A stretch of DNA of 64,000 nt from Escherichia coli (lineage in GTDB: Bacteria > Pseudomonadota > Gammaproteobacteria > Enterobacterales > Enterobacteriaceae): NCBI RefSeq assembly GCF_050320075.1, contig NZ_CP190018.1. One strand, written 5' to 3'. Shown one piece after another: positions 1 through 64,000 of the stretch. The position numbers and the translations under genes were made by a program. Each line of letters begins with the position of its first letter. Positions within the stretch are counted from its first letter, which is position 1. The notes under the pieces were generated by a model. It worked only from the letters and a program-made list of their open reading frames with translations. It had not been told where the DNA came from and ran no database searches.

Positions 1-655
1 TGACAACGTCGTGCTTAACAAAGGTGACGTTTTACAAGTCAGCGGCGATGCCCGCCGGGTAAAAACCATCGCCGATCGCATCGGCTTTATCTCGATTCAC
101 AGCCAGGTCACTGACTTGCTGGCATTCTGCGCCTTCTTTGTTATTGGGCTGATGATCGGGATGATCACCTTCCAGTTCAGCACATTCAGTTTCGGCATGG
201 GGAACGCTGCCGGGTTGTTATTCGCCGGAATTATGCTGGGCTTTATGCGTGCTAACCACCCGACCTTCGGTTACATTCCGCAGGGTGCATTAAGCATGGT
301 GAAGGAGTTCGGCTTGATGGTGTTTATGGCAGGCGTTGGTCTGAGCGCTGGTAGCGGTATTAATAACGGCCTGGGCGCGATTGGCGGTCAGATGTTGATT
401 GCCGGATTGATTGTCAGTCTGGTGCCAGTGGTTATCTGCTTCTTGTTCGGTGCTTATGTATTGCGAATGAACCGCGCACTGTTGTTCGGCGCAATGATGG
501 GCGCACGCACCTGCGCGCCGGCAATGGAGATCATCAGTGATACAGCTCGCAGTAATATCCCGGCGCTGGGCTATGCGGGCACTTACGCAATCGCCAACGT
601 CCTGCTGACGCTGGCAGGGACAATCATCGTCATGGTATGGCCAGGATTAGGATAA
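1..655 (+). CDS. ybjL: Putative transporter YbjL, C-terminal part (gene begins upstream of window)
   Basis: ORF 11..655 is open to the window edge; membrane-protein sequence matches recalled YbjL C-terminus; stop TAA 653-655. Confidence 0.85.
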
Positions 656-698
656 AACTGAAGTTGCCCTGAAAATGAAATTTTTTTGCACAACAGCA

Positions 699-726
699 GA
701 ACTTTTCCGCAGGGCATCAGTCTTAA
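699..726 (+). promoter_or_regulatory. Candidate sigma-E promoter of rybB
   Basis: GAACTT (-35-like, ~699-704) and TCTTA (-10-like, ~721-725) with 16-nt spacing, 7-10 nt upstream of the rybB 5' end. Confidence 0.5.
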
Positions 727-731
727 TTAGT

Positions 732-810
732 GCCACTGCTTTTCTTTGATGTCCCCATTTTGTGGAGCCCATCAACCCCGCCATTTTGGTTCAAGGTTGG
801 TGGGTTTTTT
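732..810 (+). ncRNA. rybB: RybB small RNA (sigma-E dependent, Hfq-binding)
   Basis: GCCACTGCTTTTCTTTGATGTCCCCATTTTGTGGAGCCC... ends in GC-rich stem plus TTTTTT (805-810); matches recalled RybB; lies in the ybjL-rcdA intergenic region as in K-12. Confidence 0.8.
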
Positions 811-829
811 GTTGCCTAAAATTTATCTA

Positions 830-1366
830 CTACCCTGCAACCCTCTCAACCATCCTCAAAATCTCCTCGCGCGATAGCGGCTTACGGTCGGTGACAAAAT
901 GCAGCGTCATCCCCTCAATAAACGCATCAAGCGCGCGGGCGGTTCCGGGTTCAAACCATTGTTCGAGCGTTTGCTGACTGCGCTGCATCCAGTTTTGCAT
1001 TACCGTTTTTAATAGCGGTTTTCGGCTAGCCAGCGCGTAGAGCTGGTACATCAGCTCCATATTATCCGGCGTTGCAACCTGTGAGCTGTAGATCATATCG
1101 GTGATAGCCTGGCATGCGCCCGGAGCATCACTAACATCGCTAAAAAATGCCTGATATTGCCGGGACATGATCTCAGTAAAACTGCTGAACGCCTCCAGCA
1201 ACAACTCATCAATTCCTGAAAAATAGTAGGTCATCGACCCCAACGGTACCCCGGCAAGGGTAGCAATTTTGCGGTGCGTAACAGCATGTATTCCGTAAAG
1301 TTTCACCGCCTCCAGCGTGGCCTGGATAATTTTTTCTCGCCGTTGCGGATCGTTAGCGCGACGCAT
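830..1366 (-). CDS. rcdA: TetR-family transcriptional regulator RcdA
   Basis: ORF 830..1396; start set at internal ATG (1364-1366) giving 178 aa beginning [13 protein letters not shown], preceded by a GA-rich SD. Confidence 0.9.
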
Positions 1367-1449
1367 GTCATTTCCTCTCTCTGCAATTGTGTACAAATGT
1401 ACACAACCTTGCTAATGTTGTCTTCCCTCTTCTTATTTTGACGTGATCT

Positions 1450-2658
1450 ATGACCGTAAATTCTTCACGTAATGCATTGAAACGCCGAACCTGGGCGCTG
1501 TTTATGTTCTTCTTTTTGCCGGGCCTGTTAATGGCGTCCTGGGCAACCCGTACGCCTGCTATCCGCGATATTCTTTCTGTTTCGATCGCTGAAATGGGCG
1601 GAGTCCTCTTTGGTCTGTCGATCGGTTCAATGAGCGGTATTCTCTGCTCGGCGTGGTTAGTGAAACGCTTTGGGACGCGTAATGTCATCTTGGTCACGAT
1701 GTCCTGCGCATTGATCGGGATGATGATACTAAGTCTGGCACTCTGGCTGACATCGCCCCTGCTCTTCGCGGTTGGTCTCGGCGTCTTTGGGGCAAGTTTT
1801 GGTTCTGCGGAAGTGGCGATAAACGTTGAAGGTGCTGCCGTTGAGCGAGAAATGAATAAGACGGTTTTGCCGATGATGCACGGTTTTTATAGCCTGGGCA
1901 CGCTGGCAGGCGCTGGTGTCGGGATGGCACTAACGGCCTTTGGCGTTCCGGCAACGGTGCACATTTTATTGGCGGCGCTGGTAGGCATCGCGCCTATTTA
2001 TATCGCCATTCAGGCAATCCCTGATGGTACGGGCAAAAATGCTGCCGATGGCACCCAGCATGGTGAAAAAGGCGTACCTTTTTATCGCGATATCCAGTTG
2101 CTACTGATTGGTGTTGTGGTGCTGGCGATGGCCTTTGCCGAAGGTTCTGCCAACGACTGGTTACCCTTATTAATGGTTGACGGTCACGGTTTTAGCCCTA
2201 CTTCCGGCTCGCTGATTTATGCCGGTTTTACCCTGGGGATGACCGTTGGACGCTTCACTGGCGGTTGGTTCATCGACCGTTACAGTCGCGTTGCCGTGGT
2301 TCGGGCCAGTGCACTAATGGGGGCGTTAGGTATTGGGCTGATTATTTTTGTCGATAGCGCCTGGGTCGCTGGGGTGTCTGTTGTACTCTGGGGACTGGGT
2401 GCCTCGCTGGGCTTCCCACTGACCATTTCTGCCGCCAGCGATACCGGCCCCGATGCACCAACCCGCGTCAGTGTGGTAGCAACGACCGGTTATCTGGCTT
2501 TCCTCGTCGGGCCGCCGCTGCTGGGCTATCTCGGCGAACATTATGGATTACGTAGTGCAATGCTGGTTGTACTGGCGCTGGTTATTCTCGCGGCTATTGT
2601 CGCGAAAGCCGTCGCCAAACCCGATACCAAAACGCAGACGGCGATGGAGAATAGTTGA
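1450..2658 (+). CDS. ybjJ: MFS transporter YbjJ
   Basis: 402-aa ORF, multi-TM MFS-like sequence beginning [15 protein letters not shown]. Confidence 0.9.
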
Positions 2659-3473
2659 TGAGCATTAAATTAATTGCGGTAGACATGGATGGTACTTTCT
2701 TAAGCGATCAAAAAACCTATAACCGTGAGCGGTTTATGGCTCAGTATCAGCAAATGAAAGCACAAGGCATTCGCTTTGTGGTCGCCAGCGGGAATCAATA
2801 TTATCAGTTGATCTCTTTCTTCCCTGAAATTGCTAATGAAATTGCCTTTGTGGCTGAAAACGGCGGCTGGGTAGTGAGCGAAGGCAAAGATGTTTTTAAT
2901 GGCGAGCTGTCGAAGGATGCGTTTGCTACTGTCGTGGAACATTTGCTGACGCGCCCGGAAGTGGAAATTATTGCCTGCGGAAAAAATAGCGCCTATACCC
3001 TCAAAAAATATGACGATGCCATGAAAACGGTGGCGGAAATGTATTATCACCGTCTGGAATACGTCGATAACTTTGACAACTTAGAAGATATCTTCTTTAA
3101 GTTTGGTCTGAATCTTTCCGATGAACTGATTCCACAAGTACAAAAAGCATTACATGAGGCCATCGGCGATATTATGGTGCCGGTCCACACCGGCAACGGC
3201 AGCATAGATCTGATTATCCCCGGCGTACATAAAGCCAATGGCCTTCGCCAACTGCAGAAATTATGGGGAATAGACGACAGCGAAGTAGTGGTCTTTGGCG
3301 ATGGCGGTAACGATATTGAGATGCTGCGTCAGGCAGGCTTTAGTTTTGCAATGGAAAATGCCGGCAGCGCGGTCGTCGCAGCGGCAAAATACCGGGCAGG
3401 CTCCAATAACCGTGAAGGCGTACTGGATGTGATCGATAAAGTGCTTAAACACGAAGCGCCATTTAACCAATAA
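2658..3473 (+). CDS. ybjI: HAD-family sugar phosphatase YbjI (Cof-like)
   Basis: ORF 2655..3473; HAD motifs DMDGTF and GDGGND; start overlaps ybjJ stop (ATGATGA). Confidence 0.9.
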   Translation: MSIKLIAVDMDGTFLSDQKTYNRERFMAQYQQMKAQGIRFVVASGNQYYQLISFFPEIANEIAFVAENGGWVVSEGKDVFNGELSKDAFATVVEHLLTRPEVEIIACGKNSAYTLKKYDDAMKTVAEMYYHRLEYVDNFDNLEDIFFKFGLNLSDELIPQVQKALHEAIGDIMVPVHTGNGSIDLIIPGVHKANGLRQLQKLWGIDDSEVVVFGDGGNDIEMLRQAGFSFAMENAGSAVVAAAKYRAGSNNREGVLDVIDKVLKHEAPFNQ

Positions 3474-3557
3474 AACGGCAGCACGCCCGGCAACACAATG
3501 CCTGAATGAAGATTGCATAATTCGCGGAAATTAACCCGCTGCATTATTTCAGGCGAA

Positions 3558-3842
3558 ATGATTATGAAAAATTGTCTACTGTTGGGCGCGCTTTTAATGG
3601 GCTTTACTGGTGTGGCGATGGCGCAAAGTGTCACCGTCGATGTGCCGAGTGGATACAAAGTGGTTGTGGTTCCTGATTCAGTCAGCGTTCCACAAGCGGT
3701 CAGCGTCGCGACTGTGCCGTAAACCGTCTATGTGGCTCCTGCGCCAGCTCCGGCTTACCGCCCGCATCCTTATGTTCGCCATCTTGCCAGCGTAGGTGAA
3801 GGGATGGTTATCGAACACCAGATTGACGACCATCACCATTAA
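3558..3842 (+). pseudogene. ybjH: ybjH interrupted by in-frame TAA (3720-3722) after codon 54; downstream 39 codons remain in frame to TAA at 3840-3842
   Basis: MIMKNCLLLGALLMGFTGVAMA signal-peptide-like N-terminus; reading through the internal stop gives a 94-codon protein ending ...IDDHHH. Confidence 0.6.
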
Positions 3843-3850
3843 TTCGAGAA

Positions 3851-3884
3851 TGCCTGATCGCACAAAGCAATCAGGCATTTTTTT
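3851..3884. terminator. Bidirectional intrinsic terminator between convergent ybjH and mdfA
   Basis: TGCCTGAT...ATCAGGCA 8-bp stem followed by TTTTTTT; T-tract overlaps the mdfA stop. Confidence 0.7.
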
Positions 3885-5115
3885 ACCCTTCGTGCGAATT
3901 TCCCATCTGTTTATCTTTTAAAAAGATAACCATCAGCAACAGCCACAAAATTCCGTTGACAAGGTTGAAGAGATTAAACAGTCCGTTGCCCCCGTTCAGC
4001 CAGGCATGTTTGCTGATTTCAATACCGACGGTAAAGATCAGCATTTGCAGCATCCCCATCGCCGCAGAAACCGTACCTTTACTCATATCGCTGGCAAACA
4101 GAGTTAATCGCACCAGTCCCGCATTCGCCAGACCAATACCGAAAGCATAAATACTTAACCCGGCGGTCATCCATAAATACGCGTGCGATGAGATAACCGT
4201 TGCCGCAGCAGCGACAAACAGACCAATCATAATCGGCCAGCCGCCCATAATAATCAGCGAACGTACGGTGCGGCGCGAGGTCAGACGCGCTAGCAGCAAG
4301 TTACCCGCAATTAACGCCCCGAAAATAGGCACTTGCAGCAAGCCATATTCATAGCTGCTCAACTGCTCACCGGTAATGATGATAATCGGCGACTGGGCGA
4401 TCCACGCCAGCAACGGCAGGCTAACGAATCCCAGCGCCAGCGCCCCCGCCACAAAGCGACCGTTCTTCAGCACCAGCTTATAGTCACGACCGAGTTCTTT
4501 CAGCGACAGTTTCTCGCCTATACGCGTGGCGGTTTCAGGCATGGCTCGTTGCAGACCGAAAAAGGAGATCGCTGCCAATGCGGCAAACAAAACAAACATC
4601 CCCTCCCAGGGCAGCACATGGATCCACGCCGCGCCCACCAGCGGACCAAGTAGTGGAGCAATCAGCGCCACGTTCGCCATTAGCGCGGTGATCTTGATAC
4701 AAACCGCCTCTTCGAAGGATTCCTGAATTGCGGCATATCCCACAGCGCCAATGAAACAGAGGCTTATGCCCTGCAAGAAGCGCAACAGGGTGAATTGTTC
4801 AATGTTTTGCGCCAGTAATATTGCCAGACAGGTGACGATAAACCACACCACTCCCGCCAGCATCACCGGACGGCGGCCAATACGATCCGACAGTGGCCCC
4901 AGGAGCCATTGTAAAAACATCCCGCCCGCCAGATACGCAGTCATCGAAGTAGGAACCCAATCAATGCCCGCCTGATATTGTTCCACCACGGCCAACATAC
5001 CGGGTTGAATCATATCGTTGCCGATATAGGTTGAAAATTCGTAAAGCACCAGACAGAGAGGGAAAAGTAACGCCTGACGTCCAAGCCTGGCACCGGAAGC
5101 TAATTTATTTTGCAT
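3883..5115 (-). CDS. mdfA: Multidrug efflux MFS transporter MdfA
   Basis: ORF 3883..5145; start set at internal ATG (5113-5115) giving 410 aa beginning [14 protein letters not shown]. Confidence 0.9.
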
Positions 5116-5399
5116 GCAATTTCTTCGCCAATAATAATCGCGCAAAGTTTAATAAAAGCGCAGCTAACGAGAAAGCGAATTTTGTAGCTGAAACCACGGT
5201 TAAGCACATTCTTACATTATCGCGAGTATAGCTACGCTTTCTTTAAGTTTTATTTAACCTATGCCCGTTACAATCACCCACCGTAAACAGGCCGCTTGAG
5301 GGAAATAAGACGATGCCGCTTTACCCAGTTTAACCTGCACTTTATTCTCAACGACTTGCCTGTATTGGCTCCCTTTTAATCACTTTGCGTCGGGAAGTT

Positions 5400-5996
5400 A
5401 TGCTGGAAAATTTGAATCTCTCTCTATTCTCTCTTATTAACGCGACGCCAGACTCTGCGCCGTGGATGATCTCGTTGGCGATTTTTATTGCTAAAGATTT
5501 GATTACCGTGGTGCCGTTGCTGGCCGCGGTACTTTGGCTGTGGGGGCTTACAGCACAACGGCAACTGGTGATAAAAATCGCTATCGCGCTGGCGGTCAGC
5601 CTGTTTGTGTCCTGGACGATGGGGCATCTTTTTCCGCACGACCGACCCTTTGTCGAAAATATCGGCTATAACTTCCTGCATCATGCGGCGGATGACTCAT
5701 TCCCGAGCGATCACGGTACGGTGATTTTCACCTTTGCACTGGCATTTTTATGCTGGCATCGCCTGTGGTCCGGCTCACTTTTAATGGTGCTGGCCGTCGT
5801 CATTGCCTGGTCGCGCGTTTATCTTGGCGTCCACTGGCCGCTGGATATGCTCGGTGGATTGCTGGCAGGTATGATTGGCTGCCTTAGCGCCCAGATTATC
5901 TGGCAAGCGATGGGGCATAAACTCTATCAACGTCTGCAATCGTGGTATCGCTTCTGTTTTGCATTACCGATCCGCAAAGGCTGGGTGCGTGACTGA
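5400..5996 (+). CDS. ybjG: Undecaprenyl-pyrophosphate phosphatase YbjG (PAP2 family)
   Basis: ORF 5385..5996; start at ATG 5400 (MLENLNLSLF); PAP2 motifs PSDH and SRVYLGVHWPLD. Confidence 0.9.
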   Translation: MLENLNLSLFSLINATPDSAPWMISLAIFIAKDLITVVPLLAAVLWLWGLTAQRQLVIKIAIALAVSLFVSWTMGHLFPHDRPFVENIGYNFLHHAADDSFPSDHGTVIFTFALAFLCWHRLWSGSLLMVLAVVIAWSRVYLGVHWPLDMLGGLLAGMIGCLSAQIIWQAMGHKLYQRLQSWYRFCFALPIRKGWVRD

Positions 5997-6053
5997 TCTC
6001 TGCTAAAAAGTGTAGTATTGAGCGGCTCGCTTCAATAACTATTCAGAGGGATT

Positions 6054-6812
6054 ATGGAAACACGTCGCGAAGAGCGTATCGGGCAGCTGCTGCAAGAATT
6101 AAAACGCAGCGATAAGTTACATCTTAAAGACGCCGCCGCCCTGCTTGGGGTTTCGGAGATGACGATTCGTCGCGATCTGAACAACCACAGTGCGCCCGTC
6201 GTTTTGCTCGGCGGCTATATTGTTCTGGAACCGCGCAGCGCCAGCCATTACCTGTTAAGCGATCAAAAATCCCGCCTGGTGGAAGAAAAACGCCGGGCGG
6301 CAAAACTGGCTGCGACGCTGGTAGAACCCGATCAGACCCTCTTTTTTGACTGTGGCACCACCACACCGTGGATTATTGAAGCGATTGATAATGAAATCCC
6401 TTTCACCGCCGTTTGTTATTCGCTAAATACCTTTCTGGCACTGAAAGAGAAACCCCATTGCCGCGCGTTTCTGTGTGGTGGTGAATTTCACGCCAGCAAC
6501 GCCATTTTCAAACCCATCGATTTTCAGCAAACGCTGAATAATTTTTGCCCGGATATCGCTTTTTATTCCGCGGCGGGGGTGCATGTCAGTAAAGGCGCTA
6601 CCTGCTTTAATCTTGAAGAGTTGCCGGTAAAACACTGGGCCATGTCGATGGCGCAAAAGCATGTGCTGGTTGTCGACCACAGTAAATTTGGCAAGGTGCG
6701 TCCGGCGCGCATGGGTGACCTGAAACGCTTTGATATTGTTGTGAGCGATTGTTGCCCGGAAGATGAGTATGTGAAGTACGCGCAGACGCAGCGTATTAAG
6801 TTGATGTATTAA
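6054..6812 (+). CDS. deoR: DeoR transcriptional repressor
   Basis: 252-aa ORF with N-terminal HTH, matches recalled DeoR. Confidence 0.9.
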   Translation: METRREERIGQLLQELKRSDKLHLKDAAALLGVSEMTIRRDLNNHSAPVVLLGGYIVLEPRSASHYLLSDQKSRLVEEKRRAAKLAATLVEPDQTLFFDCGTTTPWIIEAIDNEIPFTAVCYSLNTFLALKEKPHCRAFLCGGEFHASNAIFKPIDFQQTLNNFCPDIAFYSAAGVHVSKGATCFNLEELPVKHWAMSMAQKHVLVVDHSKFGKVRPARMGDLKRFDIVVSDCCPEDEYVKYAQTQRIKLMY

Positions 6813-6818
6813 TGACGT

Positions 6819-6851
6819 ATAACCGGATGACGTTTCGCGCCATCCGGTTAT
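6819..6851. terminator. Dyad-symmetry element between convergent deoR and dacC
   Basis: ATAACCGGATG ... CATCCGGTTAT 11-bp inverted repeat with ~11-nt loop; no strong U-tract. Confidence 0.5.
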
Positions 6852-6858
6852 CACAAAA

Positions 6859-8061
6859 TTAAGAGAACCAGCTGCCGAACCACTGATGGAATTTCATCAT
6901 CACGAAATCCCACATCCGACCAAAGAATCCGCCCTCTTCCACATTTTCCATCACGATCAGCGGACGCTGCTCAATGGATTTACCGTTAAGCTGGAAATCA
7001 ATGGTCCCGACAACCTGACCTTTTTTCAGCGGTGCGGTAAGCTGCGGTTCCGTTAACGTGTAGCTCGCTTTCAGGTTTTTCAGCTGCCCACGCGGTATGG
7101 TCACTGAGCCCGCTTCGCCTGCCCCGAGATTCACTTCGCTCTTATCTCCAAACCAGACGCGCTGAGTCACAAAGGTGGCATCAGGTTTAATTGGCGTCAC
7201 GGTTTCAAAGAAGCGGAAACCCCAGGTCAATAATTTCTCAGACTCATTAAAACGGATACGGTCAGTTTTCGCCCCCAGCACTACGGAGATCAAACGCATA
7301 TCGCCCTGGGTAGCCGAAGCAACCAGATTATATCCCGCGCCTGCCGTGGTTCCTGTCTTCATGCCATCAACATTCAGATTGCTGCTCCACAGCAGACGGT
7401 TACGGTTAGGCTGACGAATTTTGTTGAAGGTGAACTCTTTCTCTTTATGAATGGCGTACTCTTCCGGCACATCGTGGATCAATGCTTTACCCAGCAATGC
7501 CATATCGCGCGCGGTACTGAACTGCCCCGGCGCATCCAGGCCGTGCACCGTCTGGAAGGTAGTGTTGGTCAGACCCAGTTTTTTGGCATAACCATTCATC
7601 AGACCAATAAATGACTCCTGGCTCCCGGCAACGTAATCAGCCAGCGCAATACAGGCGTCATTACCGGACTGGATAATCACACCTTTGTTCAAGTCTGCCA
7701 CCGAAACCTGATCGCCCGGTTTGAGGAACATTACCGATGAACCACGCAGTGCCGGATTTCCCGTCGCCCAGGCATCTTTACCGACCGTCACCATATCGGT
7801 GAGTTTAATCTTATCGGCCTTAAGCGCCTGCCCAACCACATAGCTGGTCATGATTTTAGTCAGGCTCGCGGGGTCCAGTTTTTCATCCGCATTGCCTTCT
7901 GCCAGCACTTTACCGCTGGCGTAATCCATTAAAATCCATGCACGCGCATCCACGCTCGGCGCTTCAACGGTTTGTTCCGCCGCGAATGCCGTTGGGGCAA
8001 AAAGGAATAAAAATGCAGAACCCGCTGCAAGACCACGAAGGAGAGAGGAGTATTGCGTCAT
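6859..8061 (-). CDS. dacC: D-alanyl-D-alanine carboxypeptidase DacC (PBP6)
   Basis: ORF 6859..8082; start at internal ATG (8059-8061) giving 400 aa with signal peptide; SXXK, SGN and KTG motifs present. Confidence 0.9.
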
Positions 8062-8307
8062 AAATGCCACCCGAGTATCCATTCAAAAAAAATACGTTAT
8101 ATCGCCGTATGATAAGTTCGGTGATTAATAACGCACACACAAACTTAAAGAAACCGTAAGTTGGTAAAGTTTTTAAAGTTTATGCAATATCCTGCCGCTT
8201 CGCTGCTTCTGGTGTCATTTTTTTGCCAGCTGTTGCTTAAAAGTTAACTTTACTTCACCATCGGAGTCCTGTTCAGCCTGTGGCTGCCTGTCGGAAAAGG
8301 GGTGAGT

Positions 8308-8934
8308 ATGATTACGCTGTGGGGTCGGAATAATTCAACCAACGTAAAAAAAGTATTGCTGACGCTCGAAGAACTGGAACTACCTTATGAGCAAATTCTC
8401 GCGGGCCGTGAGTTTGGGATAAATCACGATGCTGATTTTCTGGCGATGAACCCTAACGGGCTGGTGCCGTTGTTGCGTGACGACGAAAGTGATCTCATTC
8501 TTTGGGAATCAAACGCCATTGTCCGCTATCTGGCGGCACAGTACGGGCAAAAACGCCTGTGGATCGACTCACCGGCACGTCGTGCGGAAGCAGAAAAATG
8601 GATGGACTGGGCAAACCAGACGCTCAGTAATGCTCATCGCGGGATCCTGATGGGATTAGTCAGAACACCACCGGAAGATCGCGATCAGGCCGCCATTGAT
8701 GCCAGTTGTAAAGAGTGCGACGCCCTGTTTGCCCTGCTCGATGCGGAACTGGCAAAAGTAAAATGGTTCTCCGGCGACGAGTTTGGTGTGGGCGATATCG
8801 CTATCGCACCGTTTATCTACAATTTGTTTAACGTTGGCCTGACCTGGACACCGCGTCCAAATCTGCAACGCTGGTATCAGCAACTCACTGAACGCCCCGC
8901 AGTGCGCAAAGTGGTGATGATTCCCGTTAGCTAA
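8308..8934 (+). CDS. gstB: Glutathione S-transferase GstB
   Basis: ORF 8302..8934; ATG at 8308 preceded by AAAAGGGG SD; GST-like sequence. Confidence 0.9.
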
Positions 8935-10046
8935 TTGCGTGGGCTAACTTTAAGTAATTCCCCACTGGACTCGTCGGTGAGAACGTATAAATAACCGTCG
9001 GGTCCAGTGCGAACATCACGAATTCGCTGCCCTCTGTCCGTTAAAATACGGCCATCTTCTGTCACTTTGTCGCCGTTGACGCTCATCACAATGACATCTT
9101 TATCTTTCAGCGCGCCAATAAATAATTTTTGCTGCCACTGGGGGAATTTATCGCTGTTATAGAAGGCCATGCCGCTCACGGCGGGCGAATCTTTCCAGTA
9201 AAAAACAGGTTGCTCGGTCCCGGCGACGATCTCCCCTTTCGCTTCCGGTATCTTAAAGCCTGAATAGTTGATTCCCCAGGTTGCCAGCGGCCAGCCGTAG
9301 TTTTTGCCTTTTTGCGGGATATTAATTTCATCGCCACCGCGCGGGCCATGTTCATTCAGCCATAGTGCATTACTCCACGGATTCATCGCCATTCCTTGCG
9401 GATTACGAATGCCATAAGACCAGATCTCGGCGCGCGCACCGGATTCCTTTATAAAAGGATTATCATCCGGGATTTCGCCCTGGTCGGTCAGACGCACCAG
9501 TTTGCCCTGTAATTTATCCAGATCCTGCGCCGTCGGGCGCTGATTGTTTTCGCCCAGAGCAATAAAAAGATAACCTTTACCGTCGAATACCAGCCGCCCG
9601 CCAAAATGGTTGCCGGTAGACAGTTTTGGCATCTGGCGAAAGACGGTGCGGAAGTCGGTCATCTTTGAGAGATCATCACTTAAGCGGCCATAACCCACAG
9701 CAGTTCCGGCTTTGCCATCATCGCCAACTTCGAAATAACTTAACCAGATGCGGCGAGACTGAGCAAAATCAGGCGCTAAAACCACGTCCAGCAGGCCGCC
9801 CTGCCCGTGCGCCCAAACGTCCGGAACTCCGGAAAGCGGCGCAGATAATCCTTTTCCTGCTTGCCAGTGACGCAACTCGCCGCCGCGCAGAGTGATTAAC
9901 ATACCGTGATTGTCGGGTAAAAAGGCCAGCGCCCAGGGATGGTCGAGTTTGTCTTGCAGTACTTCGACATTTACCGTTGCAGGAGCCGCCCAGAGAGCGG
10001 AAGAAAGACAAATAAGGGGCACAGAGAAAAAGAATTGTCGATGCAT
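8931..10046 (-). CDS. yliI: PQQ-dependent aldose sugar dehydrogenase YliI
   Basis: 371-aa ORF with signal peptide, matches recalled YliI; 4-bp convergent overlap with gstB. Confidence 0.9.
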
Positions 10047-10128
10047 AACGCCTCCGGATTGACTCTGGCTTAAAGCGTAGTCAGTGGAGGAGATAACAAA
10101 ATCATTTTTACAAAAACTTAAACATGAA

Positions 10129-10149
10129 GGGGGAGACGCTTTCTCCCCC
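10129..10149 (-). terminator. Intrinsic terminator downstream of bssR
   Basis: GGGGGAGA-CGCTT-TCTCCCCC hairpin; T-rich on the minus strand after the stem. Confidence 0.6.
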
Positions 10150-10156
10150 TTAGTTT

Positions 10157-10540
10157 TCAGGCCTTCTCAAGCATGGCGTGCTTCTGCAGGCTCTGGATAC
10201 TCAGCGTTAAGCTCATCAGACAATTTTCAAGCTTATCGGCGTTGACGGTAATAACAGTCGGGCAATCATGGTGCCCACTCATCAAACATACTGCGGCTGT
10301 CGCTAATGCTTCTTCAGCATGATGAAGAGCACTCCACTCTTCCTGATCCAGATGAAGATTCAACCGCAGCGATTTATCGTGCAGTTCGCGATTCAGTTTA
10401 AAAAAGTTATCTCGTAGATGATTGCTTTCGCTGACGGACATGTATCCTTTTGCCTTCCTCAGTTGCACGTATGCGGCGAGGTCAACGCGTGCGTCGATCA
10501 ACCGGTTCAGCAGATCGATTCGCTGTCTGTCAACGAACAT
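10157..10540 (-). CDS. bssR: Biofilm regulator BssR
   Basis: ORF 10157..10573; start at internal ATG (10538-10540) giving 127 aa beginning MFVDRQRIDLL. Confidence 0.85.
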   Translation of the reverse strand: MFVDRQRIDLLNRLIDARVDLAAYVQLRKAKGYMSVSESNHLRDNFFKLNRELHDKSLRLNLHLDQEEWSALHHAEEALATAAVCLMSGHHDCPTVITVNADKLENCLMSLTLSIQSLQKHAMLEKA

Positions 10541-10752
10541 ACTTCGATCCTCCTCTTTCCAGCCTTGTTGCAATTAAATAGTATGGCTATTTTTTGAGCA
10601 AAATGCTGTCCAGGATCAATTCTTCACGCCGAATTAACAAAATTTACATTTCCTTCGCCTCCGCCAGCGAATGAGATTGCGATACAAATTTTATCCAGAA
10701 CTCTGTAGAATCCCTGCCCTGACCTTTCCTGTAACTGAATATTTTTTAAGCT

Positions 10753-12078
10753 ATGAGCAAAGTAACTCCCCAGCCGAAAATCGGCTTTGTTTCCCTTGGC
10801 TGTCCGAAAAACCTTGTCGATTCAGAGCGTATTCTCACCGAACTACGCACTGAAGGTTATGACGTGGTACCGAGCTATGACGATGCGGACATGGTGATCG
10901 TCAACACCTGCGGCTTTATTGACAGCGCGGTACAAGAATCACTGGAAGCCATTGGTGAAGCGTTGAATGAAAACGGCAAGGTAATTGTGACCGGTTGTCT
11001 GGGGGCAAAAGAAGATCAGATCCTCGAAGTCCACCCGAAAGTGCTGGAAATCACCGGGCCTCATAGCTATGAGCAGGTTCTGGAGCACGTTCATCACTAC
11101 GTGCCAAAACCGAAACACAACCCATTCCTGAGCCTGGTGCCAGAACAAGGCGTGAAACTGACGCCGCGTCATTATGCCTATCTGAAAATTTCTGAAGGCT
11201 GTAATCACCGCTGCACCTTCTGCATTATTCCGTCTATGCGCGGCGACCTGGTGAGCCGTCCGATTGGCGAAGTGTTAAGTGAAGCGAAACGTCTGGTAGA
11301 TGCGGGCGTTAAAGAGATTCTGGTGATCTCGCAGGATACTTCCGCCTATGGCGTCGATGTTAAACATCGTACTGGCTTCCACAACGGCGAGCCGGTAAAA
11401 ACCAGCATGGTCAGCCTGTGCGAACAGTTATCGAAACTGGGGATCTGGACACGTCTGCACTACGTTTACCCTTATCCGCATGTGGACGACGTCATCCCAC
11501 TGATGGCAGAGGGCAAAATCCTGCCCTATCTGGACATTCCGTTGCAGCACGCCAGCCCGCGCATTCTCAAACTGATGAAACGTCCGGGTTCTGTAGATCG
11601 CCAACTGGCGCGCATCAAACAGTGGCGCAAAATCTGCCCGGAACTGACCCTACGCTCAACCTTTATTGTTGGCTTCCCTGGCGAGACGGAAGAAGATTTC
11701 CAGATGCTACTCGACTTCCTGAAAGAAGCACGTCTGGATCGCGTTGGCTGCTTTAAATACAGCCCGGTTGAAGGTGCAGACGCCAATGCCCTGCCTGACC
11801 AGGTTCCGGAAGAAGTGAAAGAAGAACGCTGGAACCGTTTCATGCAGCTGCAGCAGCAGATTTCCGCCGAGCGCCTGCAAGAGAAAGTGGGCCGTGAAAT
11901 TCTGGTGATTATCGACGAAGTGGACGAAGAAGGCGCGATTGGTCGCAGCATGGCAGATGCACCGGAAATCGACGGCGCGGTTTATCTCAATGGTGAAACC
12001 AACGTTAAGCCGGGTGATATCCTGCGTGTGAAAGTCGAGCACGCCGATGAGTACGATTTGTGGGGTAGCCGGGTTTAA
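10753..12078 (+). CDS. rimO: Ribosomal protein S12 methylthiotransferase RimO
   Basis: 441-aa ORF; radical-SAM CxxxCxxC (CNHRCTFC) and MTTase N-terminal cysteines. Confidence 0.9.
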
Positions 12079-12251
12079 TTAATCTTAAGGCAGATCTAAC
12101 AAGGATATTGTTCTTCGATCTGCCTCTGCTACCCTTCCCGATGTCCTACCCTTACGCACAAAATCCCCTGACGCATAAATCGAGAAAAATGAATCGTACT
12201 CGAGGCAACTCTCACTTTTTCACACCAAATTAAAGTTTTGATCGCAATTAC

Positions 12252-12288
12252 TTGAAATAAGCGTAATGGTTACTATAGTAAACATTAC
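12252..12288 (+). promoter_or_regulatory. Candidate sigma-70 promoter with overlapping palindromic operator for the toxin-antitoxin pair
   Basis: TTGAAA (12252-12257), 16-nt spacer, TATAGT (12274-12279); 26-bp near-perfect palindrome GTAATGGTTACTATAGTAAACATTAC (12263-12288) spans the -10; SD AAGGATGG before ATG 12304. Confidence 0.5.
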
Positions 12289-12303
12289 CACAAGGATGGA
12301 TGT

Positions 12304-12690
12304 ATGGGTGTGTATAAGGCAAGACGATTCAGCCAAAGCACGAAAAAACTTGGTATTCACGATAAAGTTCTCATGGCTGCCGCTGAAGAAGTGATGCAGG
12401 GCATATGGGAGGCTGATTTAGGTAGCGGTGTCATCAAAAAACGTTTACCCCTCCAACAAGGAAAGAGTGGTGGAGCCAGAACAATTATCTTTTTTAAATC
12501 AGCAAATCATGTGTTTTTTTATGATGGTTGGTCCAAGAGTGGTCTAAGCAGTAAAGGAACCAAAGAAATCGAAGATGATGAACTGGCGGCCTACAAAAAA
12601 ATGGCAAATGCATTTCTGGCCTTTAGCAATAAGCAAATAGAGGATTTGATCGAAACTGGCTTTTTGATTGAGGTGAAAAATGAGCGATAA
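12304..12690 (+). CDS. RelE/HigB-2-like type II toxin (GKSGGAR motif)
   Basis: 128-aa ORF; motif QQGKSGGARTIIFF resembles recalled HigB-2/RelE-like toxins; precedes and overlaps an HTH antitoxin gene by 11 nt; absent from the K-12 rimO-dgcI interval. Confidence 0.75.
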   Translation: MGVYKARRFSQSTKKLGIHDKVLMAAAEEVMQGIWEADLGSGVIKKRLPLQQGKSGGARTIIFFKSANHVFFYDGWSKSGLSSKGTKEIEDDELAAYKKMANAFLAFSNKQIEDLIETGFLIEVKNER

Positions 12691-13009
12691 ATTACAAATG
12701 ATGCTGGAAGATGCAAAGGAACTGAATGCACTGGGCCTGATGTCTGATAGTGAAGTTGATGCCATTGCCGTCATGGTCAAAGCTCGTGAAGTCAGCGCCC
12801 GTATAGCCAAAGTCAAATCAATGACGGGTGAAGAGATCAAAGCCATCCGCACCCGATACGGCATGTCACAATCCGTGCTGGCACATACAATGGGAATGTC
12901 AAAAGAAAGTGTCTCGAAATGGGAACGAAATGAAATAAAACCGAGCGGCCCGGCACTACGTATTTTGAATACATTGGCAATAAAAGGGCCGGAAGTTTTT
13001 GCAAAGTAA
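12680..13009 (+). CDS. XRE-family HTH antitoxin (HigA-2-like)
   Basis: 109-aa ORF; C-terminal HTH (GMSQSVLAHTMGMSKESVSKWERNEIKPSGPALRILNTL); ATG lies inside the toxin gene 3' end. Confidence 0.75.
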   Translation: MSDKLQMMLEDAKELNALGLMSDSEVDAIAVMVKAREVSARIAKVKSMTGEEIKAIRTRYGMSQSVLAHTMGMSKESVSKWERNEIKPSGPALRILNTLAIKGPEVFAK

Positions 13010-13037
13010 AATGTTTGCAAATGATTTACCACATTCA

Positions 13038-13065
13038 TTAGTACCCCTTGATTAAGGGGTACTAA
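13038..13065. terminator. Hairpin between antitoxin gene and convergent dgcI
   Basis: TTAGTACCCCTT-GATT-AAGGGGTACTAA, ~12-bp stem with 4-nt loop. Confidence 0.55.
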
Positions 13066-13078
13066 CACTATTCTAATT

Positions 13079-14407
13079 CTACTGCCAGCTAATCTGTGCC
13101 CTGCCGTTTTTCTTACTCTTATACAGTCGCTCATCCGCCAGCATTTTCAAGCGTTCAACGGTAGGACATTCATTTGAATGCGCTACACCGATACTGGTGC
13201 TTAAATTAATGCTTCCCACCTGGAAATGAACAATTTCTTTTAGAATCGATAGCAACTCTTCCAGCGTTCCACCCGTATAAATCACCGCAAATTCGTCACC
13301 GCCGAAGCGGTAGACTTTACCTTTATCTACCGGGATCTGTGATTTAAGGATTTTCACCACTTTCATCAACACTTCATCGCCCAGCAAATGACCGAAAGTG
13401 TCGTTGATGTTTTTGAATTTATCGACGTCAAACAGGCACAAATATCCGCCTTTTTCCGGCAGGGCTTTTAAATCTTCGTCAAAGGATTTTCTGCCCATCG
13501 CTTTGGTCAGGTCATCCAGGAACGCCGAGTTATACAGACTGTAGAGTTTTTTGACATCGGCAGCTGAAAAGAAAAGCCCGCCATCCAGTACGCGTTCAAA
13601 ATGGTTATTAATGATGGCTTCTTTCTCCACAATACCACGATTAATCACTCTGCGTACCAGATAGAGGCAACTGACACCCGATATCACTGCCACCAATGCG
13701 GCAAAGAAAATAATCAATGTACAGACCCGCAAATAAACATCTTTTTTATACGCAAATACGTACAATCCGGTCGGCAAATAGGCGAAGTGCTCCATCGCTT
13801 CCGAAACGGTGAAGATGGCGTTTTTAGCATTAAATTCATCACCGGTCACCGGTTTACCGTTCTTAAACAGAGAGAACATCAGGTTCTCGCTATCCATCGC
13901 CAGCGATTTTGACAGTAAAGAAAAACGCTCCAGACCAAGCAAAAATATCAGACTACGATTATGAGTTACCGGATAGAGGTAATAGACGAAGGTTTTACCG
14001 TCAAAAGAGATAAACCCTGTATTTTTGACATGTCGATACTTCACAATCTGCATAATATCTGCACAATAATTTTTCTCGAACTCCTTTACCTGAATACATT
14101 CGTCACTGGAAATCAGATAAGGACCGACATCGTACAAATAAGAGGGTGAAACCGAGTCGGCGTAAGCTGTGCGCAAGCCAACCAACAGCTGTTCCTCCGT
14201 GGGATTTAGCGTGTTGATAAGATCAATTGCCACGCTACGCCGATATTCAGCAATATTTGCCACCGCAAAAGCAGTATCAATAACGGACTGTTTCAGGCCA
14301 TACACCCGTTCCTTTACCATTTGAGTGTAGATCCCGCAGGCAACTGCTGAAATCATGATAAAAATCAGCAGACTGACTGTAAGTACGAACTTATTGATTC
14401 TGGACAT
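13079..14407 (-). CDS. dgcI: Diguanylate cyclase DgcI (YliF)
   Basis: 442-aa ORF with N-terminal TM segments and GGDEF domain (RFGGDEF). Confidence 0.9.
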
Positions 14408-16479
14408 ACGTAAACTACTCTTTTACTAATTTTCCACTTTTATCCCAGGCGGAGAACGGCATGGGTTTCTGGTACAGATACCCCTGAGCCTGAACACATC
14501 CTAATTTGATTAATTCGCGCGCAACGTCTTCGCTCTCTACGCCTTCCGCAATCACCGGGATCCGGTTATAGCGTGCCAGATCGAAAATAATGCGCACAAT
14601 TTTTCCCGCAGTACCGAAAATATCGCCGGTAAATTGTGAGTCCACCTTTATGCTATCTGGATTAATTTCATAAAAACGTTTCAGGTTTGACAAACCGGTG
14701 CCAAAGTCATCAATCGATATCCGTACCCCTTGTTTACGCAGTTGTTCAATATTGAGATAAAAATGTTCATTAATTCGCTCGATCACGGTTTCAGTGATCT
14801 CAACACATAGGCTGTTCGCCTTCAGGCCATTTTCTTTCATGATGGTGGTAAAACGCTCATGAAAGTGTGGTTCGTTTAACTGCCAGGGCGAAACATTAAT
14901 ATGCAGTAAGAAATCATCCTTCAGCGACGCACGCTGACTAAAATGTCTGAATTCACCCATTGCCGTTTTAATAATCTGATAACCCAGCTCATTGATAAAC
15001 CCGATATCTTCAGCAATGGTAATGAACTTTAGCGGTGAAATGATCCCCCGCTCCGCAGACACCCAACGGCACAACGCCTCCGCGCCCAGAATGGCGCGGG
15101 TGTTAATATCAACGATCGGTTGATAGACGAGGAATAGTTCGCCAATTTCCATTGCATGGCGAATATTACGCGCAATCCAGATATTCTCTTCTATTTCGTT
15201 GAGTTTCGCGTCATCACAGAAAATAAACTCTGAGAACATATGGTCACGGATACTGGAAATCGCCAGTTTCAGTTTTTCTGCGTAACTCCAGGCGTTTTCT
15301 CCCTGCAAAGGTTCACAAATGGCAGACTTATGGATGCGCAGATTGCGGTAGCCAAAGCTGCTGTCAAAATCGTTTATCATCGCTATTTTACGGGTAAATG
15401 TCTGTACATTTTCCCGGCACAGAAGTAAATAGAGATCGGCATTGAATGTCACGATATCGCAGCATTGCGCATATTTCTCGGCAATTCGCTGACACAATTT
15501 CCTGACGATTTTATTGCGTTCATCAACACCAAACACCGCTTCCACGGCTTCCAGACCACACAGTTTGATGATCCCCACAGCCAGATACTGATTATTGTTG
15601 GACTCAATAATCGCCATATTTTTAATAAAACCGCTTTCCTGATCGTAAGAGATCAGTGAGAGCAATTTATTTGACCGTTCAATTTCGGCATCTTTCATTT
15701 CCGCGATCGAATTTTTGATGCTGATAATCTCTTTCGCATCGCCTTCGCGAATTTTCAGAGCCTCGATCTGATCCGTTGAGTCGGGCAAAAACGCCAGCGT
15801 ATTAACCAGCTCGGTCATTTCAGAAAATTGCCGACGGAACACACGAGTGGTCATTAAATAAACCACCAGCAATACGATAATAATGAAAGCAAACGGCAGA
15901 TAAAAAAGTTTATCTGATGCGTTCAATAAATTACCGCCAGGATAATAAAAATAGATTTCGAATAATGCGTTGTTTGGCACCGCTGATGTTTTTTCGATAT
16001 ATTCAGTATCGACAGAATCAATAATATTATAATTACCTTCGCTATTATAAATAATCAGTTTTTCACGCGCGAGTTGATTCTTGGCAATGATCTCATGGCC
16101 TTGTTTCAAAAATAGAACTTCATCATTAGCGCTGATTTGATCAAGATACTCGTTCAGATATCGCCAGTTTAAATCGACATGTATTTTATCCACCGCTAAC
16201 AAATCGTGATCTTTGCCGTTGATGCGTAGCGTAAAAGAGATACATTTTTTACCCGGACGATCAAAGCAATTGTAGGCCGGATTCCAGCTGTTGTTAGAGT
16301 CATCTGAAGCCACCGACCATGGTCGTTTCGATGGATTAAAATCGGCAAAAATAACCCGCCCTGACTCGTCGACAAGCGGTCCATTTACTTCTTCCTGATG
16401 ATAAACAACGATTTTATCATTCGCCCTCCGCGAAAAGAGATAATATTTATTATCATCAAGTACCAGTCCCACCGAGTCT

Positions 16480-16487
16480 AAAAATGG
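16480..16487. repeat. IS1 target-site duplication, left copy (AAAAATGG)
   Basis: 8 bp identical to 17256-17263, immediately flanking the IS1 terminal inverted repeats. Confidence 0.7.
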
Positions 16488-16502
16488 GGTAATGACTCCA
16501 AC

Positions 16503-17006
16503 TTATTGATAGTGTTTTATGTTCAGATAATGCCCGATGACTTTGTCATGCAGCTCCACCGATTTTGAGAACGACAGCGACTTCCGTCCCAGCCGTGCCA
16601 GGTGCTGCCTCAGATTCAGGTTATGCCGCTCAATTCGCTGCGTATATCGCTTGCTGATTACGTGCAGCTTTCCCTTCAGGCGGGATTCATACAGCGGCCA
16701 GCCATCCGTCATCCATATCACCACGTCAAAGGGTGACAGCAGGCTCATAAGACGCCCCAGCGTCGCCATAGTGCGTTCACCGAATACGTGCGCAACAACC
16801 GTCTTCCGGAGCCTGTCATACGCGTAAAACAGCCAGCGCTGGCGCGATTTAGCCCCGACGTATCCCCACTGTTCGTCCATTTCCGCGCAGACGATGACGT
16901 CACTGCCCGGCTGTATGCGCGAGGTTACCGACTGCGGCCTGAGTTTTTTAAATGGCGGAAAATCGTGTTGAGGCCAACGCCCATAATGCGGGCAGTTGCC
17001 CGGCAT
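16503..17006 (-). CDS. insB: IS1 transposase InsB (expressed as InsAB' by -1 frameshift)
   Basis: 167-aa ORF, matches recalled IS1 InsB. Confidence 0.9.
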
Positions 17007-17200
17007 CCAACGCCATTCATGGCCATATCAATGATTTTCTGGTGCGTACCGGGTTGAGAAGCGGTGTAAGTGAACTGCAGTTGCCATGTTTTACGGCAGT
17101 GAGAGCAGAGATAGCGCTGATGTCCGGCGGTGCTTTTGCCGTTACGCACCACCCCGTCAGTAGCTGAACAGGAGGGACAGCTGATAGAAACAGAAGCCAC
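16925..17200 (-). CDS. insA: IS1 InsA repressor
   Basis: 91-aa ORF beginning [40 protein letters not shown] (zinc-finger and HTH). Confidence 0.9.
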
Positions 17201-17255
17201 TGGAGCACCTCAAAAACACCATCATACACTAAATCAGTAAGTTGGCAGCATCACC

Positions 17256-17263
17256 AAAAATGG
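17256..17263. repeat. IS1 target-site duplication, right copy (AAAAATGG)
   Basis: Identical to 16480-16487. Confidence 0.7.
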
Positions 17264-17716
17264 CATCATTTCCATTTTAAGGATCACAGCGCGTTGAATC
17301 TCCTCTGTATTTTTTAATAAATACAGTGAGTCCTTTAATGTCAGGGCCGAACGTTCAATATCTTTAAAGAAATAGCCAACGTTTTTCTGAATAAGTTCAA
17401 AGCGGCTATCGGCACGTTTTACCGCGCGTTCCGAAACCAGTTGATAGTTAATGATGAAAAAAAGGCCAATAAATGACAGTGCTGCCAATAAAAATAAAAT
17501 TATCAGCCTTATCTTTATCTTTTCGTATAAACTCAGCATGTTAATACATTTAACAAAATAACTGTCTGAACGCTGTGCCGCTGCAAAAACAGTCCCTTGC
17601 TGCGGCTTTTTAACCAAATTACCCGATTCTACAAAATCAGCAGAAAGTTACAACACTTGCTTAGGGCAATAATTTCCTGTGAGGTGATTACCCTTTCAAG
17701 CAATATTCAAACGTAA

Positions 17717-18628
17717 CTATCCTTTAATTTTCGGATCCAGCGCATCGCGTAAACCATCACCCAACAAATTGAACGCCAGTACAGTCAGAAAAATAGCCAG
17801 GGCCGGAAAAATAGCGACATGCGGCGCGATAACCATATCCGCTCGGGCCTCATTGAGCATTGCACCCCACTCTGGTGTCGGCGGCTGCGCACCGAGGCCG
17901 AGAAATGACAGGCTGGCGGCAGAGATAATCGAGGTACCGATGCGCATGGTGAAAAACACCACGATAGAAGAGACAGTCCCGGGCAAGATATGGCGCAATA
18001 AGATGGTCATGTCGCTGGCACCAATACTGCGCGCCGATTCAATAAAAGTTTGCTGTTTCAACACCAGCGTGTTGCCACGCACCAGACGGGCAAAAGCCGG
18101 AATGGAAAAAATGGCGACTGCAATAATCACGTTAGCAATGCCGCTTCCCAACACCGCAACAACAGCGATCGCCAGTAAAATACCCGGGAAGGCAAACAGC
18201 ACATCGCAAATGCGCATGATCAGCCGATCCCACCAGCCTTCATAATATCCAGCCAGCAAACCCAGCAACGTCCCGATCGCCGCACCGATAAACACGGCAA
18301 ACACGCCCGCCGCCAGCGAGATTTGCGCACCAACCAGGACACGGCTGAAAATGTCACGCCCCAGTGAATCGACGCCAAACCAGTGCTGCAAAGAAGGTCC
18401 GTTATTCAGATTGTCATAATCAAAATAATTTTCGGCGTCATAGGGAACGATCCAACGTGCAAAAATGGCCACCACAATCAATAAAATAACGAATAATGCG
18501 GCGGTCATCGCCATATGCTGACGGCGAAATCGTCGCCAGAATTCATGCCACGGTGTACGTACCTGGTCAGGTTTGACCAGTGGCATGGCGTTTAACACCG
18601 CCTGACGTCGCCAGTTAAATAGTCGCAT
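17717..18628 (-). CDS. gsiD: Glutathione ABC transporter permease GsiD
   Basis: 303-aa ORF, ABC permease. Confidence 0.9.
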
Positions 18629-18630
18629 CC

Positions 18631-19551
18631 TTACTTGTACCTGATAGCCGGGTTAATGGCGGCGTAAAGCACATCCACCACTAAGTTGATAAGAATAAAT
18701 TCCAGCGAGAAAAGCAGAATTTCCGCCTGAATCACCGGGTAATCGCGCATTTCTACGGAGTCAACGAGTAAGCGTCCAAGTCCGGGCCAGTTGAAAACTT
18801 TCTCCACCACGATAGAACCACCGAGCAAAAAGCCAAACTGTAAGCCCATCATGGTCACAACCGGGATCATCGCGTTACGTAGCCCGTGTTTGAGGACAAC
18901 CCAGGTTTCGCTCACCCCTTTCGCCCTCGCGGTACGCATATAATCTTCGCTTAAAACATCGACAAACGACGCGCGGGTAAAGCGCGCCATCACGGCTGCC
19001 ACTGCCGCGCCGAGCGTCAGGGAGGGTAAAATGTAGTGCTGCCAACTGTCTGCTCCCACGGTAGGCAGCCAGCCCAGTTCAACGGAGAATACCTGAATTA
19101 AAAGCATCCCCAGAGCAAATGCCGGAAACGAGATCCCCGACACCGCAATGGTCATACTCAATCGATCCGGCCAACGATTACGCCAGACGGCGGCGATAAT
19201 TCCCGCCGCCATACCAAATATCACCGCCCAGACCATACTGGTTATGGTCAGCCACAGCGTTGGCATAAAGCGGCTGGCAATCTCATCGGCAACCGGACGA
19301 CGCGACACCATCGACAGGCCAAAATCCCCCTGCACAGCATTGCTGATATAGTGCCAGAACTGGTGATACAGCGGCTGATCCAACCCCAGCTGCTGACGCA
19401 CCAGTTCTATAACCTGCGCATCAGCTTCGGGCCCGGCAATCAATCGCGCCGGATCGCCGGGCAGCATATGCACAAATAAAAACACCAGCACCGAGACGAT
19501 AAACAGCGTTGGAATCAACCCCAGTAAGCGTTTGATAACGTAATTAAGCAT
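18631..19551 (-). CDS. gsiC: Glutathione ABC transporter permease GsiC
   Basis: 306-aa ORF, ABC permease. Confidence 0.9.
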
Positions 19552-19568
19552 TCCACTCCCTGCGTTGC

Positions 19569-21107
19569 TTATTGCAAATCCGCGTCTTCAAAGCTGAAAC
19601 CGGTGTCTGGCATGATCCAAAAACCGGTCAGGTTTTTACTGTGTGCCGACACCAGTTTTTCTACCACCAGCGGGATCCACGGCGACTCTTGCCAGATGAT
19701 ATCCTGCGCCGCCTTATATAAACGGGTCTTTTCTGCCGGATCATTAGTTTTCAGTGCCTGAGCCAGGAAGTCATCCACCTGTTTATTGCTGTAAAACGCG
19801 GTATTAAACAGCGTCGGTGGCCAGTTCTGCGAGGCAAACAGCGGCGATAGTGCCCAGTCCGCTTCGCCGGTTGAAGCCGACCAGCCAGTGTAGAACATCC
19901 GCACGCCGCTCTCTTTTTGCCCTTTACCTTCAACTTCTGCCGCCCGCTGTCCGGCATCCATCGCAGTCACCTGGGCTTTAATCCCGACCTGCGCTAACTG
20001 CTGCTGGGTAAATTGCAGCACTTTCTGCGCGGTGCTGTGGTTATGTGACGACCACAGCGTGGTATTGAAACCGTTGGGATATCCCGCCTCTTTCAGTAAT
20101 TCGCGCGCTTTCACTGGATCGTAAGGCCACGGTTTATAACTTTGCGCGTAGGCGATACTCGGCGGTACCACACCAGTAGCTGGCGTTGCATAGCCCGCGA
20201 AGGCCACTTTCACCAGCGCCGGGCGGTTAATGGCGTAATTCAGCGCCTCACGGACCTTCGGGTTATCGAACGGCTTTTGCGTCACGTTCATACTGATATA
20301 ACGCTGCATAATTGACGGACTGGCCATCAACTCGATATTTTTGTTTTTCTCCAGCAGTGCGGCCTGCTCGTAGGGAATGGGGAAAGCAAACTGCGCTTCA
20401 CCGGTTTGCAGCATTGCCGCGCGGGTGTTGTTATCCGCCACCGGACGCCAGGTTATGCTGTCCAGTTTGGGCAATCCTGGCTGCCAGTAACCCGCGAATT
20501 TTTTCACCTTCACAAAATCGGTCTGATTCCAGGTATCCAGTTCATACGGCCCGGTTCCCACCGGATGAAAACCAATCTCCTTGCCATATTTTTCCAGCGC
20601 TGCCGGCGAAATCATCGCGGTCGCCGGATGGGCAAGAATATTAATAAACGCTGAGAACGGCTGTTTGAGGGTAATCTTTACCGTTGTTGGATCGATCGCT
20701 TCCGTTTTGGCAATATTCTTATACAGGTTGTAGCGTTTAAGATGATTCGCCGGATCGCTGGCCCGGTCCAGATTCGCTTTTACCGCCGCTGCGTTGAAAT
20801 CGGTGCCATCCTGGAATTTAATTCCTTCCCGCAATTTCACGGTGTATGTAAGGCCGTCATCGGAAACGGTATAACTCTCCGCCAGCACGTTTTTCAGTTT
20901 CATCTCTTTATCCAGACCAAACAGCCCCTGGTAAAACGATTTCGCTACGGCCTGAGATAACGTGTCATTTGCGTCATACGGATCGAGCGTGGTGAAGTTC
21001 GATCCTACCGCCACCACCACATCTTTGGCAGCGAATGCACAAGATGCCATCAACGCTGTCGCAATGCCCAGCGCCACTAACCCACTACGGTGTACAGCTC
21101 TTGCCAT
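19569..21107 (-). CDS. gsiB: Glutathione-binding periplasmic protein GsiB
   Basis: ORF 19569..21374; start at internal ATG (21105-21107) giving 512 aa with signal peptide [26 protein letters not shown]. Confidence 0.9.
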
Positions 21108-21126
21108 TTTATTCTCCGCCTGAATG

Positions 21127-22998
21127 TTATCTACGCATGAATGCGTATTCTGATTGTGGTTGTGCGACGTAATGCCCCGGCCCGACGCATTGCAACGAGA
21201 CGGCTGCCACCTCTTCGCCACGCAGATGAATATTGCTGGGAAGATCGTCCGACAGCAGTACACGCTGCGGTCGTTGTCGGGACGGTTCAGCGACCGGAAC
21301 TGCCGCCAGTAATTTACGCGTATAAGGATGCTGCGGGTTTTCGAAGACCGCGCGCCGTGGACCAATTTCAACAATTTGTCCGAGATACATCACCGCCACA
21401 CGATGACTAATCCGCTCTACCACGGCCATATCGTGGGAGATAAACAGATACGCAATGCCGAAATCACGCTGGAGATCGAGCAACAAGTTGATAATCTGCC
21501 CGCGAATAGAAACATCCAGCGCCGAGACGGCTTCGTCGGCAATGATCACTTTTGGATTCAATGCCAACGCGCGAGCAATGCAGATGCGCTGGCGCTGACC
21601 GCCGGAAAACTCATGCGGGTAACGCCAGGCATGTTCAGGTAACAGGCCCACGCGCTCCAGCAACCACGCAACGCGTGCAGCCGCTTCTTTACCTGTCAAT
21701 AAACCGTGTACGCGCAGCGGTTCGATAATCGAATCACCGATGGTCTGACGTGGGTCCAGCGAAGCGTAAGGGTCCTGAAAAATAAACTGAATATCCCGGC
21801 GCAATGCCTGAAGTTTGCCGGGTGACAAGGTATCGATTCGCTGACCGTTAAAGATAATTTCGCCGCCCTGCGATTCGACCAGGCGCAGCAACGCCCGCCC
21901 GGTAGTGGATTTACCGCTGCCAGACTCGCCCACCAGCGATAGCGTTTCGCCAGGCCAGAGATCAAAACTGACTTTCTCAACGGCATGCACTTCCCGCGTT
22001 ACGCGATTCAACAAACCGCTGCGCAAAGGGAAACGGGTGACCAGATTACGCACCCGTAAAACAGGTTCGCCATCCACCACCGTTTTCTGCTCGATGGGTG
22101 GTTCCTGTTTCGCTGGATGTTCAAGCGATATCAATGGGAAACGTCGGGGATAATCTAACCCTTTCATCGCACCAAGTTGCGGAACAGCAGCTAACAGCGC
22201 ACGGGTGTAAGGATGTTGCGGTGCATGAAAAATCTGTTCGACGCTACCCGTTTCCACCGCCTCGCCCTGATACATCACCAGTACCCGATCGGCAATCTCT
22301 GCCACCACGCCCATATCGTGAGTGATAAAGATAACGCCCATCGACATCTCTTTTTGCAATACTTTGATTAATTGCAGGATCTGCGCCTGAATAGTGACAT
22401 CCAGCGCGGTGGTTGGCTCATCGGCAATCAGCACCGCCGGGCGGCATGACAGCGCCATCGCAATCATCACTCGCTGGCGCATCCCGCCAGAGAGTTGATG
22501 CGGATAACGTGAAAGAATGGTTTGTGCCTCCGGAATGCGTACCTGATCCAGCATCCGCTTCGCCTCGACCATCGCTTCTTCACGACTGGCGTTCTGATGC
22601 AGACGAATTGATTCGGCAATCTGTTCACCCACAGTAAATACCGGGTTCAGCGATGTCATCGGTTCCTGAAATATCATCGCCATATCCGCACCGCGCACAT
22701 GGCGCATTTGTGCAGCGCTCTGCTCGCTAAGTTCAATCACTTCGCGACTGCGCCGCCGCAACAGCATTTGATCGCACTGCACTAAACCGCCCGCCTGTTC
22801 CAACAAGCGCATCAATGCCAGCGCAGTCACTGACTTACCAGAGCCGGATTCGCCAACAATTGCCAGCGTCTCACCGCGTTGCAGGCTAAAAGAGAGATTG
22901 CGGACCGCAGCTATTTTCTGCTGGTCCTGCATAAAGGCAATATTCAGATTTTCAACCGCCAGCACATCACCGGCATCAAGTTCATCACTGTGTGGCAA
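21127..22998 (-). CDS. gsiA: Glutathione ABC transporter ATPase GsiA (two ABC domains)
   Basis: ORF 21127..23106; start assigned to in-frame TTG (22996-22998) to match the recalled N-terminus (M)PHSDELD, 623 aa; two Walker A motifs (GESGSGKS). Confidence 0.8.
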
Positions 22999-23950
22999 CG
23001 GTGTCCCCTTTTTCACGGTAGATACCGGTGGTTGGCGTATCGCCTGCGTAGCCCCAGGCGCGATACATTCCTTCGGTGTTAAACGGTAGCGCGACATTGC
23101 CTTCATGGTCGATAGCGATTAAGCCACCGCTACCGCCAAGCGCAGGGAGTTTTTCCATTACTACCCGCTCGCAGGCTTCCGCGAGACTTAATCCGCCGTA
23201 ATCCATTAACGCGGCGATGTCATATGCCGCCAGCGCGCGGATGAAGACTTCGCCCGTGCCGGTACATGAAACCGCCACACTGGCGTTATTGGCGTAGCAT
23301 CCGGCACCCACTAAGGGACTATCGCCAACTCGTCCGGGTAATTTATTGGTCATTCCGCCCGTGGACGTGGCTGCCGCCAGATTGCCGTCTAAATCCAACG
23401 CCACGGCCCCCACGGTGCCCATTTTCTGTTTTTCATCCAGTGGCGCACCGCTATGGTCGAGGACTGTTGCCCCTTCCTCACGCGCTGCCATTAGTTGTTC
23501 ATAACGCAAAGGCGTGGAGAAAATCTCCGGTGAGACGCGCTCCATGCCATGAGCAAACGCAAAATTTTCTGCCCCTTCGCCAATCATCATCACATGCGGG
23601 CTTTGCTCCATCACCAGCCGGGCGGCAAGAACCGGATTACGCAGATGACTAACGCCCGCCACCGCACCGGCTTTCAGGGTGTTACCATCCATCACACAGG
23701 CGTCCAGTTCATGGGTTTCATCACGCGTAAAGACAGCGCCAATTCCGGCGTTAAACAGTGGACACTCTTCCAGCAGACGCACCGCTTCCGTCACCACATC
23801 CAGCGCACTTTCGCCCGCTTCCAGCATTTTCTGCCCGGTTTCAACAATGGCAGACAGCGCCTCGATGTAGCGTAATTCCTGTTGCAGACTCATCTGCGCG
23901 CGGCTAATTGCACCTGCGCCGCCATGAATTGCAATGACTGCTTTGCCCAT
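22985..23950 (-). CDS. iaaA: Isoaspartyl peptidase / L-asparaginase IaaA
   Basis: ORF 22985..23959; start at ATG 23948-23950 ([13 protein letters not shown]); Ntn-hydrolase sequence. Confidence 0.9.
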
Positions 23951-24153
23951 AGTATTCATCCATTAAGGGTGGCTCGCCACTTTTGCTATAAATATCAGAA
24001 TTTTTATGAATTACTCATTCAATTTTTGAATATAGAAAGATGGATATGGCATGTAAAGGCAGGAGCCAGCGCTACGCCCGAGGTGGCATACAGTCTGTGG
24101 CGTTTTTCTGACATAATAGGCAAATTCGATTTTGCCTCCGCAGGAGTGTTTTC

Positions 24154-25389
24154 ATGGAATTTACCACCGGATTGATGTCGCTCGACACCGCGCTTAATGA
24201 GATGCTTTCTCGCGTCACCCCACTGACCGCCCAGGAAACGCTGCCACTGGTACAGTGTTTTGGTCGTATTCTGGCGAGCGATGTCGTTTCGCCGCTTGAT
24301 GTCCCGGGGTTTGATAACTCCGCTATGGACGGCTACGCGGTGCGTTTAGCCGATATTGCCTCCGGGCAACCACTGCCCGTTGCCGGTAAATCCTTTGCCG
24401 GTCAGCCGTACCATGGTGAATGGCCTGCGGGTACCTGCATTCGTATTATGACCGGTGCGCCGGTGCCAGAAGGCTGCGAAGCGGTGGTCATGCAGGAACA
24501 GACTGAACAAACGGACAATGGCGTGCGTTTTACTGCTGAAGTGCGTAGCGGGCAAAATATTCGCCGTCGCGGTGAAGATATCTCTGCGGATGCGGTTGTT
24601 TTCCCGGCGGGAACACGCCTGACTACCGCAGAGCTGCCAGTAATTGCTTCACTGGGGATTGCCGAAGTTCCGGTGATTCGTAAAGTGCGTGTAGCGCTGT
24701 TTTCTACCGGTGATGAACTCCAGTTGCCAGGCCAGCCGCTGGGCGACGGCCAAATCTACGATACCAACCGTCTCGCCGTACACCTGATGTTAGAACAGCT
24801 GGGATGCGAGGTAATCAACTTAGGGATTATCCGCGACGATCCCCATGCCCTGCGCGCCGCTTTTATTGAAGCCGATAGTCAGGCGGATGTGGTGATCAGT
24901 TCCGGCGGTGTTTCAGTGGGTGAAGCGGATTACACCAAAACCATTCTTGAAGAGCTGGGGGAGATCGCCTTCTGGAAGCTGGCGATTAAACCAGGTAAAC
25001 CGTTCGCGTTCGGAAAACTTTCTAATAGCTGGTTCTGCGGCCTGCCGGGCAACCCGGTTTCAGCAACGCTGACCTTCTATCAACTGGTACAGCCTTTGCT
25101 GGCAAAACTAAGCGGCAATACCGCCAGCGGCCTGCCCGCGCGCCAGCGTGTGCGCACGGCATCGCCTCTGAAGAAATCGCCAGGACGCCTTGATTTCCAG
25201 CGCGGCGTGCTGCAACGCAACGCCGATGGCGAACTGGAAGTGACGACCACCGGACATCAGGGTTCACATATATTTAGCTCCTTTAGCCTCGGCAACTGCT
25301 TTATCGTACTGGAGCGCGAGCGCGGCAATGTAGAAGCGGGCGAATGGGTGGAAGTAGAACCGTTTAACGCGTTGTTCGGAGGCCTGTAA
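24154..25389 (+). CDS. moeA: Molybdopterin molybdenumtransferase MoeA
   Basis: 411-aa ORF, matches recalled MoeA. Confidence 0.9.
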
Positions 25390-26138
25390 TGGCGGAACTC
25401 AGCGATCAGGAGATGTTGCGCTACAACCGGCAAATCATTCTGCGCGGTTTTGATTTTGACGGTCAGGAGGCGCTAAAAGATTCTCGTGTGCTGATCGTCG
25501 GCCTCGGTGGACTCGGCTGCGCAGCTTCGCAGTATCTGGCAAGCGCCGGTGTCGGCAACCTGACGCTGCTCGACTTCGACACGGTTTCGCTCTCCAATCT
25601 GCAACGCCAGACGCTGCACAGTGATGCCACGGTCGGGCAACCGAAAGTGGAATCCGCCCGTGACGCCCTGACGCGGATCAACCCACATATCGCGATTACA
25701 CCCGTCAATGCACTGCTAGATGACGCAGAACTTGCAGCATTGATTGCTGAACACGATCTGGTGCTCGACTGTACGGATAACGTTGCGGTACGCAATCAAC
25801 TGAACGCAGGCTGTTTTGCCGCGAAGGTGCCGCTGGTTTCCGGCGCGGCAATTCGTATGGAAGGTCAAATCACGGTCTTCACTTATCAGGACGGCGAGCC
25901 TTGCTATCGCTGCCTTAGCCGTTTGTTTGGCGAGAACGCGTTAACCTGCGTAGAAGCAGGCGTGATGGCACCGTTGATCGGCGTAATTGGTTCGTTGCAG
26001 GCAATGGAAGCGATCAAACTGCTGGCAGGTTATGGCAAACCGGCCAGCGGGAAAATCGTCATGTACGATGCGATGACCTGCCTGTTTCGTGAAATGAAAC
26101 TGATGCGTAACCCGGGGTGTGAGGTGTGTGGGCAGTAA
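25389..26138 (+). CDS. moeB: Molybdopterin-synthase adenylyltransferase MoeB
   Basis: 249-aa ORF; ThiF/MoeB fold, GLGGLG nucleotide-binding motif and C-terminal CxxC; 1-nt overlap with moeA. Confidence 0.9.
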   Translation: MAELSDQEMLRYNRQIILRGFDFDGQEALKDSRVLIVGLGGLGCAASQYLASAGVGNLTLLDFDTVSLSNLQRQTLHSDATVGQPKVESARDALTRINPHIAITPVNALLDDAELAALIAEHDLVLDCTDNVAVRNQLNAGCFAAKVPLVSGAAIRMEGQITVFTYQDGEPCYRCLSRLFGENALTCVEAGVMAPLIGVIGSLQAMEAIKLLAGYGKPASGKIVMYDAMTCLFREMKLMRNPGCEVCGQ

Positions 26139-26148
26139 TTGCCACCTC

Positions 26149-26180
26149 AGGCCAGATAAGACGTAGCAGGCATCGGTGCA
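26149..26180. repeat. Degenerate REP-like palindromic element
   Basis: GGCCAGATAAGACG...GCATCGG resembles the REP consensus GCCTGATAAGACGCG...CGCATCAGGC; located between convergent moeB and fsaA. Confidence 0.35.
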
Positions 26181-26224
26181 CTCCGCCACGTCATCAGCAA
26201 TTTATGAGGATGCAGAACGTCCGG

Positions 26225-26887
26225 TTAAATCGACGTTCTGCCAAACGCTCCCAGCCAGTCCTGTTCAAACTTCGCCACAGCGGCATCAACCGCCGGATAG
26301 CTAATCATCTGTTGTGCCACATCCAGCGGCAGAGTAATTGATTCACACCCTGCCAGTAAGCAGTCCAGCGCCTGACGCGGGGTTTTGAAACTCGCGGCTA
26401 ACACTTTCGCCTGCGGCGCATGCATTTTCAATAACTGGTGTAAGTCGGTCACAGTCTGAATACCGCTACCGCCCTGAGCATCAATACGATTAACGTAAGG
26501 CGCAACATATTCCGCACCTGCCAGCGCCGACAGTAGCCCTTGTGCCGCGCCATATACCGCGGTTCCCAGCGTCGGAATCCCTTCCGCTTTTAACATCTTA
26601 ATAGCTGCCAGCCCCTCAGCGGTCACCGGAACTTTCACCACGATATCCGCAATAATAGAACGCAATTTACGTGCGTCATTCACCATCCCTTCAGCAGTGG
26701 TAGCCATTACCTGGGCAAACAGACGCCCCTGACCGCCCATCGCTTCATGAAGTTCCGGAAGCACAACCTCCAGCGGTTTTTTACCCGCGGCGATAATGCT
26801 TGGGTTAGTGGTCACACCCGCCAGCGGAAAAATACGTGACAGCGCCTTCACCGCAACAACGTCTGAAGTATCCAGATACAGTTCCAT
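26225..26887 (-). CDS. fsaA: Fructose-6-phosphate aldolase 1
   Basis: ORF 26225..26959; start at internal ATG (26885-26887) giving 220 aa beginning [10 protein letters not shown]. Confidence 0.9.
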
Positions 26888-27017
26888 AACCATCCTCAAA
26901 ATGTACTTTTTGTCTGAATGTAGACTATCACGGGAAAACTCTCTGAACAGTTGACGCACATCAATCTAACTTTCATTCGAAAGTATTTTAATGTTTGAAC
27001 GAAACAGAGAGGCAACT

Positions 27018-27917
27018 ATGATTTTCAATATTCAGCGCTACTCGACCCATGATGGCCCCGGTATCCGCACGGTCGTATTTCTTAAAGGCTGTTCGCTGGG
27101 CTGCCGCTGGTGTCAGAACCCGGAAAGCCGCGCCCGCACGCAGGATCTGCTGTATGACGCACGACTGTGTCTGGAAGGCTGCGAGCTGTGCGCTAAGGCC
27201 GCGCCGGAAGTGATTGAGCGCGCGCTGAATGGCTTGCTTATTCATCGGGAAAAGTTAACCCCGGAGCATCTGACAGCGTTAACCGACTGCTGCCCGACAC
27301 AGGCGTTAACCGTATGTGGTGAAGTGAAAAGCGTTGAGGAGATAATGAAGACCGTTCTGCGCGATAAACCGTTTTACGATCGCAGCGGCGGCGGCTTAAC
27401 GCTTTCTGGCGGTGAACCGTTTATGCAGCCGGAAATGGCGACGGCGCTACTGCAAGCCAGCCACGAGGCCGGCATTCATACTGCGGTAGAAACCTGTCTG
27501 CATGTGCCGTGGAAATATATCACCCCTTCTCTGCCCTATATCGATCTGTTTCTTGCCGATTTAAAACACGTTGCCGACGCACCGTTTAAACAATGGACCG
27601 ACGGTAACGCCGCCAGGGTGCTGGATAACCTGAAAAAACTCGCCGCAGCGGGCAAAAAAATCATTATCCGCGTGCCGCTGATTCAGGGCTTTAATGCCGA
27701 CGAAACCTCTGTAAAAGCCATTACCGATTTTGCTGCCGACGAGCTGCACGTTGGCGAAATTCATTTCCTGCCCTACCACACGCTGGGCATCAACAAATAT
27801 CACTTACTTAATCTGCCCTATGACGCCCCGGAAAAACCGCTTGATGCGCCAGAACTGCTCGACTTTGCCCAGCAGTATGCCTGCCAGAAAGGGTTAACCG
27901 CGACCTTACGAGGATAA
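27018..27917 (+). CDS. pflE: Glycyl-radical enzyme activating protein (PflE/YbiY)
   Basis: ORF 26991..27917; start ATG 27018 ([18 protein letters not shown]); radical-SAM motif CxxxCxxC. Confidence 0.9.
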
Positions 27918-27922
27918 CAACC

Positions 27923-30355
27923 ATGACCACACTGAAACTGGACACGCTCAGCGACCGCATTAAAGCGCACAAAAATGCGCTGGTGCATATTGTGAAACCG
28001 CCGGTCTGTACCGAGCGCGCGCAGCACTATACTGAGATGTATCAACAACATCTCGATAAGCCGATCCCGGTACGTCGCGCGCTGGCGCTGGCGCATCACC
28101 TGGCGAATCGCACTATCTGGATCAAGCACGATGAGTTGATCATTGGCAACCAGGCAAGCGAAGTTCGCGCCGCGCCGATCTTCCCGGAATATACTGTCTC
28201 GTGGATCGAAAAAGAGATTGATGATCTGGCAGATCGTCCCGGTGCTGGCTTTGCGGTGAGCGAAGAGAACAAACGCGTTCTGCATGAAGTGTGCCCGTGG
28301 TGGCGCGGTCAGACCGTACAGGATCGCTGCTACGGCATGTTTACCGATGAGCAAAAAGGTCTGCTGGCGACCGGCATCATTAAAGCGGAAGGCAATATGA
28401 CCTCCGGCGATGCGCACCTGGCGGTCAATTTCCCGCTGCTGCTGGAAAAAGGGCTTGATGGTCTGCGCGAGAAAGTAGCGGAACGTCGCTCGCGCATCAA
28501 CCTGACGGTGCTGGAAGATTTACACGGTGAGCAATTCCTGAAAGCGATTGATATCGTGCTGGTGGCAGTCAGTGAACACATTGAACGTTTCGCTGCCCTG
28601 GCGCGTGAAATGGCCGCGACCGAAACTCGCGAAAGCCGTCGCGATGAGCTGCTGGCGATAGCAGAAAACTGCGATCTTATCGCCCACCAACCGCCGCAGA
28701 CTTTCTGGCAGGCGCTGCAACTGTGTTACTTCATCCAGTTGATTTTGCAGATTGAATCTAACGGTCACTCCGTATCTTTTGGTCGTATGGACCAGTATCT
28801 GTACCCGTATTATCGTCGCGACGTTGAACTCAACCAGACGCTGGATCGTGAACACGCCATCGAGATGCTGCATAGCTGCTGGCTGAAATTGCTGGAAGTG
28901 AACAAGATCCGCTCCGGCTCACACTCAAAAGCCTCTGCGGGAAGTCCGCTGTATCAGAACGTCACTATTGGCGGGCAAAATCTGGTTGATGGTCAACCAA
29001 TGGACGCGGTGAATCCACTCTCTTACGCGATCCTCGAATCCTGCGGTCGCCTGCGTTCCACTCAGCCTAACCTCAGCGTGCGTTACCATGCAGGAATGAG
29101 CAACGATTTCCTCGACGCCTGCGTACAGGTGATCCGTTGCGGCTTCGGGATGCCGGCGTTCAACAACGACGAAATCGTGATCCCGGAATTTATTAAACTC
29201 GGTATTGAACCGCAGGACGCTTACGACTATGCAGCGATTGGTTGTATCGAAACCGCCGTCGGTGGCAAATGGGGCTATCGCTGTACCGGCATGAGCTTTA
29301 TCAACTTCGCCCGTGTGATGCTGGCGGCGCTGGAAGGCGGTCGTGATGCCACCAGCGGCAAAGTGTTCCTGCCACAAGAAAAAGCGTTGTCGGCAGGTAA
29401 CTTCAACAACTTCGATGAAGTGATGGACGCGTGGGATACGCAAATCCGTTACTACACCCGCAAATCAATCGAAATTGAGTATGTCGTCGACACCATGCTG
29501 GAAGAGAACGTACACGATATTCTCTGCTCGGCGCTGGTGGATGACTGTATTGAGCGAGCGAAAAGTATCAAACAAGGCGGCGCGAAATATGACTGGGTTT
29601 CTGGCCTGCAGGTTGGCATTGCCAACCTCGGCAACAGCCTGGCGGCAGTGAAGAAACTGGTATTTGAACAGGGCGCGATTGGTCAGCAACAGCTGGCTGC
29701 CGCACTGGCGGATGACTTCGATGGCCTGACTCATGAGCAACTGCGTCAGCGGCTGATTAACGGTGCGCCGAAGTACGGCAACGACGATGATACCGTCGAT
29801 ACGCTGCTGGCTCGCGCTTATCAGACCTATATCGACGAACTGAAACAGTACCATAACCCACGCTACGGTCGTGGTCCGGTTGGCGGCAACTATTACGCGG
29901 GTACGTCGTCTATCTCCGCTAACGTACCGTTTGGCGCGCAGACTATGGCAACACCGGACGGGCGTAAAGCCCACACCCCGCTGGCAGAAGGCGCAAGCCC
30001 GGCTTCCGGTACTGATCATCTTGGCCCTACTGCGGTCATTGGCTCGGTGGGTAAACTGCCTACGGCAGCGATTCTCGGCGGCGTGTTGCTCAACCAGAAA
30101 CTGAATCCAGCAACACTGGAGAACGAATCTGACAAGCAGAAACTGATGATCCTGCTGCGCACCTTCTTCGAGGTGCATAAAGGCTGGCATATTCAGTACA
30201 ACATCGTTTCCCGCGAGACGCTGCTGGAAGCGAAAAAACATCCGGATCAGTACCGCGATCTGGTAGTGCGTGTCGCGGGTTATTCCGCCTTCTTCACCGC
30301 GCTCTCTCCAGACGCTCAGGACGATATCATCGCCCGTACTGAACATATGCTGTAA
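27923..30355 (+). CDS. pflF: Pyruvate formate-lyase-like glycyl-radical enzyme (PflF/YbiW)
   Basis: 810-aa ORF; C-terminal glycyl-radical motif RVAGYSA. Confidence 0.9.
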   Translation: MTTLKLDTLSDRIKAHKNALVHIVKPPVCTERAQHYTEMYQQHLDKPIPVRRALALAHHLANRTIWIKHDELIIGNQASEVRAAPIFPEYTVSWIEKEIDDLADRPGAGFAVSEENKRVLHEVCPWWRGQTVQDRCYGMFTDEQKGLLATGIIKAEGNMTSGDAHLAVNFPLLLEKGLDGLREKVAERRSRINLTVLEDLHGEQFLKAIDIVLVAVSEHIERFAALAREMAATETRESRRDELLAIAENCDLIAHQPPQTFWQALQLCYFIQLILQIESNGHSVSFGRMDQYLYPYYRRDVELNQTLDREHAIEMLHSCWLKLLEVNKIRSGSHSKASAGSPLYQNVTIGGQNLVDGQPMDAVNPLSYAILESCGRLRSTQPNLSVRYHAGMSNDFLDACVQVIRCGFGMPAFNNDEIVIPEFIKLGIEPQDAYDYAAIGCIETAVGGKWGYRCTGMSFINFARVMLAALEGGRDATSGKVFLPQEKALSAGNFNNFDEVMDAWDTQIRYYTRKSIEIEYVVDTMLEENVHDILCSALVDDCIERAKSIKQGGAKYDWVSGLQVGIANLGNSLAAVKKLVFEQGAIGQQQLAAALADDFDGLTHEQLRQRLINGAPKYGNDDDTVDTLLARAYQTYIDELKQYHNPRYGRGPVGGNYYAGTSSISANVPFGAQTMATPDGRKAHTPLAEGASPASGTDHLGPTAVIGSVGKLPTAAILGGVLLNQKLNPATLENESDKQKLMILLRTFFEVHKGWHIQYNIVSRETLLEAKKHPDQYRDLVVRVAGYSAFFTALSPDAQDDIIARTEHML

Positions 30356-30362
30356 TCTTCTC

Positions 30363-30387
30363 AGCCCGGCGGCGTCGTCGCCGGGCT
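30363..30387 (+). terminator. Hairpin downstream of pflF
   Basis: AGCCCGGCG-GCGTCGT-CGCCGGGCT, 9-bp GC stem; weak U-tract. Confidence 0.45.
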
Positions 30388-30500
30388 AAATCATTCACAC
30401 CATCAATTTTAGCCTCGCTTTCATTCGAAATATAATTTGTGCTCTGCGTCACATTGTTATTACACTGTTACGGTTTCATTTTCGAGCCAGGAGCACACCT

Positions 30501-31316
30501 ATGAGCGTAAAAGTTATCGTCACAGACATGGACGGTACTTTTCTTAACGACGCCAAAACGTACAACCAACCACGTTTTATGGCGCAATATCAGGAACTGA
30601 AAAAGCGCGGCATTGAGTTCGTTGTCGCCAGCGGTAATCAGTATTACCAGCTTATTTCATTCTTTCCTGAGCTAAAGGATGAGATCTCTTTTGTCGCGGA
30701 AAACGGCGCACTGGTTTACGAACATGGCAAGCAACTGTTCCACGGCGAACTGACCCGACATGAATCGCGGATTGTTATTGGCGAGTTGCTAAAAGATAAG
30801 CAACTCAATTTTGTCGCCTGCGGTCTGCAAAGTGCATATGTCAGCGAAAATGCCCCCGAAGCATTCGTCGCACTGATGGCAAAACACTACCATCGCCTGA
30901 AACCTGTAAAAGATTATCAGGAGATTGACGACGTACTGTTCAAGTTTTCGCTCAACCTGCCGGATGAACAAATCCCGTTAGTGATCGACAAACTGCACGT
31001 AGCGCTCGACGGCATTATGAAGCCGGTTACCAGTGGTTTTGGCTTTATCGACCTGATTATTCCTGGCCTGCATAAAGCGAATGGTATTTCGCGGTTACTG
31101 AAACGCTGGGATCTGTCACCGCAAAATGTGGTAGCGATTGGCGACAGCGGTAACGATGCGGAGATGCTGAAAATGGCGCGTTATTCCTTTGCGATGGGCA
31201 ATGCTGCGGAAAACATTAAACAAATCGCCCGTTACGCTACCGATGATAATAATCATGAAGGCGCGCTGAATGTGATTCAGGCTGTGCTGGATAACACATC
31301 CCCTTTTAACAGCTGA
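30501..31316 (+). CDS. ybiV: HAD-family sugar phosphatase YbiV
   Basis: 271-aa ORF; DMDGTF and GDSGND motifs; paralogous to ybjI at 2658. Confidence 0.9.
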
Positions 31317-31323
31317 CCTCTCT

Positions 31324-31358
31324 ACCGGAGCCATGCGCTCCGGTTTTCCCTTCTTTTT
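31324..31358 (+). terminator. Intrinsic terminator after ybiV
   Basis: ACCGGAGC-CATGC-GCTCCGGT stem followed by TTTTCCCTTCTTTTT. Confidence 0.7.
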
Positions 31359-31467
31359 ACATCCTGTACATCACATCAAATCATTAAACTTACATTAACT
31401 TATTTATAACTTATATTGTCACATGCAAATCATTATAGTTTCGAATGAAAGTTAATGCGAGGTGGTT

Positions 31468-32733
31468 ATGGCTTCTACTTTTACCAGCGACACATTGCCT
31501 GCCGATCACAAAGCAGCTATCCGTCAGATGAAGCACGCGCTGCGGGCGCAGCTTGGCGACGTCCAGCAGATCTTTAATCAGCTAAGCGATGACATTGCCA
31601 CGCGAGTGGCTGAAATCAACGCACTCAAAGCACAGGGCGATGCCGTCTGGCCGGTGCTGTCTTATGCCGATATCAAAGCAGGTCATGTTACTGCAGAGCA
31701 GCGCATACAGATTAAACGTCGCGGTTGTGCGGTGATAAAAGGCCATTTCCCCCGCGAACAAGCGCTAGGCTGGGATCAGTCGATGCTGGACTATCTGGAC
31801 CGCAACCGCTTTGACGAGGTCTACAAAGGCCCCGGCGATAATTTCTTCGGGACGCTCAGCGCTTCACGTCCCGAGATTTACCCCATCTACTGGTCGCAGG
31901 CGCAAATGCAGGCTCGCCAGAGTGAAGAAATGGCGAATGCGCAGTCGTTTCTCAATCGTCTGTGGACATTTGAAAGTGATGGAAAGCAATGGTTTAACCC
32001 GGATGTGAGCGTCATCTACCCTGACCGTATCCGCCGCCGTCCGCCCGGAACGACCTCCAAAGGTCTTGGAGCGCATACCGACTCCGGGGCACTGGAACGC
32101 TGGCTGCTTCCAGCGTATCAGCGCGTTTTCGCCAACGTCTTTAATGGCAATCTGGCGCAATATGATCCCTGGCATGCGGCACATCGTACGGAAGTTGAAG
32201 AGTACACGGTGGACAACACCACCAAATGTTCCGTGTTTCGGACATTCCAGGGCTGGACAGCGCTCTCTGATATGCTGCCTGGTCAGGGGCTGCTGCACGT
32301 CGTGCCCATTCCTGAAGCCATGGCGTACGTACTGTTACGTCCGCTGCTTGATGATGTGCCGGAGGATGAACTGTGCGGCGTAGCGCCCGGAAGAGTATTG
32401 CCGGTATCAGAGCAATGGCATCCACTGTTGATTGAGGCGTTAACCAGCATTCCAAAACTCGAAGCCGGAGACTCCGTCTGGTGGCACTGCGACGTCATCC
32501 ATTCCGTTGCCCCCGTTGAAAATCAACAGGGCTGGGGCAACGTGATGTACATTCCTGCGGCACCGATGTGCGAGAAAAATCTTGCCTACGCGCACAAGGT
32601 GAAGGCCGCACTGGAAAAAGGCGCATCGCCGGGCGACTTCCCGCGCGAGGACTATGAAACAAACTGGGAAGGACGCTTTACGCTTGCCGACCTCAACATT
32701 CACGGTAAGCGAGCGTTGGGAATCGACAGCTGA
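31468..32733 (+). CDS. ybiU: DUF1479-family protein YbiU
   Basis: ORF 31462..32733; ATG 31468 (MASTFTSDTLPADHK); 421 aa. Confidence 0.85.
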   Translation: MASTFTSDTLPADHKAAIRQMKHALRAQLGDVQQIFNQLSDDIATRVAEINALKAQGDAVWPVLSYADIKAGHVTAEQRIQIKRRGCAVIKGHFPREQALGWDQSMLDYLDRNRFDEVYKGPGDNFFGTLSASRPEIYPIYWSQAQMQARQSEEMANAQSFLNRLWTFESDGKQWFNPDVSVIYPDRIRRRPPGTTSKGLGAHTDSGALERWLLPAYQRVFANVFNGNLAQYDPWHAAHRTEVEEYTVDNTTKCSVFRTFQGWTALSDMLPGQGLLHVVPIPEAMAYVLLRPLLDDVPEDELCGVAPGRVLPVSEQWHPLLIEALTSIPKLEAGDSVWWHCDVIHSVAPVENQQGWGNVMYIPAAPMCEKNLAYAHKVKAALEKGASPGDFPREDYETNWEGRFTLADLNIHGKRALGIDS

Positions 32734-33803
32734 GTGTCGTACAGCCCTTCCCGTTCCACGGCGGTGTTCCCTTTTCCTGGGCGAACCCGCCGCACTGACT
32801 CCCGCACCGCCAATCGTCCGTGCAGCAGCAGCGAGCCCACCGGAGCATCCGGGCGAATCAGCCGCTGTTGCAACATTTGCACCGCTTCATTGCCTAGCTC
32901 ATCGCGTGGCACATGCACAGCCGTCAGGGGAACATCCTCGATTGCCGCAAGGTTAAAGCCGTCGATACTCATCACCGAGACATCCTGTGGTACGCGCAGA
33001 CCACGACGATGTAGCGCATTTACCGTTCCCGCCGCCATAAAATCCCCGCCGACCAGAAACGCCGTCGGCAACGTCTTGCCATTGGCGGCATCCAGCCACG
33101 CTCCGACCTTTTCTTCCGCTTCTTTAGCGCTAAAACTGCTGATATTCAGCAAATGACGGTCATGGTGAAAGGCCAGATTATGCTGACGCCATGATTCTTT
33201 AATCCCTGCAAACCGCTGCTCCATAGTGTAGCGGCGCAGGCACATCACATTCATCACCTCCCGGTGACCCATTTCAAACAGATAGCGGGCGGCGAACGCG
33301 CCAATTAACCGATGGTCCGGCGCAATCGCCGGGAGGCGCATTCGTTCATCACGGCAGTTGATCAGCACACAAGGCTTAGCGAGATCGGCGGCCAGATCAT
33401 GGATGTGCGGATCGTCAATCCCCAGCAGGATCGCCGCCTGCGTATCTGCTTCATTCATTCGCGAGAGAAATAGCGCGGGATCGCTGTCAAACTCCTCCAG
33501 CGCGCAGTAACGCAGCCGCACTTCATGCGGCGATAACGCTTTGCTGATGCTCTGGATCACACGGTAATAAAAGATATCAGATCGTTGGTCAAAAGCGCGT
33601 TGCGGCGCGAAAATAATCAGGTTGTTCAGCAACATACGACCTGCTGCCATGCCATCCATCACGCCCAACTCACGCGCGCAGGCCAGCACCTGTTCGCGAG
33701 CGCGTGCACTGGTATTCGCTTTGCCAGCCAGCACCCGCGAAACCGTACTCGGCGATAGCCCGGTACGTGCGGCGATATCGGCGATTTTCAGCTTCTTGTC
33801 CAT
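32700..33803 (-). CDS. LacI/GalR-family transcriptional regulator (accessory island)
   Basis: ORF 32700..33881; start set at ATG 33801-33803 (MDKKLKIADIAARTGLSPSTVSRVLAG, N-terminal HTH); periplasmic-binding-like effector domain; last ~11 codons are antisense to the ybiU 3' end; not present between ybiU and ybiT in K-12. Confidence 0.8.
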   Translation of the reverse strand: MDKKLKIADIAARTGLSPSTVSRVLAGKANTSARAREQVLACARELGVMDGMAAGRMLLNNLIIFAPQRAFDQRSDIFYYRVIQSISKALSPHEVRLRYCALEEFDSDPALFLSRMNEADTQAAILLGIDDPHIHDLAADLAKPCVLINCRDERMRLPAIAPDHRLIGAFAARYLFEMGHREVMNVMCLRRYTMEQRFAGIKESWRQHNLAFHHDRHLLNISSFSAKEAEEKVGAWLDAANGKTLPTAFLVGGDFMAAGTVNALHRRGLRVPQDVSVMSIDGFNLAAIEDVPLTAVHVPRDELGNEAVQMLQQRLIRPDAPVGSLLLHGRLAVRESVRRVRPGKGNTAVEREGLYDTQLSIPNARLP

Positions 33804-34097
33804 TTTGTGATCTGCCTCTAATTCGGAAATGACAGAATTTTCATGAGCAAAAAAGCCCATTCTGTCTGGCATTAAATCCATTTCAGTAATGTATATCAGT
33901 CACTCATGGAAAAACGTGCACAAAACCCGCTTTCTTTCGCTTTTAGGGTCTCTTACTGTGAATTGGTAGAACAACTTCCATACAAAAATAATGGAAAAAC
34001 GAACAATAAAGACTTTATTTATCAAAAAGTTAAAAGTGGTGTGACAACTCCATTCTGACGTTGCCACACAAACCCTATACCATTCTGTGGAGTGCAT

Positions 34098-35399
34098 ATG
34101 AGTCAGGGTATCAATAACGATATGACTGCCAGTAAACCGCGCCATATCGTCAAAAATCTGCGTTGGTGGATACTGGTCCTTTTTTTGCTCGGTGTTACTG
34201 TCAACTACATCACGCGTAACTCGCTGGGTATTCTCGCCCCCGAACTGAAAAGCAACCTGGGGATTACCACCGAACAATATTCCTGGATTGTAGGTGCTTT
34301 CCAGCTCGCCTATACCCTATTCCAACCGTTGTGTGGATGGCTGATTGACGTCATTGGCCTCAAACTGGGCTTTATGATCTGCGCGGGACTGTGGGCGCTG
34401 GCCTGTCTGATGCATGCGGGGGCGGGAAACTGGGTACATCTGGCGCTGTTGCGCTTCTTTATGGGCGGTGCGGAAGCCGCGGCAACCCCAGCAAACGCCA
34501 AAACCATCGGTGAATGGTTTCCAAAATCAGAACGCCCGATCGCCGCAGGCTGGGCAGGCGTCGGTTTTTCCATCGGTGCCATGCTGGCCCCACCGATTAT
34601 CTATTTTGCCCACGCTTCATTCGGCTGGCAGGGTGCATTTATGTTCACTGGCATCCTGGCGATGCTGTGGGTGGTGCTGTGGTGGGCGTTCTATCACAAC
34701 CCGGATAAGCATCCGAACCTCAGCAAAGCCGAGCTGGACTTTATCCGCCAGGATAACGAAGCGCCCCCGATTAAATTACCCTTTCTGACCGCACTGAAAA
34801 CCGTGGGCAAAAATAAACGCTTTTACGGTATCGCTATCCCGGCCTTTATGGCAGAACCGGCGTGGGCGGTGATGAGTTTCTGGGTGCCGCTATACCTGTC
34901 CAAAACCTATGGCATGGACCTGAAGCAGATCGCATTATTCGCCTGGTTGCCGTTCCTCGCCGCTGATCTTGGCAGTATTGCCAGCGGCTATCTGACCAAA
35001 CTTTACACCCGCCTGTTTGGGCTGAGTCGTGTGAACTCCGTTGTCGCATCATCGGTCAGTGGCGCATTCTTGATGGTTTCGCTGGCGGTGATGGCCTTTA
35101 CCAATAACCCGTATATCGCCATCGTCCTTATTTCCATCGGCGGCTTCGGTCACCAGATCATCTCCTGCATGCTGAGCGCACTGGTGGTGGAATCCTTCGA
35201 CAAAGGTCAGATGGCCACTGTTAACGGCATGCGCGGTTCTGCCGCGTGGATCGCAAGTTTCCTGTTCTCCCTGATTATCGGGGTTACCGCTGACAAAATC
35301 GGCTTTAACCCCCTGTTTATCGCCATGGGCTTCTTTGACCTGATTGGCGCTTTCTTCCTGGTCACCTTTATTGCTGAACGTCGCGCAAAACGCGCCTGA
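34098..35399 (+). CDS. MFS transporter, anion:cation symporter family (ExuT/DgoT-like)
   Basis: ORF 34092..35399; ATG 34098 preceded by GTGGAG SD; 12-TM MFS; strong similarity pattern to recalled ExuT (e.g. TRN, FQPLCGWLIDVIG, GGAEAA, EWFP, FAWLPFLAADLG). Confidence 0.8.
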   Translation: MSQGINNDMTASKPRHIVKNLRWWILVLFLLGVTVNYITRNSLGILAPELKSNLGITTEQYSWIVGAFQLAYTLFQPLCGWLIDVIGLKLGFMICAGLWALACLMHAGAGNWVHLALLRFFMGGAEAAATPANAKTIGEWFPKSERPIAAGWAGVGFSIGAMLAPPIIYFAHASFGWQGAFMFTGILAMLWVVLWWAFYHNPDKHPNLSKAELDFIRQDNEAPPIKLPFLTALKTVGKNKRFYGIAIPAFMAEPAWAVMSFWVPLYLSKTYGMDLKQIALFAWLPFLAADLGSIASGYLTKLYTRLFGLSRVNSVVASSVSGAFLMVSLAVMAFTNNPYIAIVLISIGGFGHQIISCMLSALVVESFDKGQMATVNGMRGSAAWIASFLFSLIIGVTADKIGFNPLFIAMGFFDLIGAFFLVTFIAERRAKRA

Positions 35400-35413
35400 G
35401 AGTGGATGTAAAC

Positions 35414-37777
35414 ATGAAAACGCTGAAAAACTGGACCCTGCACAAACAGTCTGCCCACCACGTTGAACTGCTGGTCGATGGCCAGCATATCCTGTGCCTG
35501 TACGTGCTGGAAGAAAATCTGTTCCGCGTGCTGTTAAAACGCAAAGGCGAGCTGGCGCTGGATCGCACCTGGAGCATTGCTCCGGCGCAGGATGTGCCAT
35601 GGGAAGGGCGCAGCCGCGAAGATCTCAGCGGCTTTAGCCTGCCCGCGTGGACATTGATCCAGCACGACGACACCGTGGTTATCGCCACCGAGTCACTGCG
35701 TGCCACCGTTCACCAGCCGCTGTGGCTGGAGTGGCACTATCGTAACAACGAAGGCGAATGGCTGCCGTTGGTGAATGACCGCCCGACCAGCGCTTATCTG
35801 CTGAATGCCCACGGCGATGGCGTGGCACACTATCAGAGCCGTCGTAAAGATGAACGCTTTTATGGCCTCGGAGATAAAGCCGGCGACCTGCAACGCAACG
35901 GTAAACGTTACGAGATGCGTAACCTCGACGCGATGGGCTACAACGCCGTTAGTACTGACCCGCTGTACAAACACATTCCATTCACCATCACCCGCCGCGA
36001 TGACATTAGCTTCGGCCTGTTTTATGACAACCTCAGCAGCTGCTGGCTGGATCTGGGCAACGAGATCGACAACTACCACACCGCCTATCGCCGCTGGCAG
36101 GCGGAAGCGGGTGATATCGACTACTACCTGTTTACCGGCGAACGCGTACTTGATATCACCAAAGCCTTCGTACGCCTGACCGGCAAAACCCTGTTCGGAC
36201 CGAAATGGAGCCTGGGCTACAGCGGTTCAACTATGCACTACACCGATGCGCCGGACGCACAAAATCAGTTGATGAACTTTATCCGCCTGTGTGAAGAACA
36301 TGCGATTCCCTGCGATTCGTTCCAGCTCTCTTCCGGTTATACCTCAATTAACGGCAAGCGCTATGTGTTCAACTGGAATTACGACAAAGTGCCGCAGCCG
36401 AAAGTGATGAGCCAGGCATTTCACAATGCTGGTTTGCACCTGGCCGCCAATATCAAGCCGTGCCTGTTGCAGGATCACCCACGCTATAACGAAGTGGCAG
36501 AAAGAGGACTGTTCATCCGTGATTCAGAAACAGATGAACCAGAACGTTCCAGCTTCTGGGATGACGAAGGTTCTAACCTCGACTTTACTAATCCGCAGAC
36601 CATCCAGTGGTGGCAGGAAGGCGTGACCACACAGCTTCTGGAGATGGGTATCGACTCCACCTGGAACGACAACAACGAATTCGAAGTATGGGACGGTGAA
36701 GCACGCTGTCACGGCTTTGGTCAGACGATCGCGATCAAACATATTCGCCCGGTGATGCCACTGCTGATGATGCGAGCCTCGATGGAAGCCCAGCAACGTT
36801 TCGCTCCGGAAAAACGTCCGTACTTGATCTCCCGCTCCGGCTGCGCGGGAATGCAGCGCTATGTGCAGACCTGGAGCGGCGATAACCGCACTAGCTGGGA
36901 CACTCTGCGCTACAACACCCGCATGGGTCTGGGGATGAGCCTCTCCGGGCTGTATAACCTCGGTCACGACGTCGGCGGTTTCTCCGGTGATAAGCCGGAC
37001 CCGGAACTGTTTGTACGCTGGGTACAAAACGGCGTGATGCATCCGCGCTTTACGATTCACTCGTGGAACGATGACCATACCGTAAACGAACCGTGGATGT
37101 ATCCGGGCGTCACTCCGGCGATCCGCAGCGCTATTGAGTTGCGCTATCGCCTGCTGCCCTACTTTTATACCCTGATGTGGCAGGCATACGCCGATGATGA
37201 ACCAATGCTGCGTCCGACTTTCCTTGACCACGAGCACGACGTTCAGACTTTTGAAGAGTGTGATGACTTCCTGCTTGGTCGCGATATTTTGGTTGCCAGC
37301 GTCGTAGAGCAAGGCGAGCGCCAGCGCCGTGTATGGCTGCCAGATAACGAAACTGGCTGGTACGATTTCTACAACGGCGAATGGTTCAGTGGCGGTCAGT
37401 GGATCACCCTCGACGCACCGCTGGAGAAACTGCCGCTGATGGTGCGTGCCGGGGCTGGTCTACCGCTCAGCAAACGCATCACCTATGTGAGCGCAGAACA
37501 AGACGATACCCGCGAACTGAAACTGTTCCCGCTGAAAGGTGTGGGCACAACGTCCGGCCTGCTGTTTGAAGACGATGGCGAAAGCTGGGGCTACCAAACT
37601 GGTAATGCGCTTTGGGTGGAATGGGAAATGGTTTGCGATGGGGCGACCATCAACCTGAAAGTCAACGCGCGCGGGGATTATCGACCTGCATGGAGTGCAC
37701 TGAAAGTGTCATTACCAGTGGAAGAAAAACGCACGCTGCTGGTCAATGGTGTTGAAGGGAGTGAATGGATGCGTTAA
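35414..37777 (+). CDS. Glycoside hydrolase family 31 enzyme (alpha-glucosidase-like), specificity unknown
   Basis: ORF 35402..37777; ATG 35414; GH31 signature regions WNDNNEF (nucleophile region, cf. WIDMNE), QTWSGDNRTSW (acid/base region), GHDVGGF. Confidence 0.8.
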   Translation: MKTLKNWTLHKQSAHHVELLVDGQHILCLYVLEENLFRVLLKRKGELALDRTWSIAPAQDVPWEGRSREDLSGFSLPAWTLIQHDDTVVIATESLRATVHQPLWLEWHYRNNEGEWLPLVNDRPTSAYLLNAHGDGVAHYQSRRKDERFYGLGDKAGDLQRNGKRYEMRNLDAMGYNAVSTDPLYKHIPFTITRRDDISFGLFYDNLSSCWLDLGNEIDNYHTAYRRWQAEAGDIDYYLFTGERVLDITKAFVRLTGKTLFGPKWSLGYSGSTMHYTDAPDAQNQLMNFIRLCEEHAIPCDSFQLSSGYTSINGKRYVFNWNYDKVPQPKVMSQAFHNAGLHLAANIKPCLLQDHPRYNEVAERGLFIRDSETDEPERSSFWDDEGSNLDFTNPQTIQWWQEGVTTQLLEMGIDSTWNDNNEFEVWDGEARCHGFGQTIAIKHIRPVMPLLMMRASMEAQQRFAPEKRPYLISRSGCAGMQRYVQTWSGDNRTSWDTLRYNTRMGLGMSLSGLYNLGHDVGGFSGDKPDPELFVRWVQNGVMHPRFTIHSWNDDHTVNEPWMYPGVTPAIRSAIELRYRLLPYFYTLMWQAYADDEPMLRPTFLDHEHDVQTFEECDDFLLGRDILVASVVEQGERQRRVWLPDNETGWYDFYNGEWFSGGQWITLDAPLEKLPLMVRAGAGLPLSKRITYVSAEQDDTRELKLFPLKGVGTTSGLLFEDDGESWGYQTGNALWVEWEMVCDGATINLKVNARGDYRPAWSALKVSLPVEEKRTLLVNGVEGSEWMR

Positions 37778-37784
37778 ATCATTA

Positions 37785-37819
37785 CCGGGGCCGGGAGGCG
37801 ACTGCGCCTTACCCGGTCC
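37785..37819. repeat. REP-like element at the island/ybiT boundary
   Basis: GCCGGGAGGCGACTGCGCCTTACCCGGTCC resembles the REP consensus GCCGGATGCGGCGTGAACGCCTTATCCGGCC. Confidence 0.35.
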
Positions 37820-37956
37820 AGCCATCGAATCCTTTACCTCAGTATTTCACGCTGCAGGAAGGCAGCAAACCTGTAAACCCCGGGAGCTTAAATAAGTAAG
37901 TGACCGGGGTGAACAGGTGAAGCCAATGCATCTGCCGCATGAAAGACGGCGGGAAA

Positions 37957-39552
37957 TTAACCGTCGATCCCTTTACTACGCAGGTAATCTTCGTAATTAC
38001 CGCTAAAGTCGATCACGCGTTCCGGGGTGATTTCCAGAATTCGGGTCGCCAGGGAGCTTACAAACTCACGGTCGTGAGACACAAAGATCAGCGTGCCCTG
38101 ATACAGTTCCAGCGCCATGTTCAGCGACTCAATAGATTCCATATCCAGGTGGTTGGTCGGTTCGTCCATGATCAGAATGTTCGGCTTCTGCATCATTAAC
38201 TTACCAAACAGCATCCGCCCTTTTTCTCCACCGGAAAGCACTTTCGCTGGCTTTTTGATGTCGTCCTGGCTGAACAGCAAACGACCGAGAATGCTGCGTA
38301 CCGCCTGCTCATCATCGCCTTCCTGCTTCCACTGGCTCATCCATTCGAACACGGTCAGATCATTTTCAAACTCATATTCGTGGTCCTGGGCGTAGTAACC
38401 AATGCGTGCGTTTTCAGACCATTTTACGGTGCCGCTGTCCGGTTGCAGATCGCCCACCAGCGTTTTCAGCAGCGTTGATTTACCGACGCCGTTGGTACCC
38501 AGTACAGCCAGTTTTTCACCCACTTCCAGCAGCAGGTTGAGATTTTTAAACAGTGGACCGTTATCAAACCCTTTGGTCAGACCTTCCACTTCCAGCGCGT
38601 TACGGAACAGTTTCTTATCCTGTTCAAAACGGATGAACGGGTTCTGACGGCTGGAGGCTTTCACCTCTTCCAGTTTGATTTTATCAATCTGGCGCGCGCG
38701 CGAAGTTGCCTGGCGAGATTTCGAGGCGTTGGCGCTAAAGCGGCTAACGAAAGATTGCAGCTCAGCAATCTGCGCTTTCTTCTTGGCGTTATCAGCCAGC
38801 AGACGCTCACGCGCCTGGGTCGCCGCCGTCATGTACTCATCGTAGTTACCTGGATAAACGCGCAGCTCGCCGTAATCCAGATCCGCCATGTGGGTACAAA
38901 CCATGTTAAGGAAGTGACGGTCGTGCGAGATGATGATCATGGTGCTGTCACGCTCGTTCAGCACCTGTTCCAGCCAACGAATGGTGTCGATGTCGAGGTT
39001 GTTGGTCGGTTCGTCGAGCAGGAGAATGTCTGGATCAGCAAACAGCGCCTGCGCCAGCAGCACACGCAGCTTCCAGCCAGGAGCAACTTCACTCATCGGG
39101 CCGTAGTGCTGTTCCACTGGAATTCCCACGCCAAGCAACAGTTCACCGGCGCGAGCTTCCGCAGAGTAACCGTCCATTTCGCCGTATTTCACTTCCAGAT
39201 CGGCCACTTTATAGCCGTCTTCTTCACTCATTTCCGGCAAAGCATAGATGCGGTCACGCTCCTGTTTCACTTCCCACAACTCTTTATGCCCCATGATCAC
39301 CGTATCCAACACAGTGAACTCTTCAAAGGCAAACTGATCCTGACGCAGCTTACCAATGCGCTCGTTGGGATCGAGGGAAACGTTACCCAACGTCGGCTCT
39401 AAGTCGCCGCCGAGGATCTTCATAAAGGTGGATTTACCACTACCGTTCGCGCCAATCAGGCCGTAACGGTTGCCGCCGCCAAATTTGACGGAAATGTTTT
39501 CAAACAACGGCTTACTGCCGAACTGCATGGTGACGTTACTGGAAACTAACAC
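37957..39552 (-). CDS. ybiT: ABC-F family ATPase YbiT
   Basis: 531-codon ORF with two ABC domains ([18 protein letters not shown]); start codon GTG as given by the ORF track, exact start uncertain. Confidence 0.85.
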
Positions 39553-39770
39553 AGGCGTATCCTGAAAAGAGATATGACAAACCGCGCATTATGCCATAAG
39601 TCTGAAAGAAGATCCTGCTCCTCGCTTAAGGTCTACACTCAAGCCAAAGGCAAAAAATGTGATTTCGTACACATCTGATTTCACTGTGAGCAGGAATGAA
39701 CTTATAATGCGCTTCCAATACTCTAATATTCTCAACCCAATGGCCTGCCAGGCACAAAATCTCGCTTAAC

Positions 39771-40691
39771 ATGAATATGAAATTGAAAACATTATTCGCA
39801 GCGGCCTTCGCTGTTGTCGGCTTTTGCAGTACCGCCTCTGCGGTAACTTATCCTCTGCCAACCGACGGGAGTCGCCTGGTTGGTCAGAATCAGGTGATCA
39901 CCATTCCTGAAGGTAACACTCAGCCGCTGGAGTATTTTGCCGCCGAGTACCAGATGGGGCTTTCCAATATGATGGAAGCGAACCCGGGTGTGGATACCTT
40001 CCTGCCGAAAGGCGGTACTGTACTGAACATTCCGCAGCAGCTGATCCTGCCGGATACCGTTCATGAAGGCATCGTCATTAACAGTGCAGAGATGCGTCTG
40101 TATTACTATCCGAAAGGAACCAACACCGTTATCGTGCTGCCGATCGGCATTGGTCAGTTAGGCAAAGACACGCCTATCAACTGGACCACCAAAGTTGAGC
40201 GTAAGAAAGCAGGCCCGACCTGGACGCCAACCGCTAAAATGCACGCAGAGTACCGCGCTGCGGGCGAACCGCTTCCGGCTGTCGTTCCGGCAGGTCCGGA
40301 TAACCCGATGGGTCTGTATGCACTCTACATCGGTCGCCTGTACGCTATCCATGGCACCAACGCCAACTTCGGTATCGGCCTGCGCGTAAGTCATGGTTGT
40401 GTGCGCCTGCGTAACGAAGACATCAAATTCCTGTTCGAGAAAGTGCCGGTCGGTACTCGCGTACAGTTTATTGATGAGCCGGTAAAAGCGACCACCGAGC
40501 CAGACGGCAGCCGTTATATTGAAGTCCATAATCCGCTGTCTACCACCGAAGCCCAGTTTGAAGGTCAGGAAATTGTGCCAATTACCCTGACGAAGAGTGT
40601 GCAGACAGTGACCGGTCAGCCTGATGTTGACCAGGTTGTTCTGGATGAAGCGATCAAAAATCGTTCCGGGATGCCGGTTCGTCTGAATTAA
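39771..40691 (+). CDS. ldtB: L,D-transpeptidase LdtB (YbiS)
   Basis: 306-aa ORF with signal peptide and YkuD catalytic motif SHGCVRL. Confidence 0.9.
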
Positions 40692-40710
40692 TCGTCAAAA
40701 CGTAAAACAG

Positions 40711-40737
40711 AGGCGGACTCATCATCCGCCTTTTTTA
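40711..40737. terminator. Bidirectional intrinsic terminator between ldtB and ybiR
   Basis: AGGCGGA-CTCATCA-TCCGCCT followed by TTTTTT. Confidence 0.75.
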
Positions 40738-40748
40738 TTTGCCAGATC

Positions 40749-41867
40749 CTACCAGGCCGGGAGCATAACGAATAAAACGTATCCCACCAGCGCCGCCCAC
40801 AACAGCATCGGTATTGAATAGAGATGGAAACGCCACCAGATACGGCGATCGTTCGCCATCCGTAACGCAATCAAATTTGCCAGCGATCCGGGTAATAAAC
40901 CAAAGCCCCCCACGTTTACCGCCCATGCCAGTAATAAAGACGGCGGTACATAATTGAGCAGCAAAATGGTACTCGGCACGTTACTGATCACCTGCGATAA
41001 ACCGATTGCCGTTAACCATAACCCGGGTTCAGATAAATGACTCACGTTACCCAACACACCTTGCAACGCTGGAAGCTGGGTCAGTAAATGGACGTCGATA
41101 AACATCGCCATAAACACCAGCAGCAGCGTCCAGTCCACACTGAGCACCACGCGACGTGCCAGCAGCGCAAAGCCCGCCGCCACAATCACCAGTCCCCACA
41201 GCTCTTGTTTTAACTCCAGCGCCGTCAGAAAGACGATATACAGCCCCAGACAACTCCACACCAGCCGCGGTTTCCACTCCGGAGTTTGCACCCCCGTATG
41301 GTATTGCAGTGCCTTTCCAGGGAAACAACACCAGCACAGGAGCAGGAGCGTCAGCATCATTGCGCCAGCCAGTGGTGCCATTTGGGCAATAAATCCGGCA
41401 AACGAAAGACCAGAACGTCCCCAGATAAGAATATTTTGCGGGTTGCCAATTGGCGTCAGTAGCGAACCAGCGTTGACTGCCAGCGCTTCAAAAATAATCA
41501 GCCGATTAACCGGGATCTCACACAGTCTTTTTAGCGTGATAGTCAGCGGAACAACAATAAACAGCGCGACATCGTTGGTCAGAAAGGTAGAAAGCAGCGC
41601 CGCCGCCAGCACCATAAACATCGCCAGCCGACGCTCCGTAGCAAAGCGGCGCACCATTTTGCGCCCCAGCACATCAAAATAACCGCTTAACTCCACACCT
41701 TTGGTCAGCAGCATCAGGCCGCTTAAGGTGATGATGGTGTGCCAGTCGATAGCAGCAGGCCAGGATTTCGGTGCAAAAGGCACGAAAAAGCTTAATCCGA
41801 TACCAACAAGAATTAATAACTGAAAAAAACGATCGCCTTGCAGCGTGCGTAAAAAAGGCAGGCTCAT
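40749..41867 (-). CDS. ybiR: Putative anion transporter YbiR (ArsB/NhaD-type permease)
   Basis: 372-aa polytopic membrane ORF; 4-bp overlap with mntR upstream. Confidence 0.85.
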
Positions 41868-42331
41868 TTGGCACCGTGTTTCTGGGTAAACAAACGAAAA
41901 GCGTCGAGCGTCTCTTCACTAACATGGTGCTCCATGCCTTCCGCGTCGCGACGGGCGATTTCCGGACTGACGCCCAACACCAACAAGAAATTTTCGACTA
42001 TCTGATGTCGCTCGCGGCTTTCCTGCGCCAGCTTCTCTCCTTCTGCCGTTAAAAACACGCCACGCCAGGGGATCATTTCAATCAGCCCCATGGTTGCCAG
42101 TCGCTTAAGCATTTTAGCCACCGTCGGTTGCGAAACTCCCAAACGAGCAGCCATGTCTACCTGACGAGCTTCCCCCACTTCCCTGATCAAGTCAGAAATC
42201 AGCTCAACGTAATCATCAATAAGCTCGCGCCGATGCGCCTCTCTGACCTGGCGGAACCCTTCAACGTGCTCTTCCACGTTCACTAACTGCGTCACTTTTT
42301 TTGCTGTTGGCGTACCTGCGCGACGACTCAT
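41864..42331 (-). CDS. mntR: Manganese-responsive transcriptional regulator MntR (DtxR family)
   Basis: 155-aa ORF matching recalled MntR ([22 protein letters not shown]...). Confidence 0.9.
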
Positions 42332-42436
42332 TGTGCTTCCTCATTATGGTGACGCATACATAGCGTTCTCATTTCGTGCGCACATTGTAAACCAGAGTTG
42401 CGAAGGTACAAAAAATTAACGTTTTAGCAATAGCTA

Positions 42437-42458
42437 TATAATATAGCCTGTGCTATAT
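42437..42458 (+). promoter_or_regulatory. mntS promoter -10 (TATAAT) overlapping an MntR box
   Basis: ATATAGC-CTGT-GCTATAT perfect 7-bp inverted repeat (42441-42458), matching the ATAGC-N4-GCTAT MntR core; TATAAT at ~42437-42442. Confidence 0.6.
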
Positions 42459-42516
42459 CTGTATGTAATGCAATCATCCCTCAAGGATCGACGGGATTAG
42501 CAAGTCAGGAGGTCTT

Positions 42517-42645
42517 ATGAATGAGTTCAAGAGGTGTATGCGCGTGTTTAGTCATTCTCCCTTTAAAGTACGGTTAATGCTGCTCTCTATGTTGTGCGAT
42601 ATGGTCAACAACAAACCGCAGCAAGATAAACCTTCCGATAAATAG
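42517..42645 (+). CDS. mntS: Small protein MntS (42 aa), not reported by the ORF track
   Basis: AGGAGG SD then ATG 42517; translation MNEFKRCMRVFSHSPFKVRLMLLSMLCDMVNNKPQQDKPSDK matches recalled MntS; TAG at 42643-42645. Confidence 0.85.
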   Translation: MNEFKRCMRVFSHSPFKVRLMLLSMLCDMVNNKPQQDKPSDK

Positions 42646-42680
42646 CGGCGTCACGGTACGCCGCTTCACTCCTGCTTTTA
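42644..42680 (+). terminator. Candidate terminator after mntS
   Basis: AGCGGCGT-CACGGT-ACGCCGCT 8-bp stem overlapping the stop codon, followed by T-containing tract. Confidence 0.5.
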
Positions 42681-42916
42681 TGCAGGCACAACGCGTTTTG
42701 GTCTGAAAAACCCCACTTTTTGTCGGATTTGCAATCCCCTTCGCAAAAGATTTGTTCGTCAGTAGTTGACCTGAACGGCGGCGCGCTCTATCTTCCTGCA
42801 GCCCTGCGTATATTGCGGCTCGCGGATGCGGACCCCTTTCCCCTCTCCACGCACTCTTGCAGGTATTGACCCTTGACGCCAGGGTAAGCACATGGCGTTT
42901 GTTACGATAGTGGCAT

Positions 42917-44500
42917 ATGAATTTAACCCTCAAAGAATCGCTTGTTACCCGTAGCCGGGTATTTAGCCCGTGGACTGCGTTCTACTTTTTACAGTCGCTA
43001 TTAATTAACCTCGGCTTAGGTTATCCCTTCAGTTTGCTCTACACCGCTGCGTTTACGGCTATGTTGCTTTTGCTATGGCGAACATTGCCTCGCGTACAAA
43101 AAGTTCTGGTCGGTGTCAGTTCGCTGGTGGCGGCTTGTTATTTCCCTTTTGCTCAGGCCTACGGCGCGCCTAATTTCAATACATTGCTGGCATTGCACTC
43201 CACCAATATGGAAGAGTCGACCGAAATCCTGACGATTTTTCCGTGGTACAGCTACCTGGTCGGCTTATTTATTTTTGCGCTCGGCTTAATAGCAATCAGG
43301 CGAAAAAAAGAGAATGAAAAAGCGCGCTGGAATACCTTCGACAGCCTGTGTCTGGTATTCAGTGTGGCGACATTTTTTGTTGCTCCCATGCAAAACCTGG
43401 CCTGGGGCGGCGTATTTAAACTGAAAGATACCGGCTATCCGGTATTTCGTTTTGCTAAGGATGTCATCGTCAATAATAACGAGGTGATTGAAGAGCAAGA
43501 ACGGATGGCAAAACTTTCCGGAATGAAAGATACCTGGACGGTCACTGCCGTTAAGCCGAAATATCAGACCTATGTGGTGGTGATCGGTGAAAGCGCGCGT
43601 CGCGATGCCCTCGGTGCCTTTGGCGGTCACTGGGACAATACCCCGTTTGCCAGCAGTGTTAACGGTTTGATATTTGCTGACTACATTGCCGCCAGTGGCT
43701 CCACGCAGAAATCGCTTGGCTTAACGCTCAATCGCGTAGTCGATGGCAAACCACAGTTTCAGGATAACTTTGTCACCCTGGCAAATCGCGCGGGCTTCCA
43801 GACCTGGTGGTTTTCCAACCAGGGCCAAATCGGCGAATACGATACCGCCATCGCCAGCATCGCCAAACGTGCAGATGAAGTGTACTTCCTGAAAGAAGGT
43901 AATTTTGAAGCAGATAAAAACACGAAAGACGAAGCGTTACTGGATATGACCGCTCAAGTGCTGGCACAAGAGCACTCGCAACCGCAGCTGATTGTTTTAC
44001 ATCTGATGGGCTCGCATCCGCAGGCCTGCGACAGGACACAAGGCAAATACGAAACCTTTGTGCAATCGAAAGAAACGTCGTGCTATCTCTATACCATGAC
44101 GCAAACAGACGATTTACTGCGTAAGCTGTACGATCAGTTACGCAACAGCGGCAGCAGCTTCTCGCTGGTTTACTTTTCTGACCACGGTCTGGCCTTTAAA
44201 GAGCGCGGCAAAGACGTGCAATACCTTGCCCATGATGATAAATATCAGCAAAATTTCCAGGTGCCTTTTATGGTCATTTCGAGCGACGATAAAGCGCATC
44301 GGGTGATTAAAGCCCGCCGCTCTGCCAATGACTTCTTAGGCTTTTTCTCCCAGTGGACGGGAATTAAAGCGAAGGAAATTAACATCAAATACCCGTTTAT
44401 ATCTGAGAAGAAAGCCGGGCCGATATACATCACCAACTTCCAGTTACAGAAGGTGGATTACAACCATCTCGGAACCGATATTTTCGACCCGAAACCTTAA
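42917..44500 (+). CDS. opgE: Phosphoethanolamine transferase OpgE (YbiP)
   Basis: 527-aa ORF; N-terminal TM segments plus sulfatase-like domain. Confidence 0.9.
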   Translation: MNLTLKESLVTRSRVFSPWTAFYFLQSLLINLGLGYPFSLLYTAAFTAMLLLLWRTLPRVQKVLVGVSSLVAACYFPFAQAYGAPNFNTLLALHSTNMEESTEILTIFPWYSYLVGLFIFALGLIAIRRKKENEKARWNTFDSLCLVFSVATFFVAPMQNLAWGGVFKLKDTGYPVFRFAKDVIVNNNEVIEEQERMAKLSGMKDTWTVTAVKPKYQTYVVVIGESARRDALGAFGGHWDNTPFASSVNGLIFADYIAASGSTQKSLGLTLNRVVDGKPQFQDNFVTLANRAGFQTWWFSNQGQIGEYDTAIASIAKRADEVYFLKEGNFEADKNTKDEALLDMTAQVLAQEHSQPQLIVLHLMGSHPQACDRTQGKYETFVQSKETSCYLYTMTQTDDLLRKLYDQLRNSGSSFSLVYFSDHGLAFKERGKDVQYLAHDDKYQQNFQVPFMVISSDDKAHRVIKARRSANDFLGFFSQWTGIKAKEINIKYPFISEKKAGPIYITNFQLQKVDYNHLGTDIFDPKP

Positions 44501-44504
44501 AAAC

Positions 44505-44533
44505 AAAAATCCGCCCCGAGAGGCGGATTTTTT
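44505..44533. terminator. Bidirectional intrinsic terminator between opgE and ompX
   Basis: AAAAATCCGCC-CCGAGA-GGCGGATTTTT; A-tract upstream and T-tract downstream. Confidence 0.75.
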
Positions 44534-44548
44534 ATATCACCGAAGTGA

Positions 44549-45064
44549 TTAGAAGCGGTAACCAACACCGGCAATCCAGGTGCCTACGTCAACGCTACGA
44601 ATACGGCTCTGCTCGTAAGAGAAGTCCAGAGCAACGTTTTCCATCGGGTTGAACTGCAGACCAGCACCGTAGGAGAAACCGTAGTCGCTGGTGTCGTGTT
44701 TGTAGGTCGGGTATTCAGTGGTCTGGAATTTACCATAACCCACACCCACTACACCGTAGATGCTTGCCCAGTCGTTAATGCGGTAAGCCGGACCAGCAGT
44801 GATGCCGTAGTACTGGTTTTTGTTGTAGTCACCAGAGCTTGCAGTACGGCTTTTCTCGGTGTAAGTGAAAGAACCGATCACACCCAGCGGGCTGTTGTCT
44901 TCTTCATAGCGGTATTTCAGGTTGAAACCGCCCATTTTGTTCATTTGGCCCTGAGCGTCGCTCTGTGCGTAACCGCCAGTTACGGTAGAAGTTGCAGCTA
45001 CGGAAGTACCTGCGGTGAAAGCCAGAACTGCGGCCAGTGCTGAAAGACATGCAATTTTTTTCAT
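44549..45064 (-). CDS. ompX: Outer membrane protein OmpX
   Basis: ORF 44549..45070; start at ATG 45062-45064 (MKKIACLSALAAVLAFTAGTSVA); 171 aa; beta-barrel ending ...GVGYRF. Confidence 0.9.
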   Translation of the reverse strand: MKKIACLSALAAVLAFTAGTSVAATSTVTGGYAQSDAQGQMNKMGGFNLKYRYEEDNSPLGVIGSFTYTEKSRTASSGDYNKNQYYGITAGPAYRINDWASIYGVVGVGYGKFQTTEYPTYKHDTSDYGFSYGAGLQFNPMENVALDFSYEQSRIRSVDVGTWIAGVGYRF

Positions 45065-45416
45065 AACCACCTCAAATGTGATTCAAATAAGTCCTAAGTT
45101 TTAAATATATCAAAAATTAATGGGAAACTCTTCGCGATTTGTGATGTCTAACGGGCCATTTCATGTAACAGAACGTTTCCATACACCGCTATCCATCTAA
45201 ATTTAAATCACTTTTTCAGAGAACTGCGTAAGTATTACGCATGTTTTCCCTGTCATTCATCCAGATTATTCCTAATCACCAGACTAATGATTCCATCAAT
45301 CCTGGCGCATTTTAGTCAAAACGGGGGAAAATTTTTTCAACAAATGCTCAACCAGCATTGGGTATATCCAGTACACTCCACGCTTTACTTAAGTCTAGAT
45401 ATTTGTGGGAGAAAGG

Positions 45417-46304
45417 ATGCCTGGTTCATTACGTAAAATGCCGGTCTGGTTACCAATAGTCATATTGCTCGTTGCCATGGCGTCTATTCAGGGTGGAGCC
45501 TCGTTAGCTAAGTCACTTTTTCCTCTGGTGGGCGCACCGGGTGTCACTGCGCTGCGTCTGGCATTAGGAACGCTGATCCTCATCGCGTTCTTTAAGCCAT
45601 GGCGACTGCGCTTTGCCAAAGAGCAACGGTTACCGCTGTTGTTTTACGGCGTTTCGCTGGGGGGGATGAATTATCTTTTTTATCTTTCTATTCAGACGGT
45701 ACCGCTGGGTATTGCGGTGGCGCTGGAGTTCACCGGACCACTGGCGGTGGCGCTGTTCTCTTCTCGTCGCCCGGTAGATTTCGTCTGGGTTGTGCTGGCG
45801 GTTCTTGGTCTGTGGTTCCTGCTACCGCTGGGGCAAGACGTTTCCCATGTCGATTTAATCGGCTGTGCGCTGGCACTGGGGGCCGGGGCTTGTTGGGCTA
45901 TTTACATTTTAAGTGGGCAACGCGCAGGAGCGGAACATGGCCCTGCGACGGTGGCTATTGGTTCGTTGATTGCAGCGTTAATTTTCGTGCCAATTGGAGC
46001 GCTTCAGGCTGGTGAAGCACTCTGGCACTGGTCGGTTATTCCATTGGGTCTGGCGGTCGCTATTCTCTCGACCGCTCTGCCTTATTCGCTGGAAATGATT
46101 GCCCTCACCCGTTTGCCAACACGGACATTTGGTACGCTGATGAGCATGGAACCGGCGCTGGCTGCCGTTTCCGGGATGATTTTCCTCGGAGAAACACTGA
46201 CACCCATACAGCTGCTGGCGCTCGGCGCTATCATCGCCGCTTCAATGGGGTCTACGCTGACAGTACGCAAAGAGAGCAAAATAAAAGAATTAGACATTAA
46301 TTAA
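45417..46304 (+). CDS. rhtA: Threonine/homoserine exporter RhtA (DMT family)
   Basis: ORF 45405..46304; ATG 45417 (MPGSLRKMPVWLP); 295 aa. Confidence 0.9.
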   Translation: MPGSLRKMPVWLPIVILLVAMASIQGGASLAKSLFPLVGAPGVTALRLALGTLILIAFFKPWRLRFAKEQRLPLLFYGVSLGGMNYLFYLSIQTVPLGIAVALEFTGPLAVALFSSRRPVDFVWVVLAVLGLWFLLPLGQDVSHVDLIGCALALGAGACWAIYILSGQRAGAEHGPATVAIGSLIAALIFVPIGALQAGEALWHWSVIPLGLAVAILSTALPYSLEMIALTRLPTRTFGTLMSMEPALAAVSGMIFLGETLTPIQLLALGAIIAASMGSTLTVRKESKIKELDIN

Positions 46305-46312
46305 ATTTACAT

Positions 46313-46347
46313 TTCTGCATGGTTATGCATAACCATGCAGAATTTCT
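46313..46347 (+). terminator. Terminator after rhtA formed by a perfect 30-bp palindrome
   Basis: TTCTGCATGGTTATG|CATAACCATGCAGAA (46313-46342) followed by TTTCT. Confidence 0.65.
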
Positions 46348-46458
46348 CGCTACTTTTCCTCTACACCGTCTTTATATATCGAATTATGCAAAAGCATATT
46401 TATTCCGAAAATTCCTGGCGAGCCAATAAATAAGAATTGTTCTTATCAATATAACTAA

Positions 46459-47106
<648 letters not shown>

Positions 47107-47147
47107 ATCCATCGTTGATGGTGCAGAACTTTAGTACACGATAAAAG

Positions 47148-47178
47148 CGGCTTCCTGACAGGAGGCCGTTTTGTTTTG
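47148..47178 (+). terminator. Intrinsic terminator after dps
   Basis: CGGCTTCC-TGACA-GGAGGCCG stem (one G.U) followed by TTTTGTTTTG. Confidence 0.7.
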
Positions 47179-47323
47179 TAGCCCGCCTCAACGCACTTAT
47201 TTAGTGCATCCATCTGCTATCCCCAGCTGGTTAAGTAAATTTTTTGTATCCACATCATCACACAATCGTTACATAAAGATTGTTTTTTCATCAGGTTTTA
47301 CGCTAAATAATCACTGTGTTGAG

Positions 47324-47366
47324 TGCACAATTTTAGCGCACCAGTTTGGTGCCCCAGAATGGTGCA
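47324..47366 (+). promoter_or_regulatory. NtrC (NRI) binding-site cluster upstream of glnH
   Basis: TGCACAATTTTAGCGCA and GCACCAGTTTGGTGCC (consensus TGCACCA-N3-TGGTGCA) plus a further GGTGCA half-site. Confidence 0.6.
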
Positions 47367-47439
47367 TCTTCAGGGTATTGCCCTATAAATCGTGCATCAC
47401 GTTTTTGCCGCATCTCGAAAAATCAATGAGTTGCAAAAC

Positions 47440-47455
47440 TGGCACGATTTTTTCA
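47440..47455 (+). promoter_or_regulatory. Candidate sigma-54 promoter glnHp2 (non-consensus -12)
   Basis: TGGCACGATTTTTTCA: -24 GG present, -12 region reads TC instead of GC; ~55 nt upstream of glnH ATG. Confidence 0.5.
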
Positions 47456-47494
47456 TATATGTGAATGTCACGCAGGGGATCGTCCCGTGGATAG

Positions 47495-48256
<762 letters not shown>

Positions 48257-48289
48257 TAACGCTACGCCTGTAAAGCGCACTGGCAGTTC

Positions 48290-48310
48290 CCTCTCCCCTC
48301 TGGGGAGAGG
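48290..48310 (+). other. Intercistronic hairpin between glnH and glnP
   Basis: CCTCTCCCC-TCT-GGGGAGAGG 9-bp stem; no U-tract. Confidence 0.45.
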
Positions 48311-48394
48311 ATTAGGGTGAGGGGCGCAAACCCGCTCCGGGGCCATTAATTACCCTGAATTTGATTATTTACACCACGGTAACAGGAACAACAT

Positions 48395-49054
48395 ATGCAG
48401 TTTGACTGGAGTGCCATCTGGCCTGCCATTCCGCTTCTGATTGAAGGTGCCAAAATGACCCTGTGGATTTCGGTCCTCGGTTTGGCTGGCGGTCTGGTGA
48501 TCGGATTGCTGGCAGGTTTTGCACGCACCTTCGGTGGTTGGATAGCCAACCACGTCGCGCTGGTCTTTATTGAAGTGATCCGCGGCACACCTATCGTCGT
48601 CCAGGTGATGTTTATTTATTTCGCCCTGCCGATGGCGTTTAACGACTTACGCATCGACCCGTTTACTGCGGCGGTGGTCACCATCATGATCAACTCCGGC
48701 GCGTACATTGCGGAAATCACGCGTGGTGCGGTGCTGTCTATTCACAAAGGTTTTCGTGAAGCAGGACTGGCGCTCGGTCTTTCACGTTGGGAAACCATTC
48801 GCTACGTCATTTTACCGCTGGCACTGCGTCGTATGCTGCCGCCGCTGGGTAACCAGTGGATCATCAGTATAAAAGATACCTCGCTGTTTATTGTTATCGG
48901 CGTGGCGGAACTGACCCGTCAGGGGCAAGAAATTATTGCCGGTAACTTCCGCGCCCTTGAGATCTGGAGCGCCGTGGCGGTGTTCTATCTGATTATTACC
49001 CTGGTGCTGAGCTTTATTCTGCGTCGTCTGGAAAGAAGGATGAAAATCCTGTGA
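48395..49054 (+). CDS. glnP: Glutamine ABC transporter permease GlnP
   Basis: 219-aa ORF, ABC permease. Confidence 0.9.
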
Positions 49055-49773
49055 TTGAATTTAAAAACGTCTCCAAGCATTTTGGTCCAACCCAGGTGCT
49101 GCACAATATCGATTTGAACATTGCTCAGGGCGAAGTCGTGGTGATTATCGGGCCGTCCGGTTCCGGTAAATCGACCCTGCTGCGCTGCATCAACAAACTG
49201 GAAGAAATCACTTCCGGCGATCTGATTGTCGATGGCCTGAAGGTTAACGATCCGAAAGTTGACGAGCGCCTGATTCGCCAGGAAGCAGGTATGGTGTTCC
49301 AGCAGTTTTACCTCTTCCCGCATCTGACGGCGCTGGAAAACGTCATGTTTGGTCCGCTACGCGTGCGTGGCGCGAACAAAGAAGAGGCGGAAAAACTGGC
49401 GCGTGAGCTGCTGGCGAAAGTCGGCCTGGCAGAACGCGCTCACCACTACCCTTCCGAGCTTTCTGGTGGTCAGCAACAGCGTGTGGCGATTGCCCGTGCG
49501 CTGGCGGTAAAACCGAAAATGATGCTGTTCGATGAACCGACTTCCGCTCTTGACCCGGAACTGCGCCATGAAGTGCTGAAGGTTATGCAGGACCTGGCTG
49601 AAGAAGGGATGACGATGGTGATCGTGACCCACGAAATCGGTTTTGCCGAGAAAGTAGCTTCGCGCCTGATCTTTATCGACAAAGGCCGGATTGCGGAAGA
49701 TGGCGATCCGCAGGTGTTAATCAAGAACCCACCGAGCCAGCGCTTGCAGGAATTTTTGCAGCACGTCTCTTAA
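49051..49773 (+). CDS. glnQ: Glutamine ABC transporter ATPase GlnQ
   Basis: 240-aa ORF; Walker [10 protein letters not shown] and signature LSGGQQQR. Confidence 0.9.
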
Positions 49774-49780
49774 CTTCTCA

Positions 49781-49806
49781 GCCTCCCTTTCCCCCGAAAG
49801 GGAGGC
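49781..49806 (+). terminator. Hairpin after glnQ
   Basis: GCCTCCCTTT-CCCCCG-AAAGGGAGGC 10-bp stem; weak U-tract. Confidence 0.5.
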
Positions 49807-49889
49807 ACACCAGATTCCTCTCATTTAAAATCGCCCCTCCCCCAGCATCTATACTTATCTTTTTGCTCTGTTTTCTCACTGGAGGAGTC

Positions 49890-52115
49890 ATGCGGTGGAT
49901 CCTGTTCATCCTCTTCTGCCTGCTGGGCGCACCTGCCCACGCGGTATCCATACCCGGCGTTACAACCACAACGACAACGGACTCAACGACTGAACCGGCC
50001 CCGGAACCGGATATCGAACAAAAAAAAGCGGCCTATGGCGCACTGGCGGATGTGCTGGATAATGACACCTCGCGTAAAGAGTTGATCGACCAGTTGCGCA
50101 CCGTCGCCGCGACGCCCCCTGCGGAACCCGTACCGAAGATCGTGCCGCCGACGCTGGTTGAAGAGCAAACCGTGCTGCAAAAAGTCACCGAAGTCAGCCG
50201 CCATTATGGTGAAGCCCTTTCCGCCCGCTTCGGACAACTTTATCGCAATATCACCGGCTCCCCGCATAAGCCGTTTAATCCACAAACCTTCAGCAATGCG
50301 TTGACCCATTTTTCAATGTTAGCGGTATTAGTGTTTGGTTTTTACTGGCTGATTCGTCTGTGCGCACTGCCGCTGTATCGCAAAATGGGCCAGTGGGCGC
50401 GGCAAAAAAATCGCGAACGCAGCAACTGGTTGCAGCTTCCGGCGATGATTATCGGGGCGTTTATTATCGACCTGCTGTTACTGGCACTGACATTATTTGT
50501 CGGTCAGGTTTTAAGCGACAACCTGAATGCGGGCAGTCGCACCATCGCTTTCCAACAAAGTTTGTTTCTCAGCGCCTTTGCCCTGATTGAATTTTTCAAA
50601 GCCGTACTACGCCTGATTTTTTGCCCAAACGTGGCGGAACTGCGCCCGTTCACGATACAGGACGAGAGCGCCCGTTACTGGAGTCGCCGCCTGAGCTGGT
50701 TAAGCAGTTTGATAGGTTATGGCCTGATTGTGGCCGTGCCGATTATCTCTAATCAGGTGAATGTACAAATTGGCGCGCTGGCGAACGTCATCATTATGCT
50801 GTGCATGACCATCTGGGCGTTGTACCTGATCTTTCGTAATAAAAAAGAGATTACCCAACATTTGCTCAACTTTGCGGAGCATTCGCTGGCCTTTTTCAGC
50901 TTGTTTATCCGCGCCTTTGCGCTGGTGTGGCACTGGCTGGCAAGCGCCTATTTTATCGTGCTGTTTTTCTTTTCGTTGTTCGATCCGGGCAACAGCCTGA
51001 AATTTATGATGGGTGCAACGGTGCGCAGCCTGGCGATTATTGGTATCGCAGCATTTGTTTCCGGTATGTTTTCCCGCTGGCTGGCAAAAACCATCACCCT
51101 CTCGCCACATACTCAGCGTAACTATCCAGAACTGCAAAAACGGTTGAATGGCTGGCTGTCGGCGGCGCTGAAAACGGCGCGTATTCTGACAGTCTGCGTG
51201 GCGGTAATGTTGCTGTTGAGCGCATGGGGATTGTTCGATTTCTGGAACTGGCTGCAAAACGGCGCGGGGCAGAAAACTGTAGATATCCTGATCCGTATCG
51301 CACTCATTCTTTTCTTCTCGGCGGTTGGCTGGACAGTGCTCGCCAGTTTGATCGAAAACCGGCTGGCTTCGGATATTCATGGCCGCCCGCTACCCAGCGC
51401 CCGTACGCGTACCCTGCTGACGCTGTTTCGTAACGCGCTGGCGGTGATTATCAGTACCATCACCATCATGATTGTGTTGTCGGAAATCGGCGTCAATATC
51501 GCGCCATTGCTGGCAGGTGCCGGTGCATTGGGGCTGGCTATCTCTTTTGGTTCGCAAACGCTGGTGAAAGATATTATCACCGGGGTATTTATTCAGTTTG
51601 AAAACGGCATGAACACTGGAGATTTGGTGACTATCGGGCCGTTGACCGGCACTGTGGAACGGATGTCGATTCGCTCCGTGGGCGTGCGTCAGGATACCGG
51701 GGCGTATCACATCATTCCGTGGTCTTCGATTACCACCTTTGCTAACTTTGTCCGCGGCATTGGTTCGGTAGTGGCAAATTACGATGTTGATCGCCATGAA
51801 GATGCTGATAAAGCCAATCAGGCACTGAAAGATGCGGTAACGGAATTGATGGAAAACGAAGATATTCGCGGGCTGATTATTGGTGAACCGAACTTTGCCG
51901 GGATTGTCGGCTTAAGCAATACCGCGTTTACACTGCGTGTTTCGTTCACCACGCTGCCACTCAAACAGTGGACGGTACGCTTTGCCCTCGACAGCCAGGT
52001 GAAAAAACATTTCGACCTGGCGGGCGTTCGCGCGCCAGTGCAGACTTATCAGGTGCTGCCTGCTCCGGGCGCGACCCCGGCTGCACCGCTGCCGCCGGGG
52101 GAGCCAACGCTTTAA
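49890..52115 (+). CDS. ybiO: Mechanosensitive channel YbiO (MscS/MscK family)
   Basis: ORF 49863..52115; ATG 49890 after GGAGG SD; signal peptide, multiple TM segments and MscS-like C-terminal domain. Confidence 0.85.
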
Positions 52116-53038
52116 CGTTGGCGATTAACAAAACGGCGGCGCTGCTCGTCGTTCATAAAGGTCCAGGCAATAAAGCGACTCTGCTTTTGCCCCTGGGCCA
52201 TCTCTTTTTTAACCACCTTCACCGCGCCCACGTCCGTCAGAGCACGATACAACGGCGGTAAGTTTTCACCACGAGATACCAGCGAGGTAAACCACATCAC
52301 CTGCTTCGCGAAGCCTTTGCTCTCTTCAATCATCTTTTTGATAAAGGCGACTTCACCGCCTTCACACCACAACTCCTGTTGCTGACCACCAAAGTTCAGT
52401 GCATCGTCTTTGTTCAGCCCCAGGTTACGGCGTTTACGCTCACTACCTGCCCGCGCCGCAGCGGCGGAATCGTGGAATGGCGGGTTACACAAGGTCGCGT
52501 CGTATTGCTCGTTTTTATGGATAATGCCGTTAAAAATCGCCCCACTCTCTTTTTGCCGACGCAGACGAATGGCGCGGTTAAGCCCCGGATTAGCACTGAT
52601 GATCGCCTGCACACTGCTTAACGCCTGGCTGCTGGTTTCACTACCGGTAAAACGCCAGCCATATTCATGTACGCCAATCAGCGGATAAATACAGTTCGCA
52701 CCAACGCCGATATCCAGAATGCTGGCATTCGCTGGAATTGTTCCGCTTGCTTCGGCCAGTAAATCGGCAAGGTGATGAATATAATCCGCCCGGCCCGGTA
52801 CTGGTGGGCAGAGAAAACCGTCCGGGATATCCCAGTTCGCTACGGCGTAAAAATGGGCCAGCAACGCCTTATTGAGCGCCTTCACCGCCAGCGGATTGGC
52901 AAAGTCTACGCTTTGCTCCCCGGCGGGTGTAAGCGTGAGGAATTGCCTGAGTTCAGGATTGACCTGACAAAGCGTGGCGAGATCGTAGCGGCTGTGATGA
53001 CGGTTGCGCGGATGCAACCCCGGTTTCTGGGCGGACAT
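52112..53038 (-). CDS. rlmF: 23S rRNA m6A1618 methyltransferase RlmF
   Basis: ORF 52112..53128; start at ATG 53036-53038 ([15 protein letters not shown]); 308 aa; NPPF motif. Confidence 0.85.
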
Positions 53039-53313
53039 AGCATTCTCCTTTAAGCAGCGGCGTAAGATACCCGCATAACGCGACAGGGTAAATATCTGGC
53101 TGCGTTTATCATTTCTAAAAACCTTCACATGGCTATGGTTTATGGCAATTCACCATAAAAATCATCATCATGCATGTTATTGATTTGTCTTATTTTGTAA
53201 AAATATATCGTTCAAAAAATAAGCGCATCTCTGTCAATTTTTTGCGTCATTTTCATCGCGCAGGCGACCTACACTTATCTGGCACTACCCGTTGTATTTA
53301 TGAGGATGTCATT

Positions 53314-53574
53314 ATGAAAAAGTGCCTCACACTACTGATTGCCACCGTCCTGAGCGGAATCTCTCTCACGGCTTATGCCGCGCAACCGATGAGTAACCTG
53401 GACAGCGGTCAGCTACGGCCCGCCGGTACCGTTTCGGCAACTGGCGCATCAAACCTAAGCGATCTGGAGGATAAACTGGCAGAAAAAGCGCGCGAGCAAG
53501 GCGCGAAAGGTTATGTCATTAATTCCGCAGGCGGAAATGACCAGATGTTCGGTACTGCAACCATCTACAAATAA
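53314..53574 (+). CDS. mcbA: YdgH/BhsA/McbA-family periplasmic protein McbA (YbiM)
   Basis: ORF 53170..53574; start at ATG 53314 (MKKCLTLLIATVLSGISLTAYA); 86 aa; paralogous to ybiJ at 57445. Confidence 0.85.
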   Translation: MKKCLTLLIATVLSGISLTAYAAQPMSNLDSGQLRPAGTVSATGASNLSDLEDKLAEKAREQGAKGYVINSAGGNDQMFGTATIYK

Positions 53575-53586
53575 CCCCACCAACGT

Positions 53587-53625
53587 AACTGCATTCGCCT
53601 CTGGATGCAGTTTTCGCCTGTTTTG
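53587..53625 (+). terminator. Candidate terminator after mcbA
   Basis: AACTGCATTC...GGATGCAGTT stem followed by TTTTCGCCTGTTTT. Confidence 0.45.
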
Positions 53626-53708
53626 TAATCAAAAAACATCAAATATGAACGCAATGTAAATAAATGTATTTCTTTTTCGCGCAATGGGTGATAGAAAATC
53701 GCGCCAAG

Positions 53709-53735
53709 TGATAATGCTTATCAAAATTATTATCA
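53709..53735 (+). promoter_or_regulatory. Fur box upstream of fiu
   Basis: GATAATGCTTATCAAAATTATTATC resembles GATAATGATAATCATTATC. Confidence 0.6.
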
Positions 53736-53838
53736 CTTGCACGAACACTATCACGAGATTAACAGTGGCATCGCATCCGCAGAGAGGCTTTCTCGTGGCA
53801 GTGAAAATTTCAACATATAAGAAAAAGTCACCTGCAAA

Positions 53839-56121
53839 ATGGAAAACAATCGCAATTTCCCTGCCAGACAATTTCATTCGCTCACGTTCTTTGCCGGTCT
53901 TTGTATTGGTATTACGCCTGTGGCACAGGCACTCGCCGCCGAAGGGCAAGCTAACGCGGATGACACGCTGGTTGTCGAAGCATCAACGCCTTCGCTTTAT
54001 GCGCCACAACAATCTGCAGATCCGAAATTCTCGCGTCCGGTAGCGGATACTACCCGCACGATGACGGTGATTTCTGAACAAGTGATTAAAGATCAGGGCG
54101 CAACCAACCTTACCGACGCACTCAAAAACGTCCCCGGCGTGGGTGCGTTTTTTGCGGGTGAGAACGGTAACTCCACCACTGGCGACGCCATTTATATGCG
54201 CGGTGCTGATACCTCTAACAGTATTTATATTGATGGCATTCGCGATATCGGCAGCGTCTCGCGCGACACCTTCAATACCGAGCAGGTCGAAGTGATTAAA
54301 GGGCCGTCCGGCACCGACTACGGGCGCAGCGCACCGACAGGCTCGATCAATATGATCAGCAAGCAGCCGCGCAATGATTCCGGCATTGACGCCTCCGCCA
54401 GTATTGGTAGCGCCTGGTTCCGCCGCGGCACGCTGGACGTCAATCAGGTCATTGGTGATACCACCGCGGCGCGCCTGAATGTGATGGGCGAAAAAACGCA
54501 CGATGCCGGACGCGACAAAGTCAAAAATGAGCGTTACGGCATCGCCCCTTCTGTCGCTTTTGGCCTTGGTACAGCGAATCGTTTGTATCTTAATTATCTG
54601 CATGTCACCCAGCACAACACGCCAGACGGCGGCATTCCGACCATCGGTTTGCCGGGCTATTCTGCCCCATCTGCGGGAACGGCGGCCCTGAATCATTCCG
54701 GAAAAGTTGATACGCATAACTTTTACGGCACGGATTCCGATTACGACGATTCGACCACCGACACCGCTACCATGCGTTTTGAGCACGACATCAACGATAA
54801 CACCACCATTCGCAATACTACCCGTTGGTCGCGCGTGAAGCAGGATTACCTGATGACGGCGATTATGGGTGGGGCGTCGAATATTACCCAGCCCACCAGC
54901 GATGTGAATAGCTGGACCTGGTCACGCACGGCGAATACTAAAGATGTGAGTAATAAAATTCTCACCAACCAGACCAACCTGACCTCGACGTTCTATACCG
55001 CTTCTATCGGTCATGATGTCAGTACCGGCGTGGAATTTACCCGTGAAACGCAGACTAACTACGGCGTTAATCCGGTGACGTTACCTGCGGTAAATATTTA
55101 TCATCCTGACAGCAGCATTCATCCCGGCGGCCTGACGCGCAACGGCGCAAACGCCAATGGTCAGACGGATACCTTCGCAATTTACGCCTTCGATACGCTG
55201 CAAATCACCCGTGATTTTGAGCTGAACGGCGGGATCCGTCTGGATAATTATCATACTGAATATGACAGTGCCACCGCTTGCGGCGGCAGCGGACGCGGTG
55301 CCATCACCTGCCCAGCTGGTGTGGCAAAAGGTTCTCCGGTCACCACCGTCGACACCGCCAAGTCGGGCAATCTGGTGAACTGGAAAGCCGGGGCGCTGTA
55401 TCACCTGACGGAAAACGGTAATGTCTATATTAACTATGCCGTTTCCCAGCAGCCTCCGGGCGGCAACAACTTCGCCCTTGCGCAGTCTGGCAGCGGTAAC
55501 AGTGCCAACCGCACCGATTTTAAACCGCAAAAAGCCAACACCAGCGAGATTGGCACCAAATGGCAGGTTCTGGATAAACGCCTGTTGCTCACCGCCGCGC
55601 TGTTCCGTACTGATATCGAAAATGAAGTTGAGCAAAATGATGACGGAACTTACTCGCAATACGGTAAGAAACGCGTCGAAGGCTATGAGATATCCGTGGC
55701 CGGGAATATCACTCCCGCGTGGCAGGTGATTGGCGGCTATACCCAGCAAAAAGCAACCATCAAAAACGGCAAAGATGTTGCCCAGGATGGTTCCTCATCG
55801 CTGCCGTATACCCCGGAGCACGCCTTTACCTTATGGAGCCAGTATCAGGCAACCGATGATATTTCCGTTGGTGCGGGCGCACGCTATATCGGCAGTATGC
55901 ATAAAGGTTCTGACGGCGCGGTGGGAACGCCAGCGTTTACCGAAGGTTATTGGGTCGCCGACGCTAAACTGGGGTATCGGGTTAATCGCAATCTCGACTT
56001 CCAGCTAAACGTCTACAACCTGTTTGATACCGATTACGTCGCCTCAATCAACAAGAGCGGCTACCGTTATCACCCGGGCGAGCCAAGAACCTTCTTGCTC
56101 ACGGCCAATATGCATTTCTGA
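53839..56121 (+). CDS. fiu: TonB-dependent catecholate siderophore receptor Fiu
   Basis: 760-aa ORF; signal peptide, TonB box and C-terminal aromatic residue (...LTANMHF). Confidence 0.9.
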
Positions 56122-56162
56122 TTCAGATGTGGGGCGCAGGCCCCACTTTTTGGAGAACTTGT

Positions 56163-56840
56163 ATGATGTACCACATTCCCGGCGTGCTATCGCCAAAGGA
56201 CGTCGCCCGTTTTCGCGAACAACTGGAACAAGCCGAATGGGTGGATGGACGCGTCACCACCGGCGCACAAGGTGCGCAAGTTAAGAACAATCAACAGGTA
56301 GACACCCGCAGCACGTTATACGCCGCCCTGCAAAATGAGGTGCTGAACGCGGTTAACCAACATGCTTTGTTCTTTGCCGCGGCCTTGCCGCGTACCCTTT
56401 CCACGCCGCTGTTTAATCGCTATCAGAACAATGAAACTTATGGTTTTCATGTGGATGGCGCAGTACGCAGTCACCCACAAAACGGCTGGATGCGCACTGA
56501 CCTTTCTGCCACGCTGTTTTTAAGCGATCCACAAAGCTACGATGGCGGCGAACTGGTCGTTAATGACACCTTCGGGCAACATCGGGTAAAACTTCCGGCA
56601 GGCGATCTGGTGTTGTATCCCTCCAGCAGCTTGCATTGCGTGACACCCGTAACCCGCGGCGTACGAGTGGCATCATTTATGTGGATCCAGTCGATGATCC
56701 GTGATGATAAAAAGCGCGCCATGCTGTTTGAACTGGACAACAATATTCAGTCGCTGAAAAGCCGCTACGGCGAAAGTGAAGAGATCCTGTCGCTGCTCAA
56801 TCTTTATCATAATCTGCTGCGGGAATGGTCGGAGATCTGA
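56163..56840 (+). CDS. ybiX: Fe(II)/2-oxoglutarate-dependent (PKHD-type) hydroxylase YbiX
   Basis: ORF 56127..56840; ATG 56163 after GGAGAA SD; 225 aa; HVD iron-binding motif (GFHVDG). Confidence 0.85.
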
Positions 56841-56913
56841 CGCTTGAACTGCCCGAGTTCGTCCCTATATTAGCTACACTTAACTGTACAAGTATTGATA
56901 TGGGGAGGACGAT

Positions 56914-57180
56914 ATGGCATCCGGTTGGGCTAACGATGACGCCGTCAACGAACAGATCAACAGTACAATTGAAGATGCGATTGCCCGCGCTCGGGGTGAA
57001 ATTCCGCGTGGCGAAAGCCTGTATGAATGTGAAGAGTGCGGAGCCCCCATCCCGCAAGCCCGTCGGGAAGCCATTCCTGGTGTGCGCTTATGCATTCATT
57101 GTCAGCAGGAGAAAGATTTACAAAAACCAGCTTATACAGGATATAATCGCAGAGGTTCGAAAGACAGCCAGTTACGTTAA
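56914..57180 (+). CDS. ybiI: DksA/TraR-type zinc-finger protein YbiI
   Basis: 88-aa ORF with CxxC...CxxC (CEECGAPIP...CIHCQ). Confidence 0.85.
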   Translation: MASGWANDDAVNEQINSTIEDAIARARGEIPRGESLYECEECGAPIPQARREAIPGVRLCIHCQQEKDLQKPAYTGYNRRGSKDSQLR

Positions 57181-57444
57181 CTACAACTGGCGGGATGTAT
57201 AGCGAGTATAATTTGTATTTTGCGTGGCATTCCGTGCCTTTAACGCTGTCGTGACTGCCACGCTGCATAAAACAAGTCCATAAGTTCAACAAATAAATGG
57301 ATTATCAGTATGTTAGATATCAATCAATTTATTTGAACAAGGCGGTCAATTCTCTTCGATTTTATCTCTCGAAAAAAAACGTGATACTCATCACATCGAC
57401 GAAACAACGTCACTTATACAAAAATCACCTGCGAGAGATTAATT

Positions 57445-57705
57445 ATGAAAACTATCAATACTGTTGTTGCTGCTATGGCTCTTTCAACTCTGTCATTTGG
57501 CGTGTTTGCCGCGGAACCGGTAACGGCATCCCAGGCACAGAACATGAATAAAATCGGCGTGGTTTCTGCCGATGGCGCATCCACCCTCGATGCCCTGGAA
57601 GCGAAACTGGCTGAGAAAGCTGCGGCAGCTGGGGCGAGTGGATACAGTATCACTTCTGCCACCAACAACAATAAATTAAGCGGTACTGCGGTAATTTATA
57701 AGTAA
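57445..57705 (+). CDS. ybiJ: YdgH/BhsA/McbA-family periplasmic protein YbiJ
   Basis: 86-aa ORF with signal peptide; same family as mcbA. Confidence 0.85.
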   Translation: MKTINTVVAAMALSTLSFGVFAAEPVTASQAQNMNKIGVVSADGASTLDALEAKLAEKAAAAGASGYSITSATNNNKLSGTAVIYK

Positions 57706-57712
57706 TTCGTAA

Positions 57713-57740
57713 GCCGGATCAGGCGTTTACGCTACGTCCA
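57713..57740. repeat. REP-like sequence downstream of ybiJ
   Basis: GCCGGATCAGGCGTTTACGC resembles the REP core GCCGGATGCGGCGTGAACGC. Confidence 0.3.
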
Positions 57741-57816
57741 GCACAAGTATTTCCCTGTCTGTTTGCCGACAGACGCATATGCTCTAACCCTCATTGATCC
57801 TATGTTACCCTTGTTT

Positions 57817-57844
57817 GCCCGTCCGCCACTGGACGGGCTTTTTT

Positions 57845-57846
<2 letters not shown>
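57817..57846. terminator. Intrinsic terminator between convergent ybiJ and hcxB
   Basis: GCCCGTCC-GCCACT-GGACGGGC followed by TTTTTTTT. Confidence 0.75.
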
Positions 57847-59022
<1,176 letters not shown>

Positions 59023-59023
59023 T

Positions 59024-59065
<42 letters not shown>

Positions 59066-59070
59066 GAAAA

Positions 59071-60033
<963 letters not shown>

Positions 60034-60060
60034 TTACGACTCCTTACCTGACTCACATCA

Positions 60061-62211
60061 TTAACGCCGCCGACGGCGTGGGGATTTCGTTTTTTCTTTC
60101 TTTTTAACTATACCTTCAGGGACTTCCGGTTGCTCTATCGGAAATACCGGTAATGCATCCAGTAGCCGCTTGCCGTAGTTTTTGGTGAGCAAGCGTTTAT
60201 CGTAAATCACCACTTCGCCCCAGCAACCGTGGCTTCGAATCAGTCGCCCAACCTGCTGAATCAGGTTAAACGAGGCGCTCGGCAGGCTTTGCACCTCAAA
60301 CGGATAGCGGTTGAGGCTTTTCAGCCATTCCCCTTCGGTGATCACCACGGGGCTGTCGATGGGCGGAAAAGCGATTTTGTGGATATGCACCTGGCTGAGC
60401 AGATCGCCTTTCAGATCAAGCCCTTCGGCAAATGACTGTAAGCCCACCAGCACGCTGCGCTCACCGTTGCCGACGCGTTTGCGGTGCAGTTCAACTAAAC
60501 GGTAACGCGGCTGATCGCCCTGCACCAGCAACATCAGGCGTAAATCCGTCACATAGTCGAGAAACCGCTGCATCGCCCGTCCGCTGGCAAACAGTACCAA
60601 CATACCGAGATGTTTTTTGCTCTCCACCTGCTCACGGAAAAAGGCTGCCATTTCAGCAATGTGCTGCTCTTCGTTGTCGATGGAAGGCTCAAAGCGCATC
60701 CGGGGAATAACAATTTTGCCCTGTTCGCAGTGGTTAAAGGGCGAATCCAGCGCCACAAAGCGGTCGCCCGCTTTCTCTTTCAGACCACTCATCTCCTGCA
60801 AACGCGAAAAACTGTTCAGCGAACGTAAGGTCGCGGAATTGACAATAATGTGCGGAATACTGCGCCACAGCAGCCTTTCCAGCTGATCGCTGACACGAAT
60901 ACCCACACAGTGAAACCAGAGATGCAGCTGCCCTTCGCGCTCTTCCCGCGTCGCCCATTTGGTCACCGGCGCACCGGAAGATTGCGCCAGAGACGCCAGC
61001 CGCCAGAGTTTGCTTTGCGCCTCGAACATCCCCAGCGCGCGATTCATCTGCAAAATCAACCGATGCAGACGTACAATGTCATGGCTGCCGGTTTTCTCAC
61101 TTAAATCGTTAAGAAATAACTCCGCCAGGCCACGCAGCATCTCGGTGAGTTTTGCCAGCCGCTGGCAGATCTCCAGCACTTCATCTGGCAGTTCGCCCAT
61201 CGCAAAACGGTGCTCTGCCTCCTGCCCGGCAGGCATGTAGAGATTGAGAATGTTGTTTAACGAGGCGATAAGCTCATACAACTCTTCACAATGCGCATTC
61301 AAACGTTCAGGGATCGCCAGCGGCGGGATGGTCTTCGGGCGAAACTGCTCCATGCAGGTAGCGACCAGTTTCGTGAACAAGTCCAACTGTAGTCGATACC
61401 ACGGCGCGGTGATTTCGGCACTCATCTCCAGCGCATCCCGCGCCACATCTGGCAGGTGATGACCTTCGTCCAGCACCAGCAGCAAATTTTTCGGGTCAGG
61501 CAATACGGCTTCGCTTTCCATCGCCGCCATCACCAGCGCATGGTTTGCCACCACCACTTCCGCTTCCTGAATCTCCCGACGAGCGACAAAAAACGGGCAT
61601 TCGCGATAGTAATAACAGTTGCGGTTGAGGCAGCTGGCTTTGTCGGTACTTAAACGACGCCAGAGATCGTCATCTATAGCGATATCAGTATGATCGCGCA
61701 GACCATCCCATTTATAAGTGTCGAGATCGCCCTTCAGCTTCGCACAACGTTTTTGCTCTTCCTGATTATTTGGCGTCAGTTCGTCGTCAAGAAACGCCAG
61801 CAGATCCTGTTGCGTGGGTTCAGTGCTGGCGAGCGCCGTCAGATTACGCGGGCAAACGTAGCGCCCACGCCCAAAAGCGGCAGTGAATTTAAGATCGGGA
61901 ATGATCTTTTTCAGCAGCGGTAAATCTTTGCTGTAGATCTGATCCTGCAATGCCACGTTGGCGGTACTCACCACCAGCGTTTTTTGCTCTTCGCGGGCAA
62001 TGGCGATGCCGGGAATCAAATAAGAGAGCGTTTTCCCAACGCCGGTGGGGGCTTCAATCGCCAGATGCCGCCCTTCTTCTCCGGCCAGCGTTTTGGCGAC
62101 GTCCGCAATCATCTGCCGCTGCGGCGCACGGGGAATAAAGTCGGGGATCTGTTCCTGAAGCGCCTTATACCAGGCGGCAATTTGCGCTTTAAGCGCGGCG
62201 GTTAATGCCAT
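60061..62211 (-). CDS. dinG: ATP-dependent DNA helicase DinG (SOS-inducible, Fe-S)
   Basis: 716-aa ORF; Walker A (APTGVGKTLSYL), DEGHH box and four-Cys Fe-S cluster region. Confidence 0.9.
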   Translation of the reverse strand: MALTAALKAQIAAWYKALQEQIPDFIPRAPQRQMIADVAKTLAGEEGRHLAIEAPTGVGKTLSYLIPGIAIAREEQKTLVVSTANVALQDQIYSKDLPLLKKIIPDLKFTAAFGRGRYVCPRNLTALASTEPTQQDLLAFLDDELTPNNQEEQKRCAKLKGDLDTYKWDGLRDHTDIAIDDDLWRRLSTDKASCLNRNCYYYRECPFFVARREIQEAEVVVANHALVMAAMESEAVLPDPKNLLLVLDEGHHLPDVARDALEMSAEITAPWYRLQLDLFTKLVATCMEQFRPKTIPPLAIPERLNAHCEELYELIASLNNILNLYMPAGQEAEHRFAMGELPDEVLEICQRLAKLTEMLRGLAELFLNDLSEKTGSHDIVRLHRLILQMNRALGMFEAQSKLWRLASLAQSSGAPVTKWATREEREGQLHLWFHCVGIRVSDQLERLLWRSIPHIIVNSATLRSLNSFSRLQEMSGLKEKAGDRFVALDSPFNHCEQGKIVIPRMRFEPSIDNEEQHIAEMAAFFREQVESKKHLGMLVLFASGRAMQRFLDYVTDLRLMLLVQGDQPRYRLVELHRKRVGNGERSVLVGLQSFAEGLDLKGDLLSQVHIHKIAFPPIDSPVVITEGEWLKSLNRYPFEVQSLPSASFNLIQQVGRLIRSHGCWGEVVIYDKRLLTKNYGKRLLDALPVFPIEQPEVPEGIVKKKEKTKSPRRRRR

Positions 62212-62225
62212 GAGAAAACCTGAAA

Positions 62226-62245
62226 TACTGTATAAACAGCCAATA
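62226..62245 (-). promoter_or_regulatory. LexA (SOS) box of dinG
   Basis: Minus-strand TATTGGCTGTTTATACAGTA matches my recollection of the non-canonical dinG SOS box (TTG-N10-CAG); 15 bp upstream of the dinG ATG. Confidence 0.7.
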
Positions 62246-62381
62246 TTGTGGCATTTTTCGGTTTTCAGGGGTAATGGTTTTTCTGTTTCTGGAAAGCGGC
62301 TCGCAATAACGTTTTCCGGATGTGAAGTTTTCTCGCGGCAGAAGAAACATCATTGTGCAGCAAAAGACATTGTACATCAGC

Positions 62382-62663
62382 TTATTCCGCTGGCGGCCAT
62401 TGCAGAGCGGTATGTAAAACACGCAGTACCGAGAGCGTATCGCCCTCCACTTGATAGACAAGCACATAATGCGGCCTGACAACGGCTTCATGTGTACCAG
62501 CGACTCGTCCGGCCCGGTACATCTCCGGGCGTTCACAGGCCTGTTCCGCAATGGCTTCAAATTGATTATCAAGGGCTATTGCCGCTAGCGGATTATCTTT
62601 ACTGATGTATTCCATGATTTGCTCCCTGTCAGACAGGGACATTGGCTTCCATTCCAGACGCAT
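62382..62663 (-). CDS. ParE/RelE-superfamily toxin-like protein (accessory; occupies the K-12 ybiA position)
   Basis: 93-aa ORF; ParE-like features (N-terminal LSDREQIMEYI, central GR, C-terminal VLVYQVEGDTLSVLRVLH); start overlaps the upstream gene stop (TAATG). Confidence 0.7.
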   Translation of the reverse strand: MRLEWKPMSLSDREQIMEYISKDNPLAAIALDNQFEAIAEQACERPEMYRAGRVAGTHEAVVRPHYVLVYQVEGDTLSVLRVLHTALQWPPAE

Positions 62664-63103
62664 TAATCCCCCTTCAGCAAGGCTTTTTTACGGGCAGCAA
62701 ATAGACTTTTGGCCTCTTCATGAGAGAGTGCCGGGCGTGGATCGTCAATGGCGGCCTGCACCTGCTCTCGAAACCAGGCATCATACGCGGCAGCTTCATG
62801 AGCTCGTTTTAATGCCTCAGCCCTGTCTGGTCGGGTCGTTTTCTTCTGACCGTCCGGGTCGTAATTAGAGGCGTCGACTTCAAACCGGGCAATACCAACA
62901 TCTTTCAGGTAGTTGACAACCGTTTCCAGCCGTTTGAACAGGCGGATTTGCCGACTGCGTTGTGCTGCAAGAGGCCGTTCAGTGTGGCCGTATTTCACGG
63001 TCAACGACCAGCCTCCCTGGGTGCCAATAACGTGTGCTGCATCCACTACGCCAGATTCAACCAGTTTATGTAAGGTTGAGTGATCGATCGTTTCTGGTGC
63101 CAT
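62663..63103 (-). CDS. Hypothetical 146-aa protein, presumed cognate partner (antitoxin or regulator) of the ParE-like toxin
   Basis: ORF translationally coupled to the toxin gene; charged helical C-terminal region (RPDRAEALKRAHEAAAYDAWFREQVQAAIDDP...); N-terminal ~90 aa unassigned; much longer than typical ParD/Phd antitoxins. Confidence 0.6.
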   Translation of the reverse strand: MAPETIDHSTLHKLVESGVVDAAHVIGTQGGWSLTVKYGHTERPLAAQRSRQIRLFKRLETVVNYLKDVGIARFEVDASNYDPDGQKKTTRPDRAEALKRAHEAAAYDAWFREQVQAAIDDPRPALSHEEAKSLFAARKKALLKGD

Positions 63104-63130
63104 AATGCGCTAACCTCTTTGTATACAGCA

Positions 63131-63208
63131 TGCAATTTATAATTAAAGATAGAGCAATTAATAATAAATTGCAGCACCTTGATCGTAAATTGCCCAGGAT
63201 AAAATTGC
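63131..63208 (-). promoter_or_regulatory. Putative promoter/operator of the ParE-like module: dyad plus direct heptamer repeats
   Basis: TGCAATTTAT (63131-63140) and ATAAATTGCA (63164-63173) form a perfect 10-bp inverted repeat 23 bp apart; further AAATTGC copies at ~63188-63194 and ~63202-63208; AT-rich. Confidence 0.4.
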
Positions 63209-63232
63209 GGTAGAAAGAGACTTGTTGCGAAG

Positions 63233-63253
63233 ATGCCGGGCATCGCCCGGCAT
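63233..63253. other. Hairpin immediately 3' of rhlE
   Basis: ATGCCGGGC-ATC-GCCCGGCAT perfect 9-bp stem; no U-tract. Confidence 0.4.
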
Positions 63254-63259
63254 AAAAGA

Positions 63260-64000
63260 TTACTGCGCAGCGGCAGGTTTACGCGGACGGCGGCGACGTT
63301 GTTGTTCGCCTGCCGGTTTGGCATCGCCGAGACGACGAGACGGTTTTTCTGCGGGCTTCGCGTTACCAGACTTCGCACCACTTTCCGCACGGCGTGGTTG
63401 CTGTTGACCGCGACCACCACCTTGCCCACGACCGCCGCCGCCACGTTGCTGGCGACCGTTCTGGATCGGTTCGGCTTTGATTGACGGGTCCGGCTCATAA
63501 CCCGGAATCGCAATGCGCGGGATCTCTTTTTTCAGCAGTTTTTCGATATCACGCAGCAGTTTGTGTTCATCAACACACACCAGCGACAACGCTTCACCGG
63601 TAGCAGCCGCACGACCGGTACGCCCGATACGGTGGACATAATCTTCCGGTACGTTTGGCAGTTCATAGTTGACCACGTGCGGCAGCTCTTCAATATCCAG
63701 GCCGCGCGCAGCGATGTCAGTTGCCACCAGTACACGAATATCGCCCGATTTAAAATCAGCCAGCGCACGGGTACGCGCACCTTGCGATTTATTGCCGTGG
63801 ATCGCCGCACTACGGATGCCATCTTTATTGAGCTGTTCAGCCAGATGGTTAGCGCCATGTTTGGTACGGGTAAACACCAGCACCTGCTGCCAGTTCCCTT
63901 TCCCAATCATGTGCGACAACAATTCGCGTTTGCGTTTCTTATCAACAAAGTGAACATGCTGGGTCACCTGATCAGACGCGGTATTGCGGCGTGCCACTTC
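63260..64000 (-). CDS. rhlE: ATP-dependent RNA helicase RhlE, C-terminal part (gene starts beyond window end)
   Basis: ORF 63260..63997 open to window edge; DEAD-box helicase C-terminal domain (HRIGRTGRA) and Arg/Gly-rich basic tail. Confidence 0.85.

Follow-up and report, generated by a model that had tools for sequence, protein, structure and literature searches.

Organization of the ybiU locus

The window, by which we mean the whole 64,000-nucleotide stretch of Escherichia coli DNA that was analysed, carries ybiU on its forward strand at 31468..32733, encoding a DUF1479/Gig2-like protein of 421 amino acids that ends ...HGKRALGIDS, as defined from the open reading frame (ORF) listing, the sequence and the PGAP coding sequence. 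The ORF listing gives its start as 31462/31468, and its stop codon is a TGA at 32731-32733. Facing it on the reverse strand is a gene for a LacI-family regulator of 367 amino acids (32700..33803), delimited from the ORF listing, the PGAP annotation and the N-termini of orthologues that share its MDKKLK start, and terminated by a TGA at 32702-32700. At its longest the regulator ORF spans 32700..33881 on the reverse strand, and the PGAP version has 386 amino acids with a start at 33860, which is probably too far upstream. Divergent from the regulator lie, on the forward strand, a gene for a Major Facilitator Superfamily (MFS) transporter resembling anion:cation symporters and D-galactonate transporters (34098..35399) and a gene for an alpha-glucosidase-like glycoside hydrolase of family GH31 (35414..37777; PGAP and profiles). 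These are followed on the reverse strand by ybiT (37957..39552), encoding an ABC-F ATPase of 531 amino acids that ends ...KGIDG* as in other genera.

The first-pass annotation had described the 3' end of the regulator gene as running antisense into the ybiU stop region, and this is borne out by the ORF listing, the sequence and the codon table: with stops at 32700 and 32733, the two genes overlap tail to tail on opposite strands by 34 nt (32700..32733). Each gene contributes its last 10 sense codons and its stop to the overlap; the codon table shows HGKRALGIDS* for ybiU and TQLSIPNARLP* for the regulator, with the wobble positions of one frame coinciding with those of the other. Both coding sequences are annotated with an equal overlap in the RefSeq/PGAP annotation of an identical genome, where ybiU ends at 8434 and the regulator at 8401.

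The regulator has a native tail and a short read-through extension

The N-terminus of the regulator carries a helix-turn-helix of LacI type (PF00356, found in the protein and its orthologues), and its alignments to the NCBIfam RbsR, CytR and PurR profiles begin at residue 3-7. An effector domain resembling periplasmic binding proteins is also present (PF13377 and PF00532), and scores against all specific equivalog profiles lie far under their cut-offs. The protein is nearest to that of Kluyvera (90-92% at the amino acid level). NCBIfam profiles for the LacI family stop at residues 334-342 of 367, leaving some 25-30 residues beyond them; the regulator does therefore outrun typical members of its family, as first proposed, although the residues that follow ...LAVRESV number 30 (RRVRPGKGNTAVEREGLYDTQLSIPNARLP) and not about 40.

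These 30 residues are of two kinds. The first 20, RRVRPGKGNTAVEREGLYDT (residues 338-357; 32733..32792, reverse strand), were delimited by orthologue alignment and profile ends and are conserved across orthologues in over 20 genera of enterobacteria. Protein search and alignment across the Enterobacteriaceae give a consensus C-terminus of ...LAVRESVRRIRPGKxRTAVEREGLYDx, in which R357, R358, R360, G372, L373, Y374 and D375 (P0001 numbering) are invariant and make up an R-R-x-R and a G-L-Y-D motif. Among 120 protein clusters, 83 end in GLYDx, 9 in GLYD and about 14 in xQxSxPxARLP. Because they are conserved in the orthologous group, 20 of the 30 extra residues are, on the alignment, native to the subfamily and form its own tail between LAVRESV and the ancestral stop. 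A native stop just after LAVRESV, as had been supposed, is contradicted by the conservation of the next 20 residues both across this group and in a paralogue from the selC island.

The last 10 residues, QLSIPNARLP (10 codons, 32703..32732, reverse strand), are antisense to ybiU ...GKRALGIDS* and, judged against the orthologues, are a read-through past the ancestral stop. DNA alignment and the codon table place that stop at what is now the regulator codon CAG (Gln358; 32730..32732, reverse strand), of which bases 32731-32732 also supply the TG of the ybiU TGA stop. The earlier view of the tail as read-through thus holds for the final 10 codons, but not for the 20 residues before them. The length of the read-through is within chance: the next in-frame stop comes after 10 codons, where random sequence would give about 21.

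The ybiU stop codon sets the length of the regulator

We examined the contigs encoding orthologues together with 80 more loci from over 20 genera, which came from scanning one genome for each species. In every genus where they are adjacent and overlapping, the regulator and ybiU are convergent. Where ybiU stops with TGA (13 loci, comprising this E. coli window, Kluyvera, Pseudocitrobacter and Salmonella enterica subsp. diarizonae), the overlap is 34 nt in all and the regulator takes the long form of 367 amino acids, reduced to 345 in one locus by an internal deletion. Where ybiU stops with TAA or TAG (58 loci), the overlap is 4 nt in all and the regulator has 356-357 amino acids; these 58 loci have TAA or TAG at the position matching codon 32730-32732, giving the shorter product. 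Kluyvera, Pseudocitrobacter and S. diarizonae thus show 34 nt of overlap, and S. enterica, Citrobacter and Enterobacter 4 nt. In a further 13 loci ybiU was not found adjacent, and the C-terminus is GLYD(x) all the same; this group includes Cedecea, Buttiauxella, Mangrovibacter, Franconibacter, Edwardsiella and two loci of other genera, one of which had little flanking DNA available. Every long form ends at the identical TGA, 30 nt downstream. Within Salmonella the contrast comes down to one base in the stop, AGT TAA ATG (S. enterica, locus L008) against AGT CAA ACG (diarizonae, locus L007). The association, seen in 13 loci on one side and 58 on the other, is phylogenetically clustered and reflects about two independent switches, the long-form loci being few and closely related; the split is a rule that follows in part from the geometry itself and not a statistical discovery.

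The DNA alignment shows how the geometry produces this rule. In the common state the two stops interlock in a tetranucleotide that reads YTAR along the regulator strand, such that the regulator stops at TAA or TAG and the ybiU stop, being the reverse complement of YTA, is likewise TAA or TAG; the regulator then ends ...GLYDx at 356-357 amino acids. A TGA stop in ybiU makes the regulator strand read TCAN and places a codon CAN (Gln or His), never a stop, in the regulator frame. A change from TAA to TGA, silent in ybiU, accordingly abolishes the regulator stop, and the ORF continues for 10 codons antisense to ybiU ...IHGKRALG... as far as a TGA opposite Ile-His (ATT CAC). The window carries the TGA state, with its 367-residue regulator and 34-nt overlap, and the extension of the regulator is explained by a single base difference in the four bases where the two stops meet (TTAA against TCAR) and not by an insertion. 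The short form is probably ancestral, and the 10-codon extension is presumably translated and may well be near-neutral.

We are confident, then, that ybiU and the regulator are an old convergent pair touching at their 3' ends across the Enterobacteriaceae, that the ybiU stop codon sets the length of the regulator, and that the segment to which the regulator belongs is ancestral.

Possible functions of the overlap

The convergence without a spacer could itself be regulatory, coupling the two genes through antisense transcription or transcriptional interference, with the length of the overlap (4 or 34 nt) being incidental. The stop/stop overlap has been kept in 71 loci from more than 20 genera, E. 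coli offers a tail-to-tail precedent in arfA-mscL (PMC10070815), and there is no convincing intrinsic terminator between ybiU and the regulator. A search for terminators in and near the overlap returned 2 weak hairpins against 2.3 expected in shuffled sequences, both of them within the coding sequence of the partner gene; with no signal above chance, each transcript probably runs into the other gene. Adjacency may, however, be kept simply for want of rearrangement, and in several genera the regulator module stands apart from ybiU although the protein is unchanged; we consider that such coupling would be an unlikely explanation for the arrangement. A bolder proposal is that the ybiU stop acts as a genetic toggle for the regulator C-terminus, the convergence coupling ybiU, again by antisense or transcriptional interference, to the repressor of the neighbouring genes for uptake and hydrolysis of alpha-glucoside type, with YbiU working in the same pathway; we regard this as quite improbable. 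A literature search for ybiU together with ybiT returned one unrelated paper on K-12.

It is very improbable that the 10-residue extension is a selected addition, such as a stability tag or an element for interaction or oligomerization, for which the TGA of ybiU has been retained. The long form does occur throughout Kluyvera and Pseudocitrobacter, and its ...P(S/N)ARLP end is near-invariant in the 13 long-form loci of four genera. This conservation is fully explained by antisense constraint: conservation of the last six residues follows from that of ybiU HGKRALG on the opposite strand, and the four codons that face the variable C-terminus of YbiU vary freely (QLSI, QPSI, QTSM, HSSI, QASS). Most genera are without the extension, and in an AlphaFold model the tail has a pLDDT below 50 and lacks secondary structure, although that model is a weak one, built from a 25-sequence alignment with a mediocre mean pLDDT of 66.

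The ybiU-ybiT segment is polymorphic in E. coli and syntenic elsewhere

Comparison with K-12 defines a variable segment of 5,243 bp (32721..37963) that comprises the regulator, MFS and GH31 genes. It is found in 576 of 5426 complete E. coli genomes, and in the rest homology to the window ends at 32720-32726. Base by base, identity with K-12 breaks at 32720/32721 and restarts at 37964, and the K-12 counterpart is a spacer of 257 bp containing a REP element, in which blastn-short gave only chance matches of 9-15 nt to the segment. The variable block reaches into ybiU at one end, over its final three codons and stop (IDS* in the window, MDV* in K-12), and into ybiT at the other, over its final two codons and stop (GIDG* in the window, GIE* in K-12). 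Only PNARLP*, six sense codons and the stop (32700..32720), is regulator sequence common to E. coli lacking the segment. The first-pass annotation was therefore right to expect a junction inside the 3' end of the regulator, and alignment with the K-12 ybiU-ybiT interval puts it at 32720/32721, within the final 7 codons; but the tail does not derive from it, and the ancestral stop of the orthologues lies at 32730-32732 and not at LAVRESV. The K-12 breakpoint falls within the overlap by coincidence, and it did not create the tail.

K-12 YbiT has 530 amino acids and ends ...KGIE*, one residue short of every other genus, and K-12 is therefore the derived form on the ybiT side, while the window keeps both the ...GIDG* end and the downstream TTTCCCGCCGTC as in Citrobacter. 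Between the haplotypes, the final 13 nt of ybiU disagree at 6 of their 10 sense positions, the end being Salmonella-like in K-12 and Kluyvera-like in the window. Given this divergence, a single deletion does not account for the difference between the haplotypes, one or both of which came into E. coli from a diverged lineage through homologous recombination. Among representatives of other Escherichia species, the segment occurs only in Escherichia sp. MOD1-EC7003, at 97.7% nucleotide identity.

Beyond Escherichia, the order ybiT-GH31-MFS-regulator-ybiU-ybiV-ybiW-ybiY is shared by Kluyvera, Salmonella (two subspecies), Citrobacter and Enterobacter; Pseudocitrobacter has the common order on the ybiU side and a different one on the far side. 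Segment genes also stand beside ybiU in Kosakonia, Raoultella, Klebsiella and others, and flank analysis of 80 species representatives placed the regulator next to ybiU in most. Nucleotide identity to other genera is 73-83% for the segment genes, against 76-82% for ybiU, 83-85% for ybiW and 85-87% for ybiT. G+C content is 52-56% within the segment and 49-58% in the flanks, and base composition is not atypical. No mobility genes and no tRNA or att site were found at the segment border, and 32721..37963 holds only the regulator, MFS and GH31 genes. A recent transfer from Kluyvera was considered and rejected, the segment being only 80-83% identical to Kluyvera in nucleotide sequence and no closer than its flanks. 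Because its divergence and G+C content are like those of the flanks, its gene order is shared and it holds no mobility gene, the three-gene segment is ancestral enterobacterial synteny with a presence/absence polymorphism in E. coli, most of which, K-12 included, have lost it.

Of the features expected of a genomic island, the segment has strain-variable presence within E. coli; it shows neither absence from related genera nor an identity to some donor closer than that of its flanks. It is hardly credible, then, that a horizontally acquired island was inserted beside ybiU with its junction inside the 3' end of the regulator, the native stop being lost and the whole of the tail after LAVRESV being adventitious read-through into core DNA: the limited distribution of the segment in E. 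coli, the end of homology inside the regulator ORF and the excess of the regulator over generic LacI-family profiles would all suit such an event, but the identical tail and 34-nt overlap recur in three other genera, two-thirds of the tail is conserved family-wide and in the selC-island paralogue, the segment is syntenic across the Enterobacteriaceae with neither integrase nor compositional anomaly, and the breakpoints, one within the end of ybiU and one within that of ybiT, are consistent with homologous replacement or deletion and not with insertion. Orthologous regulators of 367 amino acids with the same C-terminal extension, found in Kluyvera, Pseudocitrobacter and S. enterica subsp. diarizonae, are the very observation that the first-pass annotation had named as contradicting an origin at the junction.

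Implications

The overlap is real, annotated and ordinary biology, and its cause is a stop-codon coupling common to other genera. The ybiU-ybiT segment is not a recent island with a gene-damaging border, and the regulator is intact. The pair offers a clean natural example of how, where convergent stops interlock, one gene can be lengthened by a change that is silent for its partner, and it has a use in annotation, in that the length of the regulator (356-357 or 367 amino acids) can be predicted from the ybiU stop codon. The overlap of ybiU and the regulator raises no new biological question.

Comparison with known systems

A paralogous module of regulator, MFS and GH31 genes in the same order is found in E. 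coli B REL606, within the integrase island at selC (tRNA-Sec). The DNA of its regulator is about 71-72% identical to that of the window, and the protein keeps the SVRRIRPG...GLYD tail, ending ...GDGLYD* at 356 amino acids. Unlike the segment in the window, the REL606 module belongs to a genuine mobile island, with an integrase and tRNA-Sec, and does not stand beside ybiU.

LacI has a C-terminal tetramerization helix at residues ~340-360, and the regulator resembles it in also having a C-terminal segment past the effector-binding core. The likeness goes no further: the regulator tail is rich in Arg, Pro and Gly, ends in GLYD, has no predicted helix and no leucine heptads, and, unlike the LacI helix, is conserved only in its enterobacterial subfamily.

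Like arfA-mscL, the pair consists of enterobacterial genes that converge, are complementary in their 3' regions and have a conserved shared location. In arfA-mscL, regulation by antisense RNA was shown by experiment, and the complementary stretches are a 3' UTR and a coding sequence (PMC10070815). The overlap of ybiU and the regulator, unlike that of arfA-mscL, joins coding sequence to coding sequence, and any regulation through it would be hypothetical.

The geometry of interlocked stops is that of a short, 4-nt convergent overlap, as seen in the short state of ybiU and the regulator; reverse-complemented stop codons reportedly set the preferred offsets of overlaps, a point attributed to Kingsford et al. 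2007. Loss of a stop codon followed by 3' elongation is described as a common route to overlapping genes in the part of PMC3887535 that cites Fukuda et al. 1999/2003. The same course would apply here, where a stop was lost by a point change and the ORF was extended to the next in-frame stop in its neighbour. The present case differs from stop-loss overlaps in general in that the lost regulator stop shares bases with the ybiU stop, such that a silent change of TAA or TAG to TGA toggles the length of the regulator, and in that both states stand side by side in related species, even within Salmonella enterica.

Termini of the LacI-family regulator

Three starts can be read for the regulator on the minus strand of the window: the longest open reading frame begins at 33881 (393 aa), the call of the RefSeq annotation pipeline PGAP lies at 33860 (386 aa), and the N-terminus conserved among orthologues, MDKKLK, begins at 33803 (367 aa). 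In the protein counted from MDKKLK, the helix-turn-helix starts near residue 5, and 11 nt upstream of this start codon there is a GAGG; the PGAP start is probably placed too far upstream, making the protein too long. Even so, within the translated stretch between these starts (33803-33881, minus strand) the residues 'ENSxIxELEADHK', upstream of MDKKLK, are semi-conserved in a few genera, perhaps as regulatory DNA.

At the other end, the protein carries a subfamily-specific C-terminal motif, SVRRxRPGxxxTxVxxxGLYD (32733-32792, minus strand), which lies past the end of generic LacI-family profiles and is strongly conserved across genera. The AlphaFold model shows no confident structure in this region.

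Variant loci occur in other genomes. The regulator in a Logan assembly of Salmonella enterica subsp. diarizonae (L007, 6001-7038) is shortened to 345 aa, having lost approximately 25 internal residues (after ...LLVFA) and gained three (LLL) by insertion, and its C-terminus is still that of the long form; the regulator of the type strain of this subspecies (L022) has the full 367 aa. In Kluyvera genomosp. 3 YDC799 (L014) the full 367-aa form is retained, ending NQTSMPSARLP, and the ybiU match stops about 150 nt short, possibly through a frameshift or pseudogene. Typical Enterobacteriaceae regulator-ybiU loci were also found in records labelled Chryseobacterium sp. 18061 (L028, CACSKA010000002.1), where a gap of about 35 nt separates the two genes, and 'Proteobacteria bacterium' (L072, a MAG); these non-enterobacterial or vague names probably reflect mislabelling or contamination.

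Flanking genes and the selC paralogue

YbiT has 530 aa in K-12 (...KGIE*) and 531 aa in the window (compared at 3675-3680 of the K-12 locus and 37957-37966 of the window), and the 531-aa form (...KGIDG* or ...KGIES*) is common to the window, Kluyvera, Salmonella, Citrobacter and Enterobacter; the last ybiT codons are clipped by the right breakpoint of the K-12 haplotype. In island-free E. coli MJ-T (L003), an IS621 (IS110-like) transposase (3695-4675) has inserted into the REP-containing ybiU-ybiT spacer.

On the other flank, ybiW (27923-30355) shows just 96.7% identity with K-12 in the compared part (K-12 locus, 1-1056), and is more diverged than the adjoining ybiV (98.3%) or ybiU (99.4%), a difference that suggests a mosaic recombination history for this neighbourhood.

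A paralogous LacI-regulator/MFS/GH31 module is found in E. coli B REL606 (L093, NC_012967.1 3773806-3784806; locus positions 1459-9918), set in a tRNA-Sec (selC) island with a tyrosine integrase adjoining. This paralogue is the top match for 228 E. coli genomes, and both copies are present in some genomes, at two places in the record. Its regulator DNA is approximately 72% identical to that of the window, and its product also keeps the SVRRxRPGxxxTxVxxxGLYD motif.

Follow-up and report, generated by a model that had tools for sequence, protein, structure and literature searches.

REP (or PU) sequences of Escherichia coli, which fall into types Y, Z1 and Z2 with the consensus GCCGGATGCGGCGTGAACGCCTTATCCGGCCTAC, and the BIMEs in which they are arranged, are the described elements that come closest to the palindromes of the locus reported here. 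The GTAG/CTAC tetranucleotide at the REP end is the site of RAYT cleavage. According to published work the same tetranucleotide forms part of the target of IS621, and BIMEs have already been tied to strain-specific loops, to insertion sequence targeting and to recombination; REPs that lie within 15 nt of a stop codon have moreover been reported, in a review, to stall terminating ribosomes. The ERIC or IRU family (RU-1), a MITE of about 127 bp, is the other system of relevance, and a review describes how an ERIC that shares a transcript with the gene preceding it can introduce a site for RNase E and so change the decay of that gene's mRNA.

The window, by which we mean the whole 64-kb stretch of E. 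coli chromosome analyzed here (64,000 nucleotides), resembles each of these systems in part. It holds three GC-rich, imperfect palindromes, all of them extragenic and starting 10, 10 and 7 nt past the stop codons of the GH31 gene, moeB and ybiJ, respectively; the moeB and ybiJ copies are recognizably of the E. coli types and stand at positions that carry REPs in K-12. They differ from the described elements in that each is present as a single copy with no BIME arrangement in the window, in that the conserved GTAG/CTAC end is absent from all three (CCAG at the GH31 site, TTAC at the ybiJ site, CTGA at the moeB site), and in that the copy at the GH31 site is of another class (GCCGGGTGGCGGC…GCCTTACCCGGCCTAC), typical of Enterobacter, Citrobacter and Kosakonia. 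The polymorphism described for BIMEs and for the insertion sequences that target REPs (IS621, IS1397) has its counterpart in alleles devoid of the neighboring gene cluster, which show a BIME-1-like inverted pair, a REP-to-REP deletion and IS621 inserted at ATCAGGCCTAC; this behavior, however, belongs to an allele absent from the window, whose own relics are no longer targets. As for ERIC, the window contains an element of 124 bp that aligns end to end with the published E. coli consensus, lies intergenically at a gene end, folds into a long hairpin and belongs to a family of about 10 copies per genome, but it is about 75% identical to that consensus and a terminal TA duplication is not demonstrable in the window, where the right flank of the element is the ybiT stop TTA.

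Genes in the window run in the order moeA, moeB, fsaA, ybiY, ybiW, ybiV, ybiU, LacI-family regulator, MFS transporter, GH31, ybiT, ldtB and, further on, ybiJ, and a 1.2-kb probe over the spacer of interest is 100% identical to strain CFSAN061763 and to many others. Blocks shared with K-12 by megablast stop at 32720 and restart at 37964. The features referred to throughout are the following:

26149-26199, minus strand: degenerate REP after moeB, 10 nt past the stop, only its tail half recognizable
32734-37963, no strand: variable segment from the megablast comparison of K-12 with the window, comprising the lacI-family regulator, the MFS transporter, GH31, the REP relic and the ERIC
35402-37777, plus strand: GH31 glycoside hydrolase ORF (Pfam GH31 domains, E 2e-88; annotated as GH31 in the identical strain CFSAN061763)
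37775-37777, plus strand: TAA stop codon of the GH31 ORF 35402-37777
37788-37819, plus strand: probable decayed REP hairpin that begins 10 nt past the GH31 stop; its GC-rich stem of 13 bp has a 2-nt bulge, and the loop reads ACTG
37833-37956, plus strand: full-length ERIC/IRU element (MITE), 124 bp, found with an nhmmer profile (E 3e-25)
37957-39552, minus strand: ybiT ORF, annotated as the ABC-F ATPase YbiT
37957-37959, minus strand: stop codon of the ybiT ORF 37957-39552 (TAA, read as TTA on the plus strand)
57709-57742, minus strand: degenerate Y-type REP in the ybiJ 3' UTR, upstream of the ZbiJ sRNA; the stem begins 7 nt past the ybiJ stop

The 179-bp interval between the two stop codons (37778-37956) is made up of 10 nt of spacer, the 32-nt REP relic, a 13-nt linker and the 124-nt ERIC. 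The first-pass annotation had described this interval as REP-like, a label that does not suit it as a whole, given that 124 of its 179 bases are a full-length ERIC/IRU. Taken as one account with the readings of the hairpin, of the gene cluster and of the BIME developed below, we consider it highly probable that the spacer between the convergent GH31 and ybiT genes consists of two unrelated and well-known enterobacterial repeats. Its annotation should read "ERIC plus REP relic" rather than "REP"; everything found belongs to well-described families, and knowledge of REPs and ERICs as such is left unchanged.

That 37833-37956 is an ERIC is, as a matter of sequence, realistically not refutable given the E-value. 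The profile, built solely from the published 127-nt consensus and the non-orthologous aceF-lpdA and ahpC-ahpF copies, finds 37834-37955 with an E of 3e-25 and a score of 84 bits, the match spanning profile positions 3-125; of 112 columns aligned with the consensus, 84 are identical (about 75%). The fold reaches -53.5 kcal/mol (z -5.8) and is the long hairpin expected of the family, whose central inverted repeat …CCCCGGGAGCTTAAATAAGTAAGTGACCGGGG… is conserved here; the two termini, TTTACC…GGGAAA, likewise form an inverted repeat, and GGGAAA abuts the ybiT stop codon, so that the TTA on the right is that codon itself, and there is no clean TA at the left flank. It is the only ERIC in the window. 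Matches to the right two-thirds of the spacer, at ~77% identity, occur in 5425 of 5426 E. coli genomes, with a median of 10 places in each, and the matches listed are all intergenic with no annotated feature beneath them, as in the aceF-lpdA and ahpC-ahpF spacers. An earlier ERIC survey reportedly covered K-12, O157:H7, CFT073 and Shigella; K-12 and the O157:H7 strain that we checked are without the ERIC-bearing segment. Regarding strand, the element runs in reverse complement to the consensus given by Delihas (2007); according to that paper, its consensus is in turn the reverse complement of the Wilson and Sharp sequence.

The surroundings of the ybiT stop in other genera bear on the age of this element. 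ERIC adjoins the stop codon, always in the same orientation, in 12 of the 57 loci that have both GH31 and ybiT, distributed over at least six genera, and the GH31-ybiT spacer holds 20 of the 28 ERIC matches in the 1.2 Mb searched, yet accounts for 2.2% of the bases. All 20 spacer copies point the same way, and the junction at which the terminal copy ends is gggaaaTTA in every case, a constancy that leads us to favor an old ERIC insertion with subsequent amplification and loss at the site. In other lineages the place of ERIC in this spacer is taken by a BIME or by boxC-like repeats. Several of these arrangements are worth recording on their own account. Tandem ERIC arrays in one orientation comprise six copies in Kosakonia quasisacchari (L041, 9418-10185), three in locus L072 and two in L050; BoxC-like repeats (ccctcaccc…ccctctccc…gggagaggg) occur in loci L011, L018, L020, L022, L023, L026, L030, L051, L054, L063 and L064, of which L030, from Huaxiibacter chinensis, has a tandem array of about five units at about 9380-9640; and within Enterobacter, REP and ERIC alternate at the position adjoining the ybiT stop.

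The search for REPs relied on an E. coli profile grown from 20 strict K-12 seeds to 36 REPs in 250 kb of DNA not orthologous to the window; its consensus, TGCCGGATGCGGCGTAAGCGCCTTATCCGGCCTACG, is in agreement with the published consensus sequences, and it was run with all speed filters off. Profile searches took the place of a strict degenerate REP pattern, which at up to 3 mismatches had zero matches in the window. By this profile no canonical REP exists in the whole 64-kb window, while the orthologous 45 kb of K-12, which served as a control, returned six (E 1e-5 to 1e-14); BIMEs are found at the orthologous or replacing K-12 sites (ybiJ, ybiU-ybiT) and in other genera. The K-12 RefSeq table contains no REP feature, even in its first 50 kb, and since REPs were found in those very 50 kb the missing annotation is uninformative. 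A separate difference between the two strains lies in the glnQ-ybiO spacer, where K-12 (L002, 10589-10742) carries a 153-bp BIME of two inverted canonical REPs around an AT-rich motif and the window has the empty site at 49773-49782; across the shared 45 kb, the window strain is without all three canonical BIMEs of K-12.

The first-pass annotation had reported REP-like palindromes after GH31, moeB and ybiJ and had proposed scanning with a REP consensus as the check. All three palindromes are present and, to judge from their sequences, are REP-derived, but they are decayed, with profile scores that range from weak to nil. The REP profile scores the ybiJ site (57707-57732) highest in the whole window (10.8 bits, a borderline E of 0.02). 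Positions 57709-57742 agree with the Y-type REP at 28 of 34 ungapped positions, a value reached by 0 of 200 dinucleotide shuffles (their maximum being 25), and the site folds at -12.5 kcal/mol (z -2.4). Against Rfam naRNA4 it gives a sub-threshold match of 25.5 bits (E 0.011), and naRNA4 is itself derived from a REP element. K-12 has the same degenerate copy after ybiJ together with 88 bp containing two canonical REPs between that copy and the ybiJ stop, a form present in 4056 genomes. The second-best profile match, at 26149-26173 on the minus strand, is the moeB site (9.8 bits, a borderline E of 0.04), whose K-12 ortholog scores E 2e-4; the window copy has 12 extra loop bases compared with K-12, and its fold is no better than chance (z -0.8). 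Downstream of the ybiJ copy, window positions 57750-57846 match exactly the K-12 small RNA ZbiJ (b4814), with the terminator at 57817-57838, and the distance between ybiJ and ZbiJ varies by strain, the 88-bp BIME being inserted in that gap in K-12.

At the GH31 site the E. coli REP profile finds no match even at E<=10, the outcome that the first-pass annotation had named as refuting its call, provided that REP is taken in the E. coli sense; it is a foreign class of REP that rescues the call. An ungapped stretch, 37790-37821, agrees at 26 of 32 positions with the Enterobacter/Citrobacter-type consensus GCCGGGTGGCGGCTTCGCCTTACCCGGCCTAC, a consensus that was selected for this comparison after the orthologs had been seen; a scan with GCCGGGTGGCGGCTTCGCCTTACCCGGCCTAC places the GH31 site best in the window, the next best reaching 21, and 0 of 200 shuffles exceed 22. 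A mixed foreign-class profile, which is dominated by the GCCCGGTGGCGC subclass, gave only E 0.68, so that the assignment to this class rests on the subclass consensus and on positional alignment. The alignment is with REPs located a few bases past the stop codon of GH31 in other genera, five in number, as seen in Enterobacter chuandaensis, Trabulsiella, Pluralibacter, Citrobacter sp. MGH106 and an uncultured relative (loci L013, L028, L031, L047 and L037), where the REP is usually the first of a BIME and to which the relic corresponds column for column; 22 alignment columns are invariant among orthologous and non-orthologous copies of the class, and the stretch TCATT between stop and REP is common to the window and Trabulsiella. 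The class is dispersed, with 11 non-orthologous copies in other genera (Enterobacter, Citrobacter, Kosakonia), and none was seen in 295 kb of K-12. The window copy ends in CCAG where the class has CTAC and is off the class consensus at 6 of 32 positions. Within the account given above, the hairpin is thus very probably the worn remnant of a REP or BIME that holds this position in several other genera.

The genes to the left of this spacer are the source of the notion, expressed in the first-pass annotation, of an island whose edge the palindrome would mark. The GH31/ybiT junction occurs in 575 of 5426 complete E. coli genomes (10.6%). GH31 relatives were taken with their flanks from 80 species representatives, and in 44 of the 80, belonging to about 20 enterobacterial genera, the order ybiU-lacI-MFS-GH31-ybiT is the same; the syntenic carriers include Enterobacter, Citrobacter, Kluyvera, Klebsiella, Kosakonia, Trabulsiella, Leclercia, Siccibacter and Salmonella enterica subsp. 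diarizonae, and Buttiauxella and Cedecea retain lacI-MFS-GH31-ybiT-ldtB. Because the cluster is syntenic across about 20 genera, the event is read as a loss and not as a gain, the direction of change resting on synteny. By comparison with a horizontally acquired island, the segment has this synteny in 44 of 80, no mobility genes (neither integrase nor tRNA nor IS element was found in it), and a GC content only 3 points up (54.4% versus 51.3% for the window). The simplest reading of these sequences, and a further part of the account that we hold to be highly probable, would be that lacI-MFS-GH31 is an ancestral cluster of enterobacteria and that about 89% of E. coli no longer have it; for annotation, it would then be treated as an ancestral cluster lost in most E. 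coli rather than as an acquired island. The C-termini of YbiT (…IDG* versus …IE*) and of YbiU were considered as a means to polarize the event and discarded, both forms occurring in other genera. In the window, the convergent frames of ybiU (31462-32733) and the lacI-family gene (32700-33881) overlap by 34 nt at their 3' ends, as they do in nearly all other loci in which both genes were found.

Comparison of junctions between genomes with and without the island, another check put forward in the first-pass annotation, gave the following picture: 575 genomes have the island, island-less alleles have a BIME in its place, and variants of the latter are seen. K-12 has no lacI-MFS-GH31 between ybiU and ybiT, the 5.2-kb segment being replaced by a 240-bp spacer that contains a canonical inverted REP pair and, adjoining ybiT, a hairpin; between the REPs lies an AT-rich motif that we take to resemble the IHF-binding type. 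The parts of this spacer that are not REP resemble neither the island nor any of the 80 loci to a detectable degree, and because these non-REP parts share nothing with the island the mechanism at the breakpoint is not readable from the sequences. The 83 bp that follow ybiU in K-12 were considered as a remnant of the GH31 3' end and rejected, the similarity seen by sensitive blastn passing through the REP part only. An uninterrupted ybiU-BIME-ybiT arrangement is found in 2686 of 5426 genomes, a figure that includes an O157 subtype with a 73-bp REP-to-REP deletion; what O157:H7 is missing is the 73 bp that separate the GCCTGAT repeat of one REP from that of the other. IS621 lies within the BIME in up to 1256 of the 5426, an upper bound inasmuch as the query for the IS621 junction includes repeated BIME sequence; the insertion is in the second REP, exactly at GTAGGCCTGAT; the natural target published for IS621, ATCAGGCCTAC, is the same sequence in reverse complement. 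A form without ybiU is present in 1053 of 5426 genomes, among them that of the type strain ATCC 11775. Within E. coli, then, the ybiU-ybiT interval exists in several structural forms, and its alleles (cluster, BIME, BIME with REP-REP deletion, BIME with IS621, ybiU lost) form a series that offers a compact natural set for the turnover of small repeats at one intergenic site. To complete the account, the BIME of the island-less alleles is very probably the element that is still undergoing REP-associated change. Examples of the IS621 insertion are found in E. coli VE-T2 (L091, 3125-4643) and M10 (L092); in the allele without ybiU (L093 and L094 2962-3160; E. coli ZJ3920 and GN03507), what comes after ybiV is a BIME that has diverged from that of K-12 (about 86% identity), then a different hairpin and ybiT.

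Several other explanations deserve weighing against this account. As regards the two repeats, the stem at 37788-37819 might be a lineage-specific stabilizer or terminator of the mRNA 3' end whose likeness to a REP is convergent GC-rich palindromy. The silence of the E. coli profile and the E of 0.68 from the mixed profile would agree with such a stem, as would its stability (-24.6 kcal/mol, z -2.55, with 5 of 200 shuffles folding equally well) and its closeness to the stop codon; the ungapped foreign-class match at 26 of 32 positions, which no shuffle in 200 reaches, the 22 columns invariant across REP copies, the TCATT shared with Trabulsiella, and the lack of both a T-run after the stem and a predicted terminator-like site argue against it, and we regard it as very unlikely. 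The ERIC, for its part, might not be inherited at the ybiT stop and might instead have inserted repeatedly and independently at the stop-codon TA in different genera. ERICs are indeed MITEs flanked by TA, E. asburiae has an ERIC where its Enterobacter relatives have a REP, and tandem arrays of 2 to 6 copies speak for local activity, all of which keeps recurrent insertion a possible, if rather unlikely, origin; independent insertions of a near-palindromic MITE would nonetheless be expected in both orientations, whereas 20 of 20 copies share one and the terminal copy always stands at gggaaaTTA. A more far-reaching proposal sees in the ybiT stop a family-wide landing pad at which ERIC, REP/BIME and boxC-like repeats replace one another, with an orientation-fixed ERIC kept since before the split of Escherichia, Citrobacter and Kosakonia to regulate ybiT or to insulate the convergent genes, and with a mechanistic link, in E. 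coli, between losing the GH31 cluster and acquiring the BIME; as a combination of these three parts it strikes us as quite doubtful.

As regards the cluster, it could have been gained from an Enterobacter- or Citrobacter-like donor by recombination through ybiU and ybiT, the foreign-class REP having traveled along as a passenger. The REP class fits other genera and had no member in the K-12 DNA sampled, the GC content exceeds that of the window, and only 10.6% of E. coli genomes have the cluster; of these points, the GC difference and the REP class are the only support for a re-acquisition from an unsampled donor. Such a donor would have to be reconciled with cluster proteins that are 73-91% identical to those of other genera and no closer than the flanking core genes (GH31 76-91%, with the best GH31 outside Escherichia at only 91% amino acid identity; lacI product 73-89%), with the departure of the relic from its class consensus at 6 of 32 positions, which indicates long residence, with a second Escherichia species-level cluster that has the same segment and spacer at 99% identity, and with flanks that are typical of E. 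coli, 97.8-98.3% identical to K-12 right up to both stop codons. We therefore deem a horizontal gain improbable. Much the same holds for the idea, put forward in the first-pass annotation, that the palindrome is a recombination or insertion hotspot through which the island came or went. REPs and BIMEs are documented IS targets and recombination sites associated with strain-specific loops, the island-less alleles have a BIME exactly where the island would be, and that BIME has suffered both IS621 insertion and REP-REP deletion, so the idea holds for the locus, ybiU loss included. It is not supported for the palindrome that was named: the edge of the island is occupied by the ERIC, and the palindrome sits about 140 bp inward of the right end of the variable segment. 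This palindrome is not at the breakpoint and no longer has the CTAC tail, an exact IS621 target (ATCRGGCCTAC) occurs nowhere in the window, the REP class of the relic was not seen in 295 kb of K-12, the K-12 spacer and the island share no non-REP sequence, and the cluster is ancestral by synteny. A hotspot role for this palindrome in the gain or loss of the cluster accordingly appears to us unlikely, and the loss of an ancestral cluster from most E. coli is the reading that we prefer.

What these repeats might do can be approached through their position. No intrinsic terminator is predicted in the GH31-ybiT spacer, in which the REP relic and the ERIC are the sole structured barriers. Both repeats would be transcribed as 3' UTR, the location between convergent stops making transcription of the ERIC likely. 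Because all three REP relics start 7-10 nt past a stop codon, that is, at less than 15 nt, they fall within the range reported for ribosome stalling, and the stem after GH31 may by analogy stall the terminating ribosomes; it may likewise block 3'-to-5' exonucleases and so protect the GH31 transcript. The ERIC hairpin, again by analogy, might modulate the decay of the ybiT mRNA and of GH31 read-through transcripts by way of RNase E. It is from such parallels with described elements that we infer functional roles for the REP stem and the ERIC.

The remainder of the window provides a few observations unrelated to the spacer. RybB, at 735-813, is the single Rfam match at the gathering threshold (104.8 bits), a permissive Rfam scan of the window giving only sub-threshold matches beyond it. 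A copy of IS1 at 16488-17255 disrupts pdeI; it is 99.1% identical to K-12 IS1A over 768 bp and bordered by a duplication of aaaaatgg, and K-12 has no IS1 at this place. Lastly, the gap between rimO and dgcI (12084-13079) measures ~1 kb in the window versus 42 bp in K-12 and contains two ORFs, 12304-12690 and 12680-13009, that correspond to a RelE-family toxin (Pfam E 7e-33) and an HTH_3 protein, a pair that looks like a toxin-antitoxin cassette.

Follow-up and report, generated by a model that had tools for sequence, protein, structure and literature searches.

The piece between positions 42,332 and 42,680 of the 64,000-nt stretch of Escherichia coli DNA analyzed here (the window; assembly GCF_050320075.1, contig NZ_CP190018.1) raises the question of whether a 42-codon reading frame left out of the list of open reading frames is a true gene, and of how its expression would be controlled. 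From the sequence letters, the original prediction had taken the product for MntS and had proposed manganese-dependent repression of its promoter by MntR. On the evidence set out below, the locus is almost certainly the E. coli mntS (RybA) gene with its MntR-controlled promoter. The gene, its repression by MntR, and the action of its product on MntP have already been published, and biologically nothing new is established by finding them again in this window.

The reading frame was found with its quoted translation at 42517-42645 on the plus strand, where 42 codons, opened by an ATG and closed by a TAG, encode MNEFKRCMRVFSHSPFKVRLMLLSMLCDMVNNKPQQDKPSDK. Its absence from the track had been put down to a size cut-off, and the ORF lister indeed has a default minimum of 60 aa that would drop a 42-aa product. 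The NCBIfam equivalog model NF033226 (small_MntS), whose cut-off is 36 bits, matched residues 1-39 with 96 bits (E = 6e-28); the 42-aa MntS matched no family in our local copy of Pfam, and MntS homologues carry the precomputed Pfam label PF26599 MntS. Of 5426 complete E. coli genomes, 5421 matched a 585-bp query over the mntR-mntS intergenic region. Among the matches listed the RefSeq name for the reading frame was mntS, the top match being a 100% identical chicken isolate with the gene order ldtB, ybiR, mntR, mntS, opgE, ompX, yliM, rhtA. Compared with K-12 MG1655, the window shows no base difference over 42200-42652, so that the promoter, leader, and reading frame are identical to those of K-12 mntS (b4705)/rybA (b4416) and the product is that of b4705. 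The alignment to K-12 runs over 801 bp without indels and holds seven substitutions, each downstream of the mntS stop codon, including one in the loop of each of the two 3' hairpins discussed below (42653 and 42679); the neighbors ybiR, mntR, opgE, ompX, rhtA, and dps are also shared. The identity first proposed is thus borne out by family score, RefSeq name, and K-12 identity, and the database search, on whose failure to find MntS the original prediction had staked itself, matched MntS instead.

The transcript of this gene is the one annotated in K-12 as the 340-nt RybA (852725..853064), corresponding to 42450..42789 on the plus strand of the window; the original prediction made no mention of this RNA identity. 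On published northern blots it appears as seven species that share one 5' end and range in size from 205 to ~400 nt. A hairpin had been predicted to overlap the stop codon. This hairpin 1, AGCGGCGT-CACGGT-ACGCCGCT, does lie at 42644..42665 (+), its first two bases being the AG of the TAG, and combines 8 bp, six of them GC pairs, with a 6-nt loop (-13.8 kcal/mol). It is kept in nine of ten genera, and in seven of the ten a U-rich tail, for example UUCAUUUUU, comes directly after it; there it is a canonical intrinsic terminator, which points to termination as its ancestral role. In E. coli and Kluyvera the tail has degenerated. The E. coli version reads UUCACUCCUG, with no U-tract 3' of the hairpin, so that hairpin 1 is not a canonical terminator in this species; a terminator scan found nothing in the E. 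coli sequence. Immediately downstream, folding predicts a hairpin 2, CCTGC-TTTTAT-GCAGG, at 42671..42686 (+), which is specific to E. coli and poorly conserved elsewhere, and the single-sequence fold of the 3' region is marginally more stable than its shuffles (z = -1.35).

Published Term-seq data place a 3' end, listed as "primary" for mntS, at K-12 852845 (window 42669, 4 nt past hairpin 1), another at 852816 (window 42698, within GUUUU after hairpin 2), and a third at 852973 (window 42541, inside the mntS reading frame). Position 852816 stands twice in the Term-seq table, which we read as two data sets. The mapped 3' ends fit the seven published RNA species with one 5' end. They also bear on an alternative in which hairpin 1 in E. 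coli is a structure for 3'-end protection or processing and not a terminator: transcription would run on, ending downstream or by Rho, and exonucleases would trim back to the stem. The missing U-run and the empty terminator scan speak for it, as do the mapped end so close beyond the stem, the second abundant end 29 nt farther downstream, the existence of RNAs of up to ~400 nt, and the annotated K-12 rybA 3' end (42789), which falls inside a conserved downstream promoter and not at a terminator. However, the same hairpin with a U-rich tail is a canonical terminator in seven of the ten genera, and a weakened terminator can still halt part of the transcripts. We consider a pure processing role possible but somewhat doubtful; the end at 42669 may stem either from weak termination or from trimming back to hairpin 1.

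That the transcript serves chiefly as a messenger is indicated by the conservation of the protein. Among 5.8 billion proteins searched, 136 homologues were found, with lengths of 38-72 aa, mostly 41-43 aa, those named MntS coming from Escherichia, Citrobacter, Salmonella, Trabulsiella, Kosakonia, Kluyvera, Enterobacter, and Klebsiella. Among 18 representatives, 19 residues are invariant (M1, N2, E3, K5, R6, C7, V10, F11, H13, S14, P15, F16, V18, R19, L20, L22, C27, K33, and P34), and the 42-aa product of the window has all 19, together with a length within the 40-45 aa of the family and the core MNEFKRC..VFSHSPF.VRL..L.C..KP, including Pro15-Phe16. In the ten-genus DNA alignment, composed of E. 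coli and nine fetched mntS loci, identity at codon positions 1, 2, and 3 was 0.885, 0.953, and 0.744, the third position being the least conserved; pN/pS between E. coli and the other genera was 0.10-0.25, the averages for 45 pairs being 0.59 for pS and 0.12 for pN, and the two remaining reading frames contain stop codons. These substitution patterns argue strongly that purifying selection acts on the MntS protein. The synteny, with ybiR-mntR divergent from mntS and opgE following it, is kept in all nine further loci examined. The strong Shine-Dalgarno (SD) sequence of the original prediction stands as well: AGGAGG lies at 42507..42512 (+), 4 nt upstream of the ATG, and a GGAGG or GGAG resembling it is retained in 10/10 aligned genera. 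In published work the MntS protein has been shown to be made and to be responsible for the phenotypes, and Salmonella MntS has been detected by Ribo-seq and Western blotting.

The opposite reading, in which the transcript is mainly a non-coding, base-pairing small RNA (RybA) and the 42-codon reading frame is incidental or secondary, draws on the K-12 RefSeq annotation, which still carries a 340-nt ncRNA rybA here, on Gerstle 2012, in which RybA is reported to affect genes for aromatic amino acids during peroxide stress, and on reports of RybA as a ProQ and RhsFI ligand. Against it stand the selection on the protein and the conservation of its SD and start codon. In addition, outside the promoter, the leader hairpin, and hairpin 1, the untranslated sequence is poorly conserved (62-77%), and no Rfam family matches: with permissive E-values, a search of 41800-43200 returned only a chance snoRNA match (E = 0.86). 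Moreover, the published phenotypes need the protein and do not need Hfq, and stop-codon mutants largely refute an RNA-only function. An incidental reading frame is thus very unlikely; a dual function, MntS protein plus RybA RNA, is possible.

With MntS retained as the main product, the next element of the locus is its promoter. The palindrome ATATAGC-N4-GCTATAT of the original prediction was found at 42441..42458 as a perfect 7+4+7 inverted repeat, ATATAGC-CTGT-GCTATAT (box B), covering -9 to +9. It overlaps the hexamer TATAAT (42437..42442, +) by 2 nt, so that the predicted overlap holds, but the box reaches only into the last bases of the -10, extends across the transcription start, and does not sit squarely over the -10. 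Nor is it alone: box B is real, but a second, MntR-like box A, TTTTAGC-AATA-GCTATAT, occupies 42422..42439 (-28 to -11), its core TTAGC-AATA-GCTAT (42424-42437) departing from ATAGC-N4-GCTAT by one mismatch, so that the operator is tandem and consists of two adjacent boxes instead of one. The -35/-10 spacer of PmntS lies wholly within box A, and the two boxes are mirror images about 42440, which gives a nested palindrome of 31 bp.

Within the 64-kb window, the full palindrome has a single exact match, whereas the naive expectation for 14 specified bases, by our own arithmetic, is ~2e-4 per window. Allowing up to three mismatches gave four matches against 1.65 expected, three of the four at the mntS and dps promoters. 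The shorter core ATAGC-N4-GCTAT, with at most one mismatch, has three matches in 64 kb, two at mntS and one at the dps promoter; those at 42443-56 (box B) and at 46540-53, over the dps promoter, are exact. The same inverted repeat is common to the K-12 mntH and mntP operators. It lies upstream of mntH as one exact box, a single-box arrangement that differs from that of mntS, and the mntP promoter, like mntS, pairs a degenerate TTAGC box with a perfect one. The two systems differ in geometry: the mntS boxes are 19 bp apart, center to center, and overlap the core promoter, an arrangement for repression, whereas those of mntP are 40 bp apart and far upstream, where MntR has been published to activate. 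As expected of an MntR-repressed promoter, the mntS operator overlaps the core promoter and the start site at 42450.

The start site itself rests on the K-12 RefSeq rybA 5' end, 853064, which maps without indels to 42450. TATAAT ends 8 nt upstream of this position, making the hexamer the likely -10. The 5' boundary of a CLIP-seq peak discussed below, 853065, corresponds to 42449, one base upstream of that 5' end. Across the genera the -10 reads TATAAT, TAAAAT, or TAGAAT in eight of ten, varying mainly at its third position, and the outliers are the Salmonella sequence (TAAAAC) and Enterobacter (AGTAAT). At 42416..42421 (+), 15 bp from the -10, a -35-like TTAACG is invariant in the ten genera and would be the -35 of PmntS, albeit a weak hexamer. 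A simple sigma-70 promoter scan did not call PmntS, because this spacer of 15 bp falls outside the 16-18 bp that the scan allows. Taken as a block, the promoter (42408-42470) is the most conserved DNA of the locus across the ten genera, with 94% identity against 84% for the reading frame, and column identity reaches 89% in box A and 98% in box B.

Manganese has been shown to repress PmntS-egfp only when MntR is present, and this finding, the operator core common to the mntH and mntP promoters, and the divergent position of mntR next to mntS bring together the case for the proposed Mn/MntR repression; two MntR dimers, occupying both boxes, would occlude the core promoter. That the palindrome instead serves another regulator, or is a chance repeat at the -10 of an AT-rich, TATA-like region, is exceedingly unlikely even though reporter screens have suggested Cra and ArcA inputs at the rybA promoter, given how rare a perfect 14-base palindrome would be, its identical core at three further MntR-regulated promoters, its 98% conservation in ten genera beside mntR, and the published requirement of repression for MntR and Mn. 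Directly downstream of the MntR operator, the segment from +10 to +21, CTGTATGTAATG (42459..42470, +), is near-invariant in the ten genera. A Fur site was considered as the cause and rejected on a poor match to the Fur box by eye, and a literature search found no link to Fur. Nor does the listed mntR 5'UTR described below support a minus-strand -35 that a promoter scan predicted within the segment.

On the other side of the intergenic region lies mntR (41864..42331, minus strand), encoding the Mn-sensing DtxR-family regulator (155 aa; NCBIfam NF008273, 269 bits against a cut-off of 153; Pfam Fe_dep_repress and Fe_dep_repr_C), in agreement with the RefSeq annotation. It is divergent from mntS, 185 bp before the mntS ATG, and overlaps ybiR (40749-41867) by 4 nt. 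Its promoter is probably that predicted at 42378..42411 on the minus strand, with a -35-like TTGTAC (42411..42406), a 16-bp spacer, a -10 TACAAT (42389..42384), and a start at ~42378; ATTGTA at 42384-89, whose reverse complement is this -10, is invariant in the ten genera, and Supplementary Data 1 of Potts 2017 lists an mntR 5'UTR at K-12 853136-853182, that is, window 42378-42332. With a start at 42378, past TACAAT, the MntR boxes fall upstream of the mntR -35. The scan also predicted a minus-strand mntR promoter within the operator (-35 ATTACA, 42469..64; -10 TATATT, 42445..40), which we rejected as the main mntR promoter on the grounds that the listed 5'UTR starts at 42378; a minor second promoter there is possible. 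There was no indication either way of mntR autoregulation through the boxes.

We propose the following sequence of events. When cytoplasmic manganese is sufficient, Mn-loaded MntR would bind boxes A and B; box A, in the -35/-10 spacer, and box B, which takes in the final 2 nt of the -10 and continues to +9, would jointly block RNA polymerase. Upon manganese scarcity, the operators would be free and transcription would start from 42450, with the strong AGGAGG of a 67-nt leader driving translation of the 42-residue MntS. Published work describes that MntS binds and inhibits the exporter MntP, resulting in a rise in cellular manganese. Most transcripts end shortly past the reading frame, at 42669 and 42698, and some continue towards opgE. 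Our analysis establishes the identity of the gene, the purifying selection, the likeness of the operator to those of further MntR targets, its placement with respect to the annotated 5' end, and its conservation; the repression by Mn and MntR, the translation of mntS, the inhibition of MntP, and the mapping of the 3' ends come from the literature.

Beyond the promoter, the mRNA leader may carry a further layer of control. Between the operator and the SD, the sequence is only 67% conserved in the ten genera. It includes a hairpin, AUCCCUC-AAGGAUC-GA(C)GGGAU (42476..42497, +; minimum free energy fold), which is a candidate CsrA site with the GGA of its loop AAGGAUC (42483-89) at 42485-87. An A-N-GGA between complementary arms of differing sequence is nevertheless kept in every genus aligned, and folding each sequence separately places it in a hairpin loop in nine of ten genera. 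Pair counts were anchored on the GGA, which leaves no alignment freedom, and cover ten related sequences: in the 7-bp stem, 71% of cells are paired against 63 +/- 3% in shuffles (reached in 1/500), and the covariation score is 0.26 against 0.14 in shuffles (2/500), with four of the seven pairs changing on both sides and slid registers scoring lower. These counts lend moderate support to a conserved leader stem. RNAalifold on the whole 5' UTR gave only -0.68 kcal/mol with almost no covariation term; because a bulge shifts the register between species, it was replaced by the per-species folds and GGA-anchored counts. The single-sequence fold of the 5' UTR did not exceed that of shuffled sequences in stability (z = +0.5).

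The distance from the GGA of the loop to that of the SD is 23 nt in E. coli and 23-28 nt across the ten enterobacterial genera. A CsrA dimer can reach across ~10-63 nt between GGA sites, and the second GGA lies within this reach in all ten. An ANGGA in an apical loop conforms to the accepted, published motif rule for CsrA. Moreover, Supplementary Data 1 of Potts 2017 contains a CsrA CLIP-seq peak on mntS (peak_81, K-12 852943-853065; log2 enrichment 1.93, padj 5.8e-12), which covers the leader hairpin and has its maximum at 853004, a position within the SD (window 42510). This peak goes unmentioned in the main text of Potts 2017, the site appearing only in the supplementary table, and mntS is absent from the part covered of the expression table; literature searches for CsrA with mntS or RybA returned incidental co-mentions only and no paper linking them, and the supplements of Potts 2019, with Salmonella CsrA data, have no mntS entry. 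Like CsrA-repressed leaders such as that of glgC, the mntS leader has a GGA in a hairpin loop and another in the SD, and in vivo CsrA crosslinking to it has been reported, but, in contrast to the glgC type, no CsrA regulatory effect on mntS has been. Hence, CsrA binding to the mntS leader is supported, and we hypothesize that CsrA regulates mntS. In this hypothesis, a CsrA dimer would bridge two candidate sites, the hairpin loop (42483-89) and the SD GGA (42508-10), and block the ribosome, placing MntS synthesis under a second, post-transcriptional control. We advance this tentatively, rating it just short of evenly balanced. That CsrA may control the translation of MntS is the only new lead of the locus.

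Published comparisons also relate the protein to signal peptides. Wright et al. found MntS to be homologous to the 40- to 45-residue signal peptides of MntR-associated SitA proteins, with which it shares a PF motif and from which it has inherited its association with MntR. What sets MntS apart from SitA, the binding protein of an Mn ABC importer, is its lower hydrophobicity and the loss of both the mature domain and the AXA cleavage motif (Wright et al.). In the account of the Waters laboratory, MntS arose from such a SitA signal peptide, self-associates with manganese, and inhibits the exporter MntP by binding to it.

Proteins of fewer than 50 aa that act on membrane transporters and come from short stress-induced transcripts, as does MntS, include SgrT (on SgrS), MgtS, and AcrZ; we know of no sequence relationship between these and MntS. 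RybA/MntS has been called dual-function, as has SgrS/SgrT, but the evidence for base pairing is much thinner for RybA than for SgrS.

Altogether, the locus is a positive control, in which a reading of the raw sequence recovered a 42-codon gene together with its operator, its -10, and its 3' hairpin, and it illustrates how an ORF track with a length cut-off overlooks functional small proteins. Two features of its regulation may be useful to specialists. The first is an operator built as a nested double palindrome that is more conserved than the gene under its control. The second is a conserved CsrA-type dual site that coincides with an unremarked CLIP-seq peak and makes for a cheap hypothesis; if true, CsrA control would tie the retention of manganese to the carbon and stationary-phase Csr circuit.

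Between mntS and opgE, the intergenic region at 42716-42916 carries a promoter and several conserved blocks. The promoter (TTGACC-17-TATCTT, 42766-42794) lies between the two genes, and both of its hexamers are invariant in the DNA alignment of E. coli and nine other mntS loci (ten genera). A conserved block, TTTGCAA...GCAAAA, is found upstream of it at about 42733-53, and the presumed opgE leader contains three further blocks conserved in the same alignment, GCAGCCCTG, CGCCAGGG, and GCACATGGCG. The 3' end of rybA annotated in K-12 (42789) falls inside this promoter, and a 3' end listed as Rho-dependent in published data lies within opgE, 37 nt from its start (K-12 852560, corresponding to 42954 of the window). 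Rfam gave no match in the mntS-opgE intergenic region. This region may represent an uncharacterized leader element of opgE.

An exact MntR-type box (ATAGC-CGGT-GCTAT, 46540-46553) is also found upstream of dps (ATG at 46603), 50 to 63 nt ahead of the gene, where it overlaps a -10-like hexamer, TATACT (46551-56). The dps gene is reported as a member of the MntR regulon in the 2011 work of Yamamoto, and the exact box fits this membership. The MntR scheme of Martin 2015 includes dps.

On the minus strand, the CLIP-seq table of Potts 2017 contains a CsrA peak on mntR (peak_82, 42112-42335, padj 0.02), weaker than peak_81 on mntS. Peak_82 starts 4 nt ahead of the mntR ATG and reaches into the coding region, and a published Term-seq 3' end is located 11 nt into mntR (K-12 853194, window 42320). 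At the other end of the gene, the mntR stop and the start of ybiR, encoding an anion transporter of the DASS/CitMHS type, overlap by 4 nt (41864-41867). As this overlap is kept in all nine other loci, it suggests translational coupling of the regulator MntR with this transporter.

The MntS protein (42517-42645) matched no family in the Pfam-A scan (E <= 0.01), at odds with the precomputed labels of its homologues, which give PF26599 (MntS); the Pfam-A copy scanned probably predates this model.

In E. coli AHB29 (NZ_OZ547246.1, locus L015, positions 1-2520), a P2-like prophage encoding an integrase, CI, and CII is integrated directly upstream of mntS, with its junction corresponding to window position ~42433. 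Phage DNA stands in place of the mntS -35 and MntR box A, while TATAAT, box B, and the mntS gene are retained. Searched against the phage collection, the prophage integrase gave no more than weak matches. As matching places exceed records by 33 for the 585-bp intergenic query in complete E. coli genomes, a few dozen of them may have this region split in a similar way.

Early in the mntS transcript, the segment CTGTATGTAATG (42459-42470, +10 to +21) is near-invariant across the ten genera and lies outside both MntR boxes, A and B, and outside the 5'-UTR hairpin. Further downstream, published Term-seq data place a 3' end at 42541 (K-12 852973), within the mntS ORF and 24 nt past its ATG. An RNA ending there would be a 92-nt 5' fragment carrying the CsrA-type hairpin and the SD.

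Follow-up and report, generated by a model that had tools for sequence, protein, structure and literature searches.

The rhtA-dps intergenic region

We analysed a stretch of 64,000 nucleotides of Escherichia coli DNA (hereafter the window) in which rhtA and dps lie in the same orientation, with a perfect palindrome between them. The features of this locus on which the analysis draws were as follows, with the basis of each assignment in brackets.

45417..46304, + strand: rhtA, threonine/homoserine exporter, an open reading frame of 295 codons (open reading frame list; RefSeq annotation of identical or near-identical E. coli loci)
46302-46304, + strand: TAA stop codon of rhtA
46313..46342, + strand: palindrome and RNA stem-loop (repeat search, folding, covariation over 72 species sequences, G·U versus A·C asymmetry)
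46343..46350, + strand: tail 3' of the stem, UUUCUCGC, with a U-tract that is weak and interrupted (sequence)
46343..46420, + strand: C-rich, G-poor untranslated tract, candidate Rho-loading (rut-like) region (base counts for the composition; the rut identity is putative)
46502..46556, + strand: conserved core of the dps promoter (conservation islands in a 13-species intergenic alignment)
46551-46556, + strand: putative -10 element of dps, TATACT (identified from the dps promoter literature)
46603..47106, + strand: dps, an open reading frame of 167 codons (open reading frame list; RefSeq annotation of identical E. coli loci)
47144-47179, + strand: canonical terminator of dps (terminator scan, discriminant)

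Within the promoter core, the block CTATTAGTGTGATAG (46502-46516) is what we take to be the OxyR site of the dps promoter. The locus was 100% identical over 401 nt to that of strain 118UI and 98.5% identical to that of K-12.

The palindrome, TTCTGCATGGTTATG|CATAACCATGCAGAA (continuous: TTCTGCATGGTTATGCATAACCATGCAGAA), occupies positions 46313-46342. It lies 8 nt past the rhtA stop and about 260 nt ahead of the ATG of dps (46603), with its centre ~235 bp upstream of the inferred dps transcription start (~46563). The repeat search returned two arms of 15 nt each (46313-46327 and 46328-46342) with 100% complementarity and a 0-nt spacer, which confirmed the exact, mismatch-free inverted repeat of 30 bp that the initial annotation had described just past rhtA. 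The next outward pair, T46312/T46343, is unmatched. Its G+C content is ~43% (13/30 bases), with a stem base rich in A/U and an AT-rich centre, TTATGCATAA.

A chance origin of the palindrome is excluded. The analytic expectation for zero-spacer palindromes with 15-nt arms in 64 kb was ~6e-5, the longest arm obtained in 200 first-order Markov randomisations was 12 nt, and the longest arms among the other zero-spacer palindromes of the 64-kb window were 7 nt. The statement that the repeat is unusually long for a terminator stem was overstated, as other perfect hairpin arms in the window reached 10-12 nt and the orthologous hairpins of other genera had stems of 11-19 bp. When folded as RNA, the sequence formed a 13-bp stem (46313-46325 with 46330-46342) capped by the tetraloop UGCA (46326-46329) at -18.7 kcal/mol, with a z-score of -5.2 on the + strand and -4.0 on the - strand. 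Folded as single-stranded DNA, the palindrome reached -13 kcal/mol.

Two small open reading frames lying over the palindrome (46319-46429 and 46335-46433) were dismissed because the sequence 3' of the hairpin is poorly conserved and contains many indels across species. Further downstream, positions 46383-46400 (ATTATGCAAAAGCATATT) form a second, imperfect inverted repeat, which has TTATGCA in common with the palindrome centre. The ATATTT following it (~46396-46401) is among the few mid-spacer positions conserved across genera. This second repeat may be related to the distal promoter-like site 'P3' (Melekhov 2015, PMC4433220).

Variation of the hairpin in E. coli and the Enterobacteriaceae

The rhtA-dps spacer was found in 5,421/5,426 complete E. 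coli genomes, and the 54 nt centred on the palindrome were identical in 4,078/5,426. A difference of one base within these 54 nt was found in ~1,290 genomes. In the two such genomes that were read, and also in CUVET20, the change was A46342T (GAA>GAT), by which the outermost pair is lost and the T run is lengthened to TTTTCT, the tail becoming UUUUCUCG. With two such genomes read, this variant is apparently carried by ~24% of E. coli genomes. In a second E. coli lineage, the arms of the palindrome were extended to 17+17.

Rearrangements of the locus were also seen in single strains. Strain 1332KP carries an IS5-like ISKpn26 at CTAA in the rhtA-dps spacer (window ~46455-46458; L005 2710-3930). 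The insertion separates the palindrome from the core promoter of dps, lies ~105 bp ahead of the inferred dps start and lengthens the spacer to 1,498 nt, and it could have altered dps regulation in this clinical strain. In strain tcmA_3, an IS1 end (GGTGATGCTGCCAACTTACTG...) adjoins 5 nt after the palindrome (GAATTTCT|GGTGATG; window 46347/46348, L088 108-167); the hairpin is retained there while the tail and the C-rich tract are displaced. Strain 2015C-4498 (L002) has a 7-bp tandem duplication, ATATATC, in the spacer 3' of the hairpin (window ~46374-46380). Furthermore, the annotation of NZ_CP010440.1, a K-12 MG1655 assembly, gives rhtA as a pseudogene with a frameshift (L001 669-1555). The other genomes examined had the gene intact, and a misassembly or a mutation of the laboratory stock is the likely explanation.

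The palindrome was present as one locus per genome in 5,369 E. coli genomes (both strands of the one site were reported), and within the window the 30-mer matched only itself with up to 3 mismatches allowed. An Rfam scan of 45000-47600 returned nothing at 46290-46360 at E up to 1. Sub-threshold Rfam matches appeared at 47097-47179 (+), in the dps terminator/3' UTR, namely STnc70 (21 bits vs a gathering score of 40) and ctRNA_p42d (24.5 bits vs a gathering score of 50), and these probably reflect mere resemblance between terminator hairpins.

An extragenic palindrome of REP-like length, with IS1 and IS5 insertions nearby in single strains, might be taken for a dispersed repeat (REP/BIME-like, or a transposon end) or for a neutral accident of replication. 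However, the sequence occurs once per E. coli genome, and once in the window, it had no Rfam match, and it occupies an orthologous, fixed position across the family, where it shows covariation. Membership of a repeat family was rejected on copy number and orthology, and we give an origin of this kind practically no credence.

For the comparison among species, one genome per species with Dps was scanned, which gave 80 loci, almost all of them from Enterobacteriaceae. The gene rhtA was located upstream of dps on the same strand in 77/80 loci, usually with a gap of ~300 nt. As their strongest local structure, 69 of these 77 Enterobacteriaceae species had a hairpin with 9 bp or more whose start lay no more than 20 nt from the rhtA stop. 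Over the hairpin-bearing species, the median stem had 14 bp and the median loop 5 nt, the median folding energy was -17.9 kcal/mol, and the median start was 9 nt past the stop. Loops of the orthologous hairpins ranged from 3 to 9 nt. In the 13-species alignment of the full spacer, the hairpin arms formed one of the few conserved islands of a fast-evolving region, the others being the putative OxyR block, the -10 element and the leader.

The spacer-less palindrome was perfect in all four Escherichia species, including E. albertii, where two paired substitutions, C>T and G>A, left it perfect. Citrobacter, Salmonella, Enterobacter, Lelliottia and Silvania retained the outer arms, (TA)TTCTGCATG...CATGCAGAA(TA), around an ordinary loop of 4-8 nt, with a total length of 28 to 30 bp. 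For example, the centre in Enterobacter is GGCUUCGGGGCC (also GGCTTCGGGGCC), vs GGTTATGCATAACC in E. coli, and gives an RNA hairpin without a zero-spacer palindrome. In Kosakonia, Raoultella, Buttiauxella and Cedecea the arms were progressively rewritten (TATTCAGCATGAG..., GTTCTGCACGAGG..., TATTTACCGTGG..., CATTTAATGCGG...) with complementarity kept. The initial annotation had proposed conservation among relatives as a check and had held that absence or degeneration of the palindrome there would speak against it. The hairpin persisted, whereas the perfect DNA palindrome was limited to Escherichia; degeneration was thus found in part, in the form of the looped hairpins of Citrobacter, Salmonella and Enterobacter.

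Some lineages had lost or exchanged the element. In Pseudocitrobacter (L018, L020) and Trabulsiella (L050, L064, L073) both the hairpin and the distal half of the spacer had been lost, which left a spacer of 115-130 nt, and the rhtA stop adjoined the conserved GCTATTA..GATAGG block and the dps -10 element (about 2370-2500). In K. indica (L012), a hairpin near the rhtA stop was absent. The hairpin is therefore dispensable in some lineages, and the Pseudocitrobacter and Trabulsiella species offer natural 'deletion mutants' for the question of whether it insulates dps. The first 50 nt past the stop in Klebsiella (L059, L038, L040, L081) held unrelated hairpins, such as AGGCCCUGA...UCAGGGCCU followed by UUGAUU, indicating that the hairpin was replaced there and not inherited.

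The E. coli sequence equals the hairpin of Citrobacter sedlakii (TTCTGCATGGTT-TGCAT-AACCATGCAGAA) plus a single A, that is, GGTT-TGCAT-AACC in C. sedlakii against GGTT-ATGCAT-AACC in Escherichia. The inserted A adds one more A-U pair and leaves the tetraloop UGCA. Because this loop, TGCA, is its own reverse complement, as are 16/256 tetramers by simple count, the DNA palindrome has no spacer. The zero spacer would accordingly seem to be a by-product, incidental to the hairpin. Quasipalindrome correction by template switching (Ripley-type mutations) can make imperfect repeats perfect, and the inserted A did leave the Escherichia centre perfectly self-complementary. However, a single-base insertion requires no special mechanism, and a template switch as the source of this A is speculation.

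Covariation, strand and the DNA-level readings

Covariation was evaluated on a plain (unbiased) MAFFT alignment of 72 sequences, with a specified helix of 16 pairs and 500 shuffles. In the specified helix 85% of the cells were paired, vs 33-47% when the 3' partners were slid by 1-3 columns. Changes on both sides occurred in 15/16 pairs (195 cells, n=72), and the observed covariation values were reached by 0/500 shuffles. An independent RNAalifold prediction recovered this core helix as well, and 8/8 of its pairs showed compensatory changes.

The strand under selection was examined by counting mismatches in 12 core pairs over 65 distinct alignment rows. The non-Watson-Crick cells comprised 44 G·T vs 9 A·C, the A·C cells being mostly in four visibly misaligned rows; when clades were counted once, there were ~18 G·T vs ~4 A·C independent events. 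A G·T on the + strand corresponds to a G·U wobble in rhtA-sense RNA and to an A·C mismatch on the opposite strand. The compensatory drift, together with G·T mismatches that pair only in rhtA-sense RNA, therefore points to selection on a + strand RNA hairpin and not on a double-stranded DNA operator. With its pairs kept by compensatory substitutions and its wobbles on the rhtA-sense strand, the element behaves in these alignments as a structured RNA would. The arms TTCTGCATG/CATGCAGAA were conserved in sequence in several genera beyond the need of pairing alone, which leaves room for a sequence-specific reader.

The initial annotation had also suggested a protein-binding site or a site prone to recombination or cruciform formation. 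This found no comparative support, as the spacing varies, the arms have been replaced yet remain complementary, and the mismatches are strand-asymmetric. A palindromic operator for a dimeric transcription factor acting on dps or rhtA would explain the perfect dyad symmetry and the conservation of the half-site TTCTGCATG in Escherichia, Citrobacter, Salmonella, Enterobacter, Lelliottia and Silvania. However, the half-site distance is not constant (total 28, 29, 30 bp and more), a variation of which a dimeric binder is intolerant, and the arms were rewritten with complementarity kept in Buttiauxella, Cedecea, Kosakonia and Raoultella. The asymmetry of the mismatches between strands likewise does not suit an operator, and the half-site was without enrichment in the window (8 occurrences at no more than 1 mismatch vs 5.6 expected). 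Moreover, the site lies ~235 bp upstream of the dps start and 3' of the rhtA coding sequence. An operator is largely refuted by the covariation, and we regard it as very hard to credit.

The repeat is already in print as a weak Dps contact, and its observation is not new. Earlier work on the dps regulatory region described a region of Dps contact, 216-281 bp upstream of Pdps, that includes a '30 bp inverted repeat' (PMC4433220, PMC5553809), and the contact site of Melekhov 2015 and Antipov 2017 is the same sequence as the rhtA palindrome. Both papers treat the repeat as a DNA target of Dps; the 3' hairpin of rhtA and its evolution are not considered there. Our literature searches (rhtA/dps palindrome, terminator, the sequence itself) returned nothing relevant beyond these two papers.

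It was accordingly considered whether the palindrome is a Dps-bound DNA structure, perhaps a cruciform, that determines the local topology and takes part in the autoregulation of dps. The site reported by Antipov et al. matches the palindrome at about -250 to -221, deletion of dps lowered a dps-promoter reporter 1.5-fold, and the authors proposed that loss of Dps binding at the repeat could alter promoter topology (Antipov 2017, PMC5553809). Dps has affinity for branched DNA (Melekhov 2015, PMC4433220), and the AT-rich centre TTATGCATAA and the DNA hairpin of -13 kcal/mol are also compatible with such a structure. However, the footprint was weak, with 'only several protected bands' at 5-fold excess, and the distal fragment bearing the palindrome bound Dps less than the promoter-proximal half did (PMC4433220). 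Selection acted on one strand in our alignments (G·T >> A·C), whereas a cruciform requires pairing on both strands. Arms of 15 bp are short for spontaneous cruciform extrusion in vivo. In other genera looped, imperfect versions suffice, and the 5 species without the hairpin retain dps and its core promoter. We consider a Dps-bound structure improbable as the explanation of the palindrome.

A narrower version of this idea is that the palindrome gained a second, DNA-level role in Escherichia, as a supercoil-sensitive cruciform or a Dps-preferred contact ~235 bp upstream of the dps promoter. If true, the added role would couple the nucleoid state to dps through positive Dps autoregulation and topological insulation. 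The perfect palindrome of all four Escherichia species, preserved in one of them by a compensatory double substitution, would agree with such an addition to the family-wide role of the hairpin. We hold the added role to be more improbable still. A DNA-level role in E. coli is unneeded for the conservation and fits the strand asymmetry poorly, and it appears unlikely. Taken as a DNA site for a protein, the palindrome is probably misread.

The 3' end of rhtA and comparison with known systems

The tail UUUCUCGC contains 4 U in 8, of which 3 are consecutive, and the rhtA hairpin was not among the sites called in the terminator scan of the window. The hairpins were also scored with a discriminant of the d'Aubenton-Carafa type (1990), which was checked on three neighbouring terminators; the scores below are reliable for relative ranking alone.

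dps, ompX and opgE terminators: score +21 to +33, 7 U in the first 8 nt
rhtA hairpin, + strand: score -4.5, 4 U in the first 8 nt
rhtA hairpin, - strand: score -40.5, 3 U in the first 8 nt
rhtA hairpin, GAT allele: score +6.8, 5 U in the first 8 nt

Where opgE (+) and ompX (-) converge, the stretch 44505-44533 (AAAAATCCGCCCCGAGAGGCGGATTTTTT) scored as a good terminator on each strand (d = +21 and +33); it has the appearance of a textbook bidirectional terminator and served as a positive control.

Tails in the other species were poor in U. No more than 3 U were found in the first 8 nt in 57/77 species, and genera that kept the hairpin had tails such as GAAUAUC, GAAUAAAGG, GAACCGC and similar. 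The discriminant exceeded 0 in 1/69 hairpin-bearing orthologues, and the E. coli tail was the second best among 70 lineages. The orthologue tails being U-poor, the conserved function of the hairpin cannot rest on the U-tract. An upstream A-tract was also absent; E. coli has AAAUUUACAU ahead of the stem, where other genera have unrelated sequence.

These results bear on whether the element is a Rho-independent (intrinsic) terminator, in which the hairpin and the UUUCU tail would release RNA polymerase with Rho unneeded. A strong, stable stem of moderate G+C stands immediately past the rhtA stop, as such a terminator requires. The E. coli tail is near the threshold (d = -4.5) and second in rank among the 70 lineages, and the GAT variant with UUUUCU reaches +6.8. 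However, the U-tract falls short of the 5-6 or more U in 8 that are typical, the scan passed over the hairpin while nearby canonical terminators had 7 U in 8 and scored +21 to +33, no A-tract lies upstream, and d was >0 in 1/69 orthologues. Intrinsic termination as the main function is thus a possibility that we rate as rather unlikely, although clearly ahead of the DNA-level readings. The earlier proposal that the palindrome probably terminates rhtA holds in so far as covariation and the strand of the wobbles point to a structure at the 3' end, whereas the tail, the scan and the score of -4.5 lend a classical terminator little support, and conserved 3' RNA hairpin is the apter name for the element.

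The sequence 3' of the stem was then compared with the literature on Rho. Positions 46343-46420 contain 19 C vs 9 G in 78 nt. The means over the corresponding 78 nt in the orthologues were 19.2 C vs 8.8 G, with C>G in 67/69, whereas a control stretch nearer dps in the same intergenic region had 16.8 C vs 11.1 G. The excess of C over G is of moderate strength, being moderately stronger than in the control region, and a C/G ratio of at least 2.1 was found in 1.7% of all 78-nt windows of the 64-kb window. We infer that 46343-46420 is a candidate rut site.

Rho-dependent transcripts of E. coli end at stable stem-loops of terminator-like size, which have a reduced U content, no upstream A-tract and an enrichment of C over G downstream, and which shield the trimmed transcripts from PNPase and RNase II (Dar & Sorek 2018, NAR 46:6797, PMC6061677). 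The rhtA stem-loop is of terminator-like size, without a U-rich tail or an upstream A-tract, and it is followed by an excess of C over G of moderate strength. Since the rhtA features match this class, a Rho-terminated, hairpin-trimmed rhtA transcript is favoured.

We consider it fairly probable that the palindrome is the DNA image of a stem-loop at the 3' end of the rhtA mRNA, by which a Rho-terminated transcript would be trimmed and protected and dps would be insulated. Transcription from rhtA would pass through the palindrome, and the hairpin would form about 9 nt past the stop in the + strand transcript, either while this is nascent or once it has been released. Rho would most likely load on the untranslated C-rich, G-poor tract just 3' and would halt RNA polymerase ahead of the dps promoter. 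Exonucleases acting 3'-5' would then trim the transcript to the base of the hairpin and be blocked there. The expected outcome is an rhtA mRNA with a defined, stable 3' end and a dps gene insulated from read-through that arrives from upstream. Some intrinsic, Rho-independent release at the hairpin may come on top in E. coli, owing to its UUUCU tail, or UUUUCU where the GAA>GAT variant is present; by either route the dps promoter would be shielded from transcription entering from rhtA.

Published transcript ends were consulted for the same region. Queried with the gene name and with K-12 positions 8488xx-8493xx, the curated Term-seq tables of Adams 2021, covering three growth conditions, list no 3' end where rhtA stops, while ends in or after dps and near ompX are listed. 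The Rho/bicyclomycin table of the same study (supplementary file 2) has no Rho region near rhtA, a result that is uninformative if rhtA is poorly expressed. The expression of rhtA may be too weak for detection in Adams 2021.

A stem-loop at the 3' end of rhtA would give a likely function, in rhtA 3' end formation and dps insulation, to a sequence treated in the Dps literature as a DNA target alone. The 'distal' regulatory fragment of the Dps studies includes this hairpin, and reporter constructs made with it may be affected at the RNA level. For the engineering of threonine/homoserine export, the hairpin probably sets the stability of the rhtA mRNA. The case also calls for caution, as a hairpin with a self-complementary tetraloop looks like a protein-binding or cruciform palindrome.

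The element shares features with more than one known system. REP/BIME elements likewise are extragenic, imperfect to perfect palindromes of ~30 bp located at gene 3' ends, and they can stabilise the mRNA upstream of them; the rhtA element, however, is single-copy and lacks the REP consensus. Like the canonical intrinsic terminators of dps, ompX and opgE, the rhtA hairpin stands directly past the stop with a comparable folding energy, but its stem is A/U-rich at the base, it has 4 vs 7 U in 8, and its score in the relative ranking is -4.5 vs +21 to +33. With the class described by Dar & Sorek (2018) it shares the stable post-gene stem-loop, the U-poor tail, the missing A-tract and the C>G excess downstream. 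The E. coli tail is more U-rich than that of most orthologues, and the mechanism may be mixed. Placed by its sequence, the rhtA hairpin is probably an ordinary member of this known class.

Follow-up and report, generated by a model that had tools for sequence, protein, structure and literature searches.

The spacer between dps and glnH in the analysed DNA, a 64-kb stretch of the E. coli chromosome that we call the window, almost certainly carries glnHp2, the sigma-54-dependent, NtrC-activated and IHF-assisted promoter of the glnHPQ glutamine ABC-transporter operon. This promoter is already known and well studied, and the reading of the locus is correct but ordinary; no observation spoke against it. 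The initial annotation had proposed an enhancer-dependent promoter of the glnHp2 type, and this was borne out by the identity of the locus, by sigma-54 and NtrC occupancy, by rpoN dependence and by conservation.

The gene order in the window, ompX-rhtA-dps-glnHPQ-ybiO, is that of the E. coli chromosome, and the element studied lies in the dps-glnH spacer. The first gene under the promoter is glnH, followed by glnP and glnQ. The surrounding features are as follows.

Flanking genes: OmpX on the minus strand; GlnH, GlnP, GlnQ and YbiO on the plus strand; RhtA and Dps between.
47144-47179: intrinsic terminator of dps, a 13-bp stem followed by a T-run.
47510-48256, plus strand: glnH coding sequence, the periplasmic glutamine-binding protein, from the open reading frame list and the RefSeq annotation of matching E. 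coli records.

Of 5426 complete E. coli genomes, 5421 contain a match to the 461 bp around the element, with 95-100% identity and with dps and glnH annotated on either side. A 421-bp alignment of the dps-glnH region with MG1655 (window 47100-47520) showed 99% identity, with 8 substitutions and no indels. Because the spacer contains no indels relative to MG1655, published MG1655 coordinates can be transferred to it base for base. Two of the 8 substitutions fall inside the promoter region, and neither affects a consensus position: 47345 (T in the window, A in MG1655) lies in the central spacer of the NtrC site at -122, and 47427 (T in the window, G in MG1655) lies within the N4 of the IHF core; the published IHF-glnHp2 oligonucleotide, too, has T there. 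The comparison with the published glnHp2 sequence that the initial annotation had suggested thus came out in its favour: the MG1655 spacer is collinear, and both the published sigma-54 ChIP motif and the IHF oligonucleotide match. A search of the region against Rfam returned only sub-threshold scores, all on the dps terminator (for example ctRNA_p42d with 24.5 bits, the gathering score being 50), which most likely reflect chance hairpin resemblance. Downstream, a GC-rich palindromic repeat, CCCTCTCCCCTCTGGGGAGAGG...GGGTGAGGGG, occurs in the 138-bp glnH-glnP spacer (48257-48394); it gives rise to a spurious minus-strand open reading frame and resembles the dispersed boxC-type extragenic repeats of E. 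coli.

To place the regulatory elements in a comparative frame, we constructed a phylogenetic footprint anchored on the GlnH protein, using 80 Enterobacteriaceae loci from other species with 93-100% protein identity. We compared the 420 bp upstream of each glnH, and all 81 upstream sequences were distinct. Most upstream positions were poorly conserved, and the elements described below stood out as discrete conserved blocks at fixed distances.

The promoter itself comprises two features.

47440-47455, plus strand: sigma-54 element of glnHp2, TGGCACGATTTTTTCA, with GG at 47441-47442 (-26/-25) and TC instead of GC at 47453-47454 (-14/-13).
47467, plus strand: transcription start of glnHp2 (G), 43 nt upstream of the glnH ATG, from the numbering of Mao et al. 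2007 and the indel-free alignment.

Compared with the consensus TGGCACG-N4-TTGCA, the element reads TGGCACG-ATTT-TTTCA, with exact spacing and a sole mismatch, T for G at 47453. The consensus GC doublet of the -12 element is therefore absent at glnHp2, where TTTCA replaces TTGCA. The description given in the initial annotation, a -24 GG with TC replacing the -12 GC, was accurate, 47453 being the lone mismatch; its end coordinate of 47456 was one base too far, as TGGCACGATTTTTTCA stops at 47455.

Sigma-54 occupancy of this site is well documented. In the E. coli sigma-54 ChIP-seq of Bonocora et al. 2015, site OS06 has the sequence CTGGCACGATTTTTTCA and a motif centre at 847290 (U00096.2), which falls on window 47447, halfway along 47439-47455. 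The same study carries the EcoCyc flag of an experimentally confirmed promoter for OS06 and reported that glnH was upregulated on sigma-54 overexpression; occupancy was modest, with a FAT value of 6 versus 17-22 for prpB, glnK and insH3. Genomic SELEX with RpoN-holoenzyme alone gave a peak in the glnH-dps spacer at 74% of the top peak. Deletion of rpoN lowered glnHPQ expression in CFT073 and EDL933, which represent two E. coli pathotypes, and an RpoN site is also located upstream of glnH in Yersinia. The glnH promoter of Salmonella Typhimurium (STM0830) has an orthologous, sigma-54-bound site, TGGCATGATTTTTTCATT, with the same TTTCA at -12; it differs by a C to T change at -22 and by divergence of the stretches that separate the conserved blocks. 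In Salmonella ChIP-chip, TGGCATGATTTTTTCATT showed a signal ratio of 16, and glnHPQ expression was 7.1-fold sigma-54-dependent.

The start position was obtained from two published sources. Mao et al. 2007 described a fragment spanning -289 to +63 of glnHp2; we mapped both of its primer ends to the window, and each gave +1 at 47467. Bonocora et al. 2015 predicted the start 19 bp downstream of the motif centre, at a distance of 44 to glnH, and this predicted start, 847271 (U00096.2), corresponds to window 47466. By published coordinates the start is thus 47467 or 47466, at the expected distance of about 12-13 nt from the doublet of the -12 element, a spacing on which the initial annotation had made its reading depend.

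Across the 81 sequences, TGGCA (including GG), TT and CAT of the sigma-54 element were invariant, and TGGCA[CT]G-N4-TTTCA was found in 79 of the 80 loci. At -14, 80 of the sequences had T, one had C and none had the consensus G. This fixation speaks for a sub-optimal base that has been selected, not for a defect that is tolerated. The -12 element of glnHp2 is an outlier among the sigma-54 sites tabulated in the E. coli and Salmonella ChIP studies. Other bona fide sigma-54 sites also depart from the consensus at -12, such as pspA with TTGTA in the Salmonella ChIP-chip list; the GC doublet is typical of sigma-54 promoters, not obligatory.

Published descriptions and measurements alike class glnHp as a weak sigma-54 promoter. 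In a synthetic-enhancer study it was weaker than glnAp2, glnKp and nacp, and a distant enhancer gave no cross-activation. It could be argued that the conserved T at -14 does not act on polymerase binding but adjusts a subsequent step, for example closed-complex locking or activator selectivity, and that "weak -12" is a misnomer. The Salmonella ratio of 16, among the higher values listed, and the 74% holoenzyme peak in genomic SELEX indicate substantial occupancy, and a position that is almost always T and never G points to selection for the base. The modest ChIP-seq occupancy in E. coli and the weakness of glnHp in the synthetic-enhancer work, including its failure to be cross-activated, run against this explanation. 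Magasanik's group is also said to have found that the holoenzyme has low affinity for glnHp2 and that an up-mutation relieves the bend requirement. On balance we consider the tuning of a later step unlikely, though it deserves to be weighed, and we retain the reading of an intrinsically poor promoter that depends on DNA bending. Given the holoenzyme occupancy in Salmonella and in genomic SELEX, the weakness of the -12 element may not be simply weak binding.

Upstream of the sigma-54 element, three NtrC-like 17-mers, scored against the consensus form TGCACC-N5-GGTGCA, occur in a 13-bp register with 3, 2 and 1 mismatches.

47324-47340: NtrC-like string TGCACAATTTTAGCGCA, centre -135, 3 mismatches, which is chance level.
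47337-47353: NtrC site CGCACCAGTTTGGTGCC, centre -122, 2 mismatches, upstream member of an overlapping pair.
47350-47366: NtrC site TGCCCCAGAATGGTGCA, centre -109, 1 mismatch, the best match, with a 4-bp overlap with the -122 site.

The initial annotation had named two overlapping NtrC palindromes, at 47324-47340 and 47338-47353. All of the strings it quoted are present, GCACCAGTTTGGTGCC being located at 47338-47353 and forming, as a 17-mer, CGCACCAGTTTGGTGCC at 47337-47353; the measured gap of 86 bp from its second palindrome to the sigma-54 element likewise agrees with its estimate of about 90 bp. The pair, however, was misassigned by one 13-bp step, and the best site, 47350-47366, was overlooked. 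Conservation favours 47337-47353 together with 47350-47366. A match to the consensus with at most 3 mismatches was found at -109 in 73 of the 80 loci and at -110 in a further 4, with GGTGCA 80-100% conserved. At -122, such a match was present in 64 of 80 at an ungapped, fixed distance from the sigma-54 element, with the GCAC and GTGC cores conserved. At -135, fewer than 4 of the 80 sequences had a match at this threshold, and the left half of the palindrome was essentially without information. The footprinted NtrC sites, those of Claverie-Martin and Magasanik, are reportedly an overlapping pair at -122 and -109. Conservation, together with these reported positions, points to 47337-47353 and 47350-47366 as the tandem pair, with centres at -122 and -109, and TGCACAATTTTAGCGCA is probably not a functional NtrC site.

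Published binding data place NtrC at this locus at a coarser scale. NtrC ChIP-seq gave a 74.8-fold peak at glnHPQ that corresponds to window 47396-47476, about 80 bp off the site pair, which is within a resolution that cannot separate the sites. A genomic SELEX peak for NtrC at 847362, in the glnH-dps spacer, corresponds to window 47375, again at a resolution that cannot separate single sites. The promoter glnHp2 has been described as dependent on phosphorylated NtrC (Mao et al. 2007; Bonocora et al. 2015).

The anatomy first proposed, with the pair at -135 and -122, or its extension to three NtrC dimers on all three 17-mers (-135, -122 and -109), appears improbable. The strict 13-bp register of the three 17-mers and the half-site-like ends of the -135 string, TGCAC and GCGCA, would suit it, and two dimers do not suffice for an active NtrC oligomer. 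However, the 3-mismatch level of the -135 string was reached 27 times in the window versus 34 expected, its left half showed nearly zero conservation, and its matches in fewer than 4 of 80 loci compare with 64 at -122 and 77 at -109. In E. albertii, the -135 17-mer is degraded further. We therefore proceed with the pair at -122 and -109.

Considered singly, none of the motifs exceeds chance in 64 kb. The NtrC consensus gave 27 matches with at most 3 mismatches (34 expected) and 3 matches with at most 2 mismatches (3.65 expected) in the window, and the sigma-54 consensus gave 1 match with at most 1 mismatch (0.62 expected). We then scored the composite arrangement, defined as a sigma-54 match with at most 1 mismatch and two NtrC matches with at most 2 mismatches located 60-200 bp upstream on the same strand, and found it in none of 600 composition-matched random windows. 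The arrangement of the motifs is not due to chance. Although every motif alone occurs at chance frequency, we reject as practically inconceivable the view that the cluster is a fortuitous resemblance without regulatory role, given the absence of the composite from the 600 random windows, the occupancy by sigma-54 and NtrC, the rpoN-dependent expression and the conservation of the blocks in 80 species.

Between the NtrC enhancer and the sigma-54 promoter lies the IHF site of glnHp2.

47404-47437, plus strand: IHF site, with the core AATCAATGAGTTG at 47421-47433 (-46 to -34) and an A-tract 5' of the core.

The core is an exact match to WATCAANNNNTTR at 47421-47433, and the published 34-bp "IHF-glnHp2" sequence (TTTGCCGCATCTCGAAAAATCAATGA...) coincides with window 47404-47429. 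IHF has been detected at glnH by ChIP-qPCR and GeF-seq, and the primers of the ChIP-qPCR amplicon map to window 47358-47463. An IHF-induced bend is needed for looping at glnHp2 (Huo et al. 2009). In the 81-sequence comparison, the IHF block from -50 to -29 was conserved; most genera have AAACAA at the position of the core, and Escherichia has the consensus ATCAA. The title of the 1991 study by Claverie-Martin and Magasanik likewise implies a role of the IHF bend in the activation of glnHp2. Over the whole window, the exact core WATCAANNNNTTR was over-represented, with 8 occurrences versus 2.7 expected, a count reached in 1 of 100 shuffles.

Taken together, these elements would operate as follows. 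Sigma-54 RNA polymerase would form a closed complex on TGGCACGATTTTTTCA (47440-47455). When nitrogen is limiting, phosphorylated NtrC would occupy the overlapping -122/-109 sites (47337-47366) and then oligomerise. IHF bound at 47404-47437 (about -50) would bend the intervening DNA such that the NtrC oligomer touches the polymerase, and the oligomer would spend ATP to open the promoter, with transcription starting at 47467. The non-consensus -12 element (TTTCA) would make the promoter intrinsically poor, which is the accepted reason for its dependence on the IHF bend. In addition, a weak, CRP-helped sigma-70 promoter, glnHp1 (+1 at about 47316), would read through the whole enhancer. The order of these events and the causal link from the weak -12 element to the need for a bend are taken from the literature or are inferred; the identity of the locus, sigma-54 and NtrC occupancy, the IHF site, the start position, rpoN dependence and conservation rest on the present analysis or on the literature.

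The region upstream of the enhancer, the enhancer-promoter interval and the leader contain further elements.

47192-47208: putative distal NtrC-like 17-mer CGCACTTATTTAGTGCA, centre -267 of glnHp2 and about -116 of glnHp1, 3 mismatches in E. coli.
47244-47265, plus strand: degenerate CRP site of glnHp1, ttgTATCCacatcaTCACAcaa, centre -61.5 of glnHp1 (Mao et al. 2007).
47281-47316, plus strand: core of glnHp1 (sigma-70), with a likely -35 TTGTTT at 47281-47286, a likely -10 TAAATA at 47304-47309 and +1 at about 47316.
47378-47397: inverted repeat TTGCCCTATAAATCGTGCAT, centred near -80; its half-sites are of the NtrC type, and its spacer is one base longer than that of an NtrC site (TGCAC-N8-GTGCA).
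47475-47486, plus strand: candidate hairpin in the 5'UTR, GGGG-AUCG-UCCC, near-invariant, with a 4-bp stem, 9 nt into the glnHp2 transcript.

The +1 of glnHp1 at about 47316 was derived from the CRP centre at -61.5 (Mao et al. 2007), and it places the NtrC pair at about +30 and +43 of the glnHp1 transcript. A simple sigma-70 scan of 47050-47560 called no promoter. Mao et al. 2007 found binding of sigma-70 holoenzyme to glnHp1 to be very weak without CRP, and for this reason we did not count the miss against glnHp1. The -35 and -10 areas of glnHp1 formed conserved blocks, and at its CRP site the right half and the bases downstream of it were strongly conserved, the left half not. In other genera the block at 47244-47272 reads TTGTAATAATCACCTCACACAATCGTTAA and keeps only the right CRP half-site (TCACA), and the left half in E. 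coli, TATCC, differs from the consensus of the family. Another factor or an UP-like element may act at this block. In E. coli IAL7255, an IS element (an annotated integrase core domain protein; locus 1467-2540) lies between dps and glnH; its insertion point, equivalent to roughly window 47270, is a short way upstream of the -35 of glnHp1 and leaves both promoters separated from the CRP region and from the distal NtrC-like site.

Two of these elements resemble NtrC sites. The 17-mer at -267 follows closely on the dps terminator and precedes the -122 site by 145 bp. Within 1 bp of this position, 73 of the 80 loci had a match with at most 3 mismatches (mean about 1.6), a better match elsewhere than in E. 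coli; its GCAC and GTGC cores were at least 95% identical, and its flanks were poorly conserved. For the repeat at -80, TGCAC-N8-GTGCA with at most 2 mismatches was found at -79.5 in 48 of the 81 sequences and its N7 counterpart at -79 in 11, and GTGCA at 47392-47396 was at least 90% conserved. This repeat, which has the NtrC pair on one side and the IHF site on the other, has the consensus TTGCnnC...TTGTGCAA. It may be a low-affinity NtrC site of the "governor" type.

These observations allow a more speculative possibility, which we offer as a tentative idea that we would not favour at present. The elements at -267 and -80 and the pair at -122/-109 bracket glnHp1, and they could belong to a larger conserved NtrC architecture, in which a bridging oligomer of phosphorylated NtrC would loop out or block glnHp1 while activating glnHp2, thereby switching transcription from the first promoter to the second. 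The T at -14 would then have been selected for strict dependence of glnHp2 on the IHF-bent complex.

The candidate hairpin in the 5'UTR, which reads GGGG-AUCG-(U/C)CCC across the compared sequences, contains a conserved GATC and showed only GC-to-GU changes. No compensatory changes were found in the compared sequences and no Rfam family matched it, and we therefore do not claim a structured RNA element in the 5'UTR.

The locus is the same as glnHp2 of E. coli K-12 (Nohno & Saito 1987; Claverie-Martin & Magasanik 1991): the sigma-54 element and the frame of the IHF core are identical, and the NtrC sites are identical save for one spacer base. The promoter glnAp2 of the E. coli glnALG operon is likewise a sigma-54 promoter with an upstream NtrC enhancer. 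Its CRP-responsive sigma-70 companion, p1, also lies upstream and either overlaps the NtrC sites or reads through them. In contrast to glnHp2, where the NtrC sites overlap at a 13-bp offset, its two strong NtrC sites are separate, at -140 and -108 (Mao et al. 2007). It also differs in having a consensus -12 element and no obvious IHF site, and it works without IHF (Huo et al. 2009). The same order of enhancer, IHF bend and sigma-54 promoter is found at nifH and nifU of K. pneumoniae (activated by NifA), Pu of P. putida (XylR) and pspA of E. coli (PspF), all of which also need the IHF bend for productive looping (Huo et al. 2009). These promoters belong to other regulons with other activators, whereas the IHF core of glnHp2 is unusually near the promoter (-46 to -34).

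As a discovery, the reading carries little weight, because glnHp2 has served from about 1990 onwards as a model of sigma-54 transcription that depends on an enhancer and is assisted by a bend. What is gained is a corrected map of its elements together with an 81-sequence footprint, in which the NtrC pair falls at -122/-109 and the non-consensus base of the -12 element is fixed in Enterobacteriaceae. The conserved NtrC-like elements at -267 and -80 are candidates that may have a role in glnH promoter switching.

Follow-up and report, generated by a model that had tools for sequence, protein, structure and literature searches.

A BoxC repeat forms the stem-loop between glnH and glnP of Escherichia coli, just upstream of a mapped RNA 3' end

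The glnHPQ operon of Escherichia coli carries a stable hairpin between its first two genes, and we asked what this hairpin is and what it might do to the glnHPQ mRNA. We analyzed a stretch of 64,000 nucleotides of E. coli DNA (hereafter the window; positions are counted from its first nucleotide), in which the genes read rhtA-dps-glnH-glnP-glnQ-ybiO along the + strand, the same order as in MG1655, where glnH is b0811. The glnH gene (47510 to 48256, + strand), the first of the operon, encodes the periplasmic glutamine-binding protein and was assigned from its open reading frame, the MG1655 gene order, and a 100% match to the GlnH cluster; glnP (48395 to 49054, + strand) and glnQ (49051 to 49773, + strand) were assigned from their open reading frames and gene order. 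The glnH-glnP spacer thus covers positions 48257 to 48394, that is, 138 nt.

The stem-loop and its repeat family

An earlier note on this DNA had described a GC-rich hairpin 34 nt past the glnH stop and lacking a U-tract, and both the sequence and its folding confirmed that description. The hairpin (48290 to 48310, + strand) consists of CCTCTCCCC, the loop TCT, and GGGGAGAGG, which form a perfect 9-bp stem closed by a 3-nt loop; its first base is the 34th nucleotide past the glnH stop, and the sequence directly 3' of it, ATTAGGGTGAGGGG, contains no U-tract. On its own, the hairpin folded at -18.3 kcal/mol (z = -2.85), and it was the terminal structure of the 58-nt glnH 3' tail (z = -3.09). The full 138-nt spacer was only marginally structured (z = -1.97), and the part of the spacer 3' of the hairpin showed no significant structure (z = -0.54). 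The exact palindrome occurs once in the 64-kb window, against 0.01 occurrences expected, and a count of perfect GC-rich hairpins with stems of 9 bp or more gave 10 entries in the window, from 6 distinct sites, where 100 dinucleotide shuffles of the window gave 0.6 ± 1.0. A stem-disrupting counterpart of the arm CCTCTCCCC was drawn up as a design, with the sequence CCTGAGCCC.

Routine scans returned little. The terminator scan did not call the glnH-glnP hairpin, the promoter scan found no sigma-70-like internal promoter in the spacer, and the Rfam scan of positions 47000 to 49500 (E ≤ 10) yielded no relevant family; the best overlapping match, whalefall-1, scored 15 bits, below the gathering score of 37, and was taken as chance. 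One minimum free energy fold paired GUUCC, on the 5' side of the hairpin, with GGAAC of the glnP Shine-Dalgarno (SD) region over 5 bp; the MG1655 fold lacked this pairing, which we also treated as chance.

Judged by its sequence, the hairpin is the stem-loop of the dispersed repeat known as BoxC, which has been published as a 56-bp repeat with 32 copies in E. coli. The same family goes under the names PIT, the potential intrastrand triplex element of Hoyne and Maher; TMECO, the name given by Holder et al. (2015), who tabulated 23 copies; and HPG1/HPG2, the G-quadruplex/hairpin motif of Kaplan et al. (2016), also with 23 copies tabulated. The BoxC/PIT/TMECO motif is tripartite and reads CCCTC(T/G)CCC(C), a loop of 3 to 4 nt, (G)GGGAGAGGG, a 3-nt spacer (TTA or CCG), and GGGTGAGGG. 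The corresponding blocks in the window are CCCTCTCCCC-TCT-GGGGAGAGGA-TTA-GGGTGAGGGG, so that blocks 1 and 2 make up the hairpin and block 3, GGGTGAGGGG, lies at 48315 to 48324 (+ strand). They share with the family the C-rich block, the 3-nt loop, GGGAGAGG, TTA, and GGGTGAGGGG, and depart from it by one substitution in block 2, which is GGGGAGAGGA here and GGGGAGAGGG elsewhere, the last base being A instead of G.

To place the boundaries of the element, we aligned the spacer with 12 MG1655 regions containing 19 BoxC copies, taken from the coordinates of the published tables. The spacer holds a degenerate type-A copy with its G-rich strand in the mRNA sense, at approximately 48271 to 48331 (+ strand). 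It fits the type-A consensus from the flank AAAGCGCAC..GCAGT (around 48271) through block 3 (48324) and then runs past block 3 into CGCAAAC, which it shares with the lldD copy; the flanks of the ~56-bp unit are therefore type-A upstream and lldD-like downstream. Whereas most type-A copies have a G.A mismatch in the stem, the stem of the glnH-glnP copy is perfect. A further stretch (48332 to 48358, + strand), in the 25 to 30 nt after the repeat, showed moderate similarity to paired BoxC loci (sstT, gcvP, entC, and hrpB), where it matches the linker together with the start (TTACCCT) of the inverted partner. Tentatively, two BoxC units may once have stood in the spacer as a pair, the second of which was later truncated.

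The earlier note treated the hairpin as a feature specific to the operon, and this view has to be given up, as the hairpin is one copy of a dispersed family. When the whole spacer was used as a megablast query, the orthologous locus alone was recovered, in 5420 of the 5426 complete E. coli genomes and at 95 to 100% identity; the family became visible only in a blastn search with the short, 62-nt core, in which 5425/5426 E. coli genomes had matches, at a median of 15 places per genome and a maximum of 30. The copy studied here is intergenic, between two coding sequences, as befits a dispersed, multicopy, intergenic repeat. Neither a repeat search nor a pattern search allowing 3 mismatches found a second copy within the 64-kb window. 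Neither of the published MG1655 catalogues (Holder et al. 2015; Kaplan et al. 2016; 23 copies each) lists the glnH-glnP copy, and the single block 2 substitution accounts both for this omission and for the failure of the copy to match the strict G-quadruplex (G4) pattern of HPG1 (four G tracts of at least 3, short loops, GGGAGAGGGTTAGGGTGAGGG), as its second tract is only GG (GGGGAGAGGATTAGGG). The element is thus a previously uncatalogued, slightly degenerate copy of a well-known repeat family, and its kind is ordinary and already known.

The repeat also leaves a trace in the list of open reading frames. On the minus strand, positions 47846 to 48346 contain a 166-aa open reading frame antisense to glnH, the N terminus of which (MAPERVCAPHPNPLPRGERELP...) is translated BoxC repeat. 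This frame is almost certainly spurious, and BoxC-derived peptides of this type could seed false gene calls.

The spacer in E. coli and its relatives

We then looked into the variation of the spacer. Across six E. coli sequences, a sample too small to weigh much, the stem was invariant, the loop was TCT, TAT, or GCC (TCT in the window and TAT in MG1655, a K-12 strain), and block 3 varied, with a G-to-A change and, in Sakai, a 1-nt deletion. Orthologous spacers from nine other enterobacterial lineages were recovered via GlnH homologues and folded. All nine contained a GC hairpin starting ~19 to 42 nt past the glnH stop, each time with a sequence different from that of E. coli. E. marmotae, Salmonella, C. 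sedlakii, and Enterobacter had a REP-like hairpin ending in CCGGGCCTAC, and the Enterobacter hairpin is followed by a T-run; Lelliottia and one further relative had the hairpin GGGGCGACCTTTCGCCCC, and those of Klebsiella and Serratia were lineage specific. From these comparisons, BoxC at this site is specific to E. coli, and a strong hairpin after glnH is general. The presence of a hairpin in each lineage fits selection for structure; a bias in the insertion of repeats could also produce the same distribution.

The other element of the spacer lies close to glnP. In the Enterobacteriaceae examined, ACGGTAACAGGAA or a close variant stands just before the glnP start, and the remaining spacer is unrelated in sequence. 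The corresponding block in the window, CACCACGGTAACAGGAAC (48372 to 48389, + strand), which comprises the glnP SD region, was present in most of the spacers compared; Klebsiella has a partly altered version, and in Serratia another sequence takes its place. GlnZ, a small RNA (sRNA) of nitrogen starvation, is known to repress glnP and glnQ and to pair immediately 5' of the glnP SD; from the published description of the pairing position, the CACCACGGTAACAGGAAC block probably holds the GlnZ target.

An RNA 3' end four nucleotides past the stem

The idea that the stem makes a transcript boundary after glnH, for which Term-seq had been proposed as a check, was borne out by published data. Adams et al. 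(2021, Supplementary file 1) applied Term-seq to MG1655 grown in LB to an OD of 0.4 and 2.0 and in M63, and they reported an RNA 3' end at MG1655 847200(-), of the class "orphan," with average counts of 30,332 and 130,459 on two condition sheets; the 847200 coordinate prefix is present three times in the file. Their sequence column gives 50 nt upstream, the end nucleotide (position 51 of 61), and 10 nt downstream, a register that we verified on thrL. Read in this way, the table places the end 4 nt past the stem (+4), on the final A of GGGGAGAGGAUUA. Since the spacers of MG1655 and the window align without indels, the end transfers to position 48314 (+ strand), the data being from K-12 with the loop TAT and the window having TCT. 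Block 3 therefore begins just past the mapped end, which leaves G tracts 3 and 4 outside a glnH-only RNA. The 847200 site is not in the Rho-termination table of the same study.

Two further observations concern the ends of the operon. In the window, a perfect 11-bp GC hairpin, GCCTCCCTTTC-CCCC-GAAAGGGAGGC, lies 8 nt past the glnQ stop (49781 to 49806) and is also without a U-tract. We found no curated 3' end after glnQ in the data of Adams et al. (8456xx to 8461xx, 8464xx, and 8470xx to 8471xx), and so the glnQ-distal hairpin has no curated end at MG1655 8456xx to 8457xx, whereas the glnH-proximal end is curated. Upstream, the same table lists an RNA 3' end at MG1655 848057(-), which corresponds approximately to window position 47457 and precedes the glnH start by 53 nt; one condition gave 47,250 reads for it. 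Located in the glnH promoter/5' untranslated region, this end could reflect premature termination or leader processing.

We then examined the other BoxC copies of MG1655 in this table. Three of them had curated ends at +4/+5. One end, 3959467(-), belongs to the ppiC-side copy, which is in the G-rich orientation; the other two, 3781065(+) and 164636(+), follow the lldD and hrpB copies, respectively, which are in the C-rich orientation. Fourteen other positions predicted at BoxC copies had no curated 3' end. Occurring in both orientations, the ends at +4/+5 point to the palindromic stem, rather than the G-rich tail, as the determinant. For comparison, the intrinsic terminators that we checked had ends at +7 (dps) and +8 (the minus-strand 20763 terminator and sgrS), and U-less REP-type hairpins had ends at +4 to +7. 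Among the MG1655 BoxC copies checked, curated ends were found at 4/7 with a perfect stem versus 0/11 with a G.A mismatch (one-sided Fisher's exact test, ~0.011, computed by hand). Predicted stability differs by just 1 to 2 kcal/mol between the two types of stem, so that stability is no clear explanation for which copies bear ends; expression level, a likely confounder, may lie behind the difference instead of stem perfection.

A probable exonuclease barrier and alternative explanations

We think it probable, although far from certain, that the BoxC hairpin in the glnHPQ mRNA blocks exonucleases working from the 3' end, so that a stable glnH-only RNA is left and glnH is uncoupled from glnPQ. 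In such a mechanism, the 9-bp G+C stem would block PNPase and RNase II moving in the 3'-to-5' direction; glnHPQ transcripts cut or ending downstream, either in the AU-rich unstructured spacer from around 48340 or in glnPQ, would be trimmed back to +4; the trimming would leave a stable glnH-only RNA; and glnH would be uncoupled from glnPQ, alongside the known repression by the GlnZ sRNA at the glnP ribosome-binding site. We infer exonuclease trimming as the source of the end at 48314, and likewise any gain in the glnH:glnPQ ratio.

There are precedents for this mechanism. Dar and Sorek (2018, NAR) described U-less stable stem-loops that set precise steady-state 3' ends in E. coli, with PNPase and RNase II trimming back to them, and work from the same group and earlier has shown that such structures stabilize the substrate-binding-protein cistron of ABC operons, malEFG being an example. 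The glnH hairpin has the corresponding traits, a stem-loop of -18.3 kcal/mol and a steady-state RNA end at +4 in K-12, that is, a stable stem-loop with no U-tract and a precise end immediately downstream. It differs from the protected ends of Dar and Sorek in being intra-operonic, the mapped end lying 81 nt before the next start codon. The REP/BIME elements of malE-malF and hisJ-hisQ offer a closer likeness, as they too are repeats that provide an ABC operon with a U-less GC hairpin, placed after the binding-protein gene, that defines a 3' end, and in E. marmotae, Salmonella, Citrobacter, and Enterobacter it is REP-like elements that fill the very same spacer. The consensus palindrome of REP is of the type GCCGGATG...CCGGCCTAC, and it is not in the E. 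coli glnH-glnP spacer. BoxC is an unrelated sequence family for which, to our knowledge, no mobilizing RAYT-type transposase is known; a stabilization of glnH would be by analogy with the REP cases. A literature search for direct work on the glnH-glnP stem-loop found nothing. In the study of Dar and Sorek (2018, PLoS Genet), glnQ-glnP-glnH belonged to the analyzed operon set and was not among the differentially decaying operons; the size of any effect on glnH versus glnPQ could be small.

The earlier note had offered two mechanisms for the hairpin, a 3' stabilizer and a partial terminator, and it is the stabilizer that fits the data better. If the hairpin were a partial terminator, RNA polymerase would stop at or just after it, through a U-less intrinsic, factor-assisted, or Rho-dependent event, and fewer polymerases would reach glnPQ. 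A discrete and abundant 3' end right past a stable stem is what such a terminator would give, the GC-rich hairpin past a stop codon resembles an intrinsic terminator, Kaplan et al. (2016) speculated that intra-operon copies act as terminators, and some relatives (Enterobacter and Lelliottia) have a T-run after the hairpin. The details of the site speak against it. Intrinsic terminators have a U-rich tract within 0 to 2 nt of the stem and an end 7 to 9 nt past it, whereas the tail here is AUUAGGGUGAGGGG and the end is at +4, not at the +7 to +8 of the intrinsic terminators that we checked. Nor does Rho seem a good candidate, as the site is missing from the Rho-termination table and the first 14 nt past the stem abound in G, whereas Rho prefers sites rich in C and poor in G. 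The mapped end is just 81 nt short of the glnP start, the terminator scan gave no call, and Holder et al. (2015) summarize Hoyne and Maher as having found PIT elements without promoter or terminator activity and without effect on RNA polymerase. The +4 geometry, the missing U-tract, the missing Rho call, and the inactivity of PIT elements as terminators lead us to favor the exonuclease barrier and to hold termination at this site improbable.

Two other explanations do without any function of the hairpin in the mRNA. The repeat might be a neutral passenger, a selfish or accidental BoxC insertion, the 3' end being the by-product that any stable hairpin in an mRNA would give, with no selected effect on glnHPQ. 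The family is indeed dispersed beside unrelated genes, and no trend in orientation or function has been reported for it (Kaplan et al. 2016; Holder et al. 2015), E. marmotae, the closest relative examined, has a REP-like element in its place, and glnHPQ was not flagged for differential decay; such repeats accumulate in spacers anyway, and the hairpins of all lineages may reflect insertion bias and not selection. Yet the copy has been kept in 5420/5426 E. coli genomes at 95 to 100% identity, although TMECO loci are reported to be unusually unstable, and the stem is invariant where the loop varies (in the six E. coli sequences). Some hairpin is also present in every lineage, even in the 78-nt spacer of Lelliottia, and the substrate-binding-protein genes of ABC operons are typically stabilized in this manner, which together make a mere passenger unlikely in our opinion.

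The element might instead act as DNA, as an intrastrand triplex or a G-quadruplex/hairpin switch that affects replication, recombination, or local genome instability and not the mRNA. Triplex formation in vitro, for canonical copies, and elevated rearrangement at TMECO loci have been reported (Holder et al. 2015), circular dichroism gave evidence for G4 and hairpin forms (Kaplan et al. 2016), and block 3 is conserved nearly to the letter across phyla, which the RNA hairpin does not account for, as block 3 lies outside the stable RNA. In the glnH-glnP copy, however, the degenerate block 2 (GGGGAGAGGA) fails the strict pattern of four G3 tracts and adds a triplet mismatch; this copy is in neither published list, in vivo DMS footprinting gave no support for a stable triplex (Holder et al. 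2015), and the locus is stable across E. coli. We consider a role of this copy at the DNA level very improbable.

Wider distribution and meaning of the repeat

We scanned representative genomes with the pattern GGGAGAGGNNNNGGGTGAGGG and obtained at least 120 stretches among the matches listed from 12 non-enterobacterial genomes. The genomes among the matches listed include Gallionellaceae, Comamonadaceae, Pseudomonas, Rhodoplanes, Rhizobiaceae, Phenylobacterium, a low-GC gammaproteobacterial metagenome-assembled genome (MAG), Aquimarina, Mucilaginibacter, and a Phycisphaerales MAG. Among them, the complementary arm CCCTCTCCC, which the pattern did not demand, was nearly always present, and the flanks were taxon specific. 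The core was multicopy, among the matches listed, in Planctomycetota, Bacteroidota, and alpha-, beta-, and gammaproteobacteria, and the Phycisphaerales MAG showed, again among the matches listed, dozens of copies that have ~100 nt of conserved flank in common, as in a MITE-like unit. The breadth of the motif was already known, since Holder et al. (2015) reported it in more than 260 genomes.

The ends at other BoxC copies raise the possibility that the whole BoxC/PIT/TMECO class acts as orientation-independent barriers that fix mRNA 3' ends 4 to 5 nt past the stem, as REP does, and that the glnH-glnP copy was retained in E. coli in replacement of the REP-like hairpin of its relatives. The occurrence of curated ends at perfect-stem copies and at none of the mismatched ones is a hint in this direction, and we regard this extension as speculative and, on balance, doubtful. 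If it were true, a repeat family reported to lack promoter and terminator activity would gain its first function in vivo, and BoxC, which has so far been discussed only as a DNA triplex or G-quadruplex, would have a simple consequence at the RNA level.

For the glnHPQ operon itself, if the hairpin stabilizes the glnH mRNA, the spacer would contain two layers of discoordinate control, a repeat-derived 3' protector and the GlnZ site, and both layers together would explain more GlnH than GlnPQ. The current view of operon decay would be unchanged, with one locus and one repeat family filled in. Different repeat families, here BoxC and REP, would then be interchangeable as suppliers of the same operon punctuation.

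Follow-up and report, generated by a model that had tools for sequence, protein, structure and literature searches.

A toxin–antitoxin cassette in the place of ybiA, directly upstream of the SOS gene dinG in Escherichia coli and apparently without a terminator between them

Where a toxin–antitoxin module lies directly in front of an SOS gene and on the same strand, does transcription leaving the module pass into that gene, and is the adjacency then a regulatory circuit or only a by-product of how the locus came to be assembled? The question is raised by one end of the window, by which we mean the whole stretch of 64,000 nucleotides of Escherichia coli DNA that was analyzed (contig NZ_CP190018.1). 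On the minus strand the order there is rhlE (partial, to 63260), a frame of 146 aa, a frame of 93 aa, dinG and ybiB, and all five genes are co-directional. The features from which the argument starts are the following.

59071–60033, minus strand: ybiB, on the same strand as dinG and 27 nt 3' of it.
60061–62211, minus strand: dinG, ATP-dependent DNA helicase of 716 aa (ORF list; NF008729 DinG equivalog, 1048.8 bits).
62226–62245, minus strand: the LexA (SOS) box of dinG, TATTGGCTGTTTATACAGTA, identical to the published dinG SOS box (PMC3009722).
62382–62663, minus strand: ParE/RelE-superfamily toxin of 93 aa (ParE_toxin PF05016, 51.9 bits, cut-off 23).
62663–63103, minus strand: antitoxin of 146 aa (PaaA2 PF21217, 40.9 bits, cut-off 27, residues 104–130).
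63233–63253, minus strand: terminator-like hairpin of rhlE, ATGCCGGGCGATGCCCGGCAT, −16.4 kcal/mol, without a U-tract; the last sequence shared with K-12 on the rhlE side.

The TAA stop codon of the toxin gene occupies 62384–62382, and 170 nt separate it from the ATG of dinG. The spacing from the stop to the LexA box, 62246–62381, is 136 bp, and the box begins 137 nt past the stop on the same strand. A preliminary description of the locus had given the stop at 62382, the box at 62226–62245 and a 136-bp gap between them; checked against the sequence and the ORF list, these coordinates and the arithmetic are exact.

The identity of the module is clear from its domains. The toxin also matches the RelE_StbE model TIGR02385 (38.5 bits against a cut-off of 27.9), and RefSeq already labels the pair as a PaaA2-family antitoxin and a RelE/ParE-family toxin. 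Of the two genes, that of the antitoxin leads, and its stop codon shares a single base with the start codon of the toxin gene (TAATG). The C-terminal domain of the antitoxin is the toxin-binding domain of PaaA2 and aligns with PaaA2 chains 3zbe and 5czf. The N-terminal domain, of about 80 residues, carries a ParC-like label that is weak (PF28031, precomputed; NF041544 at 33 bits, which is below its cut-off), and the family of this ParC-like domain has at least 900 members. A Foldseek search with the AlphaFold model (pLDDT 79) returned no PDB match to the N-terminal domain below E 0.02. The dN/dS ratios are 0.03–0.12 for the antitoxin and 0.07–0.16 for the toxin, and with ratios this low both genes must have been maintained by purifying selection. 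As judged from sequence, the module is probably a functional two-gene type II toxin–antitoxin cassette, with a ParC-like/PaaA2 antitoxin and a ParE-family toxin.

Among known systems, paaR2–paaA2–parE2 of the E. coli O157:H7 prophage CP-933P (PDB 5cw7, 3zbe) supplies the nearest solved relative of the toxin, ParE2 (E 1.7e-6, residues 5–90), and the toxin-binding region of PaaA2 aligns with the C-terminus of the antitoxin (E 2e-4). As in the window module, the antitoxin gene leads and overlaps the toxin gene. The prophage system has a third gene, the regulator PaaR2, whereas only two genes stand between rhlE and dinG. The antitoxin of the window has an extra N-terminal ParC-like domain in its 146 aa, whereas PaaA2 is described as being without any DNA-binding domain (PMC8630535). 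The window module also lies in the chromosomal backbone rather than in a prophage, and identity between the toxins is low. Since the regulator gene is absent and the antitoxin has an added domain, the module is not a three-gene system of the paaR2–paaA2–parE2 kind, and its antitoxin, an example of a PaaA2-type protein with an N-terminal addition, is relevant to a question raised in the literature, whether PaaA2 once had a DNA-binding domain and lost it (PMC8630535). Plasmid modules in Klebsiella, Salmonella and Yersinia have the same architecture of 441 nt plus 282 nt at about 70% nucleotide identity. Those copies are plasmid-borne and presumably addiction modules, whereas the copy in the window is single, chromosomal, at a fixed site and long inherited.

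How the module came to face dinG is seen by aligning the window with K-12 and a third allele, which divides the locus as follows.

62311–63232, minus strand: cassette-specific DNA, 922 bp.
62311–62381, minus strand: 3' tail of the cassette, 71 nt from the toxin stop to the junction; the most variable segment of the locus.
62212–62310, minus strand: retained dinG control region, 99 bp, identical to K-12.

In K-12, the place of the cassette is taken by REP elements, ybiA and some 20 bp of DNA upstream of that gene. Homology to K-12 on the rhlE side stops directly past the hairpin ATGCCGGGCnATGCCCGGCAT. On the dinG side, it restarts at GTTATTGCGAGCC, 99 bp before the dinG ATG. The flanks of the K-12 locus are identical to those of the window allele, including the last 99 bp before dinG with the LexA box, but what lies between them is different. 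There, dinG has as its neighbor the divergent, SOS-induced gene ybiA, which codes for a NADAR N-glycosidase and starts, on the opposite strand, with an ATG some 20 bp past the junction; rhlE is followed by REP elements. With ybiA divergent and the REP elements in place, no close-by transcription is aimed at the dinG promoter in K-12. With the REP elements and the convergent ybiA gone after the rhlE hairpin, rhlE, the module, dinG and ybiB all point in one direction. Transcription continuing from rhlE past the hairpin at 63233–63253 is likewise conceivable. The preliminary description missed this context: its reading that the gap lacks an intrinsic terminator stands, as detailed below, but it overlooked that the cassette had replaced a divergent SOS-induced gene. 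In the searchable literature we found no description of the cassette at the rhlE–dinG site or of its relation to the dinG promoter.

The cassette occurs in 324 of 5426 complete E. coli genomes (~6%), many of them human clinical isolates, and in each of the 324 it is a single chromosomal copy that is always at the rhlE–dinG site. The copies are close to that of the window, 236 at 99% identity or more and the other 88 at 95–99%. Intact ybiA is found in 3429 of the 5426 genomes, and at least some of the remaining ones have a truncated NADAR pseudogene in the rhlE–dinG interval. The interval therefore exists in E. coli in at least three states, namely ybiA, truncated ybiA and the toxin–antitoxin cassette, from which it appears that ybiA is dispensable and that the site has been recurrently remodelled. 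The 170-nt gap between toxin and dinG is kept in five diverged E. coli alleles. The order rhlE, module, dinG is also found in Escherichia whittamii, where colinearity extends over 4.3 kb (93.6% identity) and the gap is about 170 nt, and in a third lineage, represented by a contig from run SRR10097270, that is 85% identical and has the same arrangement and again a gap of about 170 nt. To judge by its alleles, the cassette is old and under selection.

The junction between cassette and retained DNA marks a sharp change in the rate of divergence. Eight alleles differ at 4 of 82 alignment columns (5%) of the retained 99 bp, and E. whittamii differs from the window at one position (99% identity). 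This near-invariance holds also where ybiA was lost long ago, and it sits beside a tail in which 31 of 72 columns vary among eight alleles (43%). The third codon positions of the two module genes vary in 29–34% of cases, and the identity of the tail to that of E. whittamii, 81.7%, matches the dS of the module, 0.17–0.20. By these comparisons the tail is drifting at about the neutral rate, which argues that no terminator, nor any other element, is being held there by selection.

Within the retained region, the LexA box is of the CTG-N10-CAG type with 15 of 20 consensus matches and one core mismatch, and it is the only LexA-like site that a scan of 62150–63300 detected. One of the few positions of the retained region that vary among the alleles falls in the degenerate half of the box (TATTGG, TAATGG, TAGTGG). 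The box overlaps a predicted promoter for dinG.

62227–62254, minus strand: candidate dinG promoter (predicted), with −35 ATGCCA (62254–62249), a 16-nt spacer and −10 TACAGT (62232–62227).

The score of this candidate is 7.8, at about the 75th percentile of background. The near-invariant stretch also includes 62256–62310, upstream of the predicted dinG promoter.

For the module itself, a candidate promoter with a better score lies upstream of the antitoxin gene.

63161–63189, minus strand: candidate sigma-70 promoter of the module, with −35 TTTACG (63189–63184), a 17-nt spacer and −10 TATTAT (63166–63161).
63131–63193, no strand assigned: operator-like repeats, with a 16-nt inverted repeat at 63131–63146 and 63158–63173 that is 94% complementary.

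The promoter has a PWM score of 11.5, which exceeds the 95th percentile of best scores in stretches of 231 nt, and it aligns with the TTTCTG/TTTTTG-17-TATAAT of the plasmid homologues. A third copy of the GCAATTTA type is found at 63179–63193, and the operator-like repeats overlap both the −10 and the −35 of the module. Promoter and palindromic operator are both kept in plasmid copies that are only about 70% identical. Because the conserved palindrome overlaps the promoter, we infer that the promoter is autorepressed, the usual type II design. The module promoter was free of LexA boxes in the LexA-site scan of 62150–63300, so transcripts reading through from it would be initiated independently of LexA.

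We then come to what might stop a transcript between the toxin and dinG. A consensus terminator scan of the minus strand over 62212–62400 found none, and the fold of 62200–62400 (201 nt) is no better than that of its shuffles (z = −0.55). A scan for a hairpin followed by a U-tail gave one best candidate, which straddles the toxin stop codon.

62359–62403, minus strand: best terminator-like candidate, an interrupted 37-nt hairpin and tail, CUUUUGCU, with the stem at 62403–62367 and −8.6 kcal/mol.

Its equals or betters are found in 45 of 150 and in 63 of 200 random 190-nt segments of the window (30–32%), and an RNAalifold consensus of seven alleles reaches −5.96 kcal/mol, its covariation term of +0.41 meaning no covariation. 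On the strength of that background frequency and the lack of covariation, we reject the hairpin at 62403–62367 as a terminator. In sister alleles the hairpin across the stop codon is stronger (−12 to −13.5 kcal/mol) and its tail reads CUUUUUCU. Candidates of this level are found in 7–12% of random segments, and in those alleles the hairpin could terminate a fraction of transcripts. An Rfam search of 61800–63500 at permissive E-values gave no match. In the four plasmid copies checked, no module-linked terminator was found in the next 185–355 nt, and in two of the four an unrelated gene on the same strand follows within 185–212 nt of the module.

The preliminary description had seen no convincing stem plus U-tract terminator in the gap and had named terminator prediction on the minus strand as a check. 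The prediction, when run, yielded no strong terminator and a best candidate at chance level; the two scans, the z-score of the fold and the comparison of eight alleles all agree with the original claim. By these criteria, a canonical intrinsic terminator is absent between toxin and dinG. Without a dedicated terminator for the module, polymerases leaving it would enter the dinG control region. Operons that have no terminator of their own and run into the promoter of a neighbor are commonplace.

Two other possible features of the gap were considered and set aside. The first is a complementarity between the tail and the start of dinG.

62320–62340, minus strand: 21-nt segment complementary to the dinG ribosome-binding site and AUG (62226–62206), with a duplex of −20.5 to −21 kcal/mol.

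In a read-through transcript, this pairing would be expected to hide the dinG start from ribosomes: the initiation region of dinG has a predicted probability of being unpaired of 0.56 in the native transcript, versus 0.10–0.18 in transcripts starting at 62345 or 62381. In two sets of shuffles, a duplex as strong arose in 2 of 500 and in 3 of 300. The same pairing is at −16.6 to −17.3 in other E. coli alleles and at −14.1, which is background, in E. whittamii and the third lineage. It is rejected as a conserved element because it is weaker or at background in the sister alleles, and the complementarity is either lineage-specific or, as seems probable, due to chance. The second is a frame of 62 codons running across the gap from an ATG at 62377, which we take to be spurious on our reading of the alignment, since sister alleles do not have its start codon and the tail that it crosses is so variable.

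There remain two ways in which transcripts might be lost that need no intrinsic terminator. One is Rho. The minus-strand RNA of 62338–62253 is A-rich and unstructured with a C/G ratio of 1.77–1.91, and the value of 1.91 for 62330–62253 is at about the 96th percentile of 78-nt windows. A RhoTermPredict-like criterion selects 62338–62261; it also selects 31% of random segments, and hence is unspecific. The 170 nt of untranslated RNA is enough length for Rho loading. The other is the LexA operator itself. LexA is listed in reviews among natural elongation roadblocks, and in quantitative work on LacI it was polymerases started at weak promoters that were halted most efficiently, with Mfd then removing them (PMC10310618, PMC4132739). 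The dinG operator lies downstream of the independent module promoter, in its path and on the same strand. By analogy, the module promoter, if autorepressed and with LexA sitting on the operator ahead of it, would fit the weak-promoter regime. LexA roadblocks and tandem promoters such as that of uvrB likewise have a LexA operator in the path of an upstream LexA-independent promoter. The case here differs in that the upstream promoter is a predicted one and drives an operon that is unrelated and came in by horizontal transfer; the dinG operator is also asymmetric, with one half-site degenerate.

The account that we consider best, and to which we attach moderate confidence, combines these elements. 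The cassette would have replaced ybiA and the REP elements between rhlE and dinG, bringing its own promoter and no terminator. Polymerases that pass the toxin gene would then run into the dinG promoter and the LexA operator. The flux from the module is probably low owing to the autorepression of its promoter, and most of what there is would probably be lost, either to Rho acting along the untranslated 170 nt or, in uninduced cells, to LexA as a roadblock. What is left would be a small, LexA-independent addition to transcription of dinG and ybiB, and control of dinG would rest essentially with its own promoter and LexA. What we infer in this account is the activity of the module promoter and its autorepression, the action of Rho, the roadblocking and how much read-through there is. 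Because the module took the place of a divergent ybiA, the simplest view of the adjacency is that it arose as a by-product when ybiA was replaced at a polymorphic site, and not as a selected regulatory circuit; we see no evidence for selected coupling.

The alternative that survives best is that dinG is completely insulated. All transcripts would end before or at the dinG promoter, through the combined action of the weak stop-codon hairpin with its U-rich tail and of Rho on the untranslated stretch in which C exceeds G. We think this possible and somewhat unlikely. It can draw on the candidate at 62403–62359 with its stronger versions in sister alleles, on the C/G ratio and predicted Rho site described above, and on an untranslated RNA that is long enough for Rho. 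It has to contend with a hairpin in the window that does no better than some 30% of random segments and shows no covariation, and with a rut criterion about as undiscriminating. Moreover, the left arm of the hairpin is inside the coding region, where a terminating ribosome would compete with folding, and the nearly neutral drift of the tail speaks against any element being kept there by selection.

A second alternative turns the interaction around and concerns what became of the ybiA promoter. Since the ATG of ybiA lies only about 20 bp past the junction in K-12, that promoter must lie in the retained 99 bp, and the following candidate was found there.

62220–62249, plus strand: candidate orphaned ybiA promoter (predicted), CTGAAA, an 18-nt spacer and TATTGT, with a start near 62256; overlaps the LexA box.

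After bleomycin, ybiA rose 2.7-fold alongside SOS genes (PMC3305319), and the orphaned promoter is probably under LexA control. In the window allele, this SOS-inducible promoter may now be firing antisense into the 3' end of the toxin gene. As an explanation of the arrangement, the proposal would be that the LexA-controlled promoter fires at the toxin gene during SOS and that antisense RNA, or convergent transcription colliding with read-through from the module, lowers the toxin. We regard this as distinctly improbable. The necessary position of the promoter, the induction of ybiA with the SOS genes and a plus-strand candidate overlapping the LexA box all favor it, as does the near-invariance of the retained region even in lineages that have long been without ybiA. 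That conservation is accounted for equally well by the regulation of dinG, however, and the match of the candidate is weak, at about the 75th percentile of background. The supplementary tables of SMRT-Cappable-seq and Term-seq had no entries for K-12 start sites or 3' ends of ybiA, dinG or rhlE.

A third alternative is that the coupling of module to dinG was itself selected. The toxin would damage DNA by way of a topoisomerase and so induce SOS, LexA cleavage would lift the roadblock, and derepressed transcription of the module would run into dinG and ybiB, tying the supply of helicase to the toxin. The arrangement and its gap of ~170 nt are kept in subsets of E. coli, in E. whittamii and in the third lineage, and that it has lasted in three lineages is also consistent with selection for coupling; in addition, the terminator is absent, and overexpression of the related ParE2 induces SOS (PMC8630535). 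A fixed position is to be expected anyway from vertical inheritance or from recombination of the flanks, though, and about 94% of complete E. coli genomes are without the module. The tail at the junction is neutral, a topoisomerase is only a putative target of the toxin in the window, and in the ParE2 system transcriptional activation did not release the toxin (PMC8630535). We therefore hold selected coupling to be very improbable. Least probable of all, by a little, is a full SOS-gated circuit, in which LexA on the dinG operator would be a conditional terminator of the module transcript, and its cleavage upon damage or by action of the module's own toxin would release module transcripts into dinG and ybiB and the ybiA promoter antisense into the toxin gene, so that helicase supply and toxin dosage would both be tied to one operator.

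On the reading that we prefer, in which the adjacency is a by-product and little flux reaches dinG, the main value of the locus as the evidence stands is descriptive: a polymorphic rhlE–dinG site, an old and apparently selected cassette, and a two-domain antitoxin. If read-through were substantial, carriers would gain a LexA-independent component of DinG and YbiB that rises when the antitoxin is degraded, and the locus would be a natural case in which an addiction module gained by horizontal transfer has rewired an SOS gene.

The window contains several other features away from this locus. At about 32700–37780, between ybiU and ybiT, the annotation of a near-identical strain shows a LacI-family regulator, an MFS transporter and a GH31 glycoside hydrolase, genes that are presumably absent from K-12 at that place. 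A second toxin–antitoxin pair lies on the plus strand at 12304–13009, between rimO and a diguanylate cyclase gene. It has a higBA-like order, a RelE/ParE-family toxin of 128 aa (12304–12690) followed by a helix-turn-helix protein of 109 aa (12680–13009). A 768-bp copy of IS1 is found at 16488–17255. Compared with strain CFSAN061763, which is otherwise 99.9% identical, this IS1 is on the other side of a 3175-bp segment and is itself inverted. In CFSAN061763 the IS1 interrupts the diguanylate cyclase gene, and in the window that gene is intact (13079–14407).
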